This document shows positions 1-64,000 of a stretch of DNA of 64,000 nt, one piece after another. The stretch is taken from the NCBI GenBank assembly GCA_000004985.1, contig GG738909.1. One strand, given 5' to 3'. The notes under the pieces were generated by a model. That model worked only from the letters and a program-made list of their open reading frames with translations, made no database searches and was not told the DNA's origin. How positions within the stretch are numbered: position 1 is the first letter of the stretch; each line of letters opens with the position of its first letter. Origin of the DNA: Naegleria gruberi. Its lineage: Eukaryota. The position numbers and the translations under genes were made by a program.

Positions 1-471
1 AACCCAAACCCAAACCCAAACCGAAACCCAAACCCAAACCCAAACCCAAACCCAAACCCAAACCCAAAGCCAAACCGAAACCCAAACCCAACCCAAACCC
101 AAACCCAAACCCAAACCCAAACCCAAACCCAAACCCGGACCCAAACCCAAACCCAAACCCAAACCCAAACCCAAACCCAAACCCAAACCCAAACCCAAAC
201 CCAAACCCAAACCCAAACCCAAACCCAAACCCAAACCCAAACCCAAACCCAAACCCAAACCCAAACCCAAACCCAAACCCAAACCCAAACCCAAACCCAA
301 ACCCAAACCCAAACCCAAACCCAAACCCAAACCCAAACCCAAACCCAAACCCAAACCCAAACCCAAACCCAAACCCAAACCCAAACCCAAACCCAAACCC
401 AAACCCAAACCCAAACCCAAACCCAAACCCAAACCCAAACCCAAACCCAAACCCAAACCCAAACCCAAACC
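1..471. repeat. Terminal telomeric repeat array (CCCAAA)n, equivalent to TTTGGG on the G-strand. The C-rich strand is on top, as expected for a left chromosome end. A few variant units (CCGAAA, CCCGGA, CCAAAG) occur within the distal ~140 bp.
   Basis: About 78 tandem hexamers read directly from positions 1-471. The array ends abruptly at ...aaacccaaac|cagatct. Confidence 0.9.
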
Positions 472-1113
472 AGATCTAAAAATAGAATTCTTCTAAACCC
501 AACTTTCAAACCCTAGCCCAAAATTATAAACTTTTTCATATATCATTAAATTTTATATCATTCGATAGGAAATTATGAGTAGATCAACGTAGTATATTTA
601 GTTTTTCAATTTATAAAATATTAACTTTGTAAATAATGTCAGATTAAAAATTATAAAATGAAACTATAGGAAGAATGATAATTTCAAAATCCTTTAATGA
701 GGTTATATAGTCAATATCATCATTAACAACATTTATAATCACTTTCATATGAAGTTTCAAAATTTCAAGTCTGTAGATATAAAAGTATAGAGTGAAAAGG
801 GAAGATGTGAGGTAAAAGAGGTCAACTATAACTTTTGAGTTTCTCATCAAAACATGTTGAATCCTGACATGAAAATGTTCCATTAGGTGAGTATACATCG
901 AATATCAAATTTATTTTAACTTTCATATTTAAAGATTTCTTCCCTCAACCATAATGGTCAACTATGATGAAAAGGATGAAATCTTGAAAAAGGACCACCT
1001 ATTAAAACTTTACCATAATGATGTACATGATATATAATGATATAGAATTCAATTTCATGTCTTAATAATCAGAAATGGTATCATGGGAAGGTAAATGTTG
1101 ATATTTTATGGTT
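472..1113. other. Unique AT-rich telomere-associated spacer between the two telomere-repeat blocks. It carries no convincing coding potential; the track ORFs here are short and low-complexity.
   Basis: Non-repetitive sequence bounded by (CCCAAA)n on the left and by the 50-N gap plus (CCCAAA)n on the right. Confidence 0.4.
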
Positions 1114-1163
1114 NNNNNNNNNNNNNNNNNNNNNNNNNNNNNNNNNNNNNNNNNNNNNNNNNN
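1114..1163. other. Assembly or scaffold gap, exactly 50 N.
   Basis: Run of 50 n characters. Confidence 0.95.
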
Positions 1164-1604
1164 CCCAAACCCAAACCCAAACCCAAACGGGAACCCAAAC
1201 CCAAACCCAAACCCAAACCCAAACCCAAACCCAAACCCAAACCCAAACCCAAACCCAAACCCAAACCCAAACCCAAACCCAAACCCAAACCCAACCCAAA
1301 CCCAAACCCAAACCCAAACCCAAACCCAAACCCAAACCCAAACCCAAACCCAAACCCAAACCCAAACCCAAACCCAAACCCAAACCCAAACCCAAACCCA
1401 AACCCAAACCCAAACCCAAACCCAAACCCAAACCCAAACCCAAACCCAAACCCAAACCCAAACCCAAACCCAAACCCAAACCCAAACCCAAACCCAAACC
1501 CAAACCCAAACCCAAACCCAAACCCAAACCCAAACCCAAACCCAAACCCAAACCCAAACCCAAACCCAAACCCAAACCCAAACCCAAACCCAACCCAAAC
1601 CCAA
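1164..1604. repeat. Second (CCCAAA)n telomere-type repeat block, in the same orientation as the terminal array. It is either internal or subtelomeric, or the end of a separately assembled contig.
   Basis: About 73 tandem hexamers with rare variants (CGGGAA, CCAACC). All long ORFs called here on both strands (PKPKPK, GLGLGL, WVWVWV) are translation artefacts of the repeat. Confidence 0.9.
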
Positions 1605-2413
1605 GAGAATTAAGTTGAACCTATGCGATTTTTCACCTTTTGCCAAATGGTTGCGTATCTAGCAAGCCCCCCCAAGAGAACAAAAAACACAGAAATATTG
1701 AGGTAAAACGAGTTGATTATCTCCATTATTTGATAGCAACCAATATTAAAATTATATATCAGCATGTAGCCGTGAACATTTCCTATCTAATGATATATAT
1801 TGATGTATATGAAGTCTTATAAATAATGATGTTTTAAGAGCGCAGATTAATATCCAAACCCAAACCATAGGCACACTCACTCAACGGCACTCAATCTTAA
1901 CCCAAATCATTCAAATGTTGCACAGAGTCCTTAAATGCCGAAAAAGTGTGGTCTCTCAGGTCGTTATTGATACAAGAGACATTAATAAACTTACACCTTT
2001 TATTTTCCTCATCAACAATGAAATTCCTAGCTGACGAATCTTGCATTCTTGCATTCTTCTTTTCTCCAATCATTTACAAGTAAATATCCAAATAATGATA
2101 AAAACCTTCCAAATCCTTAGCTGATTCCAAACATTCAGTAACTACACTAATAATATGATCTGTAAACTGTTTACTCTGTGTAAATCTCAAAAAGTTGTCA
2201 GATTTCAATGACAATCTCTCTAATATTATTATTCAAATTAATCTGTGAGTCACTTTCTTCTCTAAAGAAGGCATCAATAATCATTTGTGATTGTTGAAAC
2301 CTTGTCAGTGGATCTTTCATCTTGTTAAATTCGGCAATTCTTATTAGAAACTCCAAAGATGACAAATTCAATTCTCTCTTTAAAAACTCTTTGGTTGTCA
2401 ATATCGCTTACCA

Positions 2414-2463
2414 NNNNNNNNNNNNNNNNNNNNNNNNNNNNNNNNNNNNNNNNNNNNNNNNNN
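2414..2463. other. Assembly or scaffold gap, exactly 50 N.
   Basis: Run of 50 n characters. Confidence 0.95.
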
Positions 2464-2615
2464 GAAAATGTGAAAATTAGGAAACTTTCGTTAAATCCAA
2501 CTCGAATTATCTTTACTTTCAATCGACTACTATTGAAAATTCATCATTTTACACACTCAAAGCCAATTTTAAAGATTCGTACATTGTAAAACTAACAATT
2601 AATTCCTATGATGAG

Positions 2616-5236
2616 GTGCAATTTGAAAATTCAACAATTTCACAATCAGCATTTAATAGTTTTGGAGGAAATTATTTTCTCCGATCAACCTTGGATAATT
2701 GTGTCATGTTTGTATCTGCTAATGGATTGAATTTTTCAAATTCGAATATAGTTTCGAGTGGAATCACGAGCGAAGCAGGACAAATTTTAATAATTTCGTC
2801 CAATATTGAAAATTCTGGTATGGACATAAGAATTGGATTGAGTGCAGAATTGAGTTATTCAAAATTTGTGAATACTTCATTGAATGTTGTTGGAATGAAT
2901 AGTTTAATACTTGATAATTCTATATTTACAACGAATAGTTCATTATCAATTGTTGGAATATCAAAGGTTAGGATATTTCGTGGTAATTTTTCATATAATT
3001 CGAATGCACTCTCAATGGAATATGTTACATCCATTGAACTGATTGGGTGCAATTTTATTCGAAACTTGAAACCTTTACGAGTGGTGAATCGACCAAAAGT
3101 TACAACTGGATCTAATATATTGAAAGTAGATTCATGTCTCTTCGTAGAGAATACAGCACAATATGGTGGAGCTATTTATTCAGAGTTTACCACAATTATT
3201 TCCACCAATAATCGATACATTTCGAATAAGGCAGCCAATGGAGGTGCAATCTATGTGAAAAGCACAACATTTATTGACTCTTACTCCACCTTAGATTCCA
3301 ATCAAGCAATTTTAGGTTTATTTGACTGTAACAATCCAGAAGAATGTGGAAATGGAGGGGCTGTTTATTCTGTTGATGGGTATGGCCAATTTGTTAGTCA
3401 ATCAGTCATAAATGGAAATCAAGCAGTGAAAGGTGGCATTTGCTTTAATAGATGTATTTTTTCAGCTTCTTTATTGATGAGTAACAATAGAGCAAGCTAT
3501 TCAGGAAGTGATATTTTCTTTAAAGAGATTCCACCTGAATTTCGTAATGCAATTCCTTTAAGATATAAATCGAACGGGCTTGGAAGTAGAGAATTAATTG
3601 GAGTGAAATGGAGAATTATGACAGATAGAGAATCATTATTTGATTCGAATGAATATCACATCATTTCCGTCTATCCTGGAAAGACAATATCCATAGAGTT
3701 TACTTCCTTAATTGACATTTTCAATAATACATTGGAAAGTTCTCAAATTGCTCCCTCCATTTCTTTGCTATCAAGTGGTGGATATAATATTGTTACAAAT
3801 CCCTTTGATGTAAATAGCAATACATTTTTGAATGTTTATGTACAGGCACCCAATGATAGAATGGAACATATCCTCAATGCAAGTGTTGCGTTTTCTGATA
3901 GAGATTTTACATTCGAATTTGGGATACGTGTTGAAAGGTGTCCTTTCGACTATGCATTCGATAGCTCAACCAATGTATGCACCTTTAGGAGTCATACAGC
4001 TATAATACTTGCAGTAGTGTTTGGTGTTCTTATTCTCTTTATATTTATGGGAGTTGGCTTGGTGTCATGTGTGAAAATTACACAAGCTTTGGTCAAGCTC
4101 TATAAAAGAGAAAAGAAGGAGAAGAGAATTGCACACAAATTGATTGATAAGCAATTTATATTTGGAGATGAATCACCACTTCTTATCAATTTACTCGCCA
4201 AAAATGTGAACAACATTATCATTCCAATTGAGGACATTGAAATTGTCAAAAGAATTGGTGAAGGATCCATGGGTACAGTCTACATGGCTAGTTGGAATGG
4301 AATTACTGTAGCTCTGAAGAGTATCAAGACAGATAGTTTTGACATTTCAGAAGATGAATTTGAACATGAAGCATCTCTTCTTAATAGTTTGAGACATCCC
4401 TCCATTGTGAGATTTTACGGAGTTTCCCTTTCTAATACTAACAAATACATGGTTGTTGAATATTTGGAGAATGGTAGTTTGGATGCTATTATTGCTCAAT
4501 CAAAATGTGGAAGAAGAACTCTAGATTTGAAAAGTAAGATAGAAATTCTGAAAGGAATTGCGAGTGGAATGGATTATTTGCATTCCCTTAAACCTAGATC
4601 TCTCATTCACAGGTAAGTTCTAAAATTATTGTATGGTAAAGAACCACAATTCATGAATTTAGAGATTTAAAACCTGGAAATATTCTATTAGATTCAGATA
4701 TGAAACCTAAAGTTTGCGATTTTGGATTATCCAAAATGACTTCCAACTCTGGAAGCTCAACAATGACAATGAATCTTGGAACAATTTTTTACATGGCTCC
4801 AGAAATTATTGGAAGTGGATACGAAATTGGAAGCTCATTGGATGTCTACAGCTATAGTATGATCATGTATGAATTATTCTTTGAGGAAAAACCTTATTCA
4901 CCAACATATTCTACCAAAATGACAAAATTCTCCCCCAATAGTTCTTTAGACAGTTCCAGAGATTCCCAACAATTTGCATTTTCCATTCCATTAAAAGTGT
5001 TAAAATGTGAGAGACCAAATATACCTTGGAATAATTCACAAGAATTCGAAGGTTGGATTGATGAATTTGTAAAACCATACCAAAGTAGTAGTAGTAGTGG
5101 TGGTGGATTGAATCACTCTGGAGTATGTTCTGAATATATTGAATTGATGCAACAATGTTGGGATCAAGTACCATCCAATAGACCAAACTTCAAGGAAATT
5201 GGCCAACAATTAAACAACATGCTAAGCAGTTTATGA
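2616..5236 (+). CDS. Receptor-like tyrosine-kinase-like (TKL) protein kinase. The extracellular region has chlamydial polymorphic-membrane-protein (Pmp)-type repeats, followed by one transmembrane helix and a cytoplasmic kinase domain. There are two exons, 2616-4612 and 4663-5236, with a 50-nt intron at 4613-4662 (GTAAGT...TAG). The 5' end is unresolved.
   Basis: GGAIYS, GGAIYV, GGAVYS and GGICFN motifs with FxxN spacing, as in Pmp repeats. The TM segment is AIILAVVFGVLILFIFMGVGLV. The kinase shows GEGSMGTVY, a VALK lysine, HRDLKPGNILL (split by the intron after IHR, with an AG|A Arg codon across the junction), DFGLS and YMAPE. No in-frame ATG or signal peptide lies upstream of codon 31 back to the stop at 2478-2480. 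The 50-N gap sits ~150 bp upstream. Confidence 0.8.
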
Positions 5237-5362
5237 AAATAACATCCAAGGTTTGATTAAAGGTCAATAAAAATACTTTCTTAAAAAACTCTTGATGATA
5301 AAACTCTTTAAAATGAATTCATTCGATAATATGAGTTGATTCTTTGAACACAGTTTCAGAAT

Positions 5363-6074
5363 TTGAGAAATGCGATTACAATCTTTTCCAATAATAACAA
5401 GAAAAATAAAAATAACATAAATAAAAAAATGCATCAACATACCGACTTGAATCTTGAGGATTTAATTACTCTATTCGAAAAGAGTGAAAATGATGCAAAT
5501 TTAGAACCCGAACAAATATTTAAATTAATAGAGGAAATTGGTGATAGACGAAAATAATACACAGAAGGAATTTGAATGGAGACTCAAAGGAGCTGAGAAA
5601 GGCTGTGTTAAATTTCAATCAATTATCGGAAGGATGTATGTTGAAGGTAATGGAGTGGAAGAGAATTTGGAAAAGGCTTTTTATTGGATTAAAAAAGCTG
5701 CCGAAGGTGAAGATTCGGATTATCAAATACTTCTTGGTTGGTTATATGAAACAGGAAGAGTTGAAGAAAATCAAGAGATGTCATTATATTGGTATAAAAA
5801 AGCTGCTGATAATGGATCTATGGATGCAATTTATAGATGTGGAAATGTTTATTACTTGGATGACGATTATTCCAATGCATTGAATTGGTTTTGGAAAGGA
5901 GATGCATTAGGAGATGCTCAATCAATGGAAAAAATTGGATTAATGTATAGATATGGCTTTGGATTAAACCAAGATTTGCTAATTAAACCTATATTGCATT
6001 GTTTAATTTATTTCAGTAATAGTATTAAGAAAGATTTCCAATATTCTGAAACAATTGGTTACATTTTAGTTTAA
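5363..6074 (+). CDS. Sel1-repeat (TPR-like) protein. The Sel1 repeats are encoded by the 5538-6074 frame. The upstream ORF 5363-5557 is in frame +2 and overlaps it by 20 nt. The two are probably joined by a frameshift or a tiny intron near 5540-5565, or the gene starts at an internal ATG (5633).
   Basis: At least three Sel1 repeats are visible: GxGVEENLEKAFYWIKKAAEG, LGWLYETGRVEENQEMSLYWYKKAADNG and YRCGNVYY...ALNWFWKG. The first repeat begins before any in-frame ATG of the 5538 frame. Confidence 0.55.
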
Positions 6075-8015
6075 TTACCAACGTTCAGCAACTTGTGGAT
6101 TGTTGATAGCTGCCAAAATTTCGTTAATTCTTGCATCGGTTTGCACGTTAACTCTTGAATAAATGTATGGATTGGTGAGTTTCAAATCTTGAATGCTCTC
6201 CTTTAATTGTTCGAATTCTTTCAAAACCTGTCTCAATTCATCCTTTGATCTACACAAGTAATCTTTGCAGAGAATCTTTTGGAAAACTAATCTGGCATCA
6301 TTATCATATTTTTCCATATAAAAGTCCATTGCTTCTAAACACTTATCAGAATACCCAAGAGCAATCATTCCATTAGCAGCATAACAAAGAGAATCAATAA
6401 CAAAACTTGGATCCACAACTGATTCAAATCTTTCAACAGAAGAATAGGCATTGACTGCTAATTCATACATGTCACAAGCATAATAGCAACCTCCCTTAAT
6501 CATATAAAAATAAGGTCCATTAGGTGACCTCGAATATAATTCAGCTTGTCTGACAAAATCGGCCCCCTTTGCACCGTAAATATGTCTCAAATCTATTGAA
6601 ACTCCAGATTCAGCAGCTCTTGCATACATACTGGCCGATATCAAACTAATTGGTGTGAATTTGAGATCATTAATTCTTTCAACCTGTTTTTCTGGTACTT
6701 CAGTTTCATGTGAAAAATTGGTCTTTGCAAGAGTAGGGAGAGGTAACTTTGGAGTATTTGCAAGGTAGGCCAATGCCTTCTCCAAATGATGAATAGCATC
6801 TGAGTAATTATTGTGAACAACATTGAGGTCTGTCTCTGAACTAGTGAGAATGTCCAAACAAGATGCCTTCAAATAGTGAATATAAATATTCTTTGGATCA
6901 GTTTTGATACATTCATCTAAAATATCAATACTTTGCTTTCTATCACCATCAAAATGAGCAGCAACCTTCAAAGCTTTGATAAAGTTTCCAAGATGAATTG
7001 GAATATTTGTTTCAATATCTTCGAACCAATCAAACTCGTGCTCTGTGAATGTCTTTCCCAAGTAAGAATAAGCATTCTTATCAGCATTATAATGGAAATC
7101 TGGTTCATTTTCAATTGGCTTTGCAGTAGTGTAGGCCAATTTGGCTGCTTCGTAATCTGAAAAGACATGATCTGCATAATTTCTCATTTCACCAGCCATA
7201 ATTGGGAAATCCTTCAATCTATTAAACAAGAATAAAGCTGCAGCAATTACGTTTTCTTTTGTGGTTGGTCTCACCATATCTCTAATGTTTGGAATGTAAG
7301 CTGCATAAGAAAGTGATGCATCATAAGCAGCAAACAAGAAGAGTGTATCGTCAACAGGTGTATCAGCAGGATAAACAGCAGAAAGGGATCGCATGATATT
7401 TTCCTCATTGAATTGAGTTCTGATTGTTTCAACTGGGAACCATTCCTGATTTACAATCTTTAACATTAACAATTCAACCTTCTTCATCAAGACATATGAC
7501 TTCATACCAACATTTGATTTGAAGAATCTAACTTGCATGTTAACTGGATCATTAGTTTTTGGAAAGGTTTTGTAACAAAAATTAATGATATCACAAACTT
7601 CAACAAATAAGTGATTAGTTTCCAATTGAACAGGAGTAGGATGATTTCTACGATATTCAATAATATTTTCAGTTAATTTCTTAAATTTGTCCTCAAGCAC
7701 TTGATAATTTTTGATCAATTCATTCTGTTCTTGTTCGGAATAAACTGCTTTCTCTGCTGCTTGTTGTTTAGCCTTTTTCAAATCAAAGAACATTTTACTA
7801 CTTGTTGTATGATAATTTCTTCTATTTGCAATTTCCATTGAAAAGTTTAATTGATGATGCTTTCCGACATTGATCAGTGGTACGGAATTAAAATTAATCA
7901 TCATCAATCCACAACTACCACCAACAAGAATAGAACCATTCTTGAGAGATGATGAGGATCCTCGAGAAGCAGTAATAATTGATGATGAGAGAACCTTGTT
8001 GGCAAGTGTTTTCAT
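6075..8015 (-). CDS. Hypothetical 646-aa protein. The track ORF begins with a TTG at 8084. The first ATG, MKTLANKVLSSSIITASRGSSSS at 8015, looks like a mitochondrial-type presequence and follows an A-rich leader.
   Basis: Long uninterrupted ORF with protein-like composition. Its stop codon directly abuts the stop of the convergent Sel1 gene (6072-6074 TAA versus 6075-6077 TTA, complement of TAA). Confidence 0.6.
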   Translation of the reverse strand: MKTLANKVLSSSIITASRGSSSSLKNGSILVGGSCGLMMINFNSVPLINVGKHHQLNFSMEIANRRNYHTTSSKMFFDLKKAKQQAAEKAVYSEQEQNELIKNYQVLEDKFKKLTENIIEYRRNHPTPVQLETNHLFVEVCDIINFCYKTFPKTNDPVNMQVRFFKSNVGMKSYVLMKKVELLMLKIVNQEWFPVETIRTQFNEENIMRSLSAVYPADTPVDDTLFLFAAYDASLSYAAYIPNIRDMVRPTTKENVIAAALFLFNRLKDFPIMAGEMRNYADHVFSDYEAAKLAYTTAKPIENEPDFHYNADKNAYSYLGKTFTEHEFDWFEDIETNIPIHLGNFIKALKVAAHFDGDRKQSIDILDECIKTDPKNIYIHYLKASCLDILTSSETDLNVVHNNYSDAIHHLEKALAYLANTPKLPLPTLAKTNFSHETEVPEKQVERINDLKFTPISLISASMYARAAESGVSIDLRHIYGAKGADFVRQAELYSRSPNGPYFYMIKGGCYYACDMYELAVNAYSSVERFESVVDPSFVIDSLCYAANGMIALGYSDKCLEAMDFYMEKYDNDARLVFQKILCKDYLCRSKDELRQVLKEFEQLKESIQDLKLTNPYIYSRVNVQTDARINEILAAINNPQVAERW

Positions 8016-8572
8016 TTTTTTTAATTTTTTTTGTAAATTGGAAATTAACACGAACTTGAATTGATAAAGTGTTAATCCAATCAATTATTTCAAAAACCAT
8101 TCATAGGGATATGGAGTTAATAAAAAATAAATGAGAGAATCTCTTGAAGGAAATTTCATGGTAGAATGTTGATGGTGGAAGGTTGCTGAATATCTTGGCC
8201 AACTTTTGAACTAAAAGAACAAGATGAACAGTAGTGTTAGATTACATTATAGAGACGTATTTATTCATGTCTTGATGAAGAACGATCAAGTAGATGATGA
8301 ATGATTAATGTTAGGAAGCATGTGAAAATTCAATTTGGCAATCTTTAGAAACTGTTCGAAAAACATTGCCAAAACATCCTTGCTGATGTGGTACAATAGT
8401 AAATCTTTGTCTTCCTCGAAATTGACCAAGTTTCCAAAAGGTGCAAATGTTATGTGAAAATTATTTACTTTCATCTTCTCCAACTTCATCCATTTGATGG
8501 AAAGTTTTGAAACTTTCCAGGGTGATACTAATGAACAATTTAGAGCATGCCTATGATGTTTTTGTTGCTCTG

Positions 8573-8890
8573 GATGATGAAAATATTAAAATTAATAAAA
8601 TTGATGATGAAAATATTCTTAAAGTAAAGAGTCGCACCACTTGATTGTAGTATAATGGTGATACTATAAGATGGTGCTACTTCTCCAATTCAACAAATTT
8701 TTCCGTCAATTCAATAATCGCCTTTTAAAAAGTGTAATTCATTTGTTAAAATCCAACAATACTATTTCCACACATTCCATATTATCCTATCGTCTTATCC
8801 TGAAAATATTTTCCACAATGATGAAGAACAGCCTTTGGTAATAAACAAATGATGAAACCTCTCGTTTGCTTGGCTGATGATGAAAATTTT
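8573..8890. promoter_or_regulatory. Three direct copies of GATGATGAAAAT(A/T)TT, at about 8573, 8603 and 8875. They lie 560-880 bp upstream of the 8015 start codon (490-800 bp upstream of the 8084 TTG of the track ORF). Candidate cis-regulatory repeats.
   Basis: The repeated 15-16-mer was read directly. The repeats sit in a 1.5-kb non-coding spacer between the 3' end of the 1578-aa gene and the start of the 6075-8015 gene. Confidence 0.25.
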
Positions 8891-9559
8891 TTGTAATTTT
8901 AATTTATCAAAAATATTCAACAAATAGTCTGTGGACATTCTCGGAGTGGTTTTACATCATGAAACCACCAAACTTTCACGACATCATCTCAACATCATCA
9001 TAAGTAGTAATAATAGCAATTTATTGGTGGATTATCATCAACAAGTTTCAAAAATATTGGATCAACATCAGGTACATCACTCTGCTGATTCTTGGAGTGA
9101 TTTCACATCTATTAACTCCAAGAATTTCACCACATCATCTCATCATCATTTAAATAATAGTATTAATAGTAATTTTTGGAATTTAATTCTTCATCATGAT
9201 TTGGAAATTATTTTATTATTTGGAAAAATTCAAGTTGGTACATCATCATCGGAACAACTACCAACCATCATCATTGTTATTTATCATCATTATAATAGTA
9301 ATATTTGTGGAAATAAATCTGATTTGTTGAGGTTATTCTTCATATAAATATGATTTCTCTCTTCATGATATGAGGAGGGATTGATATCATGATTTTTTGG
9401 AAGTTGTTAATTTAATTTATTTAACCTGTTTTTCTAATGATGTGGATGTTGACTCGTATTGAAGGAACATTTAACAGTTGTAGATTTATCATTATTAGAA
9501 TCAATAGCTTTGATTTAGGTGAATATGTATTTCCTTACATATCATAAAGAATTGAGTTT

Positions 9560-12500
9560 TTATTTTGATTCAGTGATAGGAGCTACAATTAATGTATTTT
9601 CATCTTCCTTTGATAAACTCAATTTGATTTCTAAAGTATTCTCATTAATGTTTGAATGGAAATCTTGTTGTTTTGCGTTCATTACAATGGACAAAGCGTT
9701 CAGAGGAAGTTTCTTTTCTAATAATGGCTTCACAATTTCTACTATGCAGGAAATACAAGTAGTTCCTGTCATTATTTGAGCCATCGGTGTGCTTAGATCC
9801 TCAAGAGATGGAAAGAAGGTTACTGTAAACATAACACCGGTTTCTTCCTTGATGTGCTCGATGAATTGATCAACAGCTCTTTCCATTTTCCAATTCCTAA
9901 TACTCTTACCAATAGAGGTTGCAATTATCATGTCATCAGAGATGTTTTTGGAAATTCTTGGTGTTTCAAATTCAAATGAAAGATGTTGCATCTCTGTACC
10001 GTACAGAGAAGCACTAATATCAAAGAAACAAAGAAATAGATCGGCAGCCTTATTTTCCAATGTTGGATGCATTATGGAAGACATTTGTTCGAATAATTGT
10101 TTTCTCTCTTCTAAAATCTTTGCCTTTAAGCCGGGTGTATCTTCAATGACTGTTAAAATAAACTTGCTTAATTTGGTTCTATTGAGAAGAATACTCATTG
10201 TAATTATATTGCTCGCTATTTCATCTCCACATGTTAAAATTTCAAATAATCCTTTTTCTATCAAATTACTTCCACTTAACTTGATAGTTTTGTGATAGAG
10301 ATTAAAAAGTCGAAGAAGAGAATCCTCATCGAGTTGAATTCTTCCCTGTTGAGTTGATGTAAAGAAGAAAATTGTCAAATTCTCGTAGGCAGAAGTGTAG
10401 ATAACAGCCTCAAAGAAACTAGTCCAATAGCTTCTTGGAGTTGCACTTTTACCAGAGAAACAATAAAACAACATATTGTCGGTAATTTCAGAGTGTGGAG
10501 AAGGAATACTCTTTTGGGCTACAAAATGATAAATAAATAATTTGATGAATTTGTCATCGAATCTAAAGCTCTCAGAGTTATCTATGTAATACTTCATCCA
10601 ATAACTCCTAATGAGAAGATGGTATGAATATGGTTCGATTTCGACATTCAATAGTGGAGCATCTGGATGTTCCTCATTATGCTTTAAGATCATGTTGAGA
10701 GCACCAACTTTAGTTGACCAATCTCCAAAAAGCTCAAGATTTGTTACCATTCCTTTCGATGAAAGATCTCTGAGGACTGAAAGACATTGCTTTCTAATTG
10801 CAACTTTTCCAGAGAGGTAAGCTAAATAATGAGTTGGGTAGACAATAGGTAGCTCCTCATCTTCCGACTCATTAATTTCATTGGACATTCCAGCCTTGTA
10901 TGATGTGTCTAAAAACATTTTCGAAAATACTGATATTTCTAAAGAGCTATGGACTAATTGGAAGGACTCAACACACCCACCATAACATATAGAATGGAGC
11001 GGTGTTTCATTGGAGTCACTCTTGATGGCCAATATTTGATCCATTGAAATGAATTCACATATGAGGGATGATAATAATTTGTCGCAACCACCTCTAAAAA
11101 CTGATAAAATGGATTCCGTGATAGAAGTTAAATCTTCAATGCTTAATTGTAAATTCTTATTCATAAAAGAGGAAATCAGCCTTTTAGTGCATTTGACATT
11201 GCCCACACTAATAGCATTTTTTAGCAGTGAGAGTAATTGAGGCTGCTTTTCAGAAGACCCTATCCATTCCTGGAGGTTATCCATGTCTTTTCTATTCTTT
11301 TCATTGAAAGTTCCAAAGCTGTATAAAAACTTTGAAATCTTCAACTGTTTTGCTGGTGTAATAATGTCGTTCAAGAGTGTAGGGGTAAGTAAATGAAGGC
11401 AAGAGTTCGACAAGCAAAAAAGAAGCACATTCTTGAATTCTGCAGTAAGAAACTCTTTCATATACTGTTCGATTGAAAGGTTTTTCTTGTGCAATCTGTA
11501 GTACTTGGCAAATTTTTCCAAAATGGATGAATGGTCTTGGAATTTGGAAAAATCAGGAGTTGAAAGCCCCAAACATGCTTTCAAAATCTCTGCTTCAATT
11601 AAAACTTGTTCTCTCATCCAAAAATCTTTATCATTACCCACTCTATCTTGCAAATATCCCAAGTTTGCAGTTACCGCTCTCAAAAATTCCTTCTGCACCA
11701 GCTCTTCGCTCCTTATACACTCCTTAATGCATTTTGCCGCTTCTTCCAAAATCTCAAATGCATTAGGTGTTTCAAAATTCTCATCTTCAATCCTTTCCTT
11801 AACATAATTGTTGTCAATGTAGAAGAGCAAAATGTATCTTCTAATATTTGGCATCTCCAACTTAAAACTGGTATTTCTTTCAATTTGCTTTTTTGTACTT
11901 TTCTTGACATCAGCATGTTCGTAAGGTTTTAAAAGGTATCTTTTTAGAAATTGTGAATCACTACATCCAACAACCCAGTTCTTAATCCATGATCTCATGT
12001 CATCATCGACAACAGTAATCGTTCCATCAAGGGTTTCAACTTTAAATTGAGGATGCAATAACTTGGAAACAACCTTGAACTCTGCCTTCTTAAGAAATAA
12101 ACACATGAGGATATGAAGTATTGGGGCATCAGAACCGTCATCAGAGGAAACCTGAGCAACTGTAGTAAAGAAATCCTCTGTGAGAATACTTGCAAGATTA
12201 CTTGTGCAATAAACAAGTGTTGTTAAGGCATTATAAATCATATCACTTTGCTTCAAGCTTGTAAAGTTCGATTCGAATTTGTATTTCAAATCATCATGAT
12301 TCAAACCAATTTCTTTCAGGAATGTTACTATTTCTTTGAACATTTCAATTTTTCTCATTACAAGACATTGTTGAACTATGTAACCACATTGATTCTTAAG
12401 GGATGTTCTGAATTCATCACCTTCGGAGCACAATTCTTTAACTCTACTCCAAATTACTTGTTGTAACATTACTGCGTGAGGAATGTCAGAATGGACTGAT

Positions 12501-14296
12501 AGAATGTATTCCAATGGAGATTGCTCGAATTTGTTGGATTCAAATGCATGCAACTTTTTGGAAGGTATTGTATTGTTTTTAAGTAATAGTTGACCTATTA
12601 GGTTTGTTGAATTTGATATTACTTTTTCCACAAGTTCTAGTAATTCAACATCTCTTGAATTGAGGCTTAACTCGATTAATTGCACGGTTTCAGTGGTCGA
12701 TAATTTGAAATTGTGCGTTTCCACTAAAAATGTAACGAGAGGAATGTTTCCAGCCCTCATATTTTGAATAATTGTAGATAAGGCGGAACGAGAAGAAGAA
12801 TTTTCAGCTTCTCTCTTTTCAAATATGGAAGGATAAAACCTGTGTAACATCTTGGCAACATGCACACTCTTGATGTAGTTCAAAATAAATGGCCTACAAG
12901 CTTCAGGTTTACCAATACTTGCATAACTACTAATCAGAGGGATGTTTTCATCCAATACAGCCATTTCTAATTGAGTGAGACCATATCTATCCTCAACGAT
13001 ATTAACATTTTCAGGTTTGAATAGATCGAGTCTGATTTTCCATTGAGCTGCTTCATTAAAGTAGAGAGCTCTAAAATCCTGGGTATATTTCTGCTTTTCT
13101 GCTTTCTTTTTGTAAAGCTTTTCTAATATTTGAAGTGCTGTTGTGTTTTGCTTATCCAATCCCCAGAATAGCTTTAAAATTGATTCGTATGGACTTGAAG
13201 TCTTTCCTGCCAATGATGCTAGTTCTTGAACTAGACTGTAAGCTAACTCACCATCTTCCGAGTAAAGGGAACTGTATTTGTGAGAAATCAATTCTTCATT
13301 ATTGTTTGGTCTAAACAGATCAGTTTCAATATCTATGTGTTCTGCCAATTTTTTCAACATTTCCAAACTCGTTACATAAAATAGAGCAGTATTTGAGTTG
13401 GTGTCTCTTTGTGATGGACTTGCCCCAAGTTGCAATAACGAATCCACTGCTTTCATGTTGTTCTTACCCACAGCAAAATGAAGGAGAGGCATTCCCATAC
13501 AAGTATTCATGTAAATACTTCCTTTGAAATCAGAAGGAATTGTGTGATTTTCCTCAATACTAATTAATGCATTTTCCGTGTGTTGCATCAAGTTTTTAAA
13601 GTCCTCATTGCCTTCAATAAAGTAATTTCTCCTCTCCTCAGTAATTGTGAATGGTTTTTCTAATTGCTCTGGTAATGCCTCTACCAGTGCTTGAATGATT
13701 GGAAGGAGAACCTTATCAGATTCAATAGATTTCGGAATTTGAATTGAAGTTAGAACGGCTTTGTCATTCTTATCATCCACTTGTTGAATCATGGTTGCAA
13801 TTACTGTTGAATATCCTCTCACCCTAACAAAAACAATTGTTTCCATATCAATATCACCCCCCTCAATATCCAAGAAAAAGCAATCAGGAAAACAGTTATT
13901 CATCTCGAAATAGTAAACATCATCATTGGCCACATACTTGTTGGTCTCATCAGAACTGAGCCACTTTCCCCAAGTTGACAACAATTGCTCATCTCGTTTT
14001 TCATACTTTGAAAGAGCTCTCGATACTTTCTTTTCTGCTATTGAGGATTTTTTTTCCTCAGTTGATGTATTTACAGGATCTTGTTCTTGTTTTGTTTGAA
14101 TATGATGAGAGGATTTATCTGCTGATAGCGATGATGACGAAGCTTGTTTTACCTCCTCCTTCTTTGCCTCGGTATGTTGCTTTTGATCGTTCTTTGAAAC
14201 ACTCGATCTCAGCACCTTCTTTGGTTTTTCAGTGGAAAACCTTTGAGGTTCTTCAACATTCTTCAATTGCTTTTGTGTTGAACAGGCTGAACCCAT
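9560..14296 (-). CDS. Large 1578-aa protein with an N-myristoylation-type start (MGSACST) and at least two ankyrin-like repeats. Function unknown.
   Basis: A single 4.7-kb ORF with an ATG start. The N-terminus fits the MGxxxS/T consensus. Ankyrin-like repeats are GMPLLHFAVGKNNMKAVDSLLQLGASPSQRDTNSNTALFY and NETPLHSICYGG. An S/K/E-rich linker follows the N-terminus. Confidence 0.65.
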   Translation of the reverse strand: MGSACSTQKQLKNVEEPQRFSTEKPKKVLRSSVSKNDQKQHTEAKKEEVKQASSSSLSADKSSHHIQTKQEQDPVNTSTEEKKSSIAEKKVSRALSKYEKRDEQLLSTWGKWLSSDETNKYVANDDVYYFEMNNCFPDCFFLDIEGGDIDMETIVFVRVRGYSTVIATMIQQVDDKNDKAVLTSIQIPKSIESDKVLLPIIQALVEALPEQLEKPFTITEERRNYFIEGNEDFKNLMQHTENALISIEENHTIPSDFKGSIYMNTCMGMPLLHFAVGKNNMKAVDSLLQLGASPSQRDTNSNTALFYVTSLEMLKKLAEHIDIETDLFRPNNNEELISHKYSSLYSEDGELAYSLVQELASLAGKTSSPYESILKLFWGLDKQNTTALQILEKLYKKKAEKQKYTQDFRALYFNEAAQWKIRLDLFKPENVNIVEDRYGLTQLEMAVLDENIPLISSYASIGKPEACRPFILNYIKSVHVAKMLHRFYPSIFEKREAENSSSRSALSTIIQNMRAGNIPLVTFLVETHNFKLSTTETVQLIELSLNSRDVELLELVEKVISNSTNLIGQLLLKNNTIPSKKLHAFESNKFEQSPLEYILSVHSDIPHAVMLQQVIWSRVKELCSEGDEFRTSLKNQCGYIVQQCLVMRKIEMFKEIVTFLKEIGLNHDDLKYKFESNFTSLKQSDMIYNALTTLVYCTSNLASILTEDFFTTVAQVSSDDGSDAPILHILMCLFLKKAEFKVVSKLLHPQFKVETLDGTITVVDDDMRSWIKNWVVGCSDSQFLKRYLLKPYEHADVKKSTKKQIERNTSFKLEMPNIRRYILLFYIDNNYVKERIEDENFETPNAFEILEEAAKCIKECIRSEELVQKEFLRAVTANLGYLQDRVGNDKDFWMREQVLIEAEILKACLGLSTPDFSKFQDHSSILEKFAKYYRLHKKNLSIEQYMKEFLTAEFKNVLLFCLSNSCLHLLTPTLLNDIITPAKQLKISKFLYSFGTFNEKNRKDMDNLQEWIGSSEKQPQLLSLLKNAISVGNVKCTKRLISSFMNKNLQLSIEDLTSITESILSVFRGGCDKLLSSLICEFISMDQILAIKSDSNETPLHSICYGGCVESFQLVHSSLEISVFSKMFLDTSYKAGMSNEINESEDEELPIVYPTHYLAYLSGKVAIRKQCLSVLRDLSSKGMVTNLELFGDWSTKVGALNMILKHNEEHPDAPLLNVEIEPYSYHLLIRSYWMKYYIDNSESFRFDDKFIKLFIYHFVAQKSIPSPHSEITDNMLFYCFSGKSATPRSYWTSFFEAVIYTSAYENLTIFFFTSTQQGRIQLDEDSLLRLFNLYHKTIKLSGSNLIEKGLFEILTCGDEIASNIITMSILLNRTKLSKFILTVIEDTPGLKAKILEERKQLFEQMSSIMHPTLENKAADLFLCFFDISASLYGTEMQHLSFEFETPRISKNISDDMIIATSIGKSIRNWKMERAVDQFIEHIKEETGVMFTVTFFPSLEDLSTPMAQIMTGTTCISCIVEIVKPLLEKKLPLNALSIVMNAKQQDFHSNINENTLEIKLSLSKEDENTLIVAPITESK

Positions 14297-14662
14297 CTTT
14301 TCTAATATCTACGAATAATTTTTTGATGATTTTGCAAAATACAATAGTGAACCTTTTTTTTTAAGCAGAGGCAATTTTTTTAAAGTTCCTTCCGAGAAGT
14401 TGAACACTCTTTTGGTACTTCTGAACTCATTAAGAGAAATTGTTGACTGTACGCGTTCTTAAATTCCTTTTTGTTAAAGTAGTGTTGATGATGTATTGCT
14501 GGTGATGCTATTAAATATAATGGAGATGACAAATTTTCTGAGTATAATTATGCCATCAGAAAGAGATTAATTATACATCACCTATAAGGCTCTCCCGCCA
14601 AAATTAGATGAACTTAAAGTACAAATATTTGAGCAGAGATAAAAACAACCAAACTGAAAAAA

Positions 14663-16771
14663 ATGTCTTCAAAACAAATCGATAAATATCCAAGGTTCTT
14701 GAAAACAACTCATCCACCTCCAAACTCATCGGGATTGATGGAATCAAATCCTGAGAAGCCATTATCCAAGCTAAAGATTGAATATATTCATGGATGCTCA
14801 AAGAAGGGTTGTTATGGAAACGTGTTTCATGTTGATGATGAACAGCATTTAGTCTATCCTGCTGCTGGTTGTGGGGTAGTGCTTAATGTTGAGGATAACA
14901 CTCAAAAGGTATTCTGCAAGCATGATGATGATGTTGTTGCTTTGGCTAAACAGTATGTTGTTGATATCAAATTGTTATATTATTGACACCCTATTATTAA
15001 CAACAGTCCAAATGGTAGATACTTTGCTTCGGGGCAAATGGGAAAGGACGATATGATTTACATTTGGGACAGTCACCAACCTGAGGCAGGTCCAATTAAG
15101 GCACTCAAAACAAACACCCAATTCAAAAATGGAGGTGTGTTAACTTGTTGCTTTTCAACCGAAGGATCCTTACTAGCCTGTGTTGGTGGTAGTCCTAAAA
15201 TGAACATTATTTTAATTTATGATTGGAATAAGGGAACATGTCTTGCCAATGTGAAAGGAACTAATGAGGAAGTATATGCTTTATGTTTTTCAAAAGATGA
15301 CAATAATTTGTACTTGTGTGGAAAGAATACTTTTAAATATTATGCAGTCTCTAATTTGCAATCGAAAAATTGTGTTTTCAGACCAAAAGGATCAATTCAA
15401 AATGTTTATTGCATTTGTTTGGACGATAATGGAAACGCTGTGGTGGGAGTTGAGGATGGGAGTATTTACATTTTCACTGGAAATAATATTGTTCATGCTC
15501 ACGAGCAGGCTCACACTGGAGCTGTATATTCGGTGTCAAGATTTAGAAATGGTTTTGTTTCGGGAGGAAAGGACGGTGTTGTCAAGTTTTGGAGTTTTTC
15601 AAAGAATAATCAAATTACAGAAACATCCTCTGTACAAGTGGGATCAGCTGTTAAAAATGTTGCTTCAAACGAATCAGGAGATATTGTGTTTGTTTCGAAA
15701 TCAAATGGTGATTTAGAGCGAATTCTCAACAAGTCCACTAATACTCTCATTTCTTTATCTCATTTTGGTAATCATTTGAAGGAATTATGGGGATTAGCCA
15801 CATTCAAGAACAGCTCTCTTTTCGCAACTGCATCTGATGATGGCAGAGTCATTGTGTGGGATACTGAAACAAGAAAGCACATTTCACAGGTGAGAGTGAC
15901 AAGTTTGGAATTGAGAGCTGTGGCAGTTTCTCCAGATCATTTCCACATTGCAACCACAACAAAGGAGGGATCCCTGTTTGTCCTCAGATTTTCAAAGAAT
16001 AAGATATTCGAGGATCCAATAGTTAACAGAAAGGATTCTATTGAAGAGATTGCTGCTTTGCAGTATTCACATGATGGTTCATTGCTGGTGGCTGGAAGTC
16101 ATGATAATTACGTCTATGTATATGATGTCAAGAAGGGATATAATTTGATAGGAAAGCTGAAAGGCCATTCATCATTTGTTAAGCATATTGATATTTCCAA
16201 AGATAATCAATACATAAGGAGTAACAGTGGAGATTATGAGATTTTGTTGTGGGATATTCCTTCAATGGCTCAATCAATGAATCCAAACATTGAGGACATT
16301 CAATGGCAAACCAATAATTGTACCCTTGGTTATAATGTTCGAGGAATATGGAAATCAGATATGGATGGATCAGATATTAACAGTGTTGATGTTGACTTGT
16401 CTAAAAAACTTGTTGTGGTTGGAACTGACAACTGCCAAGTCAGTCTTTACAATTATCCATGCTCGACAATTGGAGCCAAAGATGTCTCTTATATTGGACA
16501 TTGTAGCCATGTAACTGCTGTCAAATTCTCTGTTAACAATAAGATACTTTCCTGTGGAGGTGGCGATCTGACAACCATTCAGTGGTGTCTTGATAATTGC
16601 TCTGGCTCCTCTGTAGTAATGACCTTCAAAAGTGAAGAAAGGGAGCTTGAATCTGTTTCTGTGGAAGAAAAGAGCCACATTGGCTCTCAACCAAACAGTC
16701 TTGTTTACCATCCACCTCAAAAGGAATCAACACCGAAAAAACCATTCTTTAAACGTTGTGAAATACTTTAA
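14663..16771 (+). CDS. Echinoderm-microtubule-associated-protein-like (EMAP/EML) protein with a HELP motif and a WD40 beta-propeller. Two exons, 14663-14952 and 15007-16771, with a 54-nt intron at 14953-15006 (GTATGT...CAG).
   Basis: KLKIEYIHGCSKKGCYGNVFHVDDEQHLVYPAAGCGVVLNVEDNTQKVFCKHDDDVVALAK|HPNGRYFASGQMGKDDMIYIWD aligns with the EML HELP region (KLKLEWVYGYRGRDCRANVY...LAIHPDKIRIATGQ). Multiple WD-like blades follow. Confidence 0.75.
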
Positions 16772-17114
16772 AAAATAAAATATGAATTAACCAGTACTGC
16801 CAACCCTTGCACTTTTTTCAACATTAGAGGTGTTTGAGTAACATGTTACTCATTAATACTCAATTTCATTACTTCATAATATTTCCAAAACCGAACCATA
16901 CACAACAGCTACTTTTCCAATTCTGGTGCCAATAATACATAAAGCTTAATTTGTAATCAGCTTCAAAATTGAAAGAAAAAAATCGCGATAAAAGAATCTG
17001 CATTGTTGAAGAGAAAAAAACACAAAAACTGAAAACTGCTGAAGCAAGAAACTAGCGCGGACTCTGAAATAAGCCTAATAACAAATTAATTAATATAATA
17101 ACAATAATAACAAC

Positions 17115-19031
17115 ATGCCTTTTGCAATTCATCATCACTATGAAAGTAATCCTAAAAAGAGGAGAAGGAAGAATAGTAAAAAGAAGAATCATCAAGAATA
17201 CAACAAACATACTCTTCCGATACAAAAGCAAACACACCATTCACAACAACAAGTTGGTGTTTTACCAGTTACTGCTAGTGAACCTAGTTTTGGAAGTATG
17301 GAAGATGAAGAAATAGAAATGGATAATATTAACAGCAAAACTAAACATCTGCATGGTACTAAATCGTGGTGTTCCAACGAATTGGCTATGGCTGAACAGG
17401 AGGAAGAGGATTTCACTGTGGAAAATGGAGCTTCATTGAATAGAATACCATCATTTCATCCAAAACAAAAACAGATTCCTGGAAAACTTTCAATGAAGAG
17501 TTCAGTTTCACTCTCGGAATTGAGAAAGGAGCACTCAGCCATCTCTCATGATACTCTAGTAGTGGATTCATCAAATAGAGAATCTTTGGATATGACCAGT
17601 TTGGTAGGACAGCATTCAGACACTGTCAATCTTCTTGGTTTTGGAAGTAAGACGAGTATGGATCAGCCTTACTCTGATGAAGGACATCACACCGATGGTG
17701 AATCAGTTAGTACTGTTCATCACTATTCATCCTCACCAAAATCAATTTGGATCAATATCAAAAGTATTTACAAAGCACTCTTACCACACATTTTACTCAT
17801 TAGTAATTTGGTTTTATTTGGTGGTTTCTACTTGTTATCACCACATGCCATGAAGATTTTCAGACCTATCATTTTTGGAGTTTTCAGAGTTGGAATTATG
17901 ATCATTTGCATGTTTCCAGTAATGCTCTATTTTGATAGAAGTTATTCATTTAGAAACGAGAAAAAATTGAGAAGAAGAAAGGAAGAATATTCTATTCTTG
18001 TTTCCTCAAAAAGAGATTCCCTACTTTACTATTATTACCAAGCTAATTATTATTTATTTTATGCCAACCCAATTGTGGATTATGCATTGAGGAAAATTCC
18101 AAAGTGGAAACAAACCAAAACTTTAACATGGTGTGGAATTTTCATTATTTTGAATCAAATCACTTTCCTGACAGGATATTATTTAACCAATGCTACCGTG
18201 AGTAGCTCACTTTCACCTTGCACAAGTGTTATTACTTGTATACTTTCCATGTTGTTGGGTAGAGAACCAAAGTCGATATTGAAATTGGTTGGTGTCATTA
18301 CCTCAGTTATGGGTGCTATTGCCATGATTATTTTAACAGCCTTGCTGAAAGAAAAATCTTTCACAACCCTTATTCCAGACACTTCAACAATTGAGGATCC
18401 AACTCACTATCACTGGAATATTTATCATCCAGGTCAAATTCAATCAAGTGATTCTGGCTCTATTGGAATAGGATTTGTTTTGGGACTTTTATTCTTATTA
18501 TTGAGTACACTGGTCAATTCATTGTACTTGCTCACCCAAAAGAAACTCCTGAACAATAATGTTCCTCCTATTACTGTCACATTTTGGTCCTTCTTCTATG
18601 GATACGGTGTACTCTTATTTGTTGGATGTTTCTTCTTACCAATCAACTTTAGTAAGGTTGATTTAATGTCTGCAGTTGGATTAATTTATGCTGGTTTACC
18701 ATTCGGTGCTGTACAATTCATTTTCCAAACAAAAGCTTCCTCAATGAGTACACCAACCATTGTAGGTCTCTATTCCACAATGTCACCAATGGTTGGATTA
18801 ATCACTGGCTTGACATTCTTAGGAGAAAAGACAAGTCCATTCGTCGTCTTGGGTGGTATCTTTATTATTATGGGAGTCATTATTGTTATTGTTGCCAGAT
18901 ATAAGGAAACTCATATCAAGAAACAAGAGGAACTTCACAATACAGATTCAGAATCAGTTTCCTCACTCGAGTTGCCAAACATTAATAGTTTGGAATTGGT
19001 TGACTCGGAAGAAAGATTGAATAAAGTTTAA
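17115..19031 (+). CDS. Multi-pass membrane protein of the drug/metabolite-transporter (EamA/SLC35-like) type. It has a ~290-aa hydrophilic, basic, Ser-rich N-terminal extension.
   Basis: About 10 predicted TM helices in the C-terminal 350 aa. EamA-like stretches are LSPCTSVITCILSMLLGREPKSILKLVGVITSVMGAIAMI and TIVGLYSTMSPMVGLITGLTFLGEKTSPFVVLGGIFIIMGVIIV. ATG start at 17115. Confidence 0.5.
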   Translation: MPFAIHHHYESNPKKRRRKNSKKKNHQEYNKHTLPIQKQTHHSQQQVGVLPVTASEPSFGSMEDEEIEMDNINSKTKHLHGTKSWCSNELAMAEQEEEDFTVENGASLNRIPSFHPKQKQIPGKLSMKSSVSLSELRKEHSAISHDTLVVDSSNRESLDMTSLVGQHSDTVNLLGFGSKTSMDQPYSDEGHHTDGESVSTVHHYSSSPKSIWINIKSIYKALLPHILLISNLVLFGGFYLLSPHAMKIFRPIIFGVFRVGIMIICMFPVMLYFDRSYSFRNEKKLRRRKEEYSILVSSKRDSLLYYYYQANYYLFYANPIVDYALRKIPKWKQTKTLTWCGIFIILNQITFLTGYYLTNATVSSSLSPCTSVITCILSMLLGREPKSILKLVGVITSVMGAIAMIILTALLKEKSFTTLIPDTSTIEDPTHYHWNIYHPGQIQSSDSGSIGIGFVLGLLFLLLSTLVNSLYLLTQKKLLNNNVPPITVTFWSFFYGYGVLLFVGCFFLPINFSKVDLMSAVGLIYAGLPFGAVQFIFQTKASSMSTPTIVGLYSTMSPMVGLITGLTFLGEKTSPFVVLGGIFIIMGVIIVIVARYKETHIKKQEELHNTDSESVSSLELPNINSLELVDSEERLNKV

Positions 19032-19242
19032 ATCTATTCCTCCTCCACCTGTTGTTGTATTAACACAGCCATCCAAATTAGGAAATATTAAAGCACAAAA
19101 GTTCAACAACCAGCCTCCAATAAACAAAGCCTTTCATTTCACAGGCTAGCCTCCAATAATTCAAAGCCTTTCTTTCAAACTATAAAACGCGTTCAGCTCT
19201 ACAACACTATTCGAAACAAGTTAAAAAAAACAAACTAAACAA

Positions 19243-20419
19243 ATGCAACCCAATACTATCCAACTAACCACAACCTTCAATAACAAGGCTTTCATTCCCT
19301 CACCAACAACAACTACCTATTCCACATCCTTTCCATCTCATCACTTCATTCTTCCATTCGAAGAAGTTTATCTACTCAGCAGTTCGAGTGTTTCGAGTTG
19401 TGATGTGGAGGCTATTGAATCATTGTTTTGTTTACGAGAATCTACTTGCAAAGAAGAGAATGTGCCAATTTATCAGCCACAGGTTTCGTCTGTAGTTTCA
19501 CAAGTTTCGTCCAATGCCAAAGATGTCATTTCAAGTAAGAGGAAAGGAGGCTGGAACGTCATAACAACAACCTCTCCAAAGAAGAATGAAAATCCAAATA
19601 GTGGTAAAAGGAAAAGAGTAAGTTTCGAATAATGACTATTTCTACAAGTTTCTAATAATTCAGAAAGAAACAAATTATACCATTATTGAAATTCCACCAC
19701 GTAAAACTCTCAAGGAATCTTCCATCGAAGAATATTTGCAAAAGGCTAAACAATTAATCACACTCTCGGAAGACGAAATCTATTCGAAACTCTTCTTTGA
19801 TTTCCACACTATTAGAAATGAAGTAGCCAACATGATTTTGAATAAGAATTCCGAACCTCTCATGACCATGTTTCGAACCAATGCCACCAAGAAGAATCTC
19901 ATTCGAATGATTTATGCTGTCAAAGTTGCTTCAGAGGAAGAACGAAACGAAACTTCCATTAGATTTGGACGAAACTTGGCCAGATATCCAATTCTTGCTT
20001 TGGTTATTACTAGTATGAGACCGTTTAGGGCAGTTTCTTCCAATGAGATTACAAGAATTGCAAAATCTATTGGTCTGACGAAATCATCCAAGTTTCCACA
20101 AATTTTAGACGAAATGATGAATCCTCCGAAACCACCAAGAAAATTAAGAAAAAGACAAGTGGCACATGTTGTTGACAGTCATACGTTGGATATTACCTAT
20201 CCAGTTCTGAATCAACAGTTACAACCATTGGAAATAAGTCGCGTCCAAGTTGTTGATGAAAGTTGTTGTGTGGAAAGTTTGAAAGTTGATGTGGAAACAA
20301 TTGTTAGACCAATAAGTGGAGAAGGAAGAGGAGAATGTAGTTTGATACTTGATGATGAAGATGCTACAAAATCGTATTGTAGTTGGTTGTTGAATTTGAC
20401 GAATCCTTTCGTACAATAA
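19243..20419 (+). CDS. Hypothetical protein with a basic N-terminus (GKRKR) and a globular C-terminal domain. Two exons, 19243-19617 and 19664-20419, with a 46-nt intron at 19618-19663 (GTAAGT...CAG).
   Basis: Track ORFs 19243-19632 and 19736-20419 become a continuous reading frame once the GTAAGT...TTCAG intron is removed. No family was recognised. Confidence 0.55.
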
Positions 20420-20611
20420 TATTCGAAATATTTTTTAAAATGTGGTCAGTTTAGTCCCTCCACTCAATGATGACATTTTTTATTTATTAAATTATTAAAA
20501 TCCTTATTAAATTCTATTGTAATTATAAAAAGTTTACAAATTTTGTAAAATTGTCAATTTCAAAATGAACAAAAACTCAAAATTTTCATTTTAAAAATAA
20601 ACTTTTAAAAA

Positions 20612-21757
20612 ATGTCTCTAAACCTAACAGATCTTTACACTCAAATTCCAAATTCCATTCCGTTGATCACTCTACCTGATCATGATCCTAACAAGACGGC
20701 AAAATCATCTTCCGAAGATTTATTCGAAAGTACTGCTTCCTTTGCACAATCTTTTAATCCTCATACGGAAATGGAACAAGCCAAGGAATTTTTCAATGAA
20801 TGGGGATTTGTTGTATTCAATTCAATTCTCAATCAAGAGCAAATCAACAATTCCATTTCTGATATTTTTACATATTTGGAATCTGGTCATTACAATGCAA
20901 GTTATACGAAAGATTTCATGAAAGATCCATTGGATCTTCCAAAGAGCAATGTCTCTCATCTCGATAAGTCAACTTGGACCAATAAGAATTGGCCAGCCAT
21001 GAAAGAAGAAGGAATTCTTGGCTCACCTCCAGTGTTTACAAAACAAGCAATGGAAAATAGAGAAAATGAGAATGTCTATCATGCATTTAAAGAAATAATT
21101 GGAAATGAGGATTTGTGGGTTTCGATGGATAGATATGGATTCTTTAGACCTACTGTTGAAAATGAAGAATGGAAATCTAGAAGAAATATTCATTTGGATA
21201 GAAATCCTTGGAATTATGTTTACAACAAGAATCCAATTGAGGAATCCTTCCCAAGGGAGTATTATTTCTTACCAGAATTTTGTGGAGAATTCAATGAAGG
21301 AGGAAATTATAAGGATGGTATTGTCAAAGTTCAGGGTTTGATTAATTTTGTGGATAATAGAGCTCAGGACGGAGGTTTTATTATTGTGCCAAAGTTTAAT
21401 AAGATTTTTAAGGAATGGACTCAATTGACAAGAAATACACTTGCCAATAAGTATGTAGACTCATCATTTGTGGTACTTTCAAGACAAGAAAAGGAATTAT
21501 TTAATAAGGCAGTCAGAATTCCACTCAAGGCAGGCGACATGTTGATTTGGGACATTTGTATGCCTCATGGATCAGCTCCAAATGAAAGTGATAGATATAG
21601 ATTGTGTCAATTCTTGAAAATGTTCCCAAGTTACAAGCCAACCACTAAACAAGGTAACAGTTCATTGGAAATAAGACGAAAGATTATCAGAAAGGCATTA
21701 GAACGTTATAGAATGAATCCAACTCCACTCGGAAACAAACTTTTCGGTCTCGAATAA
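20612..21757 (+). CDS. Phytanoyl-CoA dioxygenase (PhyH)-like 2-oxoglutarate/Fe(II) oxygenase family protein.
   Basis: An HxD motif (NIHLDRNPWNY) and a distal His (DICMPHGSAPNESDRYR) are spaced as in the PhyH family. Single-exon ORF with an ATG in an A-rich context. Confidence 0.5.
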   Translation: MSLNLTDLYTQIPNSIPLITLPDHDPNKTAKSSSEDLFESTASFAQSFNPHTEMEQAKEFFNEWGFVVFNSILNQEQINNSISDIFTYLESGHYNASYTKDFMKDPLDLPKSNVSHLDKSTWTNKNWPAMKEEGILGSPPVFTKQAMENRENENVYHAFKEIIGNEDLWVSMDRYGFFRPTVENEEWKSRRNIHLDRNPWNYVYNKNPIEESFPREYYFLPEFCGEFNEGGNYKDGIVKVQGLINFVDNRAQDGGFIIVPKFNKIFKEWTQLTRNTLANKYVDSSFVVLSRQEKELFNKAVRIPLKAGDMLIWDICMPHGSAPNESDRYRLCQFLKMFPSYKPTTKQGNSSLEIRRKIIRKALERYRMNPTPLGNKLFGLE

Positions 21758-21879
21758 TAATTTCAAACATGATTGTACAAATACATTAACTATAATATAA
21801 TTCCACATAATTTAAGCTCAAACTTTGTGGTGAAAAAATTTCCTCAATGTGATTCAAAATAAAACCTTTATTCAATCAT

Positions 21880-23066
21880 TTAAAAATCAAATTCATCAAC
21901 AGAGTTGACAGTTGTTGTGGTAGCCACTGGAATGTCATCAGCATCCAAAATTGAGGCTGTTGTAGATTCGGCTGGCTTATCAAACATTGACAAGATTTGA
22001 TTGGATTGATAAATCTTTTGTCCTTCATCAGAGAAATCAATCATGACACCCTGATTTCCATTCTTTTCAGTTCCTAATAATTCATCCAAGAATGCTCCTT
22101 CTTTTGGTTTGTCTGAAGTTTCAAATCCTAAAATATCATCGGCACTTTGAGTAGAATTGACTGCTGGAGCAGTTGTGGTGGCACCATTGTCAAATCCCAA
22201 GATATCATCATCCATTGTGACAGTAGTAGTTGCTGGTGGTGGTACAGTGCTGGTATTATTTGCAGAGTGTGTAAAAGAGTCATCGAATGAATCCATAGAG
22301 AAAAGTTCTTGTTCCTTGACTTGAGGTTTTGGTGGCTCCACAACCACTTCATTTTCTTGCCAATCCAACATGGATTCGAGTGGATTAGTTGCTTTTGGTG
22401 GAACGTTGGTTGTTTTCACAGGAGCATTTGATGATGGAGTACTTGGTTTAGCAGAAGTGGATCTGTTAGCAAGAGCTCCAAATCCCTTGTTGGCAGCAGA
22501 AGTTTCTGTTGTTGGAGTTGAGCTGTTGGTTTTCACAACTTGTGGAGTATTAGTGGTCGATGTGGATGAAACTGGTGATTTGGCACTCACTGGTGAGTTA
22601 ATTGATACGTTAGAATTGTTATTACCTGTTTGTTGCTTGAGTTTGTGGATGAGTTTCTGACTGTTTTCTCTCTTCAATTCAGTGAGTTGAACCAATTGAG
22701 AGGCCAACAAGACAACCAAATCATCAAGAGCACGATCTCCCTGCTCTAATTGCGAGAGAGTGGCATTAGAATTTTGAAGAACAGAACGAACACGTTCAAT
22801 TTCTTGTGGAAGTGCTGTTTGAAGAGTTTGATAACTTGGGAAGAGAGTTTGTGTTTTAGAGGTGGTATTTGTATTAATTTGTGGAGTGGAAGTAGTTGGA
22901 GTTGAGGAAACATTGGTCGAACGTTTAACAGATTGTTGAGAGGAATGTTGTTGGTGTTGTTGGTGATGAGAAGGAGAATTACCAATCAAATCATTGGCCA
23001 TACTCTTCAAGGAGGAAAAGAGTCCGGAATCATTGTGTTGCTGCTTTTGTTGTTGGGATCTCATGG
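21880..23066 (-). CDS. Low-complexity Ser/Thr/Gln-rich protein with a central coiled coil. The acidic C-terminus carries repeated DDILGF(D/E) motifs and ends in DEFDF. The track ORF runs to a GTG at 23166; the first ATG is at 23066.
   Basis: Predicted coiled coil in LSQLEQGDRALDDLVVLLASQLVQLTELKRENSQKLIHKLKQQ. Repeated DDILGFDNG and DDILGFETS. The C-terminal DxF and FxDxF-like motifs resemble endocytic accessory-protein tails, but this is only an inference. Confidence 0.5.
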
Positions 23067-23894
23067 TTATTATGGATGTGGATTGGGTGCTATTTGTTTT
23101 TCCGAAAGGATTTGATTCTCGTTCTTGTTGTCTGATGATGGAAGGGAAATTGAAAAAACGACCCACAAAGCCTTCGTTTAAATTTTTTAAAGATAAAAAA
23201 AATCAAAATTATTAATTTATATTTGTAACGGCAAAGATGATGACGAAAGGATTGTGTCATCATGATTGACCAAGTTAGTGAATAGCAGAATATATTGACG
23301 AGACAAAACTGGTTCAAAGTTACGGAATTTAAATCCAGGTATATAACAACATCACCCTCTGTCCTTTTGAAAACCAAGGTTCAGAGCATTTGGATTGTGC
23401 ACTCAGTGCCGAGATTTCAAAAGGCATCACCTTCTGTGAATTGATTTCAATCCACACACATCTCAAAGCGAAATCATCACTTTATCGAAAATTGTACTTT
23501 CCCTTTGACCAACAACAAACACAGTCCAAGCAAACAAGCAACGAAGAACAAATGGAGCGAACAAGTATCAAAAAAAATACCTCGCTTTTCCCGGGTTTTT
23601 CTACTACGGTTTTCTTTGCTTTCATTGAGCGAGATAAACAACAACAATAAGAAGAATAGAAATCATTTGAAAATTGTGCTGTGGCTGCTTCTGCTCTACT
23701 AATACAATATTCGCCCTGTTATTGTTTAAAGAATACAAAAACATCATCACTCTCTTAATAATAGTTGTTCAATCATCAAACCTTATGAAACATTAGAGTA
23801 ACAGCAACAACAACAAAACAACAACAACACGAATAACTTTTTGGAATACCGAGTCATCAACTTCTCTCTAAATTTTAGAATAATAATTTAAAAG

Positions 23895-26336
23895 ATGCTG
23901 GGAGAACAAACACTCATCAAGAAGGGTCATAGGCAAAATCATCAAATGACTGCCGTTCGTAAGAATCCCCTTCGAATCAACAACCCAAAATCACCCTCAA
24001 TAAGAAGTCCTTTGGAAATGGGCTCAGTTGAATTGGGAGCAACATCAACTTTAAATAATTCTAGTGGTATTTCACCTACACACAAGAAACATGCACTAGT
24101 TGTTAGTGGAATAGAAGGAGGATCAAGTCGCCCTAATAGTTCCCTTCCAATACCTCCAACTACTAACAAAAACTCTGTAACATCCCTCAACAAATTTACC
24201 TCACTTACACCCCCAGTTAACAAAACTCATAGTTTATTCTCAGATGCTGATATTCAATCAAGAAACAATTCTAGACCATCATCTGCAACTTCTACAAAGG
24301 GAAGAAAAGTGATAAATGAGCTCGTTGGACTTCCAAACCTTGCTCAACAGGTATCTTCAATAGTTGAACCCAACATCATGTCTCCCACAAATGCTGACAG
24401 AGAATCTATAACAACAACAAGAAACTTGAGATCAAGTTTTGGTGCTAGCAGACCTCCATCTGCTAAATTAGGTATTTCTAACACTCACGTGGCTTCCACA
24501 TCAACAATTTCGCCCGCACACCATAACCAACCTTCAACTACAACATTCCAAACCTCTACTAATAATATTAATACTTCTCAGACAATCAATAATACTAATA
24601 ATAATAGCCACCTTAATGAGGAAAAGTTACCTCACGTAAGACCAACCTCAGTTAAGAAGAGTACCTTCACTGAATCAACAACGACAAATAATCACCACCC
24701 AACGACAAATCATGCTTCTTCTACAGCAGCTCTCCACGAAATACCTTCCCAAATCACCACCCAGCAAACAACTACGAGATCATCTAGTCTTAAATCCGAC
24801 TCATCCCCTGTTATTACTCCTTCCACACCAGAATCATCATCACTTTCCTACTTTAAAATTAAAAAAGTTCAAAGAGGCAAAGGTGTCAACGACAAAAAAC
24901 CACTAAAAGTTCCAATCGTACCAAAGACAAGAGAACTTAAACTTGAGAATGGTGGATTTTTGAACGATCTTCAAGCTACTACTCTAACTAATGAAAAGGA
25001 TGAAGAGGATGACTTACAAATTCTAACAAAGAACATTGCTCATCACCGTAATAGCAATCAGCACCTAATTGAGGAATCACCTGTTACTCCAATAACACCA
25101 AATTCACCTGAGCTTTCCTTTACCCCTGTAATTGAGAATAGGAAAAAACCACTCAAATTTACTGATAGAGACATTTCGAGAATTAATGACTATACAGAGT
25201 TAACACCACCTCCACAAAATAACAATAAGGATAGAATACCAACACCGGTGCTCAAGGTTCAAGAGGATGAGGATACACCCAAGGATATACCAGAAGAACA
25301 AGAGTCTCCAGAGGCAACTCGAGAGACAATGAGACAACTCAAGTTGTTAGAAATCTTCCCTAATGGACTTGATTCACAAAATAAGAAGATTAAGTATCAA
25401 CAACATAATGATATGGACATGTCATATAAGGAAGTTATTTCTGAATTGAAAGTTTTAACTAGTAGAGTTTCAATGCTGAGGAGGAATGAACAAGGAAGAA
25501 AAAACAGCTTTAAAAATGTTTACAATTTCCAAAATGATTCACTAGCAATGGATGATATCAATAATGTGGAAATTGAAAAGATGGAAAAGAGAATGAGAAG
25601 GTTGAATTATTACCGAAAGATTATGACTGCAGGTCTTGCTGGATGGAAGGAATATAAAACTGAAAGGGATTCATATGTTGCTTTGAGGAGAAGCAGCCTA
25701 GTTGAAGAACAAGGTTTTGATGAAATGAGCAAGGAGGATGAAGTTGTTGAAATCCGAAGATTCGACGATGAATACAGAAGATTTAAGCAGAGACTCAACC
25801 CAGAAATTTCTACCAAAGTGGCTAAGGCTATTGAACAAGTGGATCCACAGTCAGCTGCTATGAGTATTTTGGAAAATATGGTACTCAGTAAATCAGAAAA
25901 GATAAAGACTGAAGAAGATAAACAATTACAAAAGGAAAAGCTCACAGCAGAAATTATTCGATGGAAGAGCAGATGGTCACCCTTCGGAACACCTAGCATG
26001 TCAAGAACGACGTCTATTCTTTCATCTCTCGAAGGAAAAAGTGAGAGCATTGATATTGCAGATGCCGATGAGGTATTTGATGTGGAAGATGTCTCATATG
26101 AGGAAAAGGAGGAAGCTCAATCAGAAGATGATGAATCAGACGATGAGGGCGATTTTGAAATCATTATTTTGAATGACTTGCAAACTGAAGATGATGGATT
26201 CTTCCTCACTTCAACCATGAATGAAAATGAAGAAACTGAGGAAAAGATGTTAAATCAAGTAGATCCAAGAAAACTACTGAAAGCCATCGTTGCAGCCTCA
26301 AGAAAACCAGTTTCCAAAGCACAAAGCAAGGCCTAA
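23895..26336 (+). CDS. An 813-aa S/T/N/E-rich low-complexity protein. It is very likely the N-terminal part of the downstream kinase gene (see next feature).
   Basis: ATG at 23895. The ORF ends at 26336 but overlaps the open kinase frame, which starts at 26281 in a +1 frame, by 56 nt. No GT-AG intron that would rejoin them is visible. Confidence 0.55.
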   Translation: MLGEQTLIKKGHRQNHQMTAVRKNPLRINNPKSPSIRSPLEMGSVELGATSTLNNSSGISPTHKKHALVVSGIEGGSSRPNSSLPIPPTTNKNSVTSLNKFTSLTPPVNKTHSLFSDADIQSRNNSRPSSATSTKGRKVINELVGLPNLAQQVSSIVEPNIMSPTNADRESITTTRNLRSSFGASRPPSAKLGISNTHVASTSTISPAHHNQPSTTTFQTSTNNINTSQTINNTNNNSHLNEEKLPHVRPTSVKKSTFTESTTTNNHHPTTNHASSTAALHEIPSQITTQQTTTRSSSLKSDSSPVITPSTPESSSLSYFKIKKVQRGKGVNDKKPLKVPIVPKTRELKLENGGFLNDLQATTLTNEKDEEDDLQILTKNIAHHRNSNQHLIEESPVTPITPNSPELSFTPVIENRKKPLKFTDRDISRINDYTELTPPPQNNNKDRIPTPVLKVQEDEDTPKDIPEEQESPEATRETMRQLKLLEIFPNGLDSQNKKIKYQQHNDMDMSYKEVISELKVLTSRVSMLRRNEQGRKNSFKNVYNFQNDSLAMDDINNVEIEKMEKRMRRLNYYRKIMTAGLAGWKEYKTERDSYVALRRSSLVEEQGFDEMSKEDEVVEIRRFDDEYRRFKQRLNPEISTKVAKAIEQVDPQSAAMSILENMVLSKSEKIKTEEDKQLQKEKLTAEIIRWKSRWSPFGTPSMSRTTSILSSLEGKSESIDIADADEVFDVEDVSYEEKEEAQSEDDESDDEGDFEIIILNDLQTEDDGFFLTSTMNENEETEEKMLNQVDPRKLLKAIVAASRKPVSKAQSKA

Positions 26337-28128
26337 TCTACTTTCTCCCAATACAACCACCCCTCAACACACCAACACTACTACTGATACTACTGCTACT
26401 GCAACAACCACTAGTGGTACCAACACATCCAACCAAACAACCCTACCACCAATCCAATCTTCTCAGTCATCTCAAAACCTTCTTAATCCGAGTGAAGATG
26501 AATTTATTGTAAAGGTTAGTTTGCGAGAATCAAGAGCCATGTCTCAAAGAAATCTTTCCAGATACAATGGAAAAGAAGGAAAGGAAATGGACGATGCTCC
26601 TCAATCAAAACCAGCATTGGAATTACCAAGACTCGATTTTGATACTCCTAAACCACCAGCTTCCCCAACGGACATGATAAGAAGATCAAGGGAGATGGCT
26701 CTCAAAGAGGATATGGATCTTTTTCATCATGGCCAAAAGAATTACATGGATGATGACGACGACATGGCTATGATTAACTCTATTGAGGAACAAAATACAT
26801 TCATGACTGACAGTATTGACCAGAATGGAACTATTGATTGGAAGAAGGAAGCAGGTATGATGAAACAACGTCAAAGAAGAAATAGTGTCGATATGCCTGT
26901 AGTTGAAGAAGAAGAAGATATGGTCTTAATGAATGAAGATGAAGAAAAGAATCCTTCAGAGGAGGTTATTGCAGAGCAACTTACCTTTATGGAGGAAGAG
27001 ACACCAACCAATACAGACAAACAAAAGTTCCAATTCAACCAATTATTGCAACACCTTAATTCTGAAGTAGAATATAGTGACAAGACTAAAAAGAAGAAGA
27101 AAAAGAAGCACAAGAACAAGGACCACGATAGAATTCAATCACCAAGGGTAAGAGAAAACAGAGAAGAATCAGATGTCATTGAAGAGGATCCAAGTATGAC
27201 TATCACGACAGATCAACAACTATCACTCCAACCAAATGACGGCGCTAAGGTTATCATTGAATTGGATGAACTCTTAGGTATAGGAGCTCACGGTAAAGTT
27301 TACAAGGGATTCATTCCAAATTATATTACAAATACTAAGGATCCAGTTGCTATCAAAAAGTTGAGTGTCAAGGCAGGAAGATTCTCCAAAAAGTTCATCA
27401 AGTTAGAAGTGGACATTCTCAAACAATTATATCACCCATATCTTGTACAATATCTAGGTTGTAAATATAGCTCCAAACTTAAAGAGTACAGCATTGTGCT
27501 CGAGTATGTCGACGGAGGAACACTTGAACATTTTATCAAAACTTCTGGCCCAATGGATGAAAGGACGGTCAGTGTTGTTGTTTCTCAGGTACTTATGGGT
27601 CTTGAATACTTACACTCAAAGAGAATTATTCACAGAGACTTGAAACCAGCCAATATTTTGATTAGTGGTAAGGGTGTTGTAAAGATTACAGATTTTGGTG
27701 TCAGTGCCCAATTATTGAATATTGAAGCTATTAGAACTAGTTGTGTTGGTACACCTCACTATTCTGCTCCTGAAGTTATCATGGTCAAACCGTATAGTTT
27801 CACTGCAGATATCTGGTCTCTGGGCTGTGTTGTTTTCGAATTACTATTTGGAAAGAGACCATACGATGAATTCAATCAAGTTGCTGCCATGTATCACATG
27901 GTCAAAGACGACAAACCACCAATGCCAACTCCAAACAATTTGAGTCCAGTCTGTTTAGATTTTATTGATAAGTGTTGGACCAAGGATTGGAAGAAGAGAC
28001 CTACCGCAAGAGAATTGCAAACCCATCCCTTTGTAAACAACAATGAACATGTTATTCAAAAGTTTGTGAAGAACATGAGACAGTCCCTTATAATGCCTAA
28101 TAACCTCCTTTCTCAACAAACTAATTAA
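26290..28128 (+). CDS. STE-group (STE11/MAP3K-like) serine/threonine protein kinase. The catalytic domain lies in the C-terminal 300 aa and is preceded by T-rich and acidic low-complexity sequence.
   Basis: LGIGAHGKVYKG, AIKK, HRDLKPANILI, DFGVSAQL and GTPHYSAPEV. The frame is open from 26281 (the upstream stop is at 26278-26280), and the first in-frame ATG is at 26536. It probably forms one ~1400-aa gene with 23895-26336. Confidence 0.8.
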   Translation: MQPQENQFPKHKARPNLLSPNTTTPQHTNTTTDTTATATTTSGTNTSNQTTLPPIQSSQSSQNLLNPSEDEFIVKVSLRESRAMSQRNLSRYNGKEGKEMDDAPQSKPALELPRLDFDTPKPPASPTDMIRRSREMALKEDMDLFHHGQKNYMDDDDDMAMINSIEEQNTFMTDSIDQNGTIDWKKEAGMMKQRQRRNSVDMPVVEEEEDMVLMNEDEEKNPSEEVIAEQLTFMEEETPTNTDKQKFQFNQLLQHLNSEVEYSDKTKKKKKKKHKNKDHDRIQSPRVRENREESDVIEEDPSMTITTDQQLSLQPNDGAKVIIELDELLGIGAHGKVYKGFIPNYITNTKDPVAIKKLSVKAGRFSKKFIKLEVDILKQLYHPYLVQYLGCKYSSKLKEYSIVLEYVDGGTLEHFIKTSGPMDERTVSVVVSQVLMGLEYLHSKRIIHRDLKPANILISGKGVVKITDFGVSAQLLNIEAIRTSCVGTPHYSAPEVIMVKPYSFTADIWSLGCVVFELLFGKRPYDEFNQVAAMYHMVKDDKPPMPTPNNLSPVCLDFIDKCWTKDWKKRPTARELQTHPFVNNNEHVIQKFVKNMRQSLIMPNNLLSQQTN

Positions 28129-28825
28129 ATAAATTATTGCCAGAGTTAAATTGAGCTTTCAATGTTTTAATTGTTAAAAAATAGATCAAGAACCACAATA
28201 TGATGTTGTGTTAATATAATATTAATGTAAACAGGTTGTGATTTTCTTTAGTATGCTGAGGCATGTAGTGTAATTCTAACATCACGATCAGCTCAGATTT
28301 CTGAAGTGTTGGTGGCGCAACTCCACCCATGCCTTTTATCTTTTGACTTTAACCTTACCAATGCAATTATTTTCATTTTGGTGTCACGCCTATATGCCAA
28401 ACTGATTAGAAATAAGACAAAAGAGTCATTTGAACGTAAAAGAATGGCTCGATAACAGACCTTTCAATCTCTATCCTCTATTTAAACATTCAACACGATT
28501 CTTTCATCAAACCTTTCATTTTCATTCTTTGGTCAATTTCCTTTAATGTAAAATCTTAATCGCTCCCAATTTTCAGCTGTCATTCCGTTCAAATTGTAAA
28601 GTCTTACAAAAAAACTAATCAAAAAACGAAAGAAGCTCGTTCAACAAACAACCACCCTCACACATTACAGTTAAAAAAACCAATCAACGATCTTCTTTTT
28701 TTAGATTTTACAAAAAAAACCAAATAAATTCCTTAGCAGCAAAAACTGAATCATCATTATCGTTGATTTCAAGCAAGAGCAATTCTTCATCACTGACGAC
28801 AACGTTTTCAGAAAACCAACTAGAC

Positions 28826-31221
28826 ATGGATCCGAATAGATTGATACAACCAGAAGAGACGTTTGATAAACAAATTGTTTCAAATTTGTCGGTTGATTCC
28901 TCAACATGTGTTTCCGAACACTTTACTTCCTTAACCGATGAAGAAAATTCAAATCAATCTTCATCTCTGGATTATTCCCTCTCCTCAACAAGTAATTCCA
29001 GCAATGGTGGTGCCAATTTTAATTATTCGGTTGAAAATCTCAAACTCTCACTTTCCACGAATGGAAATGTTAATAGTAGCAACAATAGAGTGATGAATGC
29101 ATCATTTATTGATGGAAATGAATCCAATTTGATGAGTGAGAGTTTTGTGAATCATTCTCAAATGATTGTTTCCAATGTTGGTCTTTCGAATTGCAATTCT
29201 CTTCCTGTGGTTGCAGTTCAAGGTTTTAAACTTGGCGAATCTCAACCGAAATCTAATAACATCCTTCCAATAGATAAGGAATCTTGTAAAGATAGTGTAA
29301 ATATTGTAAATAGTATTCAGAAAATCATGGACGAATCTGAGCCATGTATGATAAAGCACGAGAACTTTCGTCCAACTATCAAACTTTCTCCTCAAAAGCA
29401 TGCTCTCTTTTTGAAAAAGAAAAAGATGAACAGAAGAGAATCTATCCTAAACCAAGTCAAACTTTCCTCCAGATTGACTGGAAACAAACATTCGTGTAGA
29501 ATTGGCCCAGCAAAGAGAAAGGATCTCTCACTCGAGCAAATGAAGAGTCAAAGACTAGATAAGAAGAATAATTTTCATTTAGAACTCGATTTGGATATTC
29601 TGTTCACTGAAAAATTGGTTGAGAAACTTCCAATTCTGGTAGAAAGTTCAAATGACATTACCGAAACTGTATTCGAAATGCATGACGAGAAGCAAGCACC
29701 TCCAATCGATGCAACACCAACCAATTCTACCACCACCACCACTTCCCCTCACCATCTCTCTTGTAATTTTTCTTGTAAATATTGTAATGATTTTAATAGA
29801 AACTGTACCATTAATAATTCCATTAAGGAAACTCAACATGAAGTATTTAACATTGTAAAATACAATCTTGTCAAGTTGAAAGACTTGTTAGATTCTGATG
29901 ATTTAGATTTTGAAGATAGTATTGACTCTGTTTTGGAGTCTGACTGTGTTCAAACTTTGATTTCTTATCTGGATACTTCCATTTATGGAAAATACTTTTC
30001 ACTCAAGCAAGAATCTTGTAATAATTGTAAGAGTATGTCAAATTTGAGTATGAAGGATATTTTGTCTCTCCAATTAGTTGCTACACAGGTTGTGAAAAAG
30101 CTTTCATGTGGAAGAATGGATCAAGTTGAAACTCTTGTCACCAAGTTGACCATTACAAAGCTCATTCTCTTAATTAACTCAATGTGTGACTCTATTAGAT
30201 ATGAAGCATTGTGGATTTGTGGAAATTTGGCCAAACATCATCACAATTTCAGAGATGACTTGTTGGATTCTAATGTTTTAAATGAAATTGTAACGTTAAT
30301 TACAGGATTTAGTGGAACAACAGATTTAAATGAAGATACAACATCTCTTTTACGAATGGGTAAGTAATTTATTGGAATTTAGACCAATGGTACTTTTTAG
30401 CCGCTTGGTGCTTTTCCAAATTGTGTTTTGGAACTGTTTTTCCTAAGGAACGTCACATGAGGAAGGAAATTGAATTATTGGACAAGTTTCTTTCGTTTGA
30501 GGATTCGGATATTTTGAAGAATGTTTGTAGAGCTCTAGGAAGATTGATGCTTCCAAAGGAAATGATTGACGTATTCTTAAAGACTGGCAGATTGCCAAAG
30601 ATTGTGGACTTGTTGAAACATGTTGATGATAATGTCATTGGTCAAGCACTTGTGGCAGCTGTCAATATTTCTGCAGGAACTGATGAAGAAACTCAAGAAT
30701 TGGTTACCCTTAATGCCCTTAATGTTTGTTATGATATTTTGAAATCCAACAAATCAAGAACCATCAAGGTAGATGCCATGATTCTTGTCAGCAATATTGC
30801 TGCATGTACTGAAAAACAAGTGGAATGCGCAGTTGAGTGTGGAGTTTTAGAGCTAGTTGCCAATCTATTTCACAATAGAGATACCCATATTGATATGAAG
30901 AAGGAAGCTGTTTGGATATTTTCCAATTCAACTTCTAATGGAACTGAACAACATTTAGAATTATTCACTGAAAAATATCAAATTCTAGTACCTGTTGCCA
31001 AGATGGTTATGAATTGTAATGATACCAATGTTGTTACACTTGGTTTACAAACTCTATTGAGAATTGTTCAATATTATGATGAAGATAAGGAACCAGAACA
31101 GTTGGCTGGAGTTCTTGCAAAACTTAATGAATGTGGCGCAGATAAGTATATTTCCCAGATGGATACCAATAGGTATGGAACTGCTGCCAAGCTCAACAAG
31201 TATTTCACACCAAAAAAGTAA
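28826..31221 (+). CDS. Importin-alpha-like armadillo-repeat protein with a ~400-aa N/S-rich N-terminal extension. Two exons, with a 41-nt intron at 30360-30400 (GTAAGT...TTTAG). The start is the first ATG at 28826; the frame is open from 28619 and the track calls a TTG at 28763.
   Basis: ARM repeats with the importin-alpha signature: ALWICGNLA, the spliced junction ...LLRM|AAWCFSKLCFG (compare NATWTLSNLCR), and EAVWIFSNSTSNGTEQH (compare EAAWAISNATSGGT). Splicing joins track ORFs 28763-30367 and 30421-31221 in frame. Confidence 0.65.
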
Positions 31222-31254
31222 AAATCCAATAAAAAATAGAAATCACATCTCTTA

Positions 31255-33318
31255 TTACTTTTTCTTTTTCTTTGGTTTATCAGAAGAAGAACCACTTGAT
31301 GATTGACCTCCAATGGCTCTAATGGTGGCATTCTTCATTTCTGGATTCTTTTCAATTTGATCTTGAGTTGAGAAGTGTGACATCATGTCTTGAACTTGCT
31401 CTTCCAAATCACGAATTTTAGCATCCTTCTTTTCCAGCAATTTCTTGTAATTCTCCTCTGATTTTTCAATCTTGATTTCATATTGCTTTTGATTGTTGAT
31501 GAGTGTCTTGTTGAGCTCTTTCAAAAATTCTGTTTCTTCCTTTTCCTTTTCTGCCTTCTTTTGAGTCTTTTGTACCTTGTTGGTCATCTTTTGAGTGTTT
31601 TGTCGATAGGTTTGTAACTCATTGATGAGGGATTCTATTTGCTTATCCTTATCCTTCTCCAAACCTGCAAGTTTGTTTTCAAAGTACACTCTCTGACTGG
31701 TCAATTGTTGAGAGAGTAATTGGTTATACTCATTGAGGAATGAATCCAATTTGGAATTGTACTGAGCCTCCAGCAACTCTGTAGCTTCTCGCATTGCTTC
31801 TTTTTGATTTGGATGAGAAATTTCAATTAATTTTCCTTCTGTATTACCAGCAACAAGACGATGGACATAACCATCACCTGTATAATCCCAAACTCTTTGT
31901 GAATTATGTTCCATGGCATAGGTATGATTGGTTTGTAAAAAGTGTTCCATGGCGTGTCCCTTCTCATATCTTCCACATCCAACAACACCACAAGTTAAAC
32001 AAATCCACAAATTAGACTCACATCCACACTCTCCACATTTCAATTCTGTTGTTATTTGTTCGGTATATCTACACACTGGACAATTACCATCTCCCCACTT
32101 GGTCAGACAATTGCAGTGGAATTGATGGTTACAAACTGTTGTAATAATTCCACTAGCACCTGAATCTAATCTATCCAAACAAACTGGGCATGTTGGTAAT
32201 TCATATCTCTTTTCATCTTCAGAATGTCCATGATCTTTGCATTCTGGCTCTGTACATTGGGTTTCAGTGTTGGTATTTGGAGAAGTAGCATTGGATCCAG
32301 TATGAAGTTGAGGATCATTGCAACTTCCAACAATGAACATATCCTTGGAAGATTGGATATCCAAGTGACTGCCCATCATATCAGGTCTACTTGTAAATTC
32401 AACACTCTTTACAAATACAATCTTGCAATGCTCAGGATCGAGAGAATTGAAAGGTCTTCCATTATATTGCACAAAGAAAGAATCTGCATTCCTTTGTTCA
32501 TCAAATTGCAATAATACCATATACTTGTTTGGTGATTCGTCCCTTAAAATTCTCGTCTTTTCAATATTACACTCAAAGCAAGCAATAAATTCAAAAAAGT
32601 CCGCAATAGAGATGAAGGAAGGAACTGCCAAGATGGATACCAATCTACTTCTCTCCTCTGGTAGCTCATCTTGCTCCATTCCACTCATTAATCCAAAGAG
32701 TTCATCCTCACTTGGGCCTTCTTCTGAAATTGCTGAATTATTTACAGAATCCACAACATTAAGCAAATTGCTTGCCATTGGTCTCTTCTCTGCTGATCTT
32801 GGCACTGTATTAAAGTCATCTCCTTGAATATTTTCATTAACTGCATTGGTAAAACTTCTTGGTGTTCCATGTTTGTACAATTTAATAATACCAGTAATCA
32901 ATTCAACATTCGGATTACCTGATGAGAAGAAAATGTGTTTCGGTTCATAATAATTTTCTATTAATTCTTCCTTTGTTGATTGACTCAGTGCATTAATATC
33001 TAGAGTTTGTGTTGTTGTTGTTGATGATGATGAAGAAGCTGATGCTGAAGAAGATTGCACTGCTTCCTTCTTCTTATTCTTCTTCTTTTTCTTATCCGAT
33101 GATGATGAAGAGGATGATGAATTTGTCTTGTTGGTGCTTAGCATGTTAATTTGATGATGAGAAATACAATTCAATATTGTGCTCTTATGTTCCTTCAACA
33201 ATTCTACTTGTTGATTTGCTCTTTTAGAGTAGGGTAGTAATTGATGATTTAAATGTTTTTCTCTGAGTCGTTTCTCTACCAATTCCGAATCAGAAGTGAA
33301 TACCTCTATTGAAAACAT
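31255..33318 (-). CDS. BRAP2 (BRCA1-associated protein 2 / IMP / yeast Etp1)-like E3 ligase, with a BRAP2 domain, a RING-H2 finger, a ZnF-UBP and a C-terminal coiled coil.
   Basis: RING: CPVCLDRLDSGASGIITTVCNHQFHCNCLTKWGDGNCPVCRY. ZnF-UBP: CGECGCESNLWICLTCGVVGCGRYEKGHAMEHF. N-terminal BRAP2 domain: KIVFVKSVEF. The C-terminal ~250 aa is a K/E-rich coiled coil. ATG start. Confidence 0.8.
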   Translation of the reverse strand: MFSIEVFTSDSELVEKRLREKHLNHQLLPYSKRANQQVELLKEHKSTILNCISHHQINMLSTNKTNSSSSSSSSDKKKKKNKKKEAVQSSSASASSSSSTTTTQTLDINALSQSTKEELIENYYEPKHIFFSSGNPNVELITGIIKLYKHGTPRSFTNAVNENIQGDDFNTVPRSAEKRPMASNLLNVVDSVNNSAISEEGPSEDELFGLMSGMEQDELPEERSRLVSILAVPSFISIADFFEFIACFECNIEKTRILRDESPNKYMVLLQFDEQRNADSFFVQYNGRPFNSLDPEHCKIVFVKSVEFTSRPDMMGSHLDIQSSKDMFIVGSCNDPQLHTGSNATSPNTNTETQCTEPECKDHGHSEDEKRYELPTCPVCLDRLDSGASGIITTVCNHQFHCNCLTKWGDGNCPVCRYTEQITTELKCGECGCESNLWICLTCGVVGCGRYEKGHAMEHFLQTNHTYAMEHNSQRVWDYTGDGYVHRLVAGNTEGKLIEISHPNQKEAMREATELLEAQYNSKLDSFLNEYNQLLSQQLTSQRVYFENKLAGLEKDKDKQIESLINELQTYRQNTQKMTNKVQKTQKKAEKEKEETEFLKELNKTLINNQKQYEIKIEKSEENYKKLLEKKDAKIRDLEEQVQDMMSHFSTQDQIEKNPEMKNATIRAIGGQSSSGSSSDKPKKKKK

Positions 33319-33603
33319 ACAATAATATATTTACGGTATGTAAATACTAATTTCAAGGTATTTAATATTACTATTTTAAATAACGAATATTATATAAATT
33401 CTTCTCTAAATCCGAACCGATGAAAAGCAGTGAGGTCGGCCTTTCAATTCCGCGCTTTTTTTTTTGAATTTTTATTTTTAATTTTTCTCTCAATCTTGGA
33501 ACTTGCAATTTCTCACTTCTCATTGAAAACAGCAATAAGGAGAAAACAGTTTAGTTTTAAAGACTTGATGCTACCAAGGAATAGAATAAACAGTTAAAAA
33601 ACT

Positions 33604-36600
33604 TTATTGAGAAGAGTGAATAATGAAAACAATTAAGATTATCAACCAAAATAAAGAAATTGCGAATGAAGAATTGGCAGACGAAACTCTATCACTATTC
33701 TTTGGTACGACAATACTTGAATTTTGAACCTTGACAGATTGTCCAGGAGTTGGTTTAGTTGAAGATGTCACTGGTTTCACAGTGGAAGTCATAGCAGAAG
33801 GTTGTGGTTTTGGTGATGGATACAAGGATGGTTGTGGCTTTGGTGATGGATACAGAGATGGTTGTGGTTTTGGTATAATTGAAGAACAATTGAGTCCTGT
33901 GAAACCATTCAAACAAGTGCACTGATCTGGTTTCGTACAGTTTCCATTACCTGAACAAACTGATGAGGAGTTGGTACTTGAAATTCCAAAGCAATTGAAC
34001 ATGTCGCACTCAACACCACTGTATCCACTCGTTGGACATGAAACTGGAGTTGGAGCTATGGCTTGATAGATTATTGAAGAGGTTGCAGTGGATTGAGTAA
34101 TTTCAATTCTTCTCTTATCTTGAATATCCTTTCTTTGTAAATAACTCAAATTGATTTGAGTTGTAATTAATCCGCCAATAGTTTGTAAAGTAATCTTATA
34201 AGATGAATCCTTTACAATTTCTTCAACTTGGGTTATATTGACATTTTCACCAGTTTTCAATGGAATTAACAATGTGACCATTAAGGCATCTTTCACATTT
34301 TCCACATAATGAACAAGTGAAGTGGCAGGTGTTGGGTCGACTCCTCTTTGAATATCAAATCCAAGAATAAATGGAGTAGTTTGAGCAATTGCATGATAAG
34401 CTAATGTTGAGGTAGAAAGTGGAATAATCATCAAATTTGGAACTCCTGTATCGTTGGTGACGAGAGAATTGAATTTTGAATCAAATTTGACATTGGTAGT
34501 TCTCAAATGCCAACGAGCTTGATAATGATGAGGATTTCCATCGGCAGACTTCAATGTATCAATAGCAACATACATATTAATACCCAAATTGTGAGTTGGC
34601 TTGACAAATAGGAATTCTCTTGTGTGATTGGCAGGAAAATAAGAAGTATTTCTATAAGCATCAATATAGACACCTCTGGCATAGTCAATCAATTGAGTTG
34701 TTTCAAAAACTGGAAGTGGTGTTTCCTTTTTTCCATATCCTGTCAAATCATTTGCAACTCTATTGACACGTTTCTGGGAGAAACCATCCACCATGACAGT
34801 ATTGTGAGATTCTGTTGATGTTGCAAAGGTTCTGTAAATAGATTGCTCATATTCACCACCACCATTATCAAACAATAATCTTCTTCTTCCATAAGGGTCA
34901 ATAATTACATTCAATTTGTCCTGATGTTCGTGTCCATAACCAAGTGGAGAAATATCCATCAAGGCATAGTTATCTGAGCTAGACCATCCGCTTCTCATGA
35001 CCATAAACCCACAATCTTTGAGGAGAGTGCTGTTGAATGATGGAGCTGGATTGACATTTCTGTTCATGAGCCATTTGATGAGAGCAGAATCTGGGAAATA
35101 TGAAGCATAGGTAGTGATATAATTGTAAACCTGATAATCCCATCCATCGTTCAAAGGACCTGGCATGTAGAGTGAAGGTGTCATGATTGAAATGTCAAAT
35201 TCCAATGCCTTTTGAAGTCTGTTCACATAATCTACAGGAAATTCATTCACAATACCAACAGTTTTGGCTGTCAAATATAATCCAATAATATTGTCAATTG
35301 AAACATGATGATAACCAGTTGATAATTCATATTGAGCACCATCTGAAAGGAATTGAGCAACTGACTCATTGTACATGGTTGAGATTGCGATAGATCTCCA
35401 AGTGGAAGATAATTTAAACTCGGGAAAAACAGCACCTGCCGTAAACAAACCATTACATTCCATAGTCAACCAATTTCCAGTAGTTCTGTAAGTATGCAAA
35501 TAGATTGCTTGTTCATAAATACTCTTGACAAGTGTATGTAAATCATCGCATGGTAAAACTGTCAAGAATCTATGATAAATTTCAGCCCATGAAGTTGACA
35601 AACGAATACCAGCTTCAATTGTTCTCCAAGCGCTATAACCAGCTTGATTGGCAAACGTTGGTCTTGGTTGACTAATCACCCATGAATTCAATTGAGCAGC
35701 AAACAAGTTAGTAATATTCTGAGCTAGCTCCATTTGAGAAGTTCCATTTGCATACCACAAGGCACGTCCCAAATCAGTCCAAAATGACATTCTATTCAAT
35801 TGCCATGTCCATTCAGCATCATATGGATCTGGAGATCCTGGTTGAGCTGTTGGATTGTAATTCCAATTGATATTCTCAGGATCTGCAAACGTGTATGGAA
35901 TGCTTACAACGGTGATTTTTCCAGACAAAGTTTCCTTTGCCTTTGTAATATATGAACTGGCAATTCCTGCTGAGGAAATCTTTCGAGGATTGAAACTCCA
36001 TGGTACGTTATTTCTTTCAAATTTCAAATAGGTACAAAAAGCACTCTTAGCTTTCGAATAATCCTTATCCTGAACTGCTTGTTTCACAGAAGAAAGTTGT
36101 GGAATACTAAAATTCAAAGCATTGAAAAATTCCACATCACCTACTACTGGTCCAACCACATCAAACATACTGAAATCTGACATTTTTACCTCAAGTGAAG
36201 TATTTGTCTTGGAAGTTCCCCAATTTGTGTAAAAAACCAACTGGTCAATCTTATCCCAACCAAGTGGTGTTCTTACAGTACTGAAATCTGATCTTTTCAA
36301 TGTGAATTTCTTCCATCCTGTGAAATCTAACACGACATTATACATGTAGTAATCAGCTCCTGTTTGTGCAGAGTCCTCACTTCCCATATATAGATAAATA
36401 GTGTTGCAGGAACATGGAGAGTTGACTTTGAGATAAAATTGAATGTAAGTGGCAGTGGAAAAATCCATAATTGAAGAAGAAAGGTTTAGATTATTTCTTG
36501 CTATTTGGAAAGTACCAGAAAGGGACATATTCCAAACTACAGAACTTGCCACACTATTAATTGACAAGTCATCAACATCCGGATAATCCAAACTGTCAAC

Positions 36601-36789
36601 CTTTACGAAATTTCCCTTCCAATCTTGCGTATTATTACAATTTGAAATAAATTTCTGATTCACAATTGTCGAATTGACCTTATGTGAAAATATTGTGAAA
36701 AGAAACACAACACCCACGACAAGCAATAGAAATTTCAACTTGTTGGTGTGAAAATTGTGAACAAAAATGGCGGTTTGTTGTTTTTTCAT
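33604..36789 (-). CDS. Cell-surface heparinase II/III-like (alginate-lyase-like) polysaccharide lyase-fold protein. It has an N-terminal signal or anchor, a ~750-aa lyase-like domain, an EGF-like Cys-rich module, a PKPQPSLYPS-repeat and S/T-rich stalk, and a C-terminal hydrophobic GPI or TM signal.
   Basis: Lyase-type motifs DGAQYELSTGYHHVS (ExSxxYH) and GHEHQDKLNVIIDPYG (HxHxD of the heparinase II/III C-terminal beta domain). The (alpha/alpha) toroid region is W-rich. EGF-like segment: CPTSGYSGVECDMFNCFGISSTNSSSVCSGNGNCTKPDQCTCLNGFTGLNC. C-terminus: SSFAISLFWLIILIVFIIHSSQ. Confidence 0.55.
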   Translation of the reverse strand: MKKQQTAIFVHNFHTNKLKFLLLVVGVVFLFTIFSHKVNSTIVNQKFISNCNNTQDWKGNFVKVDSLDYPDVDDLSINSVASSVVWNMSLSGTFQIARNNLNLSSSIMDFSTATYIQFYLKVNSPCSCNTIYLYMGSEDSAQTGADYYMYNVVLDFTGWKKFTLKRSDFSTVRTPLGWDKIDQLVFYTNWGTSKTNTSLEVKMSDFSMFDVVGPVVGDVEFFNALNFSIPQLSSVKQAVQDKDYSKAKSAFCTYLKFERNNVPWSFNPRKISSAGIASSYITKAKETLSGKITVVSIPYTFADPENINWNYNPTAQPGSPDPYDAEWTWQLNRMSFWTDLGRALWYANGTSQMELAQNITNLFAAQLNSWVISQPRPTFANQAGYSAWRTIEAGIRLSTSWAEIYHRFLTVLPCDDLHTLVKSIYEQAIYLHTYRTTGNWLTMECNGLFTAGAVFPEFKLSSTWRSIAISTMYNESVAQFLSDGAQYELSTGYHHVSIDNIIGLYLTAKTVGIVNEFPVDYVNRLQKALEFDISIMTPSLYMPGPLNDGWDYQVYNYITTYASYFPDSALIKWLMNRNVNPAPSFNSTLLKDCGFMVMRSGWSSSDNYALMDISPLGYGHEHQDKLNVIIDPYGRRRLLFDNGGGEYEQSIYRTFATSTESHNTVMVDGFSQKRVNRVANDLTGYGKKETPLPVFETTQLIDYARGVYIDAYRNTSYFPANHTREFLFVKPTHNLGINMYVAIDTLKSADGNPHHYQARWHLRTTNVKFDSKFNSLVTNDTGVPNLMIIPLSTSTLAYHAIAQTTPFILGFDIQRGVDPTPATSLVHYVENVKDALMVTLLIPLKTGENVNITQVEEIVKDSSYKITLQTIGGLITTQINLSYLQRKDIQDKRRIEITQSTATSSIIYQAIAPTPVSCPTSGYSGVECDMFNCFGISSTNSSSVCSGNGNCTKPDQCTCLNGFTGLNCSSIIPKPQPSLYPSPKPQPSLYPSPKPQPSAMTSTVKPVTSSTKPTPGQSVKVQNSSIVVPKNSDRVSSANSSFAISLFWLIILIVFIIHSSQ
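33800..33877. repeat. Tandem 30-bp coding repeat (2.6 copies) that encodes the PKPQPSLYPS stalk repeats of the lyase-like gene.
   Basis: ggttgtggttttggtgatggatacaaggat, then ggttgtggctttggtgatggatacagagat, then a partial copy. Confidence 0.7.
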
Positions 36790-36931
36790 TTTTTTTCTGA
36801 TTTTTCATCTTTTAAAAAATTACTACTCGAACATTGTTGTAATCAATCAACAATCAACACAGAAGATTGTGTAGAACGATCCTGACCTTGTTATGTCATA
36901 TTTACTAATACTGCAATCATTACAAAAACAT

Positions 36932-37639
36932 TTAATTCAATCTTCCATAATTAGGTTGTCTCGAATTTCTTCTCGTAATGCAAACGATACAACAAATGCA
37001 ACAACACAAAATCAATAAACAGAACAAAACAACACCAATAATCAAACCAGCAGTCACTCCACCAGAGATTGTACCTGGTGATTTGTAAACAATTGCAATA
37101 TTGTAGACATTTCCATTTGAAGCTTGACAAGTTGGTGTGAAATTGTCAACTGAGGAACACAACAAAAAATCAGAAGTGAAAGCTAGTTGACCTCCCTTAA
37201 TATTAAAACAGATTGGAATGCTGTCGCCGTCATATGACAAAATTGCATTGTAAAGATTACTGAGAGGTCTTGGAATTATGGTGCTAATTGTCATTTTAAA
37301 ACTGCCAATGACATGTGAAATTGTAATGCCATTACTAGTTGACACCATTTGAGTGAATGGAAGAATAGTTTGATCACATTGATCGTTAAATAATGTCATA
37401 TCACCTAATAACCAAGAACCAGATTCGATATCTGAAGTGGCAAGAGCAGAACGTTGTTGTTTAGTTTCGGAAAGTTTCTTCATGTATTCGGAAAGGTCAG
37501 ATTCAGGATAATGTTGATGAGAATGATCAATCATTTGTTTGATGGATTGGGCTAATGGCAAAGATGAAATTTGTTGAGTGGAGAGATGAGTCAACACACC
37601 AACAATGATGACAAGAATTAATAAAACGACTGTTGACAT
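36932..37639 (-). CDS. Small type-I membrane protein (235 aa) with a signal peptide, an ~150-aa ectodomain, a TM helix and a Cys-rich juxtamembrane tail (CCCICCIVC) that could be palmitoylated.
   Basis: MSTVVLLILVIIVGVLTHLSTQQ signal. C-terminal GLIIGVVLFCLLILCCCICCIVCITRRNSRQPNYGRLN. ATG start. Confidence 0.5.
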   Translation of the reverse strand: MSTVVLLILVIIVGVLTHLSTQQISSLPLAQSIKQMIDHSHQHYPESDLSEYMKKLSETKQQRSALATSDIESGSWLLGDMTLFNDQCDQTILPFTQMVSTSNGITISHVIGSFKMTISTIIPRPLSNLYNAILSYDGDSIPICFNIKGGQLAFTSDFLLCSSVDNFTPTCQASNGNVYNIAIVYKSPGTISGGVTAGLIIGVVLFCLLILCCCICCIVCITRRNSRQPNYGRLN

Positions 37640-37750
37640 TTTTTTGTTTTCGAATTGCCTTTGAAAAGGTCAAAGTTCTTTTACAATGGACATTAGCTTC
37701 TAATTAGAATGAGAGTACCAGCTGGCAATTTATTATCAATTAGAATTTAT

Positions 37751-40676
37751 TTAGATTTTAGTTGCAGCACCCTTATTCTTCAATTTCAAAACACAACAAG
37801 TTGTGATAATGATTGCAGAAACGACACCAATGACCAAGACAGAACCAACAATGGAAACTACAATGGCAATGATGGCTTCATTGCTCAATCCAGCTGATGA
37901 TCTTGGTTTGTTTTCCTTGATTAAATTGAGGTCGATAACTGAGAAGGATGTCAAGTGACTAGTTTTACATGTCATGGTAAAGACAAGTGTGTTTGAGTCA
38001 ACGTTTGATTTGACTAAAACTGTTTCAACACCATCATTCTTCCATTCGTTGAATTCAGTATTGAAATACATGCAAGTGTAATTAAATGGTTCCTTGCTGT
38101 CATAATTTGAGACAAGTACATCTTTAAAGTAAATGTCAATTGGTGTTGATAGTTCTTTAACTTTGAATGGAGAACCATCTGATTGAAGAATGGAAACAGT
38201 AACAATTGGACTGCTGATTGCTTTCTCAACTTGGGATGGATTCTCCTTTTCTTTATCTACTTCGTAGACAGAACTTACTAGGGTTAAATCGGTAGTTGGG
38301 GTATTTTGATTGGAATTGTTGAGTTGAGTATTAAAATTTGGAGGGAAGGTTACGGTAATAGTATCTGTCTTTTCAAAGACAACAACCTTGGCATCTAATT
38401 GTTCCAAATTTTTAACTGGTTCAGTTTTGAGTTCTCCACCAGAGGTAAGATTGTAATTGAATGATTCAATAAAGAATGGATCCAACTTTCTAACTCTTCT
38501 ATTTTCATAATCAGCAATAAATATCTGACCAGTGGTTGGTGAGATTGAGATTGTAGTTGGAGTGTTGATTGAGGCAAAGGTAGAAATTTGTCCATCTCCA
38601 TTCAAAGATGCAACTCCAGTACCAGCAATTGTTACAAGTTTACCATCAGAATTGATTTTTCTAATTCTATGATTATTAGTATCAACAATGAAGATTTCAC
38701 TACTGATTGGAGAAACTTCAACATCTATTGGCAAGTTCAATTGAGAGTTAGTGGCCAAAATGTTTTCCCCGGAATATCCTGCAACGCCAGTACCACAAAT
38801 AGTTTGAATGATACCATCAATGTTGATCTTTCTAATTCTATGGTTACTGGTGTCTGCAATGACAACCTCACCGTTTGGTAAAACAGAGACACCAGAAACG
38901 TTGAACAATTGAGCTTGAGTAGCCAATTGACCATCTCCTGAATAACCAGCAACGCCAGTTCCAGCAATAACAGTAGAAGAACCATCTTGTGAAATACGAA
39001 TGACTCTGTGAGTTTTTGGATCAGCAACATAAATCATTCCATTAAAGATAGCAATACCATGTGGTCTATCTGATGTTTTGGAACCAGTTACTGTAGAGAT
39101 GAGATTGTCCTTGATCTTTCTAATTCTGTTCATGTCAGAAATGAATAATTCACCTGATGAGAATTCGAGAGCTTTAGGATTGTTGAGGTAAGTACTCAGA
39201 GCAAGAACATTATCTTGATTGACTACATTTTCATAGGAACCACCAGCAAATGGTGTAATAATACCATCACTACCAATTCTTCTAACTGTATCTTCAGCAA
39301 TATCACTGATAAAAACTTCACCACTTGGTGAAACAGCAACACCTCTTGGTTGGAACAATTGACTCTCAGTGGCCAACTTGTTATTACCCAAATATTTAGG
39401 TTGTCCATTACCAGCAACACGTCTAATAAATCCACCAACGTCAACCTTGGAAACTGTGTAAAGATCAGCAAAGTAGACCTCACCATCAAAAGATGAAACA
39501 CCACCAGCAATAACAGGAGAATCAACACCTTGAACGCCAGCAGTACTTCCTCCCATAACACCATTACCAGCAATAGTATTAATGAAACCATTAGTACCAA
39601 CAACTCTGATTCTATTATTATTGGTGTCAGCAATGTAAAGTGTAGTAGTTTCAGCAAATTCAATATCAGTTGCTGAGATACCAGCCAAGATTGCCAAACC
39701 ACCATCTCCACTGAATTTGTCAGTGCTACCACCAACAACCAATTCAACAGTACCATTTTGATTAATCTTTTTAACACCAATACTGTCAACAAAGTAAAGT
39801 TCCTTTGTTTCAGGATTGATTGAAAGACCCATTGGAGATTCAACACCTACTGTTGTTGTTTCATTGTTGACTGGTACGCGATAGAGGGAACCAGCAATAA
39901 TAGAAACTAATCCAGTTTCGAATGAGTATGATTTGATCATGTGAGCAGCAGTGTCAGTAATGTACAATTGTTTTTCATCGTGAGAAAGTTTGACAGCTTT
40001 TGGAAAGTTAATTTTGGCTTCACTGGCAGGAACAGGAGAAACTTCATTCAAGTCAAAACCAAATTTACCACAACCAGCAATTGTTATAATAGTGCCGTTA
40101 GCAAAGATTTTTCTAATTCTGTGATTTTCAGTATCCTAGGTTGAAAATAGATGAAATTAAGAGATCTCACAATTAGAAAAAACTTACAGCAAAGTAAATA
40201 TCGTTAGTGGAAGAGAGTTCAACTTTTCCAGGATTGTTAATGTTAGCTTGAGTTGCCAATTGACCATCTCCAGAATATCCAATGATACCATTACCAGCAA
40301 TAGTGGTTGCTTTTCCTGTATTGATATCAATTTTTCTAATTCTGCTATTAATTCTGTCTGTTATTATTTTAATCAGTTATAGAGAATTCACATGAATTGT
40401 AAAACATGCAAAGGAATTTAAATATTCTAAATATTGAAAGATAAACTCACCTGAAACATAAACGTTTCCAGTTTTACGATCAACTTTAACTTTGGTTGGT
40501 GAGATTGAAACTTGTCCTGCATTCACATTATCATCAAATCCACCTCCTGCAATTGTACTAATCCTATAGAGAGGATCCAATTTTTGTTGTTGTGCATACA
40601 CTATTGATGAAGTTAACAGGGCAATTAGCAACAAGCTAATAATCAGCCACGAGGAATGAGATTGAGAGGCCATCAT
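37751..40676 (-). CDS. NHL-repeat beta-propeller cell-surface protein of ~927 aa. It has a signal peptide, multiple NHL repeats, an S/T-rich region and an Ig-like region, a TM helix and a short tail. Three exons, 40676-40451, 40357-40188 and 40135-37751, with introns at 40358-40450 (93 nt, GTGAGT...AACAG) and 40136-40187 (52 nt, GTAAGT...CCTAG).
   Basis: Exon 1 is MMASQSHSSWLIISLLLIALLTSSIVYAQQ...GNVYVS. Exon 2 is DRINSRIRKIDINTGKATTIAGNG...NDIYFA. Exon 3 is DTENHRIRKIFANGTIITIAG.... The YVxDxxNxRIRKI NHL signature recurs at least 10 times. C-terminal TM: AIIAIVVSIVGSVLVIGVVSAIIITTCCVL. Confidence 0.7.
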
Positions 40677-42653
40677 TATAAAGTACAGACAGCTTTTTTT
40701 TCAAATCAGACGAATCACCCGTCTTGTGTGTGCTATTGAAAAACCAAATCCACAATTATAATTATGAAGAACCTAAGCCTTGTCTTAGACAAAATTAACC
40801 CCCTCTTTGAGAAAGCACTTCCATAAATAATGACTTGGTTGACCAATAATTTTTAAAAATGTTAATTTCCAAGGTTTTGTAAAGTATTGATTGACTGTTG
40901 ACTCTCATAACGTCCTTCCTTCTCGCGTTGTATATATTGATGATGAATGGAGGCAAAGTAAAATCATCACAGGACACAGGCAAATATATATATTAAAATT
41001 CGGAGAAACACATAGGAAAACAATCATGGAAACTCCACAATTTGCCCATTAATCAATGCCACTCACTTCACAATTAGCCTTCCATAAACAAACAACTAAA
41101 TTTCTTTACGGAAGTGATTGTTGTCCCTTTTAGATGATGAAGAATAGGAGGACAATGTCTTCGTATAATTTATATAGTCTAGTAATTCATTTTAGAAGAA
41201 GAAGAAGTAGTGATAATATTATCCTTTAAATATTCATTAATTTAACCATGATGATGAATGTTGTTTCGCATCATGTGTGTATAGTAACGTGTTGATGATT
41301 TTTTTTTCTTTGCTTTTGTGGAACTTGTTTCGAAGATTTTATTTTTAGATTTTGGGTATCAAGCAGTAATTTAAACTCCTAATTCGGAGCTCTATTTCTA
41401 ATTGTTGTTACTGCAACACAATATTCATGAAAATAGAGAATTAATTTTTAAATTATTTAAAAAAAATGTGATTATCGAAAGATATGATGTAAAACACGAT
41501 GAATAATTATTTTCAGAGTTGGATTTCAAAATTGAATGCAATTTAAACAACATTAATTTTAATTCTTTATTGATATGCACTCACACATGGATTGAAGGAG
41601 AACAATTTGATATATTATTATTTAATGGAATTATTTCCGAATTTTCGATCATTAACAAAAACAACCACCCGATTTAAAATGTTGAAGAAAAAGGATGCAA
41701 ATGGCTCCATAATTATTTCAGTAATAATGGATATTGCAATATCATATCATTTTGATTCCAATGCAAGAAATGTAATCAAGTATGCCAAGTTGAAATGCTA
41801 ATGCATCATCAAGATCATCAAATATTAAGGACTCACTTTTGGAATAATATTGAAAGATTGGTCAAATCTCTGTCTACATAATATAGAAAACGAAGAATAT
41901 TCCAATTGAAATATATTCCACTGATTAAGCACCAGACGGTTTTATAGATGGTCGGAATAGTTTATCAATTCTCGATTAATCCTTGATCTTATCTCGGCAT
42001 GAGAACACATTGGATGATTATTAATATTGTGGAATTTTTATAATGAAGTGAAATGATTGCATTGGAATAAGTTTTTGAAAACTGATCTTTGAAAAGATTC
42101 AAACAGGTAGCATTTATTTCCAAAACCATTAAAAAATTCCATCTAAGAAACCATCTCTGCATGCACATCAGTCGGAGAAAGTCTTCACTACAATTTTGTG
42201 CTTGGTAGCTTTTTTAGGGTCGGAGCAACCCTCACTTATCTACAAAAGTCATTGAGGAAAAATAACTACTTTCCTTAATAGCATTAAAGGTGCTGACCTC
42301 TATCTTAAATAGTGAGGTAAAACACCCATTGGATTTATCTCTCACATAGACAAGATACATCATAACCAATCATCAGTACCCCTTTCTTCATCTTGCTTCA
42401 CTTTTTCATGCGAGTCTAAGGTGGACAAACCCCAAACTTGCTGCATCTTTTGAATCAAGACAGATCTGTCATTAATTTGCCCTCTGACCTTTTTAGAACA
42501 TTGAAGCAATGATTGTGAACACAACGCAACTATGCTTCTAGTATTCCAAAAATCAAAAAAAGCGTCTCAACCTTGTTGGTGTTGTTGATACTGAGTACTA
42601 CTTGTTCATCAAAGTAAAACACAAACGGCAAACAACAACGATCGAGAAGACAG

Positions 42654-44378
42654 ATGTTGCCTTCCTTGTCCGATTTATTTGGGCAAGATGATGGCAAAGA
42701 TGCCAACAAGATGCCTAAACAACAACAGCTTACTATTAGTAATCCATCATCAACCAACAACAACAGCATCAACAACAACATGATGTTTGTGGGGCAACAA
42801 CACCATCATGCAATATTGGCCAATTCCAATAATGGGCTGCAACAAGATATTGCTATGCATCATGTACATGGATCATCTAATGTGAATGCCTTTGATGAAG
42901 CATCTACATCTAAATTTCAGAATTCTGTTGCCAATTATCATCATCAGTTTGTTCCATCGACAAGAACGACATTGGATAGTGTGGGGAGAAGTAGTCAATC
43001 TTTCACTGCTGGTAGTAATAACAATAGTTCAAACTTAAAATCTAATCTTACACCAGCTTTGATACATGCAACATCATGTACTCCAAACATGATGTTTTCA
43101 AAAATAGTGAATAATAGTGGCATGCCAACATCTACATCATTGAGCATGCATGGATCGATGCATTCAACTCATCAACAACAAGTACATGAAATGTCTAAAA
43201 ACAACGATGCATGTTTGCATGTATTTGATACAAAAACAACACCACTACCTAACTTTAGTACTACAACTACCACCACAGCGAGCAATATAAATGGTAGTAA
43301 TCATAGCAATACTAATGGCAATCCACCACCCTCTTCATCTTTGAATTACAAAACACAAGATGCAATACTGCCCAACAATTTATCACCTCCAACAACAAAC
43401 TCTTCCCAACAAATGTACTTTTCTAATCCTATACAATATTCCCCTCAAGCTAACCAATTGCATGCATCCAATAATAATTTAAACAATAGAGGGCAAAATA
43501 ATGGAAATAATAATGATCAAACGGCAATGCATGATTATCAACCTTCTTCCTCTGCTTATATATATGAACGAAATTCACCAATATTGCTTCAAAACGAAGT
43601 TTATAATAATGGAAATGTATCTTCTTCATCATCTACTAATAATACTGCTAGGAACTCATCCACAAAATCAAATGTAAATGATACATCTACTAATGTGGTA
43701 AATACTTCTCAAAATGGATCATTTCCAAGTCGGTTTGAAAATTATCAACATCATGATTTACAATCATCCACACATCCGGTTATTAAGGAAAATCACCTTA
43801 ATACCATTTTTAATGGAATATTTTATGAGGATGCAGAAAATTCGAAACGGAAAATTGAGGATGCAAGTAATTCATCAAGAAAAAAGAGAAAGAATGAAAA
43901 CGAAACGAAACATTCAATTAACAATTCGGAATCATTCATTAATCCACCTTCAATAATTACCACACCTAAATCATTGAATCGCCAATCCAATACCACCAAT
44001 AGCTCTTCTAAGAAAACTAAATCAGAAATTAATAATACGAAACAGCCTCTCAAATCGCCCTCAGGTTTATCAGATAGTTCTACAAATTACGCGACACATA
44101 ATTCACTCTCGACAGTACCACAAAACTCGATTCAATTCATGAACTTCTCGATATCAGACAAATCGAAAATTAAATTTGTGAATGCTAGACATCAACAGAT
44201 AGGAATTAATGACGGTGCATGGACTGAAAAAGAGCATGCAGATTTTATGCGAGGACTAAACGAGTGTGGAAGAGGCAGATGGCGAGAGATTGCCGAAAAC
44301 TATGTTCTCACTAGAACGAGAACTCAGGTAGCCAGCCATGCCCGTAAATATCTAGAAACCCCACCCAATAAAAAGTAG
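42654..44378 (+). CDS. Myb/SANT-domain (SHAQKYF-class, MYB-related) putative transcription factor. The single C-terminal Myb repeat follows ~500 aa of N/S/T/Q-rich low complexity.
   Basis: WTEKEHADFMRGLNECGRGRWREIAENYVLTRTRTQVASHARKYL close to the C-terminus. ATG at 42654. Confidence 0.7.
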   Translation: MLPSLSDLFGQDDGKDANKMPKQQQLTISNPSSTNNNSINNNMMFVGQQHHHAILANSNNGLQQDIAMHHVHGSSNVNAFDEASTSKFQNSVANYHHQFVPSTRTTLDSVGRSSQSFTAGSNNNSSNLKSNLTPALIHATSCTPNMMFSKIVNNSGMPTSTSLSMHGSMHSTHQQQVHEMSKNNDACLHVFDTKTTPLPNFSTTTTTTASNINGSNHSNTNGNPPPSSSLNYKTQDAILPNNLSPPTTNSSQQMYFSNPIQYSPQANQLHASNNNLNNRGQNNGNNNDQTAMHDYQPSSSAYIYERNSPILLQNEVYNNGNVSSSSSTNNTARNSSTKSNVNDTSTNVVNTSQNGSFPSRFENYQHHDLQSSTHPVIKENHLNTIFNGIFYEDAENSKRKIEDASNSSRKKRKNENETKHSINNSESFINPPSIITTPKSLNRQSNTTNSSSKKTKSEINNTKQPLKSPSGLSDSSTNYATHNSLSTVPQNSIQFMNFSISDKSKIKFVNARHQQIGINDGAWTEKEHADFMRGLNECGRGRWREIAENYVLTRTRTQVASHARKYLETPPNKK

Positions 44379-44530
44379 TTCCATAGTTGGAAATCATCCA
44401 ATTTGAGGAGGGTAACCAAACTTGCTTCATTACTATTAAGTTTCGTCTCATTTTCATGGATTTATGAATAGTATTCAATAGATTTTAGAAAAGATGTCGT
44501 TTACATGCACATTCTTTTTTAATTCAATTT

Positions 44531-45384
44531 ATGCTTAACAAATTTGAACTCAATTTTTTAACTAAAAAAAAAATGAGTTTTTCTTATGGACCTTACTATG
44601 CCGTTCACAGAGGAAGAAATCCTGGAGTCTATCTCAAATGGGATGACTGCAAGGAACAAGTACAGGGCTTCTCTGGTAATTGTTACAAGAAATTTTCATC
44701 CATAATATTTGCCGATTGGTTTGTTGAAGAAGGACCAAAGAAATTCAAAAAGAGAATTCGTTTCCATTCCAAAGATTGGGTTTCAAGTGGGAGTGAAGTT
44801 GAGGATTGTTACTATGATGATGATTTATCGGATGCTAATGATGATAGAGAAGTTTATGTTTGTGGAAAACAATTCCGAAAGAGAAGAAAGAATATTGGTG
44901 ATGAAGCGAATGATTGTAGTCATGCTCCTGTTTGTAGATATCATCTGGAGGGAAATTGTCGATTTGGAAGGAATTGCAGATTTTACCATCCTCCAAGAAG
45001 TGTTATCACAAGAATGAAAAGTAATAGTGAAGGAAATAGACATCATCCTAATGATGATCAATAAGCAATAATGAGAATCAAAAACAAAGTAGTAATAGTG
45101 TCGTTAATATTAACGTTAATAATTCTGCAACTTCAAATTCTACTACCACTTGTCCAGGAGCTAATCAAAATGCAAGTAGAAAAGTATGTAGATATTGGTC
45201 ACAAGGAAATTGCAGATTTGGAACGAATTGCTGGTTCTATCATCCAGCACCAGCAGCAATTTCATCATCATTACAAAATAATGTTACTGCTACTAATCCA
45301 TCGAATCAGCAGTCTAGTAATTCAGTAATTGTGAATTCTTCTGTGCCTGCTGAGCAAATTTATTATGATAGTAGTGATAGATGA
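44531..45384 (+). CDS. Protein with an RNase-H1-type N-terminal hybrid-binding domain (HBD / caulimovirus viroplasmin domain) and two CCCH zinc fingers. No RNase H catalytic domain is present. Reading through to the second finger needs either an intron (about 45021 or 45027 to 45157) or a -1 frameshift, so the end coordinate depends on that choice.
   Basis: HBD: SFSYGPYYAVHRGRNPGVYLKWDDCKEQVQGFSGNCYKKFSS (compare YAVxxGRxPGIYxxWxECxxQVxGYxGAxYKxF). Finger 1 is CRYHLEGNCRFGRNCRFYHP in the 44531 frame. Finger 2 is CRYWSQGNCRFGTNCWFYHP, in a frame shifted by -1 and open from 45058 to the TGA at 45382-45384. Either donor candidate (45021 GTAATA or 45027 GTGAAG) paired with acceptor CAG at 45155-45157 gives an intron length of 2 mod 3 that restores the frame. 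Confidence 0.55.
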
Positions 45385-45826
45385 TGGAGATGATTACTAT
45401 GGTGGAAGCTCGTTTAATTATGGAATGAGTTTTAATGATCTAAATATGTTGTTGTCTTATGGAGTGAAACCGTGGGATGATGATGCTGATGATTTGCTTG
45501 ATTTTCTTCATGAAATGTAATTGAATCTTTGGAATTCCTTAAAGAAATTGGTGTAAAATCTCAACATTAAGATTTTGTTCTTTACATTTACAACTGTCAA
45601 AAATAATATTCAAATATCATTCTAATGATAATTAATTCTAGAATTGGCAACAAACAAATTTAGAGCGATATCAAATTCTTGCCAAAATTGGACGTATAAA
45701 GAAAGAATTATTAATTGAAGAAGAAATTTAAATGATTAATCTCTAATCTTGTCAATTTTCTGACCACAGTTTGTAAATTGTAAATAATTCGTGCTCACGT
45801 TTCGAATAACAATTTATCAAAACAAA

Positions 45827-46033
45827 ATGGGTCAACGAAACACCAAGAAACCAGACACTCAAGAACCTGAAAATGAAACTGTATCCACTGACCTCATTGA
45901 TTGTGTAAATCTCATCATTAATGGTCAAGAATATGTCCTTATTGAAAACCATTGGGAAAACATTGAATTGAAACAAGATCCTTTATCTTATCTTTCACAG
46001 GAAGTGGAAAAATGCAAGCTATCCTCTTGGTAA
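45827..46033 (+). CDS. Possible small (68-aa) N-myristoylated protein (MGQRNT...). Hypothetical.
   Basis: ATG in an A-rich context (caaaacaaaATGg). The N-terminus fits MGxxxS/T. The track ORF starts further upstream at a GTG. No homology was recognised. Confidence 0.3.
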   Translation: MGQRNTKKPDTQEPENETVSTDLIDCVNLIINGQEYVLIENHWENIELKQDPLSYLSQEVEKCKLSSW

Positions 46034-46358
46034 CACACAACGATGATTACTATTTCAAAAGCTTTAAGGCATTACTGCCATTTTGATTATCCTTTCAATT
46101 ATAGAGAACTCTCATTCGTATATTATCATTGAACAAAGAGGTCTCATCGAAGATTAATGTTGAAATCAAATTCCACACCTTAATATATCAATTATATCAA
46201 GAGAATCATCATCAGTACGGGTTGCGGTCATTTCGTCGAACAATTCACAGAGGAAGCACTTTCACACTTTCTCTTCTGCTGAACCAAATATAAAAAACTT
46301 CAAAATATTTGAATAATTTTTTAAAAATTTTAAGATTGAAAAAAAATTCATCATCACA

Positions 46359-47801
46359 ATGACCAAGAAGAACACATCATCATCAGCAAGCTCATCCGCA
46401 TCAAAGAAGAAATCAGGAGGTGGTGGTGACGATGATATGAAATTCCTCATGGAAATGCAAAAGAAGAATGAAAAGGAAACAGTCAAACAACAACAACAAT
46501 CGAATGGATCATCGAAAAAACAAACCACCAAACAACCAAAAGATTGGCCTTCCGAACAAACTCAACCAGAACCTACAGTCCCAATCAAGTATTTATTCAA
46601 GGATGAGAAATTCCCACAGGGTGAAATTTGTGAATTAGGAACCTATGATTATAAAACCAAGAGATTTCATCCTTCCGAATTGAAGGAAGGAGCACAAGAA
46701 AAGGATGAAAAATTACAAGAACGTCTCCAGGAGGCTAGACATGCTGCTGAAGTTCACAGAACTGCTAGAAAATGGTTCAAGACTATTGTTAAACCTGGAA
46801 TGAAAGTTATTGATGCTGCTGAAACTTATGAAAATAAGGTTAGAGAATTATTGGAAGCTGATAAGAAAAAGTCTGGACTTGCTTTCCCATTGGGTTGTTC
46901 ATTGAATCATGTTGCTGCTCACTATACACCAAATAGTGGAGATGAAACTGTTATTGGAAAGGATGATGTGATTAAATTCGATTTGGGAACTCATGTTAAT
47001 GGTACAATTATTGATTCTGCATTCACAATGTGTTGGAATGATCAATATCAACCATTATTGGATGCTGTCAAAGATGCCACTAATATGGGTGTTAAGGCTG
47101 CTGGTATTGATGTCAGATTAGGTGATGTTGGTGCTGCCATTCAAGAAGTTATGGAATCTTATGAAGTTGTATGTGTTATTTTGAATACTTTGATTTATTA
47201 ATATTTTTGGATTTCAATTATTTCAATTATTTCAATTATTTGAAATTCACAAATATTCAATTAATTTATTGAACAAATTAATAATGGAATATAATAGACA
47301 ATTAATGGAAAGACTCACAAGGTTAGAAGTATTGAAAATTTGTGTGGTCACTCTGTTGAAAGATATCGTGTCCATGCTGGTAAATCAGTTCCAATTGTTG
47401 CTACTGAAGAAAATACCAAGATGGAAGAAAATGAATTTTTCGCTATTGAAACTTTCGGTTCTACTGGTAAGGGTTACATCAATGAAGAAGGTGTCTGTTC
47501 ACATTATGGCAGAGAATACACATACAATGGTGATGGTTCTGAATTGAGAAATAAGGATTCTAAAGATTTACTCAAAGTTATCAATGAAAACTTTGGATCC
47601 ATTCCTTTCTGTCGTAGATACTTGGACAGAATTGGCCAAAAGAAATATCTTACTGCTCTTCGTGATTTGGTAAACAATGGTATTGTCAATGAATATCCAC
47701 CATTGGTTGATGTTAGAGGTTGTTACACTGCTCAATTCGAGCATACTATTTTCTTGAGACCAACCTGCAAGGAAGTTTTGAGTAGAGGATCCGACTATTA
47801 A
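46359..47801 (+). CDS. Methionine aminopeptidase 2 (MetAP2). Two exons, 46359-47168 and 47298-47801, with a 129-nt intron at 47169-47297 (GTATGT...TATAG). The N-terminal poly-K and acidic block is typical of MetAP2.
   Basis: [35 protein letters not shown] and [11 protein letters not shown]|[34 protein letters not shown]. Also [12 protein letters not shown] and [24 protein letters not shown], nearly collinear with human METAP2. Confidence 0.9.
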
Positions 47802-48924
47802 ATGCATTTTACAAAAATCTCCTTTAAGAATATAATACAACAACACGACAACTGTAGTCGACATTTTTGACATGTCATGTAGTTCTGTAGTGGAACTATA
47901 TGATGGACTGTACGACTCATCAACTCTAGTTTCTAACACGAATCTGATGGATGCAAAAATGTCATTCAAAATAAATAATCCCAATTCCTTCCTCTAATTT
48001 CAACGATTCTACTTGCATTTCCTCCAATTCACTTGGAACTAAGGTGTAAACTCTCTAATTCCTAGGTTTAAATCCTTAAAGAAACTCTCAAAGTGAACAA
48101 CCTTTGGACATCCTTGGACATTTTTCGTTCTCTTTCCATCTTCACAACAATAACCACCACAATCCAATGGACATCCTCATGATATCCTCGTGCCATCAAG
48201 ATCGATCTCAGTAGTAGCACCAACGACGAATGAATCAATTAAAGAGATCAACTACGACACTTTAAAGCGATTTGTACGACCATTCAATGCGCTCAAAAAG
48301 CGTTGTTCTATGTTTTTTTTAATATGCAATAATCTGCTTAACAACGAACGTCCATTAATAAAGCGTTCTATTCATGCTTGGGGAATTTTCGCGCCCAGCG
48401 GCCCATAAATGAAAAAACTTTTCAAGTTTGAAATCTTTTCAAATATTATTGAAAAAAAACACACAACATTGATCACCTTCAAGTTCAAAGCACGTGAATT
48501 GCTGCTTACGAGAAGATTTTGAATCAAGTTTGAGATTCAATTAAAGATATCGAATTTTTTGAGTTTTGGATTGACTAATTTCAATTCATATACAAAATAG
48601 GTGAATTAACAATTCAGATTGTACAGCATAGAATCGAGTTTCAAATCCTAATATATAAAAAGAGCAATTTAATCATAGACTAATAACAATGATACCAACA
48701 TCCTCCTCCTCATTGCCGTCATCATCATTACTCTCAAAGATTACTCCACAACAGGAACAACAAATTGAGGATGGAGAAGAAGAATTAACTGAATACAATG
48801 CATTATCAATAACAAAACCTCATGATCATCATCAGCAGCAGCACACCAGCAGCATTCAGTTTCACCCTCAACTACCTCCACTTCTTCATCAGCATCAATA
48901 GATGAAAGTTATAAGTGCTACGAA

Positions 48925-50184
48925 ATGTCCACCACTATTCACGATAATACAACACATGGAGAGCACTTAGAAGTTAAATCTCCACTGTTCATACAGCAGA
49001 ACACTTCAAAATCATCATCATCAACAACCTATTATAGTAGTTACGACCATGTACAAATACAAACAGTAGAAATGACCAAGGCAGAGAATGCGAAATTGTT
49101 TGGAAATGCAGTGGATTGGATATTGAATGCGATTGTGTTGCCAGTGCTCAATTGGACTAGTATTCCAATATTGATATTTTTCATATTGATGAGCAACTTT
49201 CAATTGATTGCTTTTGAATGGTTATTCGAATCTGAGGGAGATTTTTTCAATACTGTAGATTTTGATATCATTGCAACAATTGACAAGTATTTAATGTTTG
49301 GATTGGCAATGCCACACGAATTGTTGGCCAATTTGTATCATCCATTCTTGGATGTCTTCTTTGCCATTCCATATCTGGCTCACTTTGTCTATCCACTTGC
49401 AGTTTATCCAGTCATTGTTTGCATTTTCCTGTGGAAACCTAACAGAGAATCATTGAAAGAAACAGTCATCATACCAACCTATCAAATGCTTCGACGATTC
49501 ATCCCTGGAAAGAGTTCGACCAATGAATCTTCACTCAATGATGATATTGTTTCGTCCTACACTGGAAATTCAACCGATTCCTCCATCTCTCCAAAATATC
49601 AAGTTTCTAACTACAAACTCAAATGCTACTTACTCTCATTGGGTGTCATTTCAATCATTCAGGTTACATTATGTTTCTTCTTCCCAACAGCGCCACCTTG
49701 GTTCAGAGATAACACCATTAAATATGAAGAATACTATGAGATGATTGGTGATGCAACACTCGATATGCCACTTCCAGTCTTTCCACTCTATGCACCAGAG
49801 GCAAGATTTGAAATGGTTGATCGTTTAATTGGTTATGAATTATTTGCAGGAATTTATGGAAAGGGAACTATCAAGTTTGGAAGTTTCTACTCCCTTCATG
49901 TTGGTTGGACTGCCATTATTACCTTTATTGAACTATTTGTTGTTTATAAGCAAGAATCAAATGTTGATGAAGAAAGTTTGACAAGAAGTGAAAAGAGTGG
50001 AAAATCTTGGACTTTTTATCAAATATTCATGATTCAATATTTGGTTTGGATTTTCCTGGCGAGTATGTACTCTGCTCATCACTTTATGATTGATGGACTT
50101 GTGGCAGTCGTGCTGGCAGTTATTATTACAAAATTGTCAACCATGATTATTAAGAATGATTCAAAACCAAAAAAAGAAAATTAA
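48925..50184 (+). CDS. PAP2-superfamily multi-pass membrane protein resembling inositol-phosphorylceramide synthase (AUR1) or sphingolipid synthase. An upstream ORF at 48689-48901 in another frame may be an N-terminal extension (frameshift) or may be unrelated.
   Basis: About 6 TM helices. Phosphatase-like C2 and C3 motifs FYSLHVGWTAI and SAHHFMIDGLVAV (SxH ... HxxxD). ATG at 48925. Confidence 0.5.
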   Translation: MSTTIHDNTTHGEHLEVKSPLFIQQNTSKSSSSTTYYSSYDHVQIQTVEMTKAENAKLFGNAVDWILNAIVLPVLNWTSIPILIFFILMSNFQLIAFEWLFESEGDFFNTVDFDIIATIDKYLMFGLAMPHELLANLYHPFLDVFFAIPYLAHFVYPLAVYPVIVCIFLWKPNRESLKETVIIPTYQMLRRFIPGKSSTNESSLNDDIVSSYTGNSTDSSISPKYQVSNYKLKCYLLSLGVISIIQVTLCFFFPTAPPWFRDNTIKYEEYYEMIGDATLDMPLPVFPLYAPEARFEMVDRLIGYELFAGIYGKGTIKFGSFYSLHVGWTAIITFIELFVVYKQESNVDEESLTRSEKSGKSWTFYQIFMIQYLVWIFLASMYSAHHFMIDGLVAVVLAVIITKLSTMIIKNDSKPKKEN

Positions 50185-50506
50185 AAAAAAGAAATAAAAA
50201 AGTAAAAAAGAAATTTAACATAAAAATTGACAACTTTTTGGAGAGAATCCAAATTAAAAGTAATATTTTAATTGTAATAGTTGATTGTGCCAGTTACTCT
50301 ATTATTTGAAAATTGTATCATAAATGTTTTCGTCTGAAATGATTAATAGTTGGCAAGTAGCAACAGTCATGATGGACCAGTTCAATCAGAATCCAACGGT
50401 TTGGAATATTGGAAAGAATGTGAGAAGCAAACTAACAATTAAGGTGGTTGCATTGAAAAGTAAAACTTGAACTAGTGAAAAGAACTGGTGAAAAAACAAA
50501 TAAACA

Positions 50507-50790
50507 AAAAAGACTACAGCACCACAGGTTCCCAAGTTGTCTCCAACCTCAGTACTGATGTGGCTCGACGATGCTTAACTTCTCAAATCGGACGGGATGA
50601 GGTGCATTCATCGTGATATGGCCGTAGCCATTCATAAACCTAAAATATGAAATATAAATGTATTATGATTATAAAAAGATTGAAAAAAATCAATTTCAGT
50701 GAATTACAACATTAGGGTAGTTCAATAACTTGAATTTATTATTCAAGTACAATAACCATTGATTTCTGATCGTGATATTTCCACTTGATT
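50507..50790. repeat. Segmental duplication, copy A. It holds the 5S gene, its ~110-bp 5' flank and the last ~50 bp of the 848-aa ORF. Copy B is at 54138-54400.
   Basis: Positions 50507-50657 are identical to 54138-54288. The block tagttcaataacttgaatttattattcaagtacaataaccattgatttctgatcgtgatatttccacttgattgg is ~90% identical to 54327-54398. Confidence 0.8.
50509..50629 (-). rRNA. 5S ribosomal RNA gene, copy 1.
   Basis: The reverse complement reads GGCTACGGCCATATCACGATGAATGCACCTCATCCCGTCCGATTTGAGAAGTTAAGCATCGTCGAGCCACATCAGTACTGAGGTTGGAGACAACTTGGGAACCTGTGGTGCTGTAGTCTTTT. That is about 120 nt with the conserved 5S blocks (CTACGGCCATA, CCGTCCGAT, GAAGTTAAGC, AGTACT, TGGGAA, GGTGCTGTAG) and a T-run Pol III terminator. 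Confidence 0.9.
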
Positions 50791-53285
50791 GGATCTGTTT
50801 CGAGTGGAGGAAACATGATTCCAGTCTTATTGTAATTATATCCTCTTGAAATGGCAAGAAGGAAAAAGTCTCTGTTTTGCTTCAAGTGTTTCGGCAGCTC
50901 ATTCAAGTTGTTAGCATTGGCTCTCACTGCCAATTCAGCAATTTCCAAGTCCTCCTTCAAATGATCTGGGAAATGAACGTAACTGTTTGGATATTTAAGT
51001 AAGGTAGCTTTGGCAAGTTTGCTATTTAACTTGAATCTTGGTGGTAAATTGTTAATATCAACAAATGTTGGTGTTTCCATAATTGCCCTTTCTACAATTT
51101 CCTCATCAATGATACTCTGATCAATATTTTCAAAGCAAAGATATTTTGGACTCTCGTTTCTTAAATATTTACAGCATTCGATTGTGTATAAAACCATTTC
51201 TCTATCTTTTTGGAACTTTTCACTCATAACTAAAATTTTAGGGAAATTCCTGACTGCAATCTTGAACAATTCTGGATTGTTGTAGACCTTCTCGTCAAAC
51301 ATGAAAATATTAGTTCCAAACTCTATGGATTTCTTTATCCACTCAATATTTTTCATTACCTTATTATAAAACATTGGTATTACAGTCATGTCACATCCAG
51401 ATTCCACAATAATATTACAAATTTCGTTATTATCTTGAATTTCCTTTGAAAATCTCTGCAATTGATAAGGGAAAGCTTTCAAAGTCCTCTTGGCGAATTC
51501 AAGATTAGTAGTTAAAAAATCAGGTGTGCATTTTTTTCTCTCGATTTGCTTATTTTTTACAGTGTTGATTTCATCGTGTTTAATTTCCCAAGTGGTTTCA
51601 GATCTGAAATTTTTTCTGCAACTGTAAATAAATAATTGATCCAATACTGGAAAATATGGCGCAGCTTCGAGTATCAGTTCCATTTCGTTTTCCAACCATG
51701 TATTTCTGAAATTTTTACAAATTGTTGGATAAATTGGCACAATTTGCTTCATTAATTCGGTATCTTCTCTCAATTCTGTGTGAAGATGCTTGTACAGAGT
51801 AGGTTGATAAACTTCCTTATTCTTCAAATTTTGACATGCCAATTTGAATAAATTTGCCTGGACTTCAAGGGGAACAGTATTATCACATATTACACTTGTA
51901 AAGTTTTCACCAAGGAGTGATATTGCCGATTTACACAATTCAGGATGTTTTTCAAAGTGTCTCCATTCTATTGGAATATTTCCAAATGTTGATGGAGCTA
52001 ATTTGATAATTTCTGAAAAATCATTTTCAGTATAAGTATACTTTTGAGCTGATTTGATATTGTACTCTGCCATGAATTTCAAACCATCAGGAATAGTTTT
52101 AAAAACCCTTCCTAAAAATTCGTAATCTCTCTTATCTAGTACCTTATTTTCAATCACTCCATAACATGAAGTTTCGAATACTGGACCGTAAACTCTATCA
52201 TCGTTCGTAAGGAAAGCCTCCATAATCACATCCTTGTCTTGAATTAGAGATGGATGCAGAGTAATCTTTTCAAAATTTTGCAATTTCTTGTGCGTAGGCA
52301 TTTTGGATCCGTGATAGAAAATCTCTCTGAAATGGTTCAGGAAAAATATAACAAAATCCTTGTTTGATTTCAGATCTTCTGGTAAATTCTGGAAGGGGAT
52401 CAATGATAAACGAGCTAACAGGTAATAAATTGAATTATTCTTGATGGATGACAAGAATTTGGAAAGCCATTGATCCTTTGTCTTATCTACATATAATTTT
52501 TTCTTGACATTGTCAAATTCTGGATAATCGGTTGGACCATATTGATCTATTTCCTTTGGTCCCCGAGGGAATGTAATAGATTCCTCAATTCTTTCATAAA
52601 GTTGTGGAATAATCTCTCCTTGTGAAACTGACAATTCTAAAAGGTCTATTAACTCGTTCCAAATTCCATATTCTTTCTGAAAGAGATGGTACTCCGAATG
52701 GGATTGACGAAGGTGTGCTTTTTTCAAACTACGAGTATCGTACACTTTGAAATTTTGAATCACAATCGCAAGACACTTGTCAATATTCTTCAACAGCGAT
52801 TCTGGACAATCTTCCAAATTTTTCAAGTGAATTCTGCAATAATAATTCAAACAATCAGCCTTCAAGAATTTGAATTTTCCCAACAAGTAATGCACAACCG
52901 ACCTCATCAACTTGTCATCCGATGGCAACTCATTAAAATCATTCATTTCACGAATAGTTGAACTGTACTGTAATAGGTTAATCACCCTAAAGGCTTTATA
53001 CAAATTACTATTCACCACTCGGAAGTAAAATTGCTGATCGACAAGCATTGCCTCGAGCATTGTTTTTGGATCAAGAAAATCACTCACATAATCTTGAATT
53101 TCGGGTAACAAATTTCGGAATGGAAAAAAAAAGGATGATGAGGATGATGAATCGACAAGCATTGCCTCGTCCTGACTTGTTTCCTGATGATGATTCTTTG
53201 GTTCATCATGGAGTGTACCTGTTGTTGATGGTTCTTGCATTTTTTTTTGATGTTCTTTAGTGGTAGATTCATTGTAAAAGTTCAT
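50739..53285 (-). CDS. An 848-aa repeat protein. After an acidic and S-rich N-terminus it has ~45-aa internal repeats with the pattern D..E....AV..N...L..LP..LK.N..F.L.A, reminiscent of DUF4116-type repeats. Function unknown.
   Basis: Long ORF with an ATG start. The recurring motifs include FPDHLKEDLEIAELAVRANANNLNELPKHLKQNRDFFLLAI, ELFKIAVRNFPKILVMSEKFQKDREMVLYTIE and TELMKQIVPIYPTICKNFRN. Confidence 0.6.
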   Translation of the reverse strand: MNFYNESTTKEHQKKMQEPSTTGTLHDEPKNHHQETSQDEAMLVDSSSSSSFFFPFRNLLPEIQDYVSDFLDPKTMLEAMLVDQQFYFRVVNSNLYKAFRVINLLQYSSTIREMNDFNELPSDDKLMRSVVHYLLGKFKFLKADCLNYYCRIHLKNLEDCPESLLKNIDKCLAIVIQNFKVYDTRSLKKAHLRQSHSEYHLFQKEYGIWNELIDLLELSVSQGEIIPQLYERIEESITFPRGPKEIDQYGPTDYPEFDNVKKKLYVDKTKDQWLSKFLSSIKNNSIYYLLARLSLIPFQNLPEDLKSNKDFVIFFLNHFREIFYHGSKMPTHKKLQNFEKITLHPSLIQDKDVIMEAFLTNDDRVYGPVFETSCYGVIENKVLDKRDYEFLGRVFKTIPDGLKFMAEYNIKSAQKYTYTENDFSEIIKLAPSTFGNIPIEWRHFEKHPELCKSAISLLGENFTSVICDNTVPLEVQANLFKLACQNLKNKEVYQPTLYKHLHTELREDTELMKQIVPIYPTICKNFRNTWLENEMELILEAAPYFPVLDQLFIYSCRKNFRSETTWEIKHDEINTVKNKQIERKKCTPDFLTTNLEFAKRTLKAFPYQLQRFSKEIQDNNEICNIIVESGCDMTVIPMFYNKVMKNIEWIKKSIEFGTNIFMFDEKVYNNPELFKIAVRNFPKILVMSEKFQKDREMVLYTIECCKYLRNESPKYLCFENIDQSIIDEEIVERAIMETPTFVDINNLPPRFKLNSKLAKATLLKYPNSYVHFPDHLKEDLEIAELAVRANANNLNELPKHLKQNRDFFLLAISRGYNYNKTGIMFPPLETDPIKWKYHDQKSMVIVLE

Positions 53286-53522
53286 ACTTCATTGAATTTG
53301 CATTACCTGACACATTACAGTGTTGCCTAGAGTGATATCTCTACAGCAGGAATACTCTCAAATTTAAAATTCCTTAGATCTCTCTATGAATCCACTGGTG
53401 GCAATAATCTCTAACAGAATCAAAAAAATGATAAATTTATCAAGATTGATTTCTTTTTATTTTACAACAATAAATATTACAAAATATGATACAAAAACTC
53501 TTCTGAAAAACAAGCAGAAAAA

Positions 53523-53765
53523 TTAATCACGCTTTGGCTTTTCTGGAAGAATTGGTGCCCAATCGAATGACATTGGATCACGAACATCAATTGGTCTATG
53601 GAATGTAACCATTTCTGCTTCATTATTTGGAGTTGTACTTGGAATTCCAAAGTAGGTTTTGCACATTTGAGTGAAAATATAGGATCCAGCAGCAACGGTA
53701 GTGAAAATAGTCAATTGCTTGAAAGGTTTCTTGGCTTGAAGGTAGTGGAAGTTAATGGTGGACAT
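53523..53765 (-). CDS. Small 80-aa single-pass membrane protein (MSTINFHYLQAKKPFKQLTIFTTVAAGSYIFTQMCKTYFG...). It could be a small respiratory-complex or membrane accessory subunit. Unassigned.
   Basis: ATG start, one hydrophobic helix, a proline-rich C-terminus and a compact gene-like context. Confidence 0.35.
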   Translation of the reverse strand: MSTINFHYLQAKKPFKQLTIFTTVAAGSYIFTQMCKTYFGIPSTTPNNEAEMVTFHRPIDVRDPMSFDWAPILPEKPKRD

Positions 53766-54137
53766 GATGTTAGAGATTAATTCGGTTAGTTGATTTTTTT
53801 CTGTTTGGTTTTATTCGAAATGCTGGTTTTTGAGGTTTTCATGATCAAGAACCTTGTTATCGACATGAACTGTTTGGAGAAATGATTCTTCTTTCATGGT
53901 TTTTTTGATTTTTTGAGTGACGTTTGTTTGTGATCTCTGTTTTACAATGAAAAGATTCTTAATACAAAATATGATTCTTTTGAATGTTGAAAAACCTATT
54001 GCATGACAATTTTATTCTTCAGATTAAATACCATTCTTAAATGATCCTTTTCAATAACAATAATTTCTTCTATTTATTGAAAAAAACTAAATTTTGGAGT
54101 TCGCTCCAGAAATAAAGGATTTTATTGTTTCATGGTA

Positions 54138-54400
54138 AAAAAGACTACAGCACCACAGGTTCCCAAGTTGTCTCCAACCTCAGTACTGATGTGGCTCGAC
54201 GATGCTTAACTTCTCAAATCGGACGGGATGAGGTGCATTCATCGTGATATGGCCGTAGCCATTCATAAACCTAAAATATGAAATATATATGTATTCACCT
54301 CATCAAAGACGCAAGAATTGTTCGTGTAGTTCAATAACTTAAATTTATTCAAGCACAATAATCATTGATTTCTGATAGTGATATTGCCACTTGATTGTTA
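54138..54400. repeat. Segmental duplication, copy B: the 5S gene plus flank plus a remnant of the neighbouring gene's 3' end.
   Basis: See copy A. Confidence 0.8.
54140..54260 (-). rRNA. 5S ribosomal RNA gene, copy 2, identical to copy 1.
   Basis: The same 120-nt sequence as 50509-50629, read directly. Confidence 0.9.
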
Positions 54401-54440
54401 GAACCATATCTCCCTTGATAGACAACATGAGCTGATTATT
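54327..54440 (-). pseudogene. 3'-terminal fragment (last ~25 codons plus the stop) of a paralogue of the 848-aa repeat-protein gene. It has no upstream ORF.
   Basis: The minus-strand translation ...SIKGDMVLTIKWQYHYQKSMIIVLE* matches ...NKTGIMFPPLETDPIKWKYHDQKSMVIVLE* from 50739-50815. An in-frame TAG lies 15 codons upstream of the fragment. Confidence 0.6.
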
Positions 54441-54804
54441 TACAACAATGGATGGGACACATTCCTATTCAATCACATCAAATGTTATATGTTCAAAACC
54501 ATCCATCAATCCAATTTTCCATCTCTTCATCTCTCTTAAAACCAACTCATCAAAATATTTTTTTAAATTTCGTATCACCACGGAATTCCCGCCTTCTTGT
54601 TCAGTTAAGGTTGCTATTGTCTGCTTATTCGCACCAACAAAAGAAAATAAAACAACAACAATAATAGTGTATCATCTATTAATATAACAATAAAAACACG
54701 GGAGGCATCCATCGTGTAATAATACATTGAGTATAGGTCTTTGGAAAAATTCAGTGAGAGGTTGAGAAAAAACAAATTCGTAAATAATAACGACTAGAAA
54801 AAAA

Positions 54805-57800
54805 ATGCAAAGTCTTAGCCCTACGGGAGGTTCAAGTGTAGATATTAAAAAGTTAGCCTCTGTAGGATCATCGGCCTCTTTGATATCTGCGAGAGGACAT
54901 CAGGAGAGTGCCATGTCTTCGGTTTCTGGAAGTAAGGACTGGTCTAATTTGTCAGTCTTTTCATCATTTATCAATAATTCGACTTTTCCAATTGAGGATT
55001 TACATAATGTTGCACAAGCTTTAAAGCCTCCGGAAAAGACGATTCCATCCTCTTCGCAAAAGGGACCAACAATATTTCCTAAATATCAAAAGAAGATTTT
55101 GATTAAATTTAAGGGAAGAACTTTCATCGATATTCCTTACTATCCTTACGTGAATGATGATGCGGAAACAGAATCAACAACATCAAAATCACCAGGACCA
55201 AACCAAAAGAAGAAACCTTCATCAGCATCAGGAAAACGACCTGGATCTTCTAATAGTACTAAAAAGGGAGCAAATAATTCTGCCATTTCTACAGAGAGTA
55301 ATACAACTACCAATGATGATGGTTCAATTCAAAAATTGTGGGAACACAGAGTGGTTTATTTTGTAGCAAGTAATTATGGAGGAAGTACAGGTTTTGTGGA
55401 ACTACATCAAACACTAATTGACTCACAAGAGTATAACATCGAGAAGGAACATACCATCTACATGGAAACCTTACAAGATTTAGTTTATTTCGAATCTTGC
55501 CCATTTGTATCATTTGTAATTAGAAGAGAATTTGATCCTGCCACACCTCCAACAACTGTAGAAAAGAAAAAGTCTTCTAAAAAGGAAGCAACTCCATCAA
55601 ATGCTGGAAATAAGAAAGATAATACACCTCCTGCACCAGGTCTTCCAGCAACAAATACCACAAAAAAGGTACAGAATAATATTGGTTCAGCAAATCAAAT
55701 ACCTTTGGAAGAACTACAGGAAGGAATGATTGCTGATATTAAGGCAGCTTTTGGAAGTCATTGCGAGATTCTCCATTCTTACAGAGCTTCGACAATTCCA
55801 CTATTTGTAAATGACAAGTTTGGCTATACAAAATGCAAATATGAATTTGTTTATAGTCCAAAGTACAAATATTGGTCTTCATTGTTAGACACTAAGAGCG
55901 AAACAGCCTCGAATGGTTTTGATGAGTCATTTAAATCAGAAGGTATTTCATCTGCAAGATTCAGTGTCAATGCCTTGTCATTTACGCCACCACAAGATTA
56001 TAGTGAATTTATGCACAATATTAATATTAGGTTTGAGGTAGCTGAAGGAGCAAGCATTCTCTCGGAAGATGTTCAAAACAAACTCAATCCAATGATGGTT
56101 TCAATTTCTTCACTGAAGGATCTCCCAAATGAAAGCTACCTATCTGATAGATGTAAGCCTGTTTCTGTATCGTATTCCATCAGAGGTAAAACTTTCAAAA
56201 CAAAGGGCTATCACCATGATTCACTGATTAATCTTGGCTATCAAAGGATTATTTATCTGGGAAATTCAAATGAGATGGAAATGTACAGAGATTATTTTAT
56301 CAGAATGCCAATAGTTTTCGAGACACACGACAGAGACCCTAAGGATGGTATCGCCAAGTTCTTTGGTAAATCAGAGGTAGCTCTTAAAACGTTAATTTTA
56401 AACTCTAGGGGAAGAGATATTTCAGACAATTTCCAAATTCAAGGCTACACAATACTACCAGACGAATACGAGAAGGCTGTAAAAAGAATTGAAGAGGAAA
56501 AGAAAAAGGCTCAAACTCAAGAAGAGGAAAAGAAGGCCAAACCGAACACAAAATCTCCAAAGAATTTGAATATGAAGAGTCCGTCTGTTGAATCTCCAAA
56601 GAATTCTCTCAATGATTCTGTATTTACTGTAGAGTATTCCATATTTGAGGGAAAATATGTCGAAAAGAAGAGTTCGATAAAGATTCAACTCAGATTTAAT
56701 ACACCATTCCCACAATTTACAGAGACTGAGAAGAGTACATATCCAATCATTTTAACCTTTGATTGGGAGAATGCCAATCTAATTCAAAAAACAGAACAAA
56801 TATTTAATCAATTTTTCATTAAGCCAATGCCAGCAAAGAGTCGATCAGATTTGTTTGGTGGCATGCCAAATTCAGGAACTATGAATGGTGGAGGAGCAAA
56901 TCTTTCTCCAGTCAATCAATTTAATACTCTGTCATTATCTCCAGAATCGGCTTCCTCAGACATGACTCCAGGAGGAAAGAATTCAGGAAAGGATGTTTTC
57001 AAACACTTTTGTGGATTTGAAATTTGCGATGGTAAGAAACGTTTAATGGTTATTGAGGCCACCTCAAAAGATGCCTTCAGGTACCTTACAGGGCATTTAG
57101 AAAAATACATATCCAAAGAAAATCAACCTGTAAATATAATGTATGACCCAACCTATTTCTATTCGAATAGACTCTATGAACAGCTTGTGCTTGGACCTAA
57201 ATCAGATAGGGCAGAAGATAAAAAGCCAGCTGGAAGGAGATCATCTGTTCAAATTGAGATTGATCAAAAGAAGCCAATCATTAGATTGAGACTCCAAGAT
57301 ACATTTGAAAATATCCTCTCCACAAAAGATATGTACATTAAGAACAAAAAGTCAGAGGATGTCAAGATACTATCAGCATTATCCAAATTGAATCACATCT
57401 TTATGGTGGACACTATTAATCAAGTGATTGAAAACAGTCTCCTTCCAGATTCCTCCCTCTTGATGAATATTAAGGAGAGACATTGTGATGACGGCCTAAT
57501 TGAAATTGATTCAATTATTGCTAATAACCAAAAGAAGAGACAAGAAGAAGAACAAATGCACACCAAACATATGAAGGACAAGGCAACAGAGGAGTTGTAC
57601 AAATCACCTCAAACTGTTGAAGATTTGGCTCTTCACTTGGGAGAGGAAATTGGTTTCGAGGGTATTCCACTCATTGAAACACCTCAACATTTACCTCCTC
57701 CAGAGAAGGTCTTATTTGAAGGGGAAGAGAAGAGAAAGAAGAATAGAATCAAGAACTGGAAGACAAATCCTTCAGGATTCTCTCTGGATGAAGTATCTGC

Positions 57801-58557
57801 ACCAGAGAAGAAATACTGGCTTTATATTCCTCATTTGAAAGGACATCTCATTGCCTCCTTCCCACCAATGGCAAAAGAACTTCCACCATACAATTTGCAC
57901 AGCTATATGACTGGTGTGTTGGTTCGTTCTGATAGAAAACATCCACCTCCAAAAATCAGAGCCTACACAGCTTTTGGAAGTCCTGGAACAAAGAATAGAA
58001 AACCTGAAATTACCATATCTCCGGATACAATATATTGCATTTTAGTTTCATCATGGACTCAAAGAGCTAGCACTCGAGTTGATAATCAACTTGATTCAAA
58101 GATTAGACAATCTCTCAAGAGAGCAGTTGGTTCACCAGGAAAGAACTACATTAGAGGAAATTTTTCCACAGTTAGAGAGCTATCCCAACAATCCTCCATG
58201 TATAAACAGCAAGAAGAAGTGGAAAGATCAAGCAAAAAATTCATTACAGTTCCAACCTATCCAGACCAGCGAAAGCAAACAGAAAAGTCAATCGAATACA
58301 GAAATACAGCACCTCCAACCAACAAGCCAACCTGGGTTAAAAGAGGTAAAACCTCTTCCGTGGAGGACAATAGACATCCAAAGAAACCAGATCAAGCCAG
58401 AATTGATGAACTCAACATGATTGACCTCTTTGACAAAACCCTAGAATCACACCGAGAAAACAAGAGCACACTCTTCTCCCCAAGAGGAGTAGCTCAAGAA
58501 GTAGTACCACCACCCAATCCACCAAACCTCTCCATCAAACTCCCTAAGCTTAAATAA
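54805..58557 (+). CDS. Large 1250-aa protein of unknown function. It has low-complexity S/T/K/P-rich linkers between predicted globular segments.
   Basis: Single 3.75-kb ORF with an ATG in an A-rich context and protein-like composition. No family was recognised. Confidence 0.6.
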   Translation: MQSLSPTGGSSVDIKKLASVGSSASLISARGHQESAMSSVSGSKDWSNLSVFSSFINNSTFPIEDLHNVAQALKPPEKTIPSSSQKGPTIFPKYQKKILIKFKGRTFIDIPYYPYVNDDAETESTTSKSPGPNQKKKPSSASGKRPGSSNSTKKGANNSAISTESNTTTNDDGSIQKLWEHRVVYFVASNYGGSTGFVELHQTLIDSQEYNIEKEHTIYMETLQDLVYFESCPFVSFVIRREFDPATPPTTVEKKKSSKKEATPSNAGNKKDNTPPAPGLPATNTTKKVQNNIGSANQIPLEELQEGMIADIKAAFGSHCEILHSYRASTIPLFVNDKFGYTKCKYEFVYSPKYKYWSSLLDTKSETASNGFDESFKSEGISSARFSVNALSFTPPQDYSEFMHNINIRFEVAEGASILSEDVQNKLNPMMVSISSLKDLPNESYLSDRCKPVSVSYSIRGKTFKTKGYHHDSLINLGYQRIIYLGNSNEMEMYRDYFIRMPIVFETHDRDPKDGIAKFFGKSEVALKTLILNSRGRDISDNFQIQGYTILPDEYEKAVKRIEEEKKKAQTQEEEKKAKPNTKSPKNLNMKSPSVESPKNSLNDSVFTVEYSIFEGKYVEKKSSIKIQLRFNTPFPQFTETEKSTYPIILTFDWENANLIQKTEQIFNQFFIKPMPAKSRSDLFGGMPNSGTMNGGGANLSPVNQFNTLSLSPESASSDMTPGGKNSGKDVFKHFCGFEICDGKKRLMVIEATSKDAFRYLTGHLEKYISKENQPVNIMYDPTYFYSNRLYEQLVLGPKSDRAEDKKPAGRRSSVQIEIDQKKPIIRLRLQDTFENILSTKDMYIKNKKSEDVKILSALSKLNHIFMVDTINQVIENSLLPDSSLLMNIKERHCDDGLIEIDSIIANNQKKRQEEEQMHTKHMKDKATEELYKSPQTVEDLALHLGEEIGFEGIPLIETPQHLPPPEKVLFEGEEKRKKNRIKNWKTNPSGFSLDEVSAPEKKYWLYIPHLKGHLIASFPPMAKELPPYNLHSYMTGVLVRSDRKHPPPKIRAYTAFGSPGTKNRKPEITISPDTIYCILVSSWTQRASTRVDNQLDSKIRQSLKRAVGSPGKNYIRGNFSTVRELSQQSSMYKQQEEVERSSKKFITVPTYPDQRKQTEKSIEYRNTAPPTNKPTWVKRGKTSSVEDNRHPKKPDQARIDELNMIDLFDKTLESHRENKSTLFSPRGVAQEVVPPPNPPNLSIKLPKLK

Positions 58558-58612
58558 AAAACAATTTTTAAATTAAATTTTGTGATTTCAAATATTTTTT
58601 TAAAATTAAAAA

Positions 58613-60309
58613 ATGAACGACAAGACACTTGTGGGCAAACTCGACAAGTTAACCAACACACAACAATCTATTCAAGGTTTGTATTGGTGATGATAGCATG
58701 ATGATTCGAGCAAGAACGGAATGATTTATATATTTATAAAATGTATCAACAACAATATGTTTTTATGATAAATGATCAAATTGGTTGAAAATATAATGAT
58801 GAATAATGATGACAATAACAATAATTTGTGTTGGAATTTTGTACGGAATGTATTCATGTGATTACACTTGATCCAAAATATCATGTAATGAACACTTGTT
58901 TGAACAACAACAAATTAGCCTTGTCACTTTGGGTTATTTACCACGTCAAGAAGGCTCAAGAAATTGTTTCCATTTGGGCTAGAGAAGCTAAGAAGGCAGC
59001 ACCAAATAGAAAATTATGCTATTACTACTTGGCCAATGATGTTATTCAAAATTCGAGAAAAAAGACCAATGCTTTTGTTGAACAATTTCAAGCAGTGCTA
59101 CCAGGATCACTCCGAGATAACATCTCACTCATGACAGAGAAGGATCGTAAGTCCTTGCAACGTATTTTCAGTATTTTGGAGGAGAGAAAGATTTTCACAG
59201 CTGATTTTTCGAGTGAGTGCAAGAGTGTTATTGATGGATCGCTTGGAGGTTCATCATCTAATACTTCCTCTGATAATTCTCGTAGTAGTGGTAGTGGTAA
59301 AGAAAGATCATCCGAGTCAAATCCTCTTAAGAGAGAAAGACCAAGCAGTAGTAATACTTCGTCATCTTCCAATGATGCCTTGACATTACTTGCCAACACA
59401 AATTCTGTTGTTAAAAGTCTTGTACAATTCAATGAAATTGTTCAAGCTAATCGTGTCGATCAAAAAAATTTCACAGATAATGATAAACTTGTTCAAGAAT
59501 GTAAACAACGAGTATTGGATAGACATGAATTGAGAGAAGATCAATTGGGTAAGTACATTTGTGGAAATGTGGATATATTTCTGTACTTTGAAAAATCAAA
59601 AACTAACTCGATAATTTTCAAATTAAATTTTCATTCATCCATTAATATATTTTCATTATTTAATCACATTCATTAATAATTTAGCTCATTCAACACCTTT
59701 CACATTAAAACAATTACAAGGTGATGTTGAAGGAGTGCTCACAAAATGCTCTGATTATAAATTTGCGCTTGCAAAGGAAAATAACAAACGAAAGGAATAT
59801 ATGACAGCACTAGAACAAGAATTGAACGAACAGAGAAACTTGTTTAATCAGTATAATGACTTGATTAAAGTATGTAGAACATGCAATGTTTTTAAAACTA
59901 ATCTCTTAAAACCTTACTTAAGGAATGGAATGATAATTACCTTGTCGATTTGCAAAAAATCTCAACCTCTCTCGAAATTCATCTCAATAGCAAACAATTC
60001 AATGGTAATGATGACGATGTATTGACGGGAGGTAATCAAGATGATGGCGATATTGTTGTTCCAACTTATTCTGATGACTTTTTCAAAGTGGATGAAGATG
60101 AGGTAGAGCCATCAAATAAAAAGTTGAAAACAGAACCAAGTTATGACGAAGATAATGAAGATTTATTCACTGAAACTAAGCCTATTTCTACAACCAATAC
60201 ACTCAATTTGGTTAACTCTATATTGAGTGCATTAGGAAACAAGAATACCAGTGGTTCTCACCAACCATCAGAGGAGTATGAACCTAATGAATATCCACCA
60301 TTCGATTAA
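58613..60309 (+). CDS. RPRD1/Rtt103-like CID-domain protein (RNA polymerase II CTD-interacting, regulation of nuclear pre-mRNA). Four exons: 58613-58676, 58919-59548, 59685-59869 and 59923-60309. Introns are 242 nt (GTTTGT...TTAG), 136 nt (GTAAGT...TTTAG) and 53 nt (GTATGT...TTAAG).
   Basis: Exon 1 (MNDKTLVGKLDKLTNTQQSIQ) spliced to ALSLWVIYHVKKAQEIVSIWAREAKKAAPNRKLCYYYLANDVIQNSRKK aligns with the human RPRD1B N-terminus (EKKLSELSNSQQSVQTLSLWIIHH...KLTFLYLANDVIQNSKRK). The C-terminal coiled-coil and acidic tail are restored by the two downstream introns, and all junctions are in frame. Confidence 0.7.
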
Positions 60310-60368
60310 CTTGTGTTAGTTGATCTAAGTTTACTTGTAAATTTATCGAATAAACCTTAAATTATTCT

Positions 60369-63300
60369 TTATTTCTTTTTGGAAGGATTTGTGTGAACTG
60401 AACGTTCATGTCTTCTCAAGTTGGAACAAGTAGTAAATGTCTTTCCACAACCTTCAACATTGCAAACGTATGGTCGTTCTCCTGTGTGAATTCTCATGTG
60501 AGTTTGTAAATCAGAACGACGAACAAACTTCTTGTTACATCCCTCAAATGTGCAAGTGTAAGGTTTGTTGCCAGAGTGAAGTCTCAAGTGGCGTTTAAGA
60601 TTGGCAAATTGGGCAAACTCCTTTCCACAAGCATCACATACATATTCACCTTTTGAGTTTTTGGTAGCATTCTCCTTTGTAACTCCTTTAGACAATCCTA
60701 CTTCATCATCATCGTCATCATCCAACTCAGCCAACTCGTCTTCAAGTGTTGAAGAGCTATTGACAAAGTGATTAATAGACATGGTCTCATTACTACTAGA
60801 ATCAATATTCAACCTTAACAGGTGAGTTCTTGTTGTTGTGGTTGCTGTACTTGGTGTTGATTGACCTTGTGAAGATATGGATGGTGAGTAATTTGGTGGA
60901 TTAAGCAAACTAGTATTCATGGCATTGGTAATGTTAGTAGCCAACAATTGTCTTGGACTTGTTGGTGCATTATATTGTGGCTGTTGTTGTTGCTGTTGTT
61001 CGAGCAATGCATTAGAGTGATAGGATAAATCCAATTGTTGTTGTGGTTGTTGATTGAACTGCATGTTTTGTGGAATATTTTGTTGAAGATTTTGCATGTT
61101 TTGCATCTTGAATCCATTGTTGTTAATGACATTATAGTTCATATTACCATTTTGAATATAGTTTGGTGTTTGCAAAATATTTTGTTGTTGAGGGTAGAAA
61201 TTAAGCTGCATTTGTTGGAGAGTATTATTATTGACATATTGGTTATTGAACTGTTGATTATTAAATTGATTTGTGACTGGATTTTGAAATTGATTAAAAT
61301 TGATGAATTGTTGTTGATTGTTTTGATTGTTTTGATTGTTTTGACTGTTTTGATTTACAAAAATGGTATGAGATTGAGGAATTTGGACATTAGTATTGTT
61401 AATTATTGGCTGTTGTTGAACTTGTTGGAGTTGTTGTGGATTGGTGAGGAGTTGAGTATAGCTTTCATCTTCGTTGGTAAGAGAAAGATTGCTCAAACTT
61501 CTATCAATATTCATAGTGTAATCATCTTGTTGATTGGAAACGATTGGAACGTTGGCAGGTTGAGAAAATTGTTGTTGGACTGTTGGCTGCTGTGTAAATT
61601 GTTGGAATTGCATTTGATTAAACAGAGCATTTTGCTGATAAAGATTTTGCTCTTGTTGTGATACTTGACTGTTTTGACCATTATTCGAAATGACAGAATT
61701 CCTCTTGAATACTTTTCCAAAAAATCCAAAAAGTTTGTTCTTGCCATTCGACTTTTCATCTTCACCTTGTTGAACTGGTGACTGTCTATTGTTTTGTTGG
61801 GAAAATTGTTGAAGATTATGGAAAGTTTGTAAATGTGGATTGTTCATATTGTTAGCTACATTCATAGATCTCTGTAACTGGTTATTGTTATATGGTACAT
61901 TTGTGGTGGAATTGATAAGATCATGAGAATTGAATTGTTCAAGGTTAGGTTGTTGCTGAGCTGCTTGATTGTGTTGTTGTTGAATAATTTGATTCATGTA
62001 AAGATGAGGACTCATTGGATAATCTTTCTGTTTCTTTTCTACGACATAATTGTCTCTTGGTTTTCTCTTTCTTTTGGTACCATGATCTTCCTCTTGTTCT
62101 ACCTCACGTGCTGAATATTCCGAATAACTAGATGATGTAATTTCAGATTCTTCAAATGAGCGAGAATAAGAGTTGTTGTTCTCTCTCAATAATTGTTGAA
62201 GTTGAGAAATTTGTTGGGCATTAACAGCATGTGGATCAGTGAGAGGGCTTGGTGATATTAAACTTCCAGTTGAAAATCTTCTTGAATCATTGGAATACTT
62301 GGTACCAAAATTTTCCTCTCTTGGTAAACTAGGTTCAATAATATCTAGCCCACCTCCTTCTTCAATATTATTCAAAATTGATCCACCAAATGAGGGAGTT
62401 ATCATCGATCCAAGAGAGAAGCGATGTCTTAAATTTGGAGTGAAACAATCGTTTTGTGTATCATCTGCACTGCTACCGTATGTGTATGCCATTGAGTTTT
62501 TCATTGGAGTGTGACTACTATTATTATTTTCCAAACTATTATTAATATTTAAGAATTTAGATTCTTTTCCAATTGGTTTTCCTTTTTCAGATGTATTATC
62601 TTGTTCGGTTGGAGGTGGTTTAACAATATTAATCAAAGGTTCAGGTTGTACTGTTTTTTGCTCTTTAGTTATCATTATTGGAATTGTTGGTTTTTCCTGA
62701 ACAGGAAGAGGTGGCTGATCATAGGAATCAATTCCTGGAAGCTTTTGATCATCTGCATTCATGTCCTCTTTGATTCTCTGGTATAGAGAAATACTATTAT
62801 TAAAGAGTAATTCACTAGAGTCGCCTGCTGTGAGGAGACATTTTGAGGTTCCAGACAATCTCAACTCTTGATTTTCTCCAAAACTATAACTCGAAGCATG
62901 CAACAATGATCCAAAGTTTGATAAATTTCCACTACTAGCATCCATACGATTGTAACTACTTCCTGGTTTGAGATTGGAGTCACCACTCTCACCAAAATGA
63001 TTTGGAATTAAAATATTACTCAATGATGGTGTATTCATGCTGCTCACTACTTCATCATCGTCATCATCTATGGTCGAACCACTTGGCACTGAAGTTGACA
63101 ACTTTTTTTGACGGTTAATATTGAGATAAATATTGTCAGAATCAGAAAATTCCATTGGTGAAGGTAAATTTGCTCCAATAGTCATTAACTGTAAAAAAGA
63201 TTGTCAAAATGATAGACGAAAGATCAATACTTACTGGTGTGCTCAGAAATTTTCTAGTCAATGCAAAAATTCCAGTTGCAATTAATGATGACCTAACATC

Positions 63301-64000
63301 ATCAATTCTCAACTTGGAAGTAATAACTGGACCTTTAGGGAACGGAGAACTGGAAAATATTGCACTCGGATTAATATTGTCACCAATTGGAGGAGATGAA
63401 GAAAATGATGACCAAACAGTTGAATTTGTTGATGTTCCCAAACTATTATTCACATTCTTTCTATTATCTATTCCAATAGGTGAATTTTTGATAAAATGTG
63501 GACTCTTCTTTGGAATAACAACATTCTCTTTCGCAATCGGTTGAGTAGAAGTACTTTGGTTGATCTGTTGTTGTGGCTGCTGATTTCTAGGAGATAAATT
63601 AAATGTAGTCGATGATGGTGAAGTCACCTGATGAGGCATTGAAGGAATTGGTTGTTGAGTATTTCGAGGAGAAACTCCACTATTCTTCTTTGAATGGGAT
63701 CGATGTCTCTCATAGGCAATCATTTGATTATTTGGAGAAACTCCAGCCGATGATGATTGATTCAGTGATGATAAACCTCCTTGTGATGTACCTCCACCTG
63801 AACCAGCAGGTGAAACAGGTGATGTAGAATTTGATGAGTTATTATTACTATTATTATTCATAAATAATTGAAATGAAGGCAATCCTCTATAGGATGAGGG
63901 TGCAATATGATCATGATGACTCTGACTACTCTCATCATCAATTAATTTTGATTTACTTTGAGTGGGTGGCAATCCCGATTGAACCAAATTAGTTCCTTGA
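60369..64000 (-). CDS. C2H2 zinc-finger transcription-factor-like protein, over 1200 aa and 5'-truncated by the window edge. The N-terminal two-thirds is poly-Q/N/S-rich and three tandem C2H2 fingers sit at the C-terminus. There is a 46-nt intron at 63189-63234 (GTAAGT...TTTACAG). Exons are >64000-63235 and 63188-60369.
   Basis: Fingers: YVCDACGKEFAQFANLKRHLRLHSGNKPYTCTFEGCNKKFVRRSDLQTHMRIHTGERPYVCNVEGCGKTFTTCSNLRRHERSVH. Track ORFs 63142-63987 and 60369-63185 join in frame (...KFLSTP|LMTIGANLPSP...) once the intron is removed. The frame is still open at position 64000. Confidence 0.8.

Follow-up and report, generated by a model that had tools for sequence, protein, structure and literature searches.

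Organization of the Scaffold End

The window analyzed here, which is the whole stretch of 64 kb, begins with a (CCCAAA)n array at positions 1–471 (minus strand), delimited with Tandem Repeats Finder and by alignment of its units (period 6, 78.7 copies, 97% matches, score 900). This outer array is followed by a unique, AT-rich segment of 642 bp with a GC content of 25.5% (472–1113; spacer A) and by a first scaffold gap of 50 N (1114–1163), which forms a contig boundary. An inner (CCCAAA)n array (minus strand), delimited by the same two procedures (period 6, 73.8 copies, 97% matches, score 847), starts at the next base and occupies positions 1164–1604. Beyond it lie a unique segment of 809 bp that is unrelated to the first (1605–2413; segment B) and carries, on its minus strand, a pseudogene fragment of an RGS and START domain gene (1999–2398, matched by tblastn to the protein P0130); a second scaffold gap of 50 N (2414–2463); and, on the plus strand, a gene for a receptor-type TKL kinase whose ectodomain is rich in repeats and contains GGAIY motifs (2481–5236). 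The initial annotation had described a second array of nearly equal length and the same orientation directly after a 50-N gap, as well as a further 50-N gap at 2414, and both descriptions were confirmed, the array as 1164–1604 and the gap as 2414–2463.

The two gaps are the only runs of N in the 64-kb window, each of exactly 50 N, and we infer from the two identical values that 50 N is the default gap size of the assembly. The gaps separate contig A (1–1113; 1113 nt), composed of the outer array and 642 bp of unique DNA, from contig B (1164–2413; 1250 nt), composed of the inner array and 809 bp of unique DNA, and the latter from a large contig that begins at 2464. Under our assumption on read length, contigs A and B would each have the length of roughly one or two Sanger reads. 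Each of them opens inside a telomere array. No bases join spacer A to the inner array, the 50-N gap being all that lies between them.

The unique parts of contigs A and B showed no significant likeness to each other or to the rest of the window. Their best mutual match was an inverted one of 39 nt at 85% identity (535–573 vs. 1778–1813, E 2e-4), which is probably due to chance; the match is AT-rich and has a 20-nt core at 95%. A search of positions 1–6000 against Rfam matched no family.

Source Organism and Telomere-Type Repeat

Six long ORFs in the window were identical to predicted proteins of N. gruberi NEG-M (EFC38280, EFC38234, EFC38236, EFC38237, EFC38285, and EFC38243), all of which are encoded on one draft scaffold of 250,472 bp. 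The window forms the left end of this 250-kb NEG-M draft scaffold, and its base 1 would correspond to the scaffold end. It has a GC content of 35% and, when translated with the standard code, contains numerous long ORFs.

A survey of public assemblies for terminal minisatellites had already proposed TTTGGG as the candidate N. gruberi telomere repeat in 2013, rating its terminal pattern in this genome as convincing and noting that the terminal position of candidate repeats was still to be confirmed by experiment (Fulneckova et al., PMC3622300). The repeat type was therefore known, and the window adds nothing on the repeat itself. The proposal that the TTTGGG hexamer could help place the organism was supported by the exact N. 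gruberi protein matches together with this prior report (PMC3622300). The survey and the present analysis concern the same species and the same hexamer, and both draw on the terminal location of the repeat and its orientation in a public assembly; the window is evidently one scaffold end on which the 2013 call rests. What differs is the double array of the present end, which is not described in the survey. In the literature on Naegleria telomeres and on long-read chromosome ends, we found no description past that of 2013.

The telomeres of Paramecium mix TTGGGG and TTTGGG units. TTTGGG is thus shared as one of two units, whereas the present arrays are pure CCCAAA, with zero CCCCAA units; Paramecium is a ciliate, whereas the present organism is a heterolobosean with standard-code genes and long ORFs. 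A ciliate telomere of the Paramecium type was considered as a candidate and rejected on the basis of the standard code, the exact Naegleria proteins, and the absence of CCCCAA units.

The outer array (471 nt) and the inner array (441 nt) were close in length and contained 73 and 70 perfect CCCAAA units, respectively. Outside both arrays, the 64-kb window held no further run of two or more units of CCCAAA, TTTGGG, CCCCAA, or TTGGGG, and the paired-array pattern is far beyond chance. In both arrays, the plus strand is the C-rich strand in the 5′ to 3′ direction, and the unit on the G-strand is TTTGGG, a short T/G-rich tandem unit of the TnGm type that characterizes telomeres. The 3′ end of the G-rich strand therefore points to the left end; both arrays have the polarity expected of a left telomere. 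The outer array, which starts at base 1, combines this outward 3′ orientation of the G-strand with a terminal site; the inner array shares the orientation and that half only. Position, polarity, and repeat finder together bore out the description of a terminal C-strand telomere array with TTTGGG as its G-strand. The (CCCAAA)n tracts are the N. gruberi telomere-type repeat. In analogy to all telomeres characterized so far, telomerase would synthesize them as (TTTGGG)n on the strand with the outward-facing 3′ end.

Distribution of Variant Units in the Arrays

Departures from the repeat were mapped by aligning each array to a perfect CCCAAA repeat. The outer array had six departures (CCGAAA twice, GCCAAA, CCCAA, and CCCGGA), every one of them within its first 138 nt, and was perfect CCCAAA over the other 333 nt; by our own arithmetic, finding six of six departures in 138 of 471 nt has a probability of ~6e-4 under uniform positions. 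The inner array contained three clustered substitutions (CGGGAA) located 25–27 nt from the start of the array and contig, one single-base deletion at 1295, which is 131 nt from the start, and one single-base deletion at 1594, at a distance of 10 nt from the proximal junction. Departures in both arrays are concentrated within ~140 nt of the distal edge; in the proximal ~300 nt, the outer array has only perfect units and the inner array almost only such units.

In real telomeres, variant repeats tend to sit proximally, and the distal part is renewed by telomerase. Noise at the distal edge of a contig is the opposite of this usual biological pattern and is what is expected of read tails; low-quality read tails account for the distal variant units better than biological variation does. 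The initial annotation had noted variant units at the very end of the sequence, which held for their position (the first 138 nt), with read tails as the better reading of them. Both arrays are noisy distally and clean proximally, and thus both resemble contig termini of one kind.

Unique Segments Adjoining the Arrays

Near its start, spacer A contains a degenerate, telomere-like stretch (~491–525; CTAAACCCAACTTTCAAACCCTAGCCCAAAA). Its GC content lies inside the range of 24–36% measured for the intergenic stretches of the window. We found no convincing ORF in spacer A, and a protein database search with its ORFs returned no homologue. A second copy was absent from the 64-kb window, and one exact 24-mer from the spacer had zero matches in JGI metagenome contigs. 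A mitochondrial source for spacer A was considered and appears unlikely, as its ORFs lacked protein hits and its GC content falls inside the nuclear intergenic range.

Segment B contains a two-unit telomere-like motif at ~1853–1866. When all ORFs of positions 472–2780 were pooled as a protein query, the single database match was N. gruberi P0130, an RGS and START domain protein whose gene lies on a different scaffold of 297,120 bp. With tblastn, residues 114–177 and 203–274 of P0130 aligned to positions 2398–1999 on the minus strand with identities of 97% and 94%, respectively. This fragment, located 395 bp from the inner array, has a deletion of ~83 nt that leads to a frameshift near 2207–2214 and an in-frame stop at 2074–2076 in place of Ser249. 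Contig B therefore holds a broken partial gene copy from elsewhere. The fragment could be either a recent subtelomeric pseudogene copy or an indication that contig B belongs to another locus.

The composition of these segments bears on whether one of the contigs might be a cloning or assembly chimera, in which telomere repeats were joined, in vitro or in silico, to unrelated Naegleria DNA and no chromosome end is represented. Both contigs are very short and probably contain few reads each, as might be expected of such a product. Segment B joins a frameshifted, stop-bearing gene fragment from another scaffold to non-homologous flanks, and segment A was without a homologue in the window, in the ORF protein search, and, for one 24-mer, in the JGI metagenomes, both of which are compatible with a chimera. 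The telomere-like stretches at 491–525 in segment A and 1853–1866 in segment B, however, look like natural junctions, segment A, at 25.5% GC, falls into the intergenic range of the window, and the orientation of the array is biologically correct in both contigs. Because both junctions between telomere repeat and unique DNA look natural, we regard a chimeric contig as very improbable.

The Kinase Gene at the Second Gap

The reading frame of the TKL kinase gene is open from 2481 and lacks a start codon. Positions 2706–4616 encode exactly the annotated model, P0131, whose first residue is an internal Met and which ends with exon 1. A short apparent intron follows at ~4617–4699, and the kinase domain goes on in 4700–5236, a part that the public model omits. 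In a comparison with P0176, a more complete relative, residue 70 of the relative aligned to residue 14 of the query, which suggests that at least ~56 residues are missing from the N terminus of the kinase. Given the open frame without a start and this alignment, the second gap cuts the 5′ end of the gene. At least ~170 nt of coding sequence and the promoter are lost at this gap, compared with the 50 N drawn. The 50-N gap therefore understates or misrepresents the missing DNA.

These results modify two statements of the initial annotation. The first gene had been placed ~1 kb past the inner array, which agrees with the model start at 2706, but this model is truncated at its 5′ end and the pseudogene fragment at 1999–2398 lies nearer to the array. 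The statement that very little subtelomere is present is correct for this assembly, but what is there is a patchwork of the RGS/START fragment and the 5′-truncated kinase gene. The first annotated gene of the scaffold (2706–4616) is a truncated model, and users should treat it with caution.

Origin of the Double Array

The combined evidence indicates that the scaffolder likely stacked two telomere-bearing contigs and that the second array is not a real internal one. The first base of the inner array directly follows the first gap, and both gaps of the 64-kb window fall in its first 2.5 kb. An array starts each of the two separate contigs, the gaps are of identical size, bridging sequence is absent, and both arrays carry the signature of a contig terminus, poor distally and clean proximally. 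The near-equal arrays, the small contigs (1113 and 1250 nt), and the identical gaps fit a shared technical limit combined with default gaps. This limit may be the reach of a read anchored in unique sequence, which would explain why the two arrays are nearly equal in length. Stacking is further favored by the lack of similarity between segments A and B, by the piece of a gene from another scaffold in segment B, and by the loss of the 5′ end of the kinase gene at the second gap.

Under stacking, the scaffolder would have set the contigs 1–1113 and 1164–2413 in series before the large contig, using default 50-N gaps, and contigs A and B would most likely be two alternative termini. Two sources of such termini can be envisaged. 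The contigs may derive from the haplotypes of a heterozygous diploid with differing ends, each connected by mate pairs to a common internal contig (2464 onwards), or the end of another chromosome may have been drawn in via interchangeable telomeric reads. Naegleria has been described as a heterozygous diploid, and heterozygosity has been reported for N. gruberi (PMC9928731), so that different ends on the two homologues are plausible. Segments A and B are without similarity; if they are haplotypes, the ends therefore differ in structure and not only by SNPs. A similar picture is known from stacked or uncollapsed contigs in Sanger-era drafts of heterozygous genomes, which likewise show short contigs, default gaps, and tandem-duplicated features at the end of a scaffold. 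The present segments A and B differ from this picture in that they are not allelic versions of each other, given their lack of similarity.

The main alternative is a true, near-perfect interstitial tract of (TTTGGG)n, 441 bp or longer, located ~0.7 kb inside the terminal array. Such a tract could arise through capture of a fragment at the chromosome end followed by addition of a new telomere, or through a subtelomeric duplication bounded by tracts, as with the Y′ elements of yeast. Both arrays share one orientation, as telomere capture and healing predict, and many genomes with terminal repeats have internal blocks too (PMC3622300). Dynamic subtelomeres typically have a patchwork make-up like that of segment B, which includes a piece of a gene copied from another scaffold, and contig A was set distal to contig B by the scaffolder, presumably on mate-pair grounds. 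An interstitial telomeric sequence is flanked on both sides by contiguous non-telomeric DNA, however, and the distal flank of 1164–1604 is an N gap, so that no sequence places the array internally. A 441-bp tract beside ordinary clonable DNA should also have been bridged by Sanger reads, and there is no bridge; if the tract were far longer, the minimal gap estimate of 50 N would be odd. The tract is 97% perfect, with its irregularities at the contig edge, and its length is nearly equal to that of the terminal array, which the interstitial model does not predict. Finally, searches of the window, of the protein database with the spacer ORFs, and of the JGI metagenomes with one 24-mer did not reveal another copy of the spacer. 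We therefore consider a true interstitial tract unlikely.

Tandem Y′ elements in yeast are separated by short TG1-3 tracts. Such interstitial systems and the present end share the order of tract, unique element, and tract, all in one orientation. In contrast to the yeast arrangement, the inner tract described here has an N gap on its distal side and is as long and pure as the terminal one, and the Y′ element is repeated, whereas the present spacer occurs once within the window.

Several points nevertheless run counter to stacking. Scaffolders normally need mate-pair support to place a contig, and contig A may lie near the present end for real. In other organisms, internal telomere tracts in the same orientation between subtelomeric elements are a real phenomenon, and the gene-fragment patchwork of segment B resembles a true subtelomere. 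The initial annotation had left open whether the second array was an interstitial sequence or subtelomeric duplication or resulted from two telomere-bearing contigs having been scaffolded together. The gap joins, the pattern of noise in the arrays, and the unrelated segments favor scaffolded contigs and disfavor an interstitial origin.

For users of the assembly, the first 2.4 kb of the scaffold should be taken neither as an interstitial telomere nor as a true map of a chromosome end. To our knowledge, the telomere biology of Heterolobosea is essentially unstudied. If the double array and its interstitial tract were true, they would offer a small but real starting point for studying how telomeres heal and subtelomeres turn over in this group and a first look at its subtelomere dynamics. 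It is quite doubtful that a near-perfect interstitial tract less than 1 kb inside the telomere records a recent capture of foreign DNA and re-capping by telomerase, beside a subtelomere built of gene fragments.

Related Sequences in Environmental Data Sets

The contig k127_415157 of ENA ERZ929261 (project PRJEB11402) was 98.6% identical at the DNA level to positions 54582–58709 of the window. A close relative of N. gruberi was therefore sequenced in an environmental or mixed sample. The pooled query of ORFs of 472–2780 matched nothing from this ENA strain, and no contig for the present end was found there.

A scan of metagenome contigs for (CCCAAA)6 returned 120 loci. Many of these were internal and located in GC-rich, probably prokaryotic contigs, and ~30, among them 13 from the single project JAESGV01, were terminal and correctly oriented. 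The contigs with (CCCAAA)6 showed no similarity to the window. Short-read contigs are incapable of revealing double arrays, and the scan therefore says nothing on the question of an assembly artefact.

In the WGS project JAESGV01, 13 contigs ended in correctly oriented (TTTGGG)n with heterogeneous junctions (L007, L029, L031, L042, L054, L077, L078, L082, L083, L084, L102, L115, and L120). Telomeric ends of the TTTGGG type therefore exist in other environmental eukaryotes. Three of these contigs, L078, L102, and L120, were homologous (77–92%) yet had the telomere at differing positions, a pattern that suggests telomere addition at variable sites. Contig L083 showed mixed CCCCAA and CCCAAA units at its junction, as in a Paramecium-type mix. 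Contig L084 encoded a Ty3/gypsy-type pol ORF with RT, RNase H, and integrase (229–3765), directly adjoining the TTTGGG telomere, followed by two PPR-DYW proteins (5668–8616 and 8702–11497). Beyond the land plants, PPR proteins of the DYW type are rare, Naegleria being among the known cases. The only protein matches of the L084 PPR-DYW gene were distant plant ones.

Other Features of the Window

The window also encodes a 1578-aa ankyrin-repeat protein (9560–14296, minus strand), the first 232 residues of which (13610–14296) have a 95.7% identical copy in P0122 (EFC35794). P0122 is encoded on a separate N. gruberi scaffold of 10,458 bp, and the copy could be a haplotig that has diverged or could result from a segmental duplication of the present chromosome-end region. 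A small-scaffold copy of this kind, here of a gene 14 kb further in, is a feature comparable to those of drafts with uncollapsed contigs.

Another protein encoded in the window is an EML-like WD40 protein, whose best named relative is from N. gruberi. On the minus strand, a 1061-aa ORF (33604–36789) contains the N- and C-terminal domains of heparinase II/III (E 1e-99) together with a weak EGF-like match. A heparinase II/III protein is unusual for a protist, and its gene is possibly an acquisition of bacterial type.

Follow-up and report, generated by a model that had tools for sequence, protein, structure and literature searches.

Gene model and locus

The window, by which we mean the whole 64-kb stretch of DNA analysed, comes from Naegleria gruberi, as the gene described here matches XP_002670975.1 / D2VXZ4 with 100% identity. 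Near one end of the window lies a gene on the plus strand, composed of positions 2481–4612 and 4663–5236 and encoding 901 residues, with the stop codon TGA at 5234–5236. Exon A (2481–4612, 2132 nt) is 5'-incomplete and encodes a β-helix, a stalk, a transmembrane (TM) helix, a juxtamembrane segment, and the kinase N-lobe as far as HR|D. Exon B (4663–5236) encodes the kinase C-lobe with a lineage-specific insert, which is common to the Willaertia orthologue. The two exons are separated by a 50-nt spliceosomal intron (4613–4662, plus strand; GTAAGT...TTTAG) that splits the Arg codon of HRD. Removal of the intron restores IHRDLKPGNILL, and the Willaertia sequence runs uninterrupted across this position.

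The public version of the gene (XP_002670975.1 / NAEGRDRAFT_73913) is a 636-aa "predicted protein". It starts at an internal Met (2706) and overlooks the 50-nt intron, and therefore lacks the kinase C-lobe. Homology to the Willaertia orthologue begins before the annotated Met, at residue 32 (nt 2574). The public model of that orthologue, Willaertia magna KAL9648292.1, is without its signal peptide and contains an incorrect 3' splice. Two public gene models are thus corrected here, that of N. gruberi for the absent 5' end and kinase C-lobe and that of W. magna.

Upstream of the gene, the scaffold carries two telomeric arrays. The outer array (1–470, plus strand) consists of (CCCAAA)n with a few degenerate units (TRF: period 6, 78.7 copies, 97% matches; also located by regular expression). 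A 50-N scaffold gap (1114–1163) separates the outer contig, which bears this array, from the second array (1164–1604, plus strand; TRF: period 6, 73.8 copies), which has the same orientation. The second array is either interstitial or a scaffolding artefact joining two chromosome-end contigs. It is followed by 809 bp of unique sequence (1605–2413) that contains no long ORF in six-frame translation and ends at another 50-N gap (2414–2463), which probably conceals the 5' end of the gene. Blastn between the unique pieces 471–1113 and 1605–2413 gives only a 39-bp inverted match of 85%. We flag this scaffold end, with its two telomeric arrays, as doubtful. The AT-rich native composition (GC 0.33 in the gene, 0.35 in the window), the spliceosomal intron, and the eukaryotic orthologue lead us to reject contamination or a bacterial source for the locus.

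The ectodomain is a β-helix with Pmp-type rungs

Residues 1–350 of the extracellular part (2481–3530, plus strand) form a right-handed parallel β-helix of roughly 14–15 rungs. The last four to five rungs show the FxxN...GGA[IV] pattern that characterizes PF02415 ("Pmp") repeats. In particular, the Pmp-type rungs (residues 215–346; 3123–3518, plus strand) comprise FVEN-x4-GGAI, YISN-x4-GGAI, FDCN-x7-GGAV, INGN-x4-GGIC, and one degenerate unit. Canonical GGA[IV] occurs three times (residues 229, 254, and 292) and GGIC once (residue 318). All four [FYI]xxN-x4-7-GG[AI] units lie in residues 221–321, and GGA and the FxxN-like motif that follows are 13–14 residues apart. Three GGA[ILV] are observed where 0.021 are expected, and none of 20,000 shuffles equals the motif cluster. 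The other ~10 rungs keep only an Asn ladder of the FxxN or FxNS-like type. The original prediction described an ectodomain built from GGA[IV]-FxxN repeats; the cluster is indeed non-random, but it amounts to three GGA[IV] and one GGIC in four units, and the ectodomain as a whole is not made of such repeats.

In profile searches of the kind proposed with that prediction, the kinase model matches strongly, as described below, and TIGR01376 scores above its cutoff (19.5 versus 15 bits), whereas PF02415 falls just short of its gathering score (18.3 versus 20.6 bits) and the Pfam Beta_helix and NosD-type models give no match to the N. gruberi ectodomain itself. The Willaertia orthologue exceeds the thresholds of both Beta_helix (37.7 versus 25.9) and PF02415 (Chlam_PMP; 30 versus the gathering score of 20.6). 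In the PDB, the ectodomain sequence has no match at E ≤ 1.

The β-helix is connected to the membrane by a β-rich stalk of ~155 residues (residues 351–505; 3531–3995, plus strand). The stalk can be aligned to Willaertia, the only sequence with which conservation is seen, and has AF2 pLDDT values of 30–45 and no Pfam or PDB match. The ectodomain side of the TM helix contains eight N-x-S/T sequons and nine Cys residues.

The repeats are not specific to Chlamydia

Chlamydiae are common inside amoebae, and Naegleria hosts chlamydial symbionts. This association would favor a scenario in which the ectodomain was recently acquired horizontally from Chlamydiae and acts as a Pmp-like adhesin. The GGA[IV] and FxxN motifs at Pmp-like spacing point in the same direction, as chlamydial Pmps also have a β-helical extracellular domain, FxxN-x4-5-GGA[ILV] units, and ~13–14 residues from GGA to FxxN (PMC11166332). 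However, PF02415 is mostly non-chlamydial: less than one third of its carriers are from Chlamydia, and ~200 are non-bacterial (PMC11166332). In addition, none of the matches with a source name is chlamydial; the named sources are Lentisphaeria, Alphaproteobacteria, Endomicrobium, Planctomycetes, Methanobrevibacter, Sphaeroforma, and Nannochloris. The identity is 30–40% and limited to the repeat motifs, and the gene has a native composition, an intron, and an orthologue in Willaertia.

The domain organization also differs. Chlamydial Pmps are type V autotransporters with a Pmp_M middle domain and a β-barrel translocator. The Naegleria protein has neither, as the middle domain PF07548 is absent from the Pfam matches at E ≤ 10 and the autotransporter β-barrel PF03797 has no Pfam match; its anchor is instead an α-helical TM segment, and its fusion partner is a kinase. 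It carries three to five motif units, compared with averages of 6.5 GGA and 13.6 FxxN in C. trachomatis. Therefore, recent transfer from Chlamydiae is very improbable, and the homology to Pmps concerns the widespread PF02415 repeat, which is not a hallmark of Chlamydia as had been proposed. The side chains of the Pmp motifs face the helix core (PMC11166332). The FxxN and GGA residues are structural core residues rather than a ligand site, and the motifs alone thus do not imply chlamydia-like adhesion.

A TM helix links the ectodomain to a TKL kinase

The single TM helix (residues 506–531; 3996–4073, plus strand) reaches 3.12 in a 19-residue Kyte-Doolittle window and is a helix in the AF2 model. 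It is followed by the basic stretch KLYKREKKEKR, with this positive side oriented toward the cytoplasm. The Ser/Thr protein kinase domain (residues 586–892; 4236–5206, plus strand, interrupted by the intron) is matched by Pkinase (E 3e-53, residues 587–892) and PK_Tyr_Ser-Thr (E 1e-50). The motifs GEGSMG (GxGxxG), VALK (VAxK), HRDLKPGN, DFG, and APE are present; HRDLKPGN indicates Ser/Thr specificity. All of the best PDB matches are kinases of the TKL or TK group, with CTR1 first (1e-38) and TNNI3K, ZAK, TAK1, and B-Raf among them. Judged from its sequence, the kinase is assigned to the TKL group, and its motifs predict a catalytically complete enzyme. The results support the layout of a type I receptor kinase, in which an ectodomain, a TM helix, and a TKL kinase are fused, in accordance with the original prediction.

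A single full-length relative in Willaertia

An exhaustive search gives 419 matches, almost all of which cover only residues ~205–350, and the listed relatives nearly all bear PF02415. The one full-length relative is the Willaertia orthologue (34% identity over residues 32–894, E 3e-125). The architecture, including the juxtamembrane segment, is conserved in W. magna and is therefore older than the split between Naegleria and Willaertia. A metagenome scan that used the region from the stalk through the juxtamembrane segment finds no relative. As protein-database searches reveal no orthologue in N. fowleri or N. lovaniensis, the gene is possibly dispensable.

The gene is the first past the telomeric repeats in the scaffold, and its product is a surface-exposed repeat protein. 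Both features would fit a subtelomeric family of contingency or variant surface genes like those of many parasitic protists, an idea that had been raised for this locus. However, no second copy of the ectodomain occurs in the 64-kb window, no N. gruberi paralogue is found by word-indexed protein searches or the exhaustive representative search, and the 90% cluster of D2VXZ4 has one member. In Willaertia, the orthologue lies mid-contig, and the 24.5 kb retrieved (~10 kb on each side of the gene) contain no telomere repeats. Moreover, the telomere adjacency of the Naegleria gene itself depends on the scaffold join across the N-gap. Membership in such a family is therefore highly unlikely.

The 5' end of the gene probably lies in an assembly gap

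An in-frame TAG (2478–2480) closes the frame upstream of 2481, and the first ATG in the open frame is at codon 76 (2706). The frame opening at 2481 and the lack of an early ATG agree with the original prediction, which placed the first ATG at codon 31; that number is correct only if the count starts with the GTG at 2616. The gap was said to lie 150 bp upstream, but it ends 17 nt from the open frame. Because the contig begins at this point, after the 50-N gap, the N-terminal part of the protein is probably missing. The TAG immediately upstream of the open frame requires either an unseen intron or a sequencing error at the contig end. The bases before the TAG read ...AAAATTAG, a possible 3' splice site (acceptor) ahead of the open frame, and the hidden 5' part probably contains an intron.

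Where the BLAST alignment starts, the Willaertia orthologue is 138 N-terminal residues ahead, and its ORF reaches an upstream ATG that yields the signal peptide MDYSSRTAFLLFFLFSLCLNNHC. By orthology, we estimate that the gap hides ~95–140 N-terminal codons, which would encode a signal peptide and a Cys-rich cap. The N-terminal 140 residues of Willaertia give only noise against the whole window in tblastn (E ≥ 1), indicating that the missing exon is outside the assembled sequence. The ORF at 2359–2589 had been put forward as the missing exon 1. This ORF is an artefact of reading Ns as X through a gap whose true length is not known. Its 18-codon ATG-initiated part (2359–2412) shows no similarity to the N-terminus of the orthologue and is weakly hydrophobic, with a maximum 9-residue hydropathy of 1.49 compared with 2.84 in the Willaertia signal peptide, and we do not retain it as exon 1.

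The same region could be read as a 5'-truncated relic or pseudogene, in which telomere-side breakage or rearrangement cost the signal-peptide exon and left no functional receptor. The in-frame TAG, the absence of an ATG before codon 76, and the unmatched N-terminus of the orthologue throughout the window are consistent with such a loss, as are the telomeric arrays 0.9–2.5 kb away, the locally fragmented assembly, and the lack of a detected orthologue in protein searches of other Naegleria species. On the other hand, 901 codons remain open, the canonical intron is intact, and all catalytic motifs are kept. The point of truncation coincides exactly with the contig edge and the N-gap, as in an assembly artefact, and the plausible splice acceptor lies directly before the open frame. 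We therefore regard a relic as unlikely. The joint reading of the evidence is that the locus is a genuine N. gruberi gene encoding a TKL-group Ser/Thr kinase that resembles a type I receptor, a reading to which we assign a probability of about three in four.

Comparison with known receptors and kinases

The closest eukaryotic analogues of the Naegleria protein are the trichomonad Pmp-like proteins (TvPmp), single-pass membrane proteins with a Pmp-like ectodomain (PMC6701047, PMC3749517). They are also type I membrane proteins with extracellular FxxN/GGA[ILV] repeats. In both, one TM helix close to the C-terminal end of the ectodomain takes the place of the bacterial middle and autotransporter domains. 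In contrast, the TvPmp tail is short and cytoplasmic and carries endocytic motifs of the NPx[FY] and acidic types as well as ATPITK, whereas that of the Naegleria protein spans 370 residues (juxtamembrane segment plus TKL kinase) and has no NPx[FY] or ATPITK. The TvPmp family is expanded, with 48 members in T. vaginalis, whereas the Naegleria gene has no detected paralogue. The ectodomain had been called unusual for a eukaryotic receptor kinase. As a Pmp-like ectodomain on a eukaryotic single-pass protein is known from trichomonads (PMC6701047), the kinase fusion is the only unusual element.

The order of ectodomain, TM helix, juxtamembrane segment, and kinase is shared with TKL receptor-like kinases (plant RLK/Pelle and Raf-like relatives, Dictyostelium, and Entamoeba TMKs). 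The ectodomains of these kinases are LRR, lectin, malectin, EGF, or CXXC repeats, whereas that of the Naegleria protein is a pectin-lyase-like β-helix. Bacterial eukaryote-like Ser/Thr kinases, represented by P0158 from a Logan contig, also combine a kinase and β-helix-like repeats in one polypeptide. In P0158, which is not an orthologue, the kinase is N-terminal and the repeats C-terminal, in the order opposite to that of the Naegleria protein; its Pkinase domain has a bacterial layout, and it has no PF02415 match. Our literature search found no description of a β-helix or Pmp-repeat ectodomain on a receptor kinase, and searches on Naegleria Pmp, TKL or transmembrane kinases, and telomeres returned nothing relevant.

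Possible function and implications

We propose that the β-helix would bind an extracellular polymer or surface. A glycan is the most plausible ligand, as the overwhelming majority of solved β-helices belong to adhesins or to proteins that bind or act on carbohydrates. The β-helix may instead self-associate. Binding would shift the oligomeric state and thereby activate the cytoplasmic kinase, by analogy with other single-pass receptor kinases.

The β-helix might instead be a membrane-tethered carbohydrate-active enzyme (a lyase, glycosidase, or epimerase) whose activity is regulated or reported by the kinase. However, its sequence identity to carbohydrate-active enzymes is 7–13%, no Pfam catalytic family matches, and catalytic residues could not be mapped. 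Its sequence relatives are PF02415 repeat proteins of the adhesin or surface type. We consider an enzyme quite improbable and favor a binding role.

To our knowledge, the surface receptors of Heterolobosea are almost unstudied. One speculative and rather unlikely extension of the binding role is that this gene and its orthologue represent founding heterolobosean pattern-recognition receptor kinases, in which a bacterial-type β-helix senses polysaccharides of prey or the environment and the TKL kinase signals. If true, the plant-like logic of carbohydrate-sensing RLKs would have been invented independently in Discoba, with a β-helix possibly derived from a horizontally acquired bacterial surface-protein module.

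As a receptor-like kinase, the gene is fairly ordinary; it opens no long-standing question and brings no mechanistic surprise. The "chlamydial" Pmp repeat appears once again as a generic β-helix rung motif, and the Pmp-repeat β-helix joins the known range of ectodomains of eukaryotic receptor-like kinases.

Gene model and kinase domain

The receptor kinase is a real gene on the plus strand, of which two exons are assembled. The first of these is an open frame at 2481-4612, directly preceded in our reading of the DNA by an in-frame TAG at 2478-2480, and the second (4663-5236) encodes the kinase C-lobe and runs to a TGA at 5234-5236. Removal of the 50-nt plus-strand intron between them (GTAAGT...TTTAG, 4613-4662) restores ...SLIHR/DLKPGNILL... 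and yields a spliced product of 901 aa (numbered from 2481). The Willaertia magna sequence, unbroken at the position of this intron, validates the splice. A public "predicted protein [Naegleria gruberi]" is 100% identical to the full-length translation; its record is XP_002670975.1 / EFC38231.1 / NAEGRDRAFT_73913 / UniProt D2VXZ4 (636 aa, 250-kb scaffold). Both ends of this model (2706-4616) are cut short. Its start is an internal Met at 2706, and reading into the intron makes it end with ...SLIHR. Therefore, it lacks 75 upstream codons of the conserved open frame, which are clearly coding, and leaves the whole kinase C-lobe (4663-5236) unannotated.

In a Pfam search, residues 587-892 match Pkinase (E 3e-53) and the product also matches PK_Tyr_Ser-Thr (E 1e-50). 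The catalytic motifs (GEGSMG, VALK, HRDLKPGN, DFG, and APE) are complete. The closest solved structures are CTR1 (1e-38), TNNI3K, ZAK/MLT, TAK1, and B-Raf, indicating that the kinase belongs to the TKL group. Residues 506-531 form the sole strongly hydrophobic segment, followed by KLYKREKKEKR; 8 N-glycosylation sequons and 9 Cys lie on its N-terminal side. Together with the kinase domain, these features indicate a type I topology. The fusion of an ectodomain, a TM helix, and a TKL kinase is supported.

Pmp-type repeats and fold of the ectodomain

The original prediction described an ectodomain built from GGA[IV]-FxxN repeats, the hallmark of chlamydial polymorphic membrane proteins (Pmps). The kind of repeat is right, and its amount was overstated: three canonical GGA[IV] motifs (aa 229, 254, and 292) and one GGIC (aa 318) fall in four repeat units (FVEN-x4-GGAI, YISN-x4-GGAI, FDCN-x7-GGAV, and INGN-x4-GGIC), followed by a degenerate fifth. 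Shuffling gives 0.021 expected GGA[ILV] motifs against 3 observed, a count reached in 0 of 20000 shuffles. GGA and the following FxxN-like motif are 13-14 aa apart, in agreement with the relaxed Pmp pattern given for Chlamydia (PMC11166332). The side chains of the conserved Pmp motif face the helix core, and the motif therefore has a structural role (PMC11166332). The Chlam_PMP repeat (PF02415) is not restricted to Chlamydia: fewer than one third of its UniProt carriers are chlamydial and ~200 are non-bacterial (PMC11166332).

For the N. gruberi protein alone, the profile results are borderline. TIGR01376 (POMP_repeat) scores 19.5, above its cutoff of 15; PF02415 reaches 18.3 bits, below its gathering score of 20.6, and Pfam Beta_helix is undetected. 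Searched exhaustively with HMMER, 1.84 billion representatives yield 419 matches at E <= 1e-3, nearly all confined to aa ~205-350, and PF02415 is present in almost every match of a word-indexed search. These homology searches settle the Pmp-repeat question that the profile scores leave borderline.

AF2 with a two-sequence alignment predicts a beta-helix whose rungs each have three strands (pLDDT mostly 70-88 for aa ~120-270; block means 52-88 across aa 100-340) and a low-confidence stalk. With a deeper alignment, pLDDT is mostly 84-98 at aa 180-350, with one 10-residue block at 69. The predicted beta-helix fold is solid. Sequence identity to the structural matches is 7-13%; therefore, a specific function is not transferable from them.

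Willaertia orthologue and missing 5' end

The sole match spanning the whole ectodomain among the 419 is W. magna KAL9648292.1. We rebuilt its gene from the ORFs of the fetched locus (L001, JBEGDK010000107.1). The resulting 1067-aa protein is 34% identical to N. gruberi aa 32-894 (E 3e-125), and the alignment takes in the stalk, the TM helix, a conserved juxtamembrane motif (IDKxxIFGD..PLL), and the entire kinase. Its ectodomain exceeds the Pfam gathering scores of both Beta_helix (37.7 vs 25.9) and Chlam_PMP (30 vs 20.6). Read from an ATG 79 codons upstream of the annotated Met, its ORF begins with a typical signal peptide (MDYSSRTAFLLFFLFSLCLNNHC), after which comes a Cys-rich cap. Two vahlkampfiid genera therefore share the receptor architecture. 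The membrane-proximal stalk common to both (~155 aa; window 3531-3995; V[FY]PG...CP..YA motifs) matches no Pfam family or PDB sequence, and AF2 gives it no confident fold. At this locus (L001 9764-13030), the KAL9648292.1 model is wrong at both ends: it omits the 79 upstream codons, and after '...TDSYK' it is spliced into unrelated sequence, bypassing the true kinase exon (L001:12239-13030). An RVT_1 reverse-transcriptase ORF (L001 16096-16665) lies ~1.6 kb past the gene's annotated end and ~3 kb beyond the corrected stop at L001:13030, indicating that a retroelement neighbours the gene.

By comparison, the N. gruberi sequence appears short of roughly 95-140 N-terminal residues. The gene-bearing contig starts at 2464, 17 nt ahead of the open frame, and the 5' end noted as unresolved is read as an assembly artefact. 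Most simply, exon 1 would sit in unassembled sequence. Ahead of the TAG at 2478-2480 stands ...AAAATTAG, a plausible candidate splice acceptor; ...AATTTAG closes the confirmed intron. The proposed first exon at 2359-2589 is not supported: this 'ORF' arises from translating 50 Ns, which do not fix the true gap length, the 18 codons of actual sequence in it (MTNSILSLKTLWLSISLT) show weak hydrophobicity (1.49 vs 2.84 for the Willaertia signal peptide), and nothing resembling the orthologue's N-terminus occurs anywhere in the 64-kb window. That the incomplete gene is a truncated relic, its catalytic motifs being complete, is unlikely.

Chromosomal context

Two (CCCAAA)n arrays occupy 1-470 and 1164-1604 in the same orientation, with 643 bp of unique AT-rich sequence and a 50-N gap between them; either the second is an interstitial telomeric array, or scaffolding has misjoined two chromosome-end contigs. 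Degenerate units (CCGAAA, AAGCC, CCCGGA, and ACGGGA) occur in the first ~200 bp and at 1187-1193. The link from telomere contig to gene likewise crosses an N-gap.

A subtelomeric contingency or surface family, as suggested originally, is not supported. No ectodomain paralogue occurs in the window, none of the protein searches matches a further Naegleria protein, and the 90% cluster of the N. gruberi protein has one member. The Willaertia gene is mid-contig (49.8 kb), and the 24.5 kb fetched around it (~10 kb each side) contain no telomere repeats. The next gene downstream (5429-6074) encodes Sel1 repeats (PF08238, E 6e-17), probably with a short first exon at 5429-5557. A second, unrelated kinase gene (26290-28128; Pkinase E 6e-68) shares only 32% identity with the receptor's kinase domain and has no Pmp-like ectodomain. 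Ordinary genes near the chromosome end include those for an EML-like (echinoderm microtubule-associated protein) double beta-propeller (15038-16771; Beta-prop_EML_2 E 2e-102), an EamA transporter (17115-19031), and a PhyH dioxygenase (20612-21757); therefore, the subtelomere here is neither gene-poor nor occupied by a family alone.

Relation to known systems

Trichomonads already have single-pass membrane proteins that combine a Pmp-like ectodomain with an endocytic tail and raise adhesion (PMC6701047, PMC3749517). The Naegleria protein bears a TKL kinase where theirs have the tail, and a motif scan finds neither NPx[FY] nor ATPITK in it. With no Pfam match to the Pmp middle domain or autotransporter barrel, the protein does not qualify as a chlamydial Pmp. 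Only two of the best 150 ectodomain relatives carry a kinase: the Willaertia orthologue and P0158, a Logan-contig protein which, unlike the Naegleria receptor kinase, has a bacterial layout with the kinase N-terminal. The original prediction was largely correct in observation and partly correct in interpretation.

Beyond the architecture, fold, intact catalytic site, and conservation demonstrated here, we propose that the beta-helix would bind an extracellular ligand or surface, most plausibly a glycan, or self-associate, and that binding may change the oligomeric state and so activate the kinase. The evidence fits a role on phagosomal or vesicular membranes equally well. Our literature search found no published description of a beta-helix or Pmp ectodomain on a receptor kinase. 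Receptor-like kinases gain a modest new ectodomain variant, limited, on present evidence, to Naegleria and Willaertia.

Follow-up and report, generated by a model that had tools for sequence, protein, structure and literature searches.

The best match in both sequence and structure to the Naegleria gruberi protein described here is PL12 heparinase III (HepC), represented by the enzymes of Pedobacter heparinus (4MMH/4MMI) and Bacteroides thetaiotaomicron (BT4657; 4FNV/5JMD). The same scaffold of toroid and β-sandwich is found in two non-bacterial, membrane-associated proteins, the baculovirus chondroitin lyase ODV-E66 (PL23) and human dermatan-sulfate epimerase 1 (DS-epi1), which belong to different families and share 10-13% identity with the N. 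gruberi protein. Both have different chemistry or substrates and are anchored at the N-terminus, with no C-terminal tail anchor. Catalysis by heparinase III uses Tyr294, His424 and Asn240 (PMC12088678). PL12-class genes have also been counted in the secretomes of the saprolegnian oomycetes Saprolegnia parasitica and Achlya hypogyna (PMC4316629), and no paper in the literature searched connects Naegleria with such an enzyme. Here, we consider it quite probable that N. gruberi encodes a membrane-tethered lyase of the heparinase II/III superfamily with the architecture set out below and a bacterial origin.

The window analyzed is a 64,000-nucleotide stretch of N. gruberi contig GG738909.1. The locus is one uninterrupted ORF of 1061 aa on the minus strand, with an in-frame stop 6 codons upstream of Met1, and our analysis exactly recovered the coordinates given in the initial annotation. 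The order of domains is signal peptide, CBM11-like domain, Hepar_II_III_N, Hepar_II_III_C, EGF-like repeat, Pro/Ser/Thr stalk and hydrophobic tail, and the features are as follows.

33604..36789, minus strand: complete single-exon CDS, 1061 aa, with an ATG start and the stop codon at 33604-33606
36670..36789, minus strand: predicted N-terminal signal peptide or signal anchor, aa 1-40 (hydropathy; AlphaFold2 helix at aa 16-34)
36157..36666, minus strand: CBM11-like N-terminal β-sandwich of ~170 aa, aa 42-211 (Pfam, alignment, AlphaFold2, Foldseek)
35071..36129, minus strand: Hepar_II_III_N α/α-toroid, aa 221-573, which holds N439 and Y493 (Pfam, PDB matches, AlphaFold2, Foldseek)
35473..35475, minus strand: Asn439, equivalent to the carboxylate neutralizer Asn240 of heparinase III (PDB alignment, PMC12088678, invariance)
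35299..35343, minus strand: motif DGAQYELSTGYHHVS, aa 483-497, with Tyr493 equivalent to heparinase III Tyr294 (general base/acid) and His494 to His295
34057..35034, minus strand: C-terminal antiparallel β-sandwich, aa 586-911 (Pfam Hepar_II_III_C at aa 586-770, AlphaFold2, Foldseek)
34897..34935, minus strand: motif GHEHQDKLNVIID, aa 619-631, with His620 equivalent to heparinase III His424
33877..34041, minus strand: Cys-rich EGF-like unit, aa 917-971, with 8 Cys (tenascin-type repeat; PROSITE EGF_2 pattern)
33685..33876, minus strand: disordered stalk rich in Pro/Ser/Thr/Lys, aa 972-1035 (pLDDT <50), which holds the 30-bp repeat
33796-33874: 30-bp tandem repeat, 2.6 copies with 87% matches, encoding PKPQPSLYPS repeats
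33607..33684, minus strand: putative C-terminal signal, aa 1036-1061 (hydropathy; AlphaFold2 helix at aa 1041-1060)

The public N. gruberi "predicted protein" (P0001, 913 aa) is 100% identical to the ORF product, but its gene model starts wrongly at Met149 and so is missing the N-terminus, which is present in full in the orthologues from Willaertia. The initial annotation had not identified this truncated model, the signal peptide or the CBM11-like domain.

Both lyase domains are recognized by Pfam above cut-off. Hepar_II_III_N matches with an E-value of 1e-99 (334.5 bits against a cut-off of 22) over all 340 profile positions, and Hepar_II_III_C with an E-value of 7.8e-19 (68.6 bits against 24), so that the predicted assignment to the lyase family stands far beyond chance. 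The top PDB sequence match is heparinase III (E 5e-29, across aa 222-791). A confident AlphaFold2 model (mean pLDDT 83.1, core >90, pTM 0.81) folds aa 218-575 as a helical domain and aa 588-911 as a β domain. Foldseek ranks the PL12 heparinase III structures 4mmh, 5jmf and 4fnv as its best matches, with target TM values of 0.61-0.79 and E-values of 1e-27 to 1e-29, ahead of PL17, PL39, PL15 and PL21 lyases. As judged from sequence and model, the nearest family is specifically PL12-like and the closest characterized relative is PL12 heparinase III. The initial annotation had proposed a heparinase II/III-type domain of toroid and β-sandwich, a reading that it would have given up had there been neither a lyase-family match nor this fold; we looked for both and found both. 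Orthology to HepC was rejected, since the protein reaches only 152.5 and 95.2 bits where the equivalog cut-offs of NCBIfam for HepC stand at 700 and 600. The wide margin by which these cut-offs are missed means that the substrate is not readable from homology; identity to any characterized enzyme is only ~20-22%, and nothing specific supports heparan sulfate or any other particular substrate.

In the heparinase III alignment, Asn240, Tyr294 and His424 correspond to N439, Y493 and H620 at a single constant numbering offset of 24. These three residues do not vary in any of the alignments, which comprise 118, 79 and 86 sequences; G484 and E488 are likewise invariant, and conservation of H622 and D624 is 90% or higher. 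The ExSxxYH and HxHxD motifs picked out in the initial annotation are thus present and contain the Tyr294 and His424 equivalents.

The lyase is flanked by modules that suggest export and tethering. The protein has only two hydrophobic segments, at aa 13-40 and at the extreme C-terminus (aa 1035-1061). Within aa 1-40 the n-region is basic, F20-F34 form the hydrophobic core and the VNS|T site agrees with the -3/-1 rule; the Willaertia orthologues carry canonical signal peptides. The C-terminal signal consists of small residues (SSANSS), a hydrophobic run FAISLFWLIILIVFII and a terminal HSSQ, with equivalent tails in Willaertia P0002 and in a read-through ORF of the P0003 locus. By sequence rules of thumb this tail looks like a GPI-attachment signal, and its sequence would be equally compatible with a tail transmembrane anchor that leaves 4 residues in the cytoplasm, or with shedding. 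All three heterolobosean copies have both the signal peptide and the C-terminal hydrophobic tail, a combination seen in none of the bacterial and amoebozoan relatives examined. The N-terminal domain matches Pfam CBM_11 below its cut-off (E 1.3e-3), forms strands in the AlphaFold2 model and matches CBM11 structure 6r31 in Foldseek (TM 0.61). It aligns in 32 of 86 homologues, with 16-28% identity for the 29 bacterial ones, and shares with them the motifs DYY, DFTGW and R-PLGWD-I; on this comparison it is a domain of bacterial type, homologous to the N-domain of many bacterial relatives. The EGF-like unit contains an EGF_2-type pattern, CTCLNGFTGLNC, at aa 957-968, and its Pfam EGF matches are weak and under their cut-offs. 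The alignment contains no homologues of this part, and AlphaFold2 confidence is accordingly low there. The unit matches 890 proteins at ~45% identity, with up to 62 tandem copies in giant proteins; of ten matches checked for their source, three belong to Heterolobosea (Naegleria fowleri, Acrasis kona) and the other seven are metagenome proteins. It was not found in the bacterial, Willaertia or amoebozoan homologues compared. The EGF-like module, the Pro/Ser/Thr stalk with 30-bp repeats and the C-terminal hydrophobic segment of the initial annotation are accordingly all in place, the first homologous to a repeat of heterolobosean proteins and the last conserved in Willaertia.

We tentatively suggest, as the most likely role, that the enzyme degrades the capsule, exopolysaccharide or biofilm matrix of prey bacteria, both on the cell surface and inside phagosomes; taken alone, we regard this role as possible but short of an even chance. 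The protein would enter the secretory pathway, be N-glycosylated (20 sequons) and stay attached to the outer leaflet through either a GPI anchor or a tail transmembrane segment. A flexible stalk would carry the catalytic head, and the lyase would face outward, either extracellularly or into the phagosome lumen. Asn439 would neutralize the uronate carboxylate, and Tyr493 and His620 would abstract the C5 proton and protonate the leaving O4, cleaving an acidic, uronic-acid-containing polysaccharide by β-elimination; the CBM-like domain may help to bind the polymer. A bacterial homologue 39% identical to the N. gruberi protein (P0015) adjoins a Wzx/Wzy exopolysaccharide gene cluster, and two others adjoin sulfatases, one of these also GH39 and GH27 genes, which favors the idea of a prey polysaccharide. 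Gene neighborhoods differ widely among the bacterial homologues, and roughly half of the sampled ones gave no information.

An enzyme that acts on the amoeba's own glycocalyx, cyst wall or adhesion matrix, remodeling it during, for example, encystment, excystment or the amoeba-flagellate switch, seems to us unlikely but worth taking seriously. The permanent stalk tether to the amoeba's own membrane would suit this use, as would an EGF-like repeat of the kind that giant, tenascin-like surface proteins of Heterolobosea carry and the position of the gene beside two other genes for surface-type proteins. The exopolysaccharide synthesis cluster beside P0015 can also be read in its favor, being a classic setting for "self-polymer" lyases. 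However, the Clastostelium homologue, read over its full length, has a signal peptide and no anchor, and the nearest relatives in bacteria are of the kind expected from soil phyla that degrade polysaccharides; the literature retrieved, in a search not aimed at one, reports no uronic-acid polymer in Naegleria.

The scaffold also accommodates enzymes that do not cleave. Abstraction of the C5 proton is a step common to epimerases and lyases, and Foldseek retrieves, besides ODV-E66 (3vsm, E 6e-6), the eukaryotic C5-epimerase DS-epi1 (6hzn, E 6e-15), which has the same fold and triad. We nevertheless consider a polysaccharide uronate C5-epimerase or other non-cleaving enzyme improbable, given the sequence similarity to lyases noted above, an identity to DS-epi1 of only 13% and no Pfam DSE-like_N match. 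Moreover, P0015 is fused to a GH88 domain. GH88 is an unsaturated uronyl hydrolase that acts on, and requires, the unsaturated products of lyases, and the fusion therefore favors lyase chemistry in the family. Less probable still is a non-catalytic receptor or adhesin, in which a lyase-derived lectin would bind bacterial acidic polysaccharide for prey capture: the layout of binding head, EGF unit, stalk and anchor is receptor-like, but every invariant family residue, including the Asn/Tyr/His triad, is kept in N. gruberi and in both Willaertia copies, which argues for maintained catalysis.

The origin of the presumed lyase is best read from its relatives. Homologue searches returned eukaryotic matches only from N. 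gruberi, two Willaertia magna genes (ABK040_008953 and ABK040_012599, 47% and 42% identical), and transcripts of the amoebozoans Clastostelium recurvatum and Physarum polycephalum, whose lyase parts are 37-39% identical. Bacterial homologues number in the hundreds at 30-42% identity, from Armatimonadota, Abditibacteriota, Verrucomicrobia, Acidobacteria, Planctomycetes, Myxococcales and others. Neighbor-joining trees, which are distance-based, have no outgroup, contain long eukaryotic and "myxobacterial" branches and show moderate supports, recover Heterolobosea and Amoebozoa (bootstrap 100 each) and nest the eukaryotic clade inside bacterial diversity, nearest to a small bacterial group in which Myxococcales and Deltaproteobacteria MAG proteins occur. 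Each eukaryotic group, analyzed in the absence of the other, still joins this bacterial group (84% and 72%). With all relatives beyond Heterolobosea and Amoebozoa being bacterial, taxonomic distribution and trees support ancient transfer from bacteria; the initial annotation had raised horizontal acquisition. That annotation had also cited the single exon as evidence of transfer; the gene is indeed single-exon, but this carries no weight because the N. gruberi genome is intron-poor. The grouping of heterolobosean with amoebozoan sequences (75-86% bootstrap) could instead reflect vertical descent from an early eukaryote with many losses. We hold this to be very improbable, as the named eukaryotic matches are confined to four genera while the bacterial clusters run to hundreds, the eukaryotic clade lies within bacterial diversity, no lyase match came from N. 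fowleri or Acrasis kona, whose proteomes are in the searched database, and the architecture of N-domain plus lyase is of a bacterial type that bacteria share.

The gene resembles its host. Its neighbors encode a protein kinase, Arm repeats, BRAP2 (zf-UBP + RING), NHL/teneurin-like repeats and a Myb domain; its GC content is 0.363 and its GC3 0.282, and its RSCU correlates with that of the pooled neighbors at r = 0.956, the highest among 12 genes compared. In Willaertia, the contigs that carry the orthologues are 1.29 Mb and 0.2 Mb long, and the surrounding genes are of RhoGAP, RCC1, Kelch and EF-hand types. An assembly contaminant or very recent bacterial insertion that is no functional amoeba gene, as an overwhelmingly bacterial domain family might suggest, is effectively refuted by these eukaryotic flanks on both sides, the host-like GC, GC3 and codon usage, the in-frame fusion to a heterolobosean EGF repeat and eukaryotic targeting signals, and the orthologues on long Willaertia contigs. 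On the same sequence evidence the gene is old and fully ameliorated, not recently arrived, and its occurrence in both N. gruberi and Willaertia makes it older than the split between the two genera.

The N. gruberi gene belongs to a bacterial "heparinase II/III family / alginate lyase family" (for example P0008, P0135, P0004, P0005), whose bacterial proteins are 33-42% identical to it across the entire lyase and among which we found no characterized member. Many of these share the N-terminal β-sandwich and hence the same two-part architecture in ~840-930 aa, whereas those sampled are without the EGF unit, Pro/Ser/Thr stalk and C-terminal hydrophobic tail; P0011 has its own short hydrophobic-basic C-terminal tail instead. 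The Willaertia proteins resemble that of N. gruberi in signal peptide, N-domain, lyase and C-terminal hydrophobic tail but are without EGF unit and repeat stalk, modules that were acquired in N. gruberi. The Clastostelium sequence is without N-domain and anchor and appears secreted, and the Physarum transcript is partial (545 aa). With PL12 heparinase III, the N. gruberi protein shares the toroid and antiparallel β-sandwich, the triad and, as H494, His295, and to these it adds the CBM11-like domain and the eukaryotic secretion and anchor modules. The oomycete study (PMC4316629) reports no anchoring architecture, and its genes, which can be likened to ours by class count only, serve as an earlier example of PL12-type genes scattered among eukaryotes that are phagotrophic or osmotrophic. 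Set beside these systems, the locus shows clearly, if without surprise, a protist that feeds on bacteria and retains a carbohydrate-degrading enzyme of bacterial origin.

The lyase gene is an open reading frame on the minus strand (window 33604-36789) that runs for 1061 codons without interruption from an ATG start, with an in-frame stop six codons 5′ of that start. Its product is 100% identical to P0001, the public N. gruberi 'predicted protein' of 913 aa, which marks the window as N. gruberi DNA. P0001 begins at Met149, inside a conserved N-terminal domain, and omits codons 1-148 (window 36345-36789); the signal peptide is thereby lost, together with half of the β-sandwich that follows it. 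Because this domain is complete in both Willaertia magna orthologues (P0002 and P0003) and in many bacterial homologues, the 1061-residue reading is correct and P0001 is short by 148 residues; the longer frame is the right gene model, and P0001 has no signal peptide. Each feature named in the initial annotation (both sequence motifs, an EGF-type cysteine pattern, a 30-bp repeat and a hydrophobic C-terminal end) was found in this frame.

Features of the lyase ORF (window 33604-36789, minus strand), by residue of the 1061-aa product
aa 1-40: N-terminal signal, with a basic n-region, a hydrophobic core F20-F34, a cleavage-type site between VNS and T, and an AlphaFold2 helix at 16-34
aa 42-211: CBM11-like β-sandwich (Pfam CBM_11, Foldseek 6r31, bacterial N-domain alignment)
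aa 221-573: Hepar_II_III_N (Pfam E 1e-99, full-length profile)
aa 483-497 and aa 619-631: the two motifs picked out in the initial annotation
aa 586-770: Hepar_II_III_C (Pfam E 7.8e-19)
aa 588-911: entire β domain (AlphaFold2 model)
aa 917-971 (window 33877-34041): Cys-rich EGF-like unit (Cys pattern, phmmer)
aa 957-968: EGF-type Cys pattern
aa 972-1035: Pro/Ser/Thr/Lys-rich stalk, predicted to be disordered (composition, AlphaFold2)
window 33796-33874: 30-bp tandem repeat, 2.6 copies, encoding PKPQPSLYPS
aa 1036-1061: C-terminal tail, SSANSS followed by FAISLFWLIILIVFII and then HSSQ

The AlphaFold2 model of the protein has a mean pLDDT of 83.1 and a pTM of 0.81, with most of the core above 90, and the sequence contains 20 N-glycosylation sequons. 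The central domain had been proposed, from its motifs and composition, to be a heparinase II/III-like polysaccharide lyase, and both profile searches and the predicted fold bear this out. PF16889 (Hepar_II_III_N) scored 334.5 bits against a gathering cut-off of 22 and was matched over its whole length, and PF07940 (Hepar_II_III_C) scored 68.6 bits against a cut-off of 24, the two lying in the expected N-to-C order. In the model, helices at aa 218-575 precede strands at aa 588-911 (core pLDDT >90), and the best 42 Foldseek matches in the PDB all combine a toroid with a β-sandwich (41 lyases and the epimerase DS-epi1), in agreement with the anticipated α/α toroid plus antiparallel β-sandwich. 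PDB sequence matches at E <1 were confined to chains of heparinase III (PL12), namely 4mmi/4mmh (E 5e-29), 5jmd and 4fnv. Foldseek likewise ranked PL12 heparinase III first (E 1e-27 to 1e-29, target TM 0.61-0.79), with an E-value lead of about nine orders of magnitude, followed by PL17, PL39, PL15, PL21, PL35, PL33 and PL8 lyases. By sequence and predicted structure, then, the nearest characterised family is PL12, and not PL15, PL17, PL21, PL35 or PL39.

The catalytic residues of the family are also in place. In Pedobacter heparinase III, Tyr294 and His424 are catalytic and Asn240 is the neutraliser, according to a table in PMC12088678; residues N240, Y294 and H424 as numbered there align, with a single chain-numbering offset of 24, with N439, Y493 and H620 of the Naegleria protein, each invariant in family alignments of 118, 79 and 86 sequences. 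The alignment of Y493 and H620 with Tyr294 and His424 identifies the two motifs of the initial annotation as the catalytic Tyr and His motifs. GH88 enzymes act on the unsaturated products of lyases, and one bacterial homologue, P0015 (39% identical to the Naegleria protein), carries such a domain fused to its lyase, which indirectly supports lyase chemistry in this clade.

The N-terminal domain gave a Pfam match to PF03425 (CBM_11) of 19.3 bits (E 1.3e-3), under the gathering cut-off of 27, and several bacterial homologues carry a precomputed match to the same profile. Foldseek paired it with 6r31, the CBM11 of C. thermocellum (target TM 0.61, probability 1.00), AlphaFold2 placed strands at aa 42-211, and the N-domains of 29 bacterial proteins can be aligned with it, at identities of 16-28% and with motifs in common. 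The Cys-rich unit near the other end has the six-cysteine EGF spacing C933-x11-C945-x5-C951-x5-C957-x-C959-x8-C968 and contains the PROSITE EGF_2 pattern (CTCLNGFTGLNC); the Pfam EGF models all scored under their gathering cut-offs (EGF_TEN 21.5 versus 65, EGF_Teneurin 18.8 versus 24.3, EGF_2 16.2 versus 22.1). An exhaustive phmmer search with the 55-residue unit, which contains eight cysteines, matched 890 proteins (E-values up to 1e-3), mostly as tandem arrays of up to 62 copies at ~45% identity, in some proteins of more than 6,000 aa. Of ten matches whose source was looked up, seven are metagenome proteins and three are heterolobosean; the latter are one N. fowleri protein of ~2,600-2,700 aa, whose cluster includes KAF0975443, and two from Acrasis kona, one of them labelled 'tenascin-X'. 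Many of the other top matches are giant proteins on metagenome contigs. These similarities place the unit in a recognised eukaryotic repeat family, and since the Willaertia, amoebozoan and bacterial lyases lack it, it was gained in the Naegleria lineage.

Hydrophobicity is confined to two stretches, aa 13-40 and aa 1035-1061, with none internal, and the small residues SSANSS stand directly before the hydrophobic tail; the predicted topology is a secreted ectodomain with a C-terminal anchor. A hydrophobic tail after small residues is present both in the N. gruberi lyase and in Willaertia P0002. At the P0003 locus, the annotated model (L011 8001-10944, JBEGDK010000119.1) has a 3′-terminal intron that exchanges the hydrophobic tail for 'NSFN'. 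The read-through ORF of 969 aa ends ...NYWKYVSFYLIIIHLFILFIC, a GPI-signal-like tail, and because it brings the hydrophobic tail back, the intron is probably a mis-annotation. We had considered an intron in the second Willaertia paralogue as a sign of 'eukaryotisation' and set the idea aside, since the one intron annotated there sits at the very 3′ terminus and is probably an artefact. Retention of the tail in all three heterolobosean genes argues that C-terminal tethering to a membrane is functional.

The lyase gene is physically integrated in the host chromosome. Contamination or a recent insertion was rejected on three grounds: the flanking genes are eukaryotic, encoding a protein kinase, Arm repeats, BRAP2 with zf-UBP and RING domains, an NHL/teneurin-like membrane protein and a Myb protein; its base composition (GC 0.363, GC3 0.282) and codon usage (RSCU correlation with the pooled neighbours, r = 0.956) are indistinguishable from those of the neighbours; and orthologues exist in Willaertia magna. 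The two Willaertia copies share 47% and 42% identity with the N. gruberi lyase and sit on large contigs (1.29 Mb and 0.2 Mb) amid RhoGAP, RCC1, Kelch and EF-hand genes. Neighbor-joining (NJ) trees make the Willaertia copies sisters and place N. gruberi as sister to the pair (bootstrap 100 and 100), and from this topology the gene is older than the split between Naegleria and Willaertia, with a later duplication in the Willaertia line. No synteny was seen around the gene between N. gruberi and Willaertia. The homologue lists included no lyase from N. fowleri or Acrasis kona, proteins of both being in the database, which suggests that the gene was lost in these two; for N. fowleri, the loss may have occurred in the lineage of the pathogenic Naegleria.

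The products of the two genes directly upstream of the lyase, which share its strand, are likewise of surface type, making three such genes in a row. The nearer one (window 36932-37639, minus strand) encodes 235 residues with a signal peptide, a C-terminal transmembrane segment and no Pfam match; the product of the farther one (window 37751-40051, minus strand) has NHL/teneurin-like repeats and likewise a transmembrane segment at its C-terminus. Farther away, two long plus-strand ORFs, 23895-26336 (no Pfam match) and 26290-28128 (protein kinase domain), overlap by 47 bases and are probably a single gene that a frame change or a short intron divides. The window begins, on its left, with two long hexamer arrays, (AACCCA)x78.7 at 1-471 and (CCCAAA)x73.8 at 1164-1604, which read (TTTGGG)n on the opposite strand. 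Taken with the strong GC skew (-0.6), these arrays look like telomeric and interstitial telomere-like repeats, in which case the lyase gene would lie ~32 kb from a chromosome end.

Apart from heterolobosean and amoebozoan sequences, the close relatives of the lyase are all bacterial, at 30-42% identity, and come from Abditibacteriota, Armatimonadota, Opitutaceae, Acidobacteria, Planctomycetes, Latescibacteria, Poribacteria, Chitinivibrionales and Myxococcales. The amoebozoan relatives are two transcripts, from Clastostelium recurvatum (EukProt EP01113) and Physarum polycephalum, and the former shares 60% identity with P0126, an unassigned protein from a metagenome. Four eukaryotic genera in all appear among the homologues, versus hundreds of bacterial clusters. 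In NJ trees, which are distance based and unrooted without an outgroup and in which the branches of the eukaryotes and of the P0011/P0135 group are long, Heterolobosea and Amoebozoa each form a clade with 100% bootstrap and group together at 75% (Kimura distance) or 86% (Scoredist). With Amoebozoa removed, the Heterolobosea join the bacterial sequences P0011, P0131, P0134, P0135 and P0202 (84%), and with Heterolobosea removed, the Amoebozoa join the same five (72%); two of these five are MAG proteins, P0135 of Myxococcales and P0202 of Deltaproteobacteria. The eukaryotic lyases are thus nested inside bacterial diversity in bootstrapped NJ trees without an outgroup, and their distribution among eukaryotes is patchy. 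The horizontal acquisition envisaged at the outset agrees with this phylogenetic test, and a bacterial origin of the heterolobosean lyase is well supported by the sequence comparisons.

Our analysis demonstrates that the lyase scaffold and its triad are intact and of bacterial ancestry and that eukaryotic secretion and anchor signals are present. From these elements, a working mechanism can be proposed in which the protein would enter the ER and be glycosylated, would become GPI-anchored or tail-anchored, and would be displayed at the plasma membrane on its flexible stalk, and would hence also reach the phagosome interior. The enzyme may cleave an acidic, uronate-containing polysaccharide by β-elimination, with the CBM-like domain possibly adding to polymer binding. 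Among eight bacterial loci sampled for clues to the substrate, sulfatases adjoin the homologue at two, one of which also has GH39 and GH27; GH2 genes or a polysaccharide deacetylase lie close by at two; and at one (P0015, L009 3815-7657) a GH88 fusion lies beside a Wzx/Wzy exopolysaccharide cluster. The remaining loci were uninformative. No consistent substrate signal emerged across the eight neighborhoods, and we dropped a substrate call on this basis. P0015 itself is a protein of 1280 aa that joins the lyase to GH88 and an F5/8 type C domain, and beside its gene lie one for a polysaccharide deacetylase and a complete Wzx/Wzy/Wzz cluster for exopolysaccharide synthesis. The main rival reading is that the lyase remodels the amoeba's own surface or cyst matrix. 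The Wzx/Wzy cluster beside one homologue and the sulfatases beside two lend thin support to the targets that we consider most plausible, the capsule, exopolysaccharide or biofilm matrix of prey bacteria. We speculate further, and regard as unlikely in its full form, that one lineage of this PL12-like clade was captured from myxobacteria-like bacteria, that it either passed between unrelated amoebae (Heterolobosea and Amoebozoa) or was taken up twice from these same donors, and that in Heterolobosea it became a GPI-tethered 'capsule-stripping' ectoenzyme by which bacteria in capsules or biofilms are made edible. If true, capsule stripping would give the clade a new specificity, for bacterial acidic exopolysaccharide and not for glycosaminoglycan or alginate.

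Transfer of CAZymes into phagotrophic protists is a familiar theme, and the Naegleria lyase offers a clear, checkable case of such a protist domesticating a bacterial carbohydrate-active enzyme, in which the bacterial CBM and lyase unit was kept and eukaryotic targeting and anchor parts were gained in steps. As judged from the distribution of these parts, the signal peptide and anchor tail were gained before the Naegleria/Willaertia split, and the EGF repeat and stalk later, in N. gruberi. A full-text literature search and the supplements of the Naegleria pangenome paper yielded no description of such a lyase in Naegleria, and we found no characterised member of the large bacterial PL12-like clade to which it belongs. 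The substrate of the Naegleria enzyme, once determined, would annotate hundreds of genes of soil and freshwater bacteria and could reveal how amoebae handle capsules and biofilm matrix, and the undetected N. fowleri homologue means that the gene may separate free-living from pathogenic species. PL12-class genes have been counted before in some eukaryotes, the saprolegnian oomycetes (PMC4316629). Compared with the crystal structures of PL12 heparinase III, the Naegleria lyase is ~20-22% identical, and orthology to heparinase III was rejected from the NCBIfam HepC equivalogs (NF045573, 152.5 bits versus 700; NF045572, 95.2 versus 600). The Clastostelium form has neither the N-domain nor the anchor. 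The heterolobosean proteins share the arrangement of N-domain and lyase found in bacteria.

What the first reader, a model, noticed from the sequence alone, without database searches (positions are those of the whole stretch)
44531..45384. RNase-H1-type hybrid-binding domain fused to tandem CCCH fingers, with the second finger reachable only through an intron or frameshift
The N-terminus is a clear RNase H1 HBD (Cauli_VI fold: YAVxRGRxPGVYxxWxxCxxQVxGFSG), but no RNase H catalytic domain follows. Instead there are two CX5-CX4-CX3-H-type CCCH fingers, which suggests an RNA:DNA-hybrid or dsRNA-binding CCCH protein. The second finger lies in the -1 frame beyond the annotated stop at 45062-45064. 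An intron from 45021 (GTAATA) or 45027 (GTGAAG) to the CAG at 45157 (137 or 131 nt) restores the frame; a -1 frameshift is the alternative. The domain combination appears uncommon.
Basis: partly seen in the sequence, partly recalled or inferred. Interest (0 to 1): 0.5.

Follow-up and report, generated by a model that had tools for sequence, protein, structure and literature searches.

The report
Indel-broken hybrid-binding CCCH zinc-finger gene
This is a Naegleria gruberi gene for a small protein that joins an RNase H1-type RNA:DNA-hybrid-binding domain to two CCCH zinc fingers and a conserved acidic tail; here its reading frame is broken by two tiny deletions, not by an intron, so it is a modest curiosity and an annotation problem rather than a new mechanism.

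Summary
The window is Naegleria gruberi DNA that starts at a telomere. ORF 44531/44573-45064 encodes a Cauli_VI/RNase H1 hybrid-binding domain (Pfam E 1.6e-17) and one CCCH finger. A second CCCH finger lies in another frame (45058-45384). No RNase H catalytic domain is present.

The favoured intron is not supported. A 98%-identical, syntenic Naegleria metagenome contig (L001) carries the gene as one uninterrupted 316-codon ORF. Relative to it the window lacks 1 nt at 45056/57 and 2 nt at 45379/80. After the second gap the original frame resumes and runs to 45520.

Both gaps fall inside peptide stretches conserved in a 45%-identical orthologue. The proposed donors (GTAATA, GTGAAG) do not fit the GTAAGT/GTATGT donors of six local introns. 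No slippery site exists.

The reference model NAEGRDRAFT_53145 is a chimera of the upstream Myb gene with the truncated ORF.

The HBD + 2xCCCH + tail architecture is rare but conserved in Heterolobosea, including Acrasis kona. Whether the deletions are real (truncated allele or pseudogene, which I favour) or assembly errors cannot be settled without reads.

The parts
44573..45056 (+). CDS segment 1 in the original frame: start codon, HBD, acidic linker and CCCH finger 1, up to the 1-nt gap
   Evidence: ORF and translation. Colinear with L001 34-517. Orthologues P0004, P0005 and P0044 start at the equivalent Met.
44591..44725 (+). RNase H1-type hybrid-binding domain (Cauli_VI)
   Evidence: PF01693 E 1.6e-17. 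PDB sequence matches: yeast RNase H1 N-domain 1qhk (1.2e-10) and human HBD 3bsu (7.6e-8). The Tyr, Trp, aromatic and Lys-Lys positions align. AF2 pLDDT is about 76 for the b-b-a-b-a unit of P0004.
44933..44989 (+). CCCH finger 1: CRYHLEGNCRFGRNCRFYH, C-x7-C-x5-C-x3-H
   Evidence: PF18044 E 1.6e-6. Spacing.
45056..45064 (+). Site of the missing base (between 45056 and 45057: GATG-ATCAA here, GATGCATCAA in L001) and the resulting premature TAA at 45062-45064
   Evidence: Pairwise alignments.
45058..45379 (+). CDS segment 2, displaced by one base: N/S-rich linker, CCCH finger 2, S/N-rich linker
   Evidence: Open segment 45058-45384. Colinear and in frame in L001.
45187..45243 (+). CCCH finger 2: CRYWSQGNCRFGTNCWFYH, C-x7-C-x5-C-x3-H
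   Evidence: PF18044 E 2.4e-6. Spacing.
45379..45384 (+). Site of the missing two bases (between 45379 and 45380: GATA--GATG here, GATAGTGATG in L001) and the TGA at 45382-45384 that closes the displaced frame
   Evidence: The gap lies inside SDSDDGDD, which is conserved as SDSDSGED in P0005.
45380..45520 (+). CDS segment 3, back in the original frame: acidic stretch, C-terminal motif and TAA stop
   Evidence: Open segment 45335-45520. Only one substitution (45408) against L001 over this stretch.
45413..45517 (+). Conserved C-terminal motif FNYGMSFNDLNMLLSYGVKPWDDDADDLLDFLHEM, predicted helix-loop-helix
   Evidence: It is the best-conserved block of alignments A1, A2 and A5. AF2 predicts helices 288-296 and 306-315 with pLDDT about 72. 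No Pfam or PDB family matches.
44375..44610 (+). Pseudo-intron of the public gene model NAEGRDRAFT_53145. It joins the Myb gene (42654-44374) to the truncated ORF and removes the Myb stop codon and the first 13 residues of the HBD protein.
   Evidence: P0007 equals the Myb ORF plus the translation of 44612-45061.

Best explanation
The locus is an intronless Naegleria gruberi gene for a roughly 316-residue protein. Its order is an RNase H1-type hybrid-binding domain (no nuclease), an acidic linker, CCCH finger 1, a low-complexity linker, CCCH finger 2, an acidic Ser/Asp stretch, and a conserved C-terminal helix-loop-helix motif.

In this genome sequence two small deletions cut the ORF into three frame segments: -1 nt at 45056/57 and -2 nt at 45379/80. 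The second finger is out of frame because of the first deletion, not because of an intron.

I take the deletions to be real differences of the sequenced strain. As written, the copy stops at 45064. It is then either a pseudogene or null allele, or at most encodes a 163-residue stub with the HBD and one finger. The net -3 is a coincidence, because each deletion runs into a stop within three codons.

Inferred mechanism of the intact protein, not shown here: the HBD docks on an RNA:DNA hybrid or A-form duplex, the two well-separated CCCH fingers hold single-stranded RNA, and the acidic C-terminal motif recruits a protein partner. That would make it a non-catalytic reader or adaptor for hybrid- or duplex-containing RNA.
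For: Organism: two window ORFs are exact matches to N. gruberi proteins.

Domains. The HBD aligns to 1qhk and 3bsu with the Tyr, Trp, aromatic and Lys-Lys positions kept. From my knowledge of the human HBD-hybrid structure, these correspond to the hybrid-contacting Y29, W43, F58, K59 and K60.

Indels:
- L001 is syntenic (MetAP2 with its intron lies downstream) and 97.9% identical over 3.85 kb. It has one 316-codon ORF.
- The window differs from that ORF by exactly two gaps.
- Inserting 1 + 2 bases gives a 951-nt ORF with no internal stop, colinear with P0004.
- Orthologues P0005 and P0006 are also single ORFs on their contigs.

Evidence that the deletions are real:
- Neither gap lies in a homopolymer.
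- The same comparison shows 12 further indels in non-coding DNA, mostly non-homopolymer, so small indels are a normal kind of difference between these two lineages. There are none in 1,313 nt of MetAP2 exons.
- The public protein model built on the reference assembly ends at the same premature stop.
- dN/dS between the window and L001 is 0.41 (7 non-synonymous, 4 synonymous), which suggests weak constraint.

Family: HBD + CCCH + tail also occurs in Acrasis kona KAL0482325.1 and in metagenomic relatives.
Against: No reads or transcripts could be examined, so an assembly or consensus error cannot be excluded. Two frame-breaking changes that sum to -3 within 323 nt of an otherwise well-preserved gene are also what consensus errors would look like: the fingers and the tail show no amino-acid change against L001, and the HBD shows only one conservative D/E change.

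Six of the 11 coding substitutions cluster at 45046-45147 beside the first gap. This could mark either a fast-evolving linker or a low-quality stretch.

The dN/dS estimate rests on only 11 substitutions.

The function is inferred from domain homology only. AF2 models were confident only for the HBD and the tail.
Confidence: 0.55

Rival explanations
1. Assembly or consensus error. The gene is intact in the sequenced strain, and the two missing stretches (1 nt and 2 nt) are artefacts of the draft assembly. The true product is the full 316-residue protein.
For: - The gaps sum to -3 and lie 323 nt apart.
- The fingers and the tail are identical in protein sequence to the intact L001 copy, and the HBD differs only by D24E.
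- Substitutions cluster next to the first gap.
- Another pair of overlapping ORFs without intron signals at 26290-26336 might be a further frameshift in this assembly.
Against: - Neither gap is in a homopolymer or an obvious compression context.
- Non-coding DNA shows many similar real-looking indels between the two lineages.
- Two independent errors in 950 nt would be unusual for a Sanger-based draft. That the assembly is Sanger-based is my recollection of the N. gruberi genome project, not something tested here.
- No intact N. gruberi copy turned up in the protein collection.
Confidence: 0.33
2. Spliceosomal intron or introns. An intron of 131-137 nt from 45021/45027 to 45157 joins finger 1 to finger 2. 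A second intron would then be needed to reach the C-terminal motif.
For: - GT..AG boundaries exist and restore the frame.
- The size is within the local intron range of 41-136 nt.
- In L001 the same interval is 138 nt, so its removal would also keep the frame there.
Against: - The interval is open and in frame in L001 and lies within a single uninterrupted ORF.
- Part of it is recognisably conserved as protein in P0005.
- The donors GTAATA and GTGAAG differ from GTAAGT/GTATGT, which six of six local introns use. G+C is 30%, against 15-28% for those introns. The acceptor lacks a T-rich tract.
- Twenty alternative GT..AG pairs work equally well.
- For the second junction, none of the 13 frame-restoring GT..AG pairs has a consensus donor, and all of them delete residues conserved between P0004 and P0005.
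Confidence: 0.05
3. Programmed ribosomal frameshifting or another recoding event reads through both frame changes.
For: The frames overlap by only 7 nt at the first junction (45058-45064) and by 50 nt at the second, so a shift would have to happen at a defined place.
Against: - There is no X XXY YYZ slippery heptamer in GATGATCAATAA.
- Two shifts of opposite sign would be needed.
- The 98%-identical relative and all orthologues need no shift.
- As far as I know, no such mechanism is known for Naegleria nuclear genes.
Confidence: 0.02

Closest known systems
Eukaryotic RNase H1 (human RNASEH1, yeast Rnh1): N-terminal hybrid-binding domain
   Same: The N-terminal roughly 45 residues are a clear member of the same domain family: PF01693 E 1.6e-17, 1qhk 1.2e-10, 3bsu 7.6e-8. 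The aromatic and Lys-Lys positions are retained.
   Different: There is no RNase H catalytic domain, either in the window or in the intact orthologues. CCCH fingers and an acidic tail follow instead.
Acrasis kona KAL0482325.1 ('ribonuclease H', 182 aa) and metagenomic relatives P0004, P0005, P0006, P0017, P0019
   Same: They have the same order of parts: HBD, two CCCH fingers, an acidic Ser/Asp stretch and a GVKPWDDDA-type C-terminal motif. All are uncharacterised.
   Different: Those copies are intact single ORFs, whereas the window copy is split by two deletions. The Naegleria proteins have much longer low-complexity linkers (316-320 aa against 175-182 aa). The 'ribonuclease H' name of the Acrasis entry is not backed by a catalytic domain.
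NAEGRDRAFT_53145 (EFC38240.1 / XP_002670984.1), the public N. gruberi model covering this locus
   Same: It uses the same DNA and ends at the same TAA, 45062-45064.
   Different: It is a 724-aa fusion of the upstream Myb gene with the truncated ORF through a 236-nt pseudo-intron. It lacks the first 13 residues of the HBD protein, finger 2 and the C-terminal motif.
Tandem CCCH RNA-binding proteins (ZFP36/TTP-type TZF; muscleblind)
   Same: The fingers are CCCH knuckles with aromatic residues. The best PDB sequence matches for them are muscleblind-like fingers, at E 5e-7 to 1e-2.
   Different: The spacing is C-x7-C-x5-C-x3-H. From my knowledge, TTP-type fingers are C-x8-C-x5-C-x3-H pairs 18 residues apart. 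Here the two fingers are 66 residues apart, so they do not form a compact tandem unit.
Fungal and algal CCCH proteins ending in the same C-terminal motif (Basidiobolus ORY07080.1, Ank+2xCCCH; Lactarius, Hydnomerulius and Dentipellis, TPR+CCCH; Edaphochlamys HYH03_009370)
   Same: They share the terminal GFTxxE(V/L)xxLLxxGVKPWDDDAxxxLxxL block, usually preceded by CCCH fingers and an acidic run.
   Different: They have no HBD and carry other N-terminal modules (ankyrin, TPR). The function of the motif is unknown: no Pfam, PDB or literature match was found.

Membership tests
RNase H1 (enzyme family) | N-terminal hybrid-binding domain (Cauli_VI fold) | tested here: met
   PF01693 E 1.6e-17. Matches to 1qhk and 3bsu.
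RNase H1 (enzyme family) | C-terminal RNase H catalytic domain (PF00075, DEDD active site) | tested here: not met
   No PF00075 or PF13456 hit in any frame segment, in the intact orthologue P0004, or in the ORFs up to the next gene. This is not an RNase H.
Heterolobosean HBD-CCCH-tail proteins (defined here from orthologues) | HBD at the N-terminus | tested here: met
Heterolobosean HBD-CCCH-tail proteins (defined here from orthologues) | Two C-x7-C-x5-C-x3-H fingers in one reading frame | tested here: not met
   Both fingers are present, but finger 2 is displaced by a 1-nt gap. The DNA is orthologous, but the ORF as written is not intact.
Heterolobosean HBD-CCCH-tail proteins (defined here from orthologues) | C-terminal LLxxGVKPWDDDAxxxLxxL motif | tested here: met
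   Encoded at 45413-45517, identical to P0004 and P0005 in the core. It is reachable only after the second gap.
   However, 20 such pairs exist, so this is weak evidence.
   Six local introns have GTA[AT]GT donors and 15-28% G+C. The candidate has GTAATA or GTGAAG and 30% G+C.
   The interval is open, in frame and inside a single ORF in L001. It is partly conserved as protein in P0005. RNA data are not available with these tools.
Programmed -1 ribosomal frameshift | Slippery heptamer in the frame overlap, and the shift conserved in relatives | tested here: not met
   The overlap 45058-45064 (TCAATAA) has no X XXY YYZ heptamer. The relatives are unshifted.
TTP/ZFP36-type tandem zinc finger | Two C-x8-C-x5-C-x3-H fingers separated by about 18 residues with conserved lead-in | tested here: not met
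   The spacing is C-x7-C-x5-C-x3-H and the fingers are 66 residues apart. The family definition comes from my own knowledge.
Pseudogene / null allele | Frame-disrupting lesions confirmed in the organism's DNA, not only in one assembly | not testable with these tools
   Only the assembly sequence and the protein model derived from it are available. No reads were available.

The most novel reading that the evidence does not exclude
The intact protein may represent an undescribed class of non-catalytic RNA:DNA-hybrid (R-loop) or duplex-RNA readers. In this reading an RNase H1-type HBD is wired to CCCH single-strand-RNA fingers and to a short acidic C-terminal docking motif (GFTxxE(V/L)xxLLxxGVKPWDDDA). 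That motif is conserved from Heterolobosea to fungi and green algae at the ends of otherwise different CCCH proteins. It would then be a general, still unnamed eukaryotic adaptor motif linking RNA-binding fingers to a common partner.
Probability: 0.2. Interest if true: 0.55.

Novelty: new variant of a known kind. Interest (0 to 1): 0.25.

Why it matters
Practical points:
- The public N. gruberi model for this locus (NAEGRDRAFT_53145) is a chimera. It hides a separate gene.
- The locus should be re-annotated either as a frameshifted or disrupted gene, or corrected if reads show an assembly error.

Biological points:
- HBDs are almost always attached to an RNase H nuclease. A conserved family that keeps the hybrid-binding module but swaps the nuclease for CCCH fingers suggests a non-degradative way of recognising RNA:DNA hybrids or structured RNA in heteroloboseans.
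- The C-terminal GVKPWDDDA motif is widespread in eukaryotic CCCH proteins. It has no entry in Pfam or PDB and no hit in the searched literature, so it is a small, testable lead.

None of this is a new mechanism, and the intron or recoding angle that made the finding look unusual does not hold.

Tried and rejected
- Exact-sequence look-ups of the 177-aa and 163-aa ORFs and of neighbouring ORFs. The target ORFs are not in the collection, but the look-up identified the organism.
- The look-up of encoding contigs for the neighbouring gene found nothing.
- The JGI metagenome scan with the family alignment gave 15 loci. All were HBD-only or CCCH-only relatives (for example L019, a high-GC fungal FG-nucleoporin-like CCCH gene), with no further Naegleria alleles.
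- The viral contig scan gave HBD-only hits.
- Two AlphaFold runs on three-sequence alignments gave mean pLDDT 41 and 40. They were usable only for the HBD and the terminal helices, so I ran no fold search.
- A profile of the C-terminal motif against PDB gave only a non-significant Exo1 match (E 0.055). Against Pfam it gave nothing meaningful.
- Literature searches returned nothing for 'hybrid binding domain' + CCCH + RNase H1, for the locus tag, or for the motif string.
- dN/dS between the window and L001 rests on too few substitutions to separate a pseudogene from a fast-evolving linker.
- I looked at a possible second frameshift elsewhere in the window (26290-26336) as a gauge of assembly quality. 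Pfam could not tell whether the two ORFs are one gene.

Full report
**Origin of the window.** Two long ORFs of the window are exact matches to Naegleria gruberi proteins: NAEGRDRAFT_73932 at 48925-50184 and NAEGRDRAFT_73934 at 54805-58557. The window starts with arrays of a telomere-type CCCAAA hexamer. G+C is about 34% throughout. The finding therefore lies in a eukaryotic nuclear gene about 44.5 kb from a chromosome end.

**Check of the observation.**
- The ORF 44531-45064 exists.
- Pfam finds in it a Cauli_VI / RNase H1 N-terminal domain (E 1.6e-17, 63.9 bits) and one CCCH finger (E 1.6e-6).
- One frame over, the segment 45058-45384 is open and contains a second CCCH finger (E 2.4e-6).
- No RNase H catalytic domain is found in any piece, in the intact orthologue, or in ORFs up to the next gene, which is MetAP2.
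- Two corrections are needed. Both fingers are C-x7-C-x5-C-x3-H, not CX5-CX4-CX3-H. The gene also does not end at 45384: the original frame is open again from 45335 to 45520 and encodes ...DDGDDYYGGSSFNYGMSFNDLNMLLSYGVKPWDDDADDLLDFLHEM.

**What breaks the frame.**
- A search with the conceptual three-segment protein returned P0004, 316 aa and 97% identical over the full length.
- P0004 is encoded on a 3,853-nt metagenome contig (L001) as a single uninterrupted ORF. The same MetAP2 gene, split by its intron, follows it.
- L001 aligns to window 44539-48424 at 97.9% identity.
- Within the coding region the window differs from L001 by 11 substitutions and exactly two gaps. One base is missing between 45056 and 45057 (GATG-ATCAA against GATGCATCAA). 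Two bases are missing between 45379 and 45380 (GATA--GATG against GATAGTGATG).
- Filling the gaps gives a 951-nt ORF with no internal stop, colinear with P0004.
- The first gap creates the TAA at 45062-45064. The second returns the sequence to the original frame but by itself gives TGA at 45382-45384.
- More distant orthologues are also single ORFs on their contigs: P0005 (45% identical, 320 aa) and P0006 (175 aa).
- Both gaps fall in peptide stretches recognisable in P0005: NDASISN against NAASPSN, and SDSDDGDD against SDSDSGED. Both sites are therefore coding sequence.

**Why it is not an intron.**
- Six convincing introns in the window all begin GTAAGT or GTATGT, are 41-136 nt long and have 15-28% G+C. 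They are 14953-15006, 19618-19663, 30360-30400, 47169-47298 in MetAP2, 59549-59684, and 63234-63189 on the minus strand.
- The proposed intron begins GTAATA or GTGAAG, has 30% G+C (coding-like) and lacks a T-rich tract before its CAG.
- Twenty different GT..AG pairs restore the frame at the first junction. Thirteen do so at the second, none with a consensus donor, and all remove residues that P0004 and P0005 share.
- One caveat remains. The protein-level conservation and the splice-site mismatch carry the argument.

**Why it is not programmed frameshifting.** The frames overlap by only 7 nt at the first junction (TCAATAA), with no slippery heptamer. A second shift of opposite sign would also be needed, and the close relative needs neither.

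**Real lesion or assembly error.** This cannot be settled here.

For real deletions:
- Neither gap is in a homopolymer.
- The same alignment shows 12 other indels, all in intergenic or intronic DNA and mostly non-homopolymer. There are none in 1,313 nt of MetAP2 exons. Small indels are thus an ordinary kind of difference between these lineages.
- The coding region has 11 substitutions in 948 nt, against 2 in 1,313 nt of MetAP2 exons.
- dN/dS is 0.41 (7 non-synonymous, 4 synonymous).
- The public protein model ends at the same stop.

For an error:
- The gaps sum to -3.
- The fingers and the tail carry no amino-acid change, and the HBD only one conservative D/E change.
- Six substitutions cluster within 100 nt of the first gap.

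I put about 0.55 on real lesions (pseudogene, null allele or truncated stub) and about 0.33 on assembly error. Naegleria strains are reported to be diploid or polyploid with heterozygosity (PMC9928731), so an intact second allele is possible.

**Annotation.** The exhaustive profile search recovered P0007, which is EFC38240.1 / XP_002670984.1, NAEGRDRAFT_53145, 724 aa. It consists of the whole upstream Myb protein (42654-44374) joined through a 236-nt 'intron' (44375-44610, GTAGTT...CACAG) to 44611-45064. The model removes the Myb stop codon and the first 13 residues of the HBD protein. All orthologues start as free-standing proteins with Met-x(1-6)-YYAV, so the model is a chimera.

**The protein family.**
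- Among the 150 best of 9,362 hits in 1.84 billion representatives, 60 have an HBD only and 83 have CCCH only. Six have both, all with the same order of parts. Five of these six also keep the C-terminal motif (P0017 ends before it): P0004, P0005, P0006, P0017, P0019 and P0044.
- P0044 is Acrasis kona KAL0482325.1, annotated 'ribonuclease H', 182 aa, with no catalytic domain. The architecture is therefore conserved across Heterolobosea.
- Two relatives keep the HBD and the tail but have no fingers (P0117, P0122).
- Others keep the fingers and the tail but have no HBD. Examples are Basidiobolus ORY07080.1 with ankyrin repeats, basidiomycete proteins with TPR repeats, and a green-algal fragment.
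- The shared tail has the consensus GFTxxDVxxLLSYGVKPWDDDAxxxLxxL. It is predicted as helix-loop-helix with pLDDT about 72. It matches no Pfam family, no PDB chain significantly, and no paper in the searched library.

**Likely mechanism (inferred).**
- The HBD aligns to the yeast and human RNase H1 HBDs with the Tyr, Trp, aromatic and Lys-Lys positions kept. From my knowledge of the human HBD-hybrid structure, these are the residues that contact the hybrid. Binding of RNA:DNA hybrid or A-form duplex is therefore the best guess.
- The two CCCH fingers resemble muscleblind-type RNA-binding fingers most closely. They are 66 residues apart, so they would act as separate single-strand RNA contacts.
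- The acidic Ser/Asp run and the terminal motif look like a protein-docking element.
- The intact protein would then be a non-catalytic adaptor that brings a partner to hybrid- or duplex-containing RNA.
- In this window, as written, only the HBD plus finger 1 could be made.

**Verdict.** The feature that made it look unusual, a finger reachable only by splicing or recoding, is explained by two small deletions in an otherwise ordinary intronless gene. Interest is low to moderate. The value lies in correcting the annotation and in flagging an uncharacterised HBD-CCCH family and a widespread unnamed C-terminal motif.

Noticed in passing
window 1-471 and 1164-1604: There are two separate arrays of a telomere-type hexamer (AACCCA/CCCAAA, about 79 and 74 copies, 97% matches), with roughly 690 nt of other sequence between them. 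The window starts at a chromosome end that carries an internal second repeat block.
   Followed up: partly
window 42654-45064: The public model NAEGRDRAFT_53145 (724 aa) fuses the Myb-domain gene (42654-44378) to the truncated HBD ORF through a 236-nt pseudo-intron (44375-44610). The two should be separate genes.
   Followed up: yes
window 45413-45517; also P0105, P0244, P0263, P0273, P0165, P0089: The C-terminal motif GFTxxE(V/L)xxLLxxGVKPWDDDAxxxLxxL ends many otherwise different eukaryotic CCCH proteins: ankyrin+CCCH in Basidiobolus, TPR+CCCH in basidiomycetes, and green-algal fragments. It has no Pfam, PDB or literature match.
   Followed up: partly
window 26290-26336: ORF 23895-26336 (813 aa, no Pfam hit) and ORF 26290-28128 (which contains a protein kinase domain) overlap by 47 nt in different frames, with no GTA[AT]GT donor nearby. 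This may be another frameshift in one gene, or simply two adjacent genes.
   Followed up: partly
window 45791-46033; L001 1291-1491: A small ORF starting MGQRNTKK... lies between the HBD gene and MetAP2 and is also called as a gene on the related contig. A 20-nt indel sits near its end (46026). It has no Pfam match.
   Followed up: partly
L004 541-670: The contig encoding P0006 (CCCH-HBD-CCCH-tail) has an additional HBD-like stretch just upstream of the called start. That gene may be longer, with two HBDs, or may itself be interrupted.
   Followed up: no
window 46359-47801: The MetAP2 gene (Peptidase_M24) is split by a 130-nt intron with 15% G+C (47169-47298, GTATGT...ATAG). Its exons differ from the related contig at only 2 of 1,313 positions. 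It served as the local standard for introns and for constraint.
   Followed up: yes
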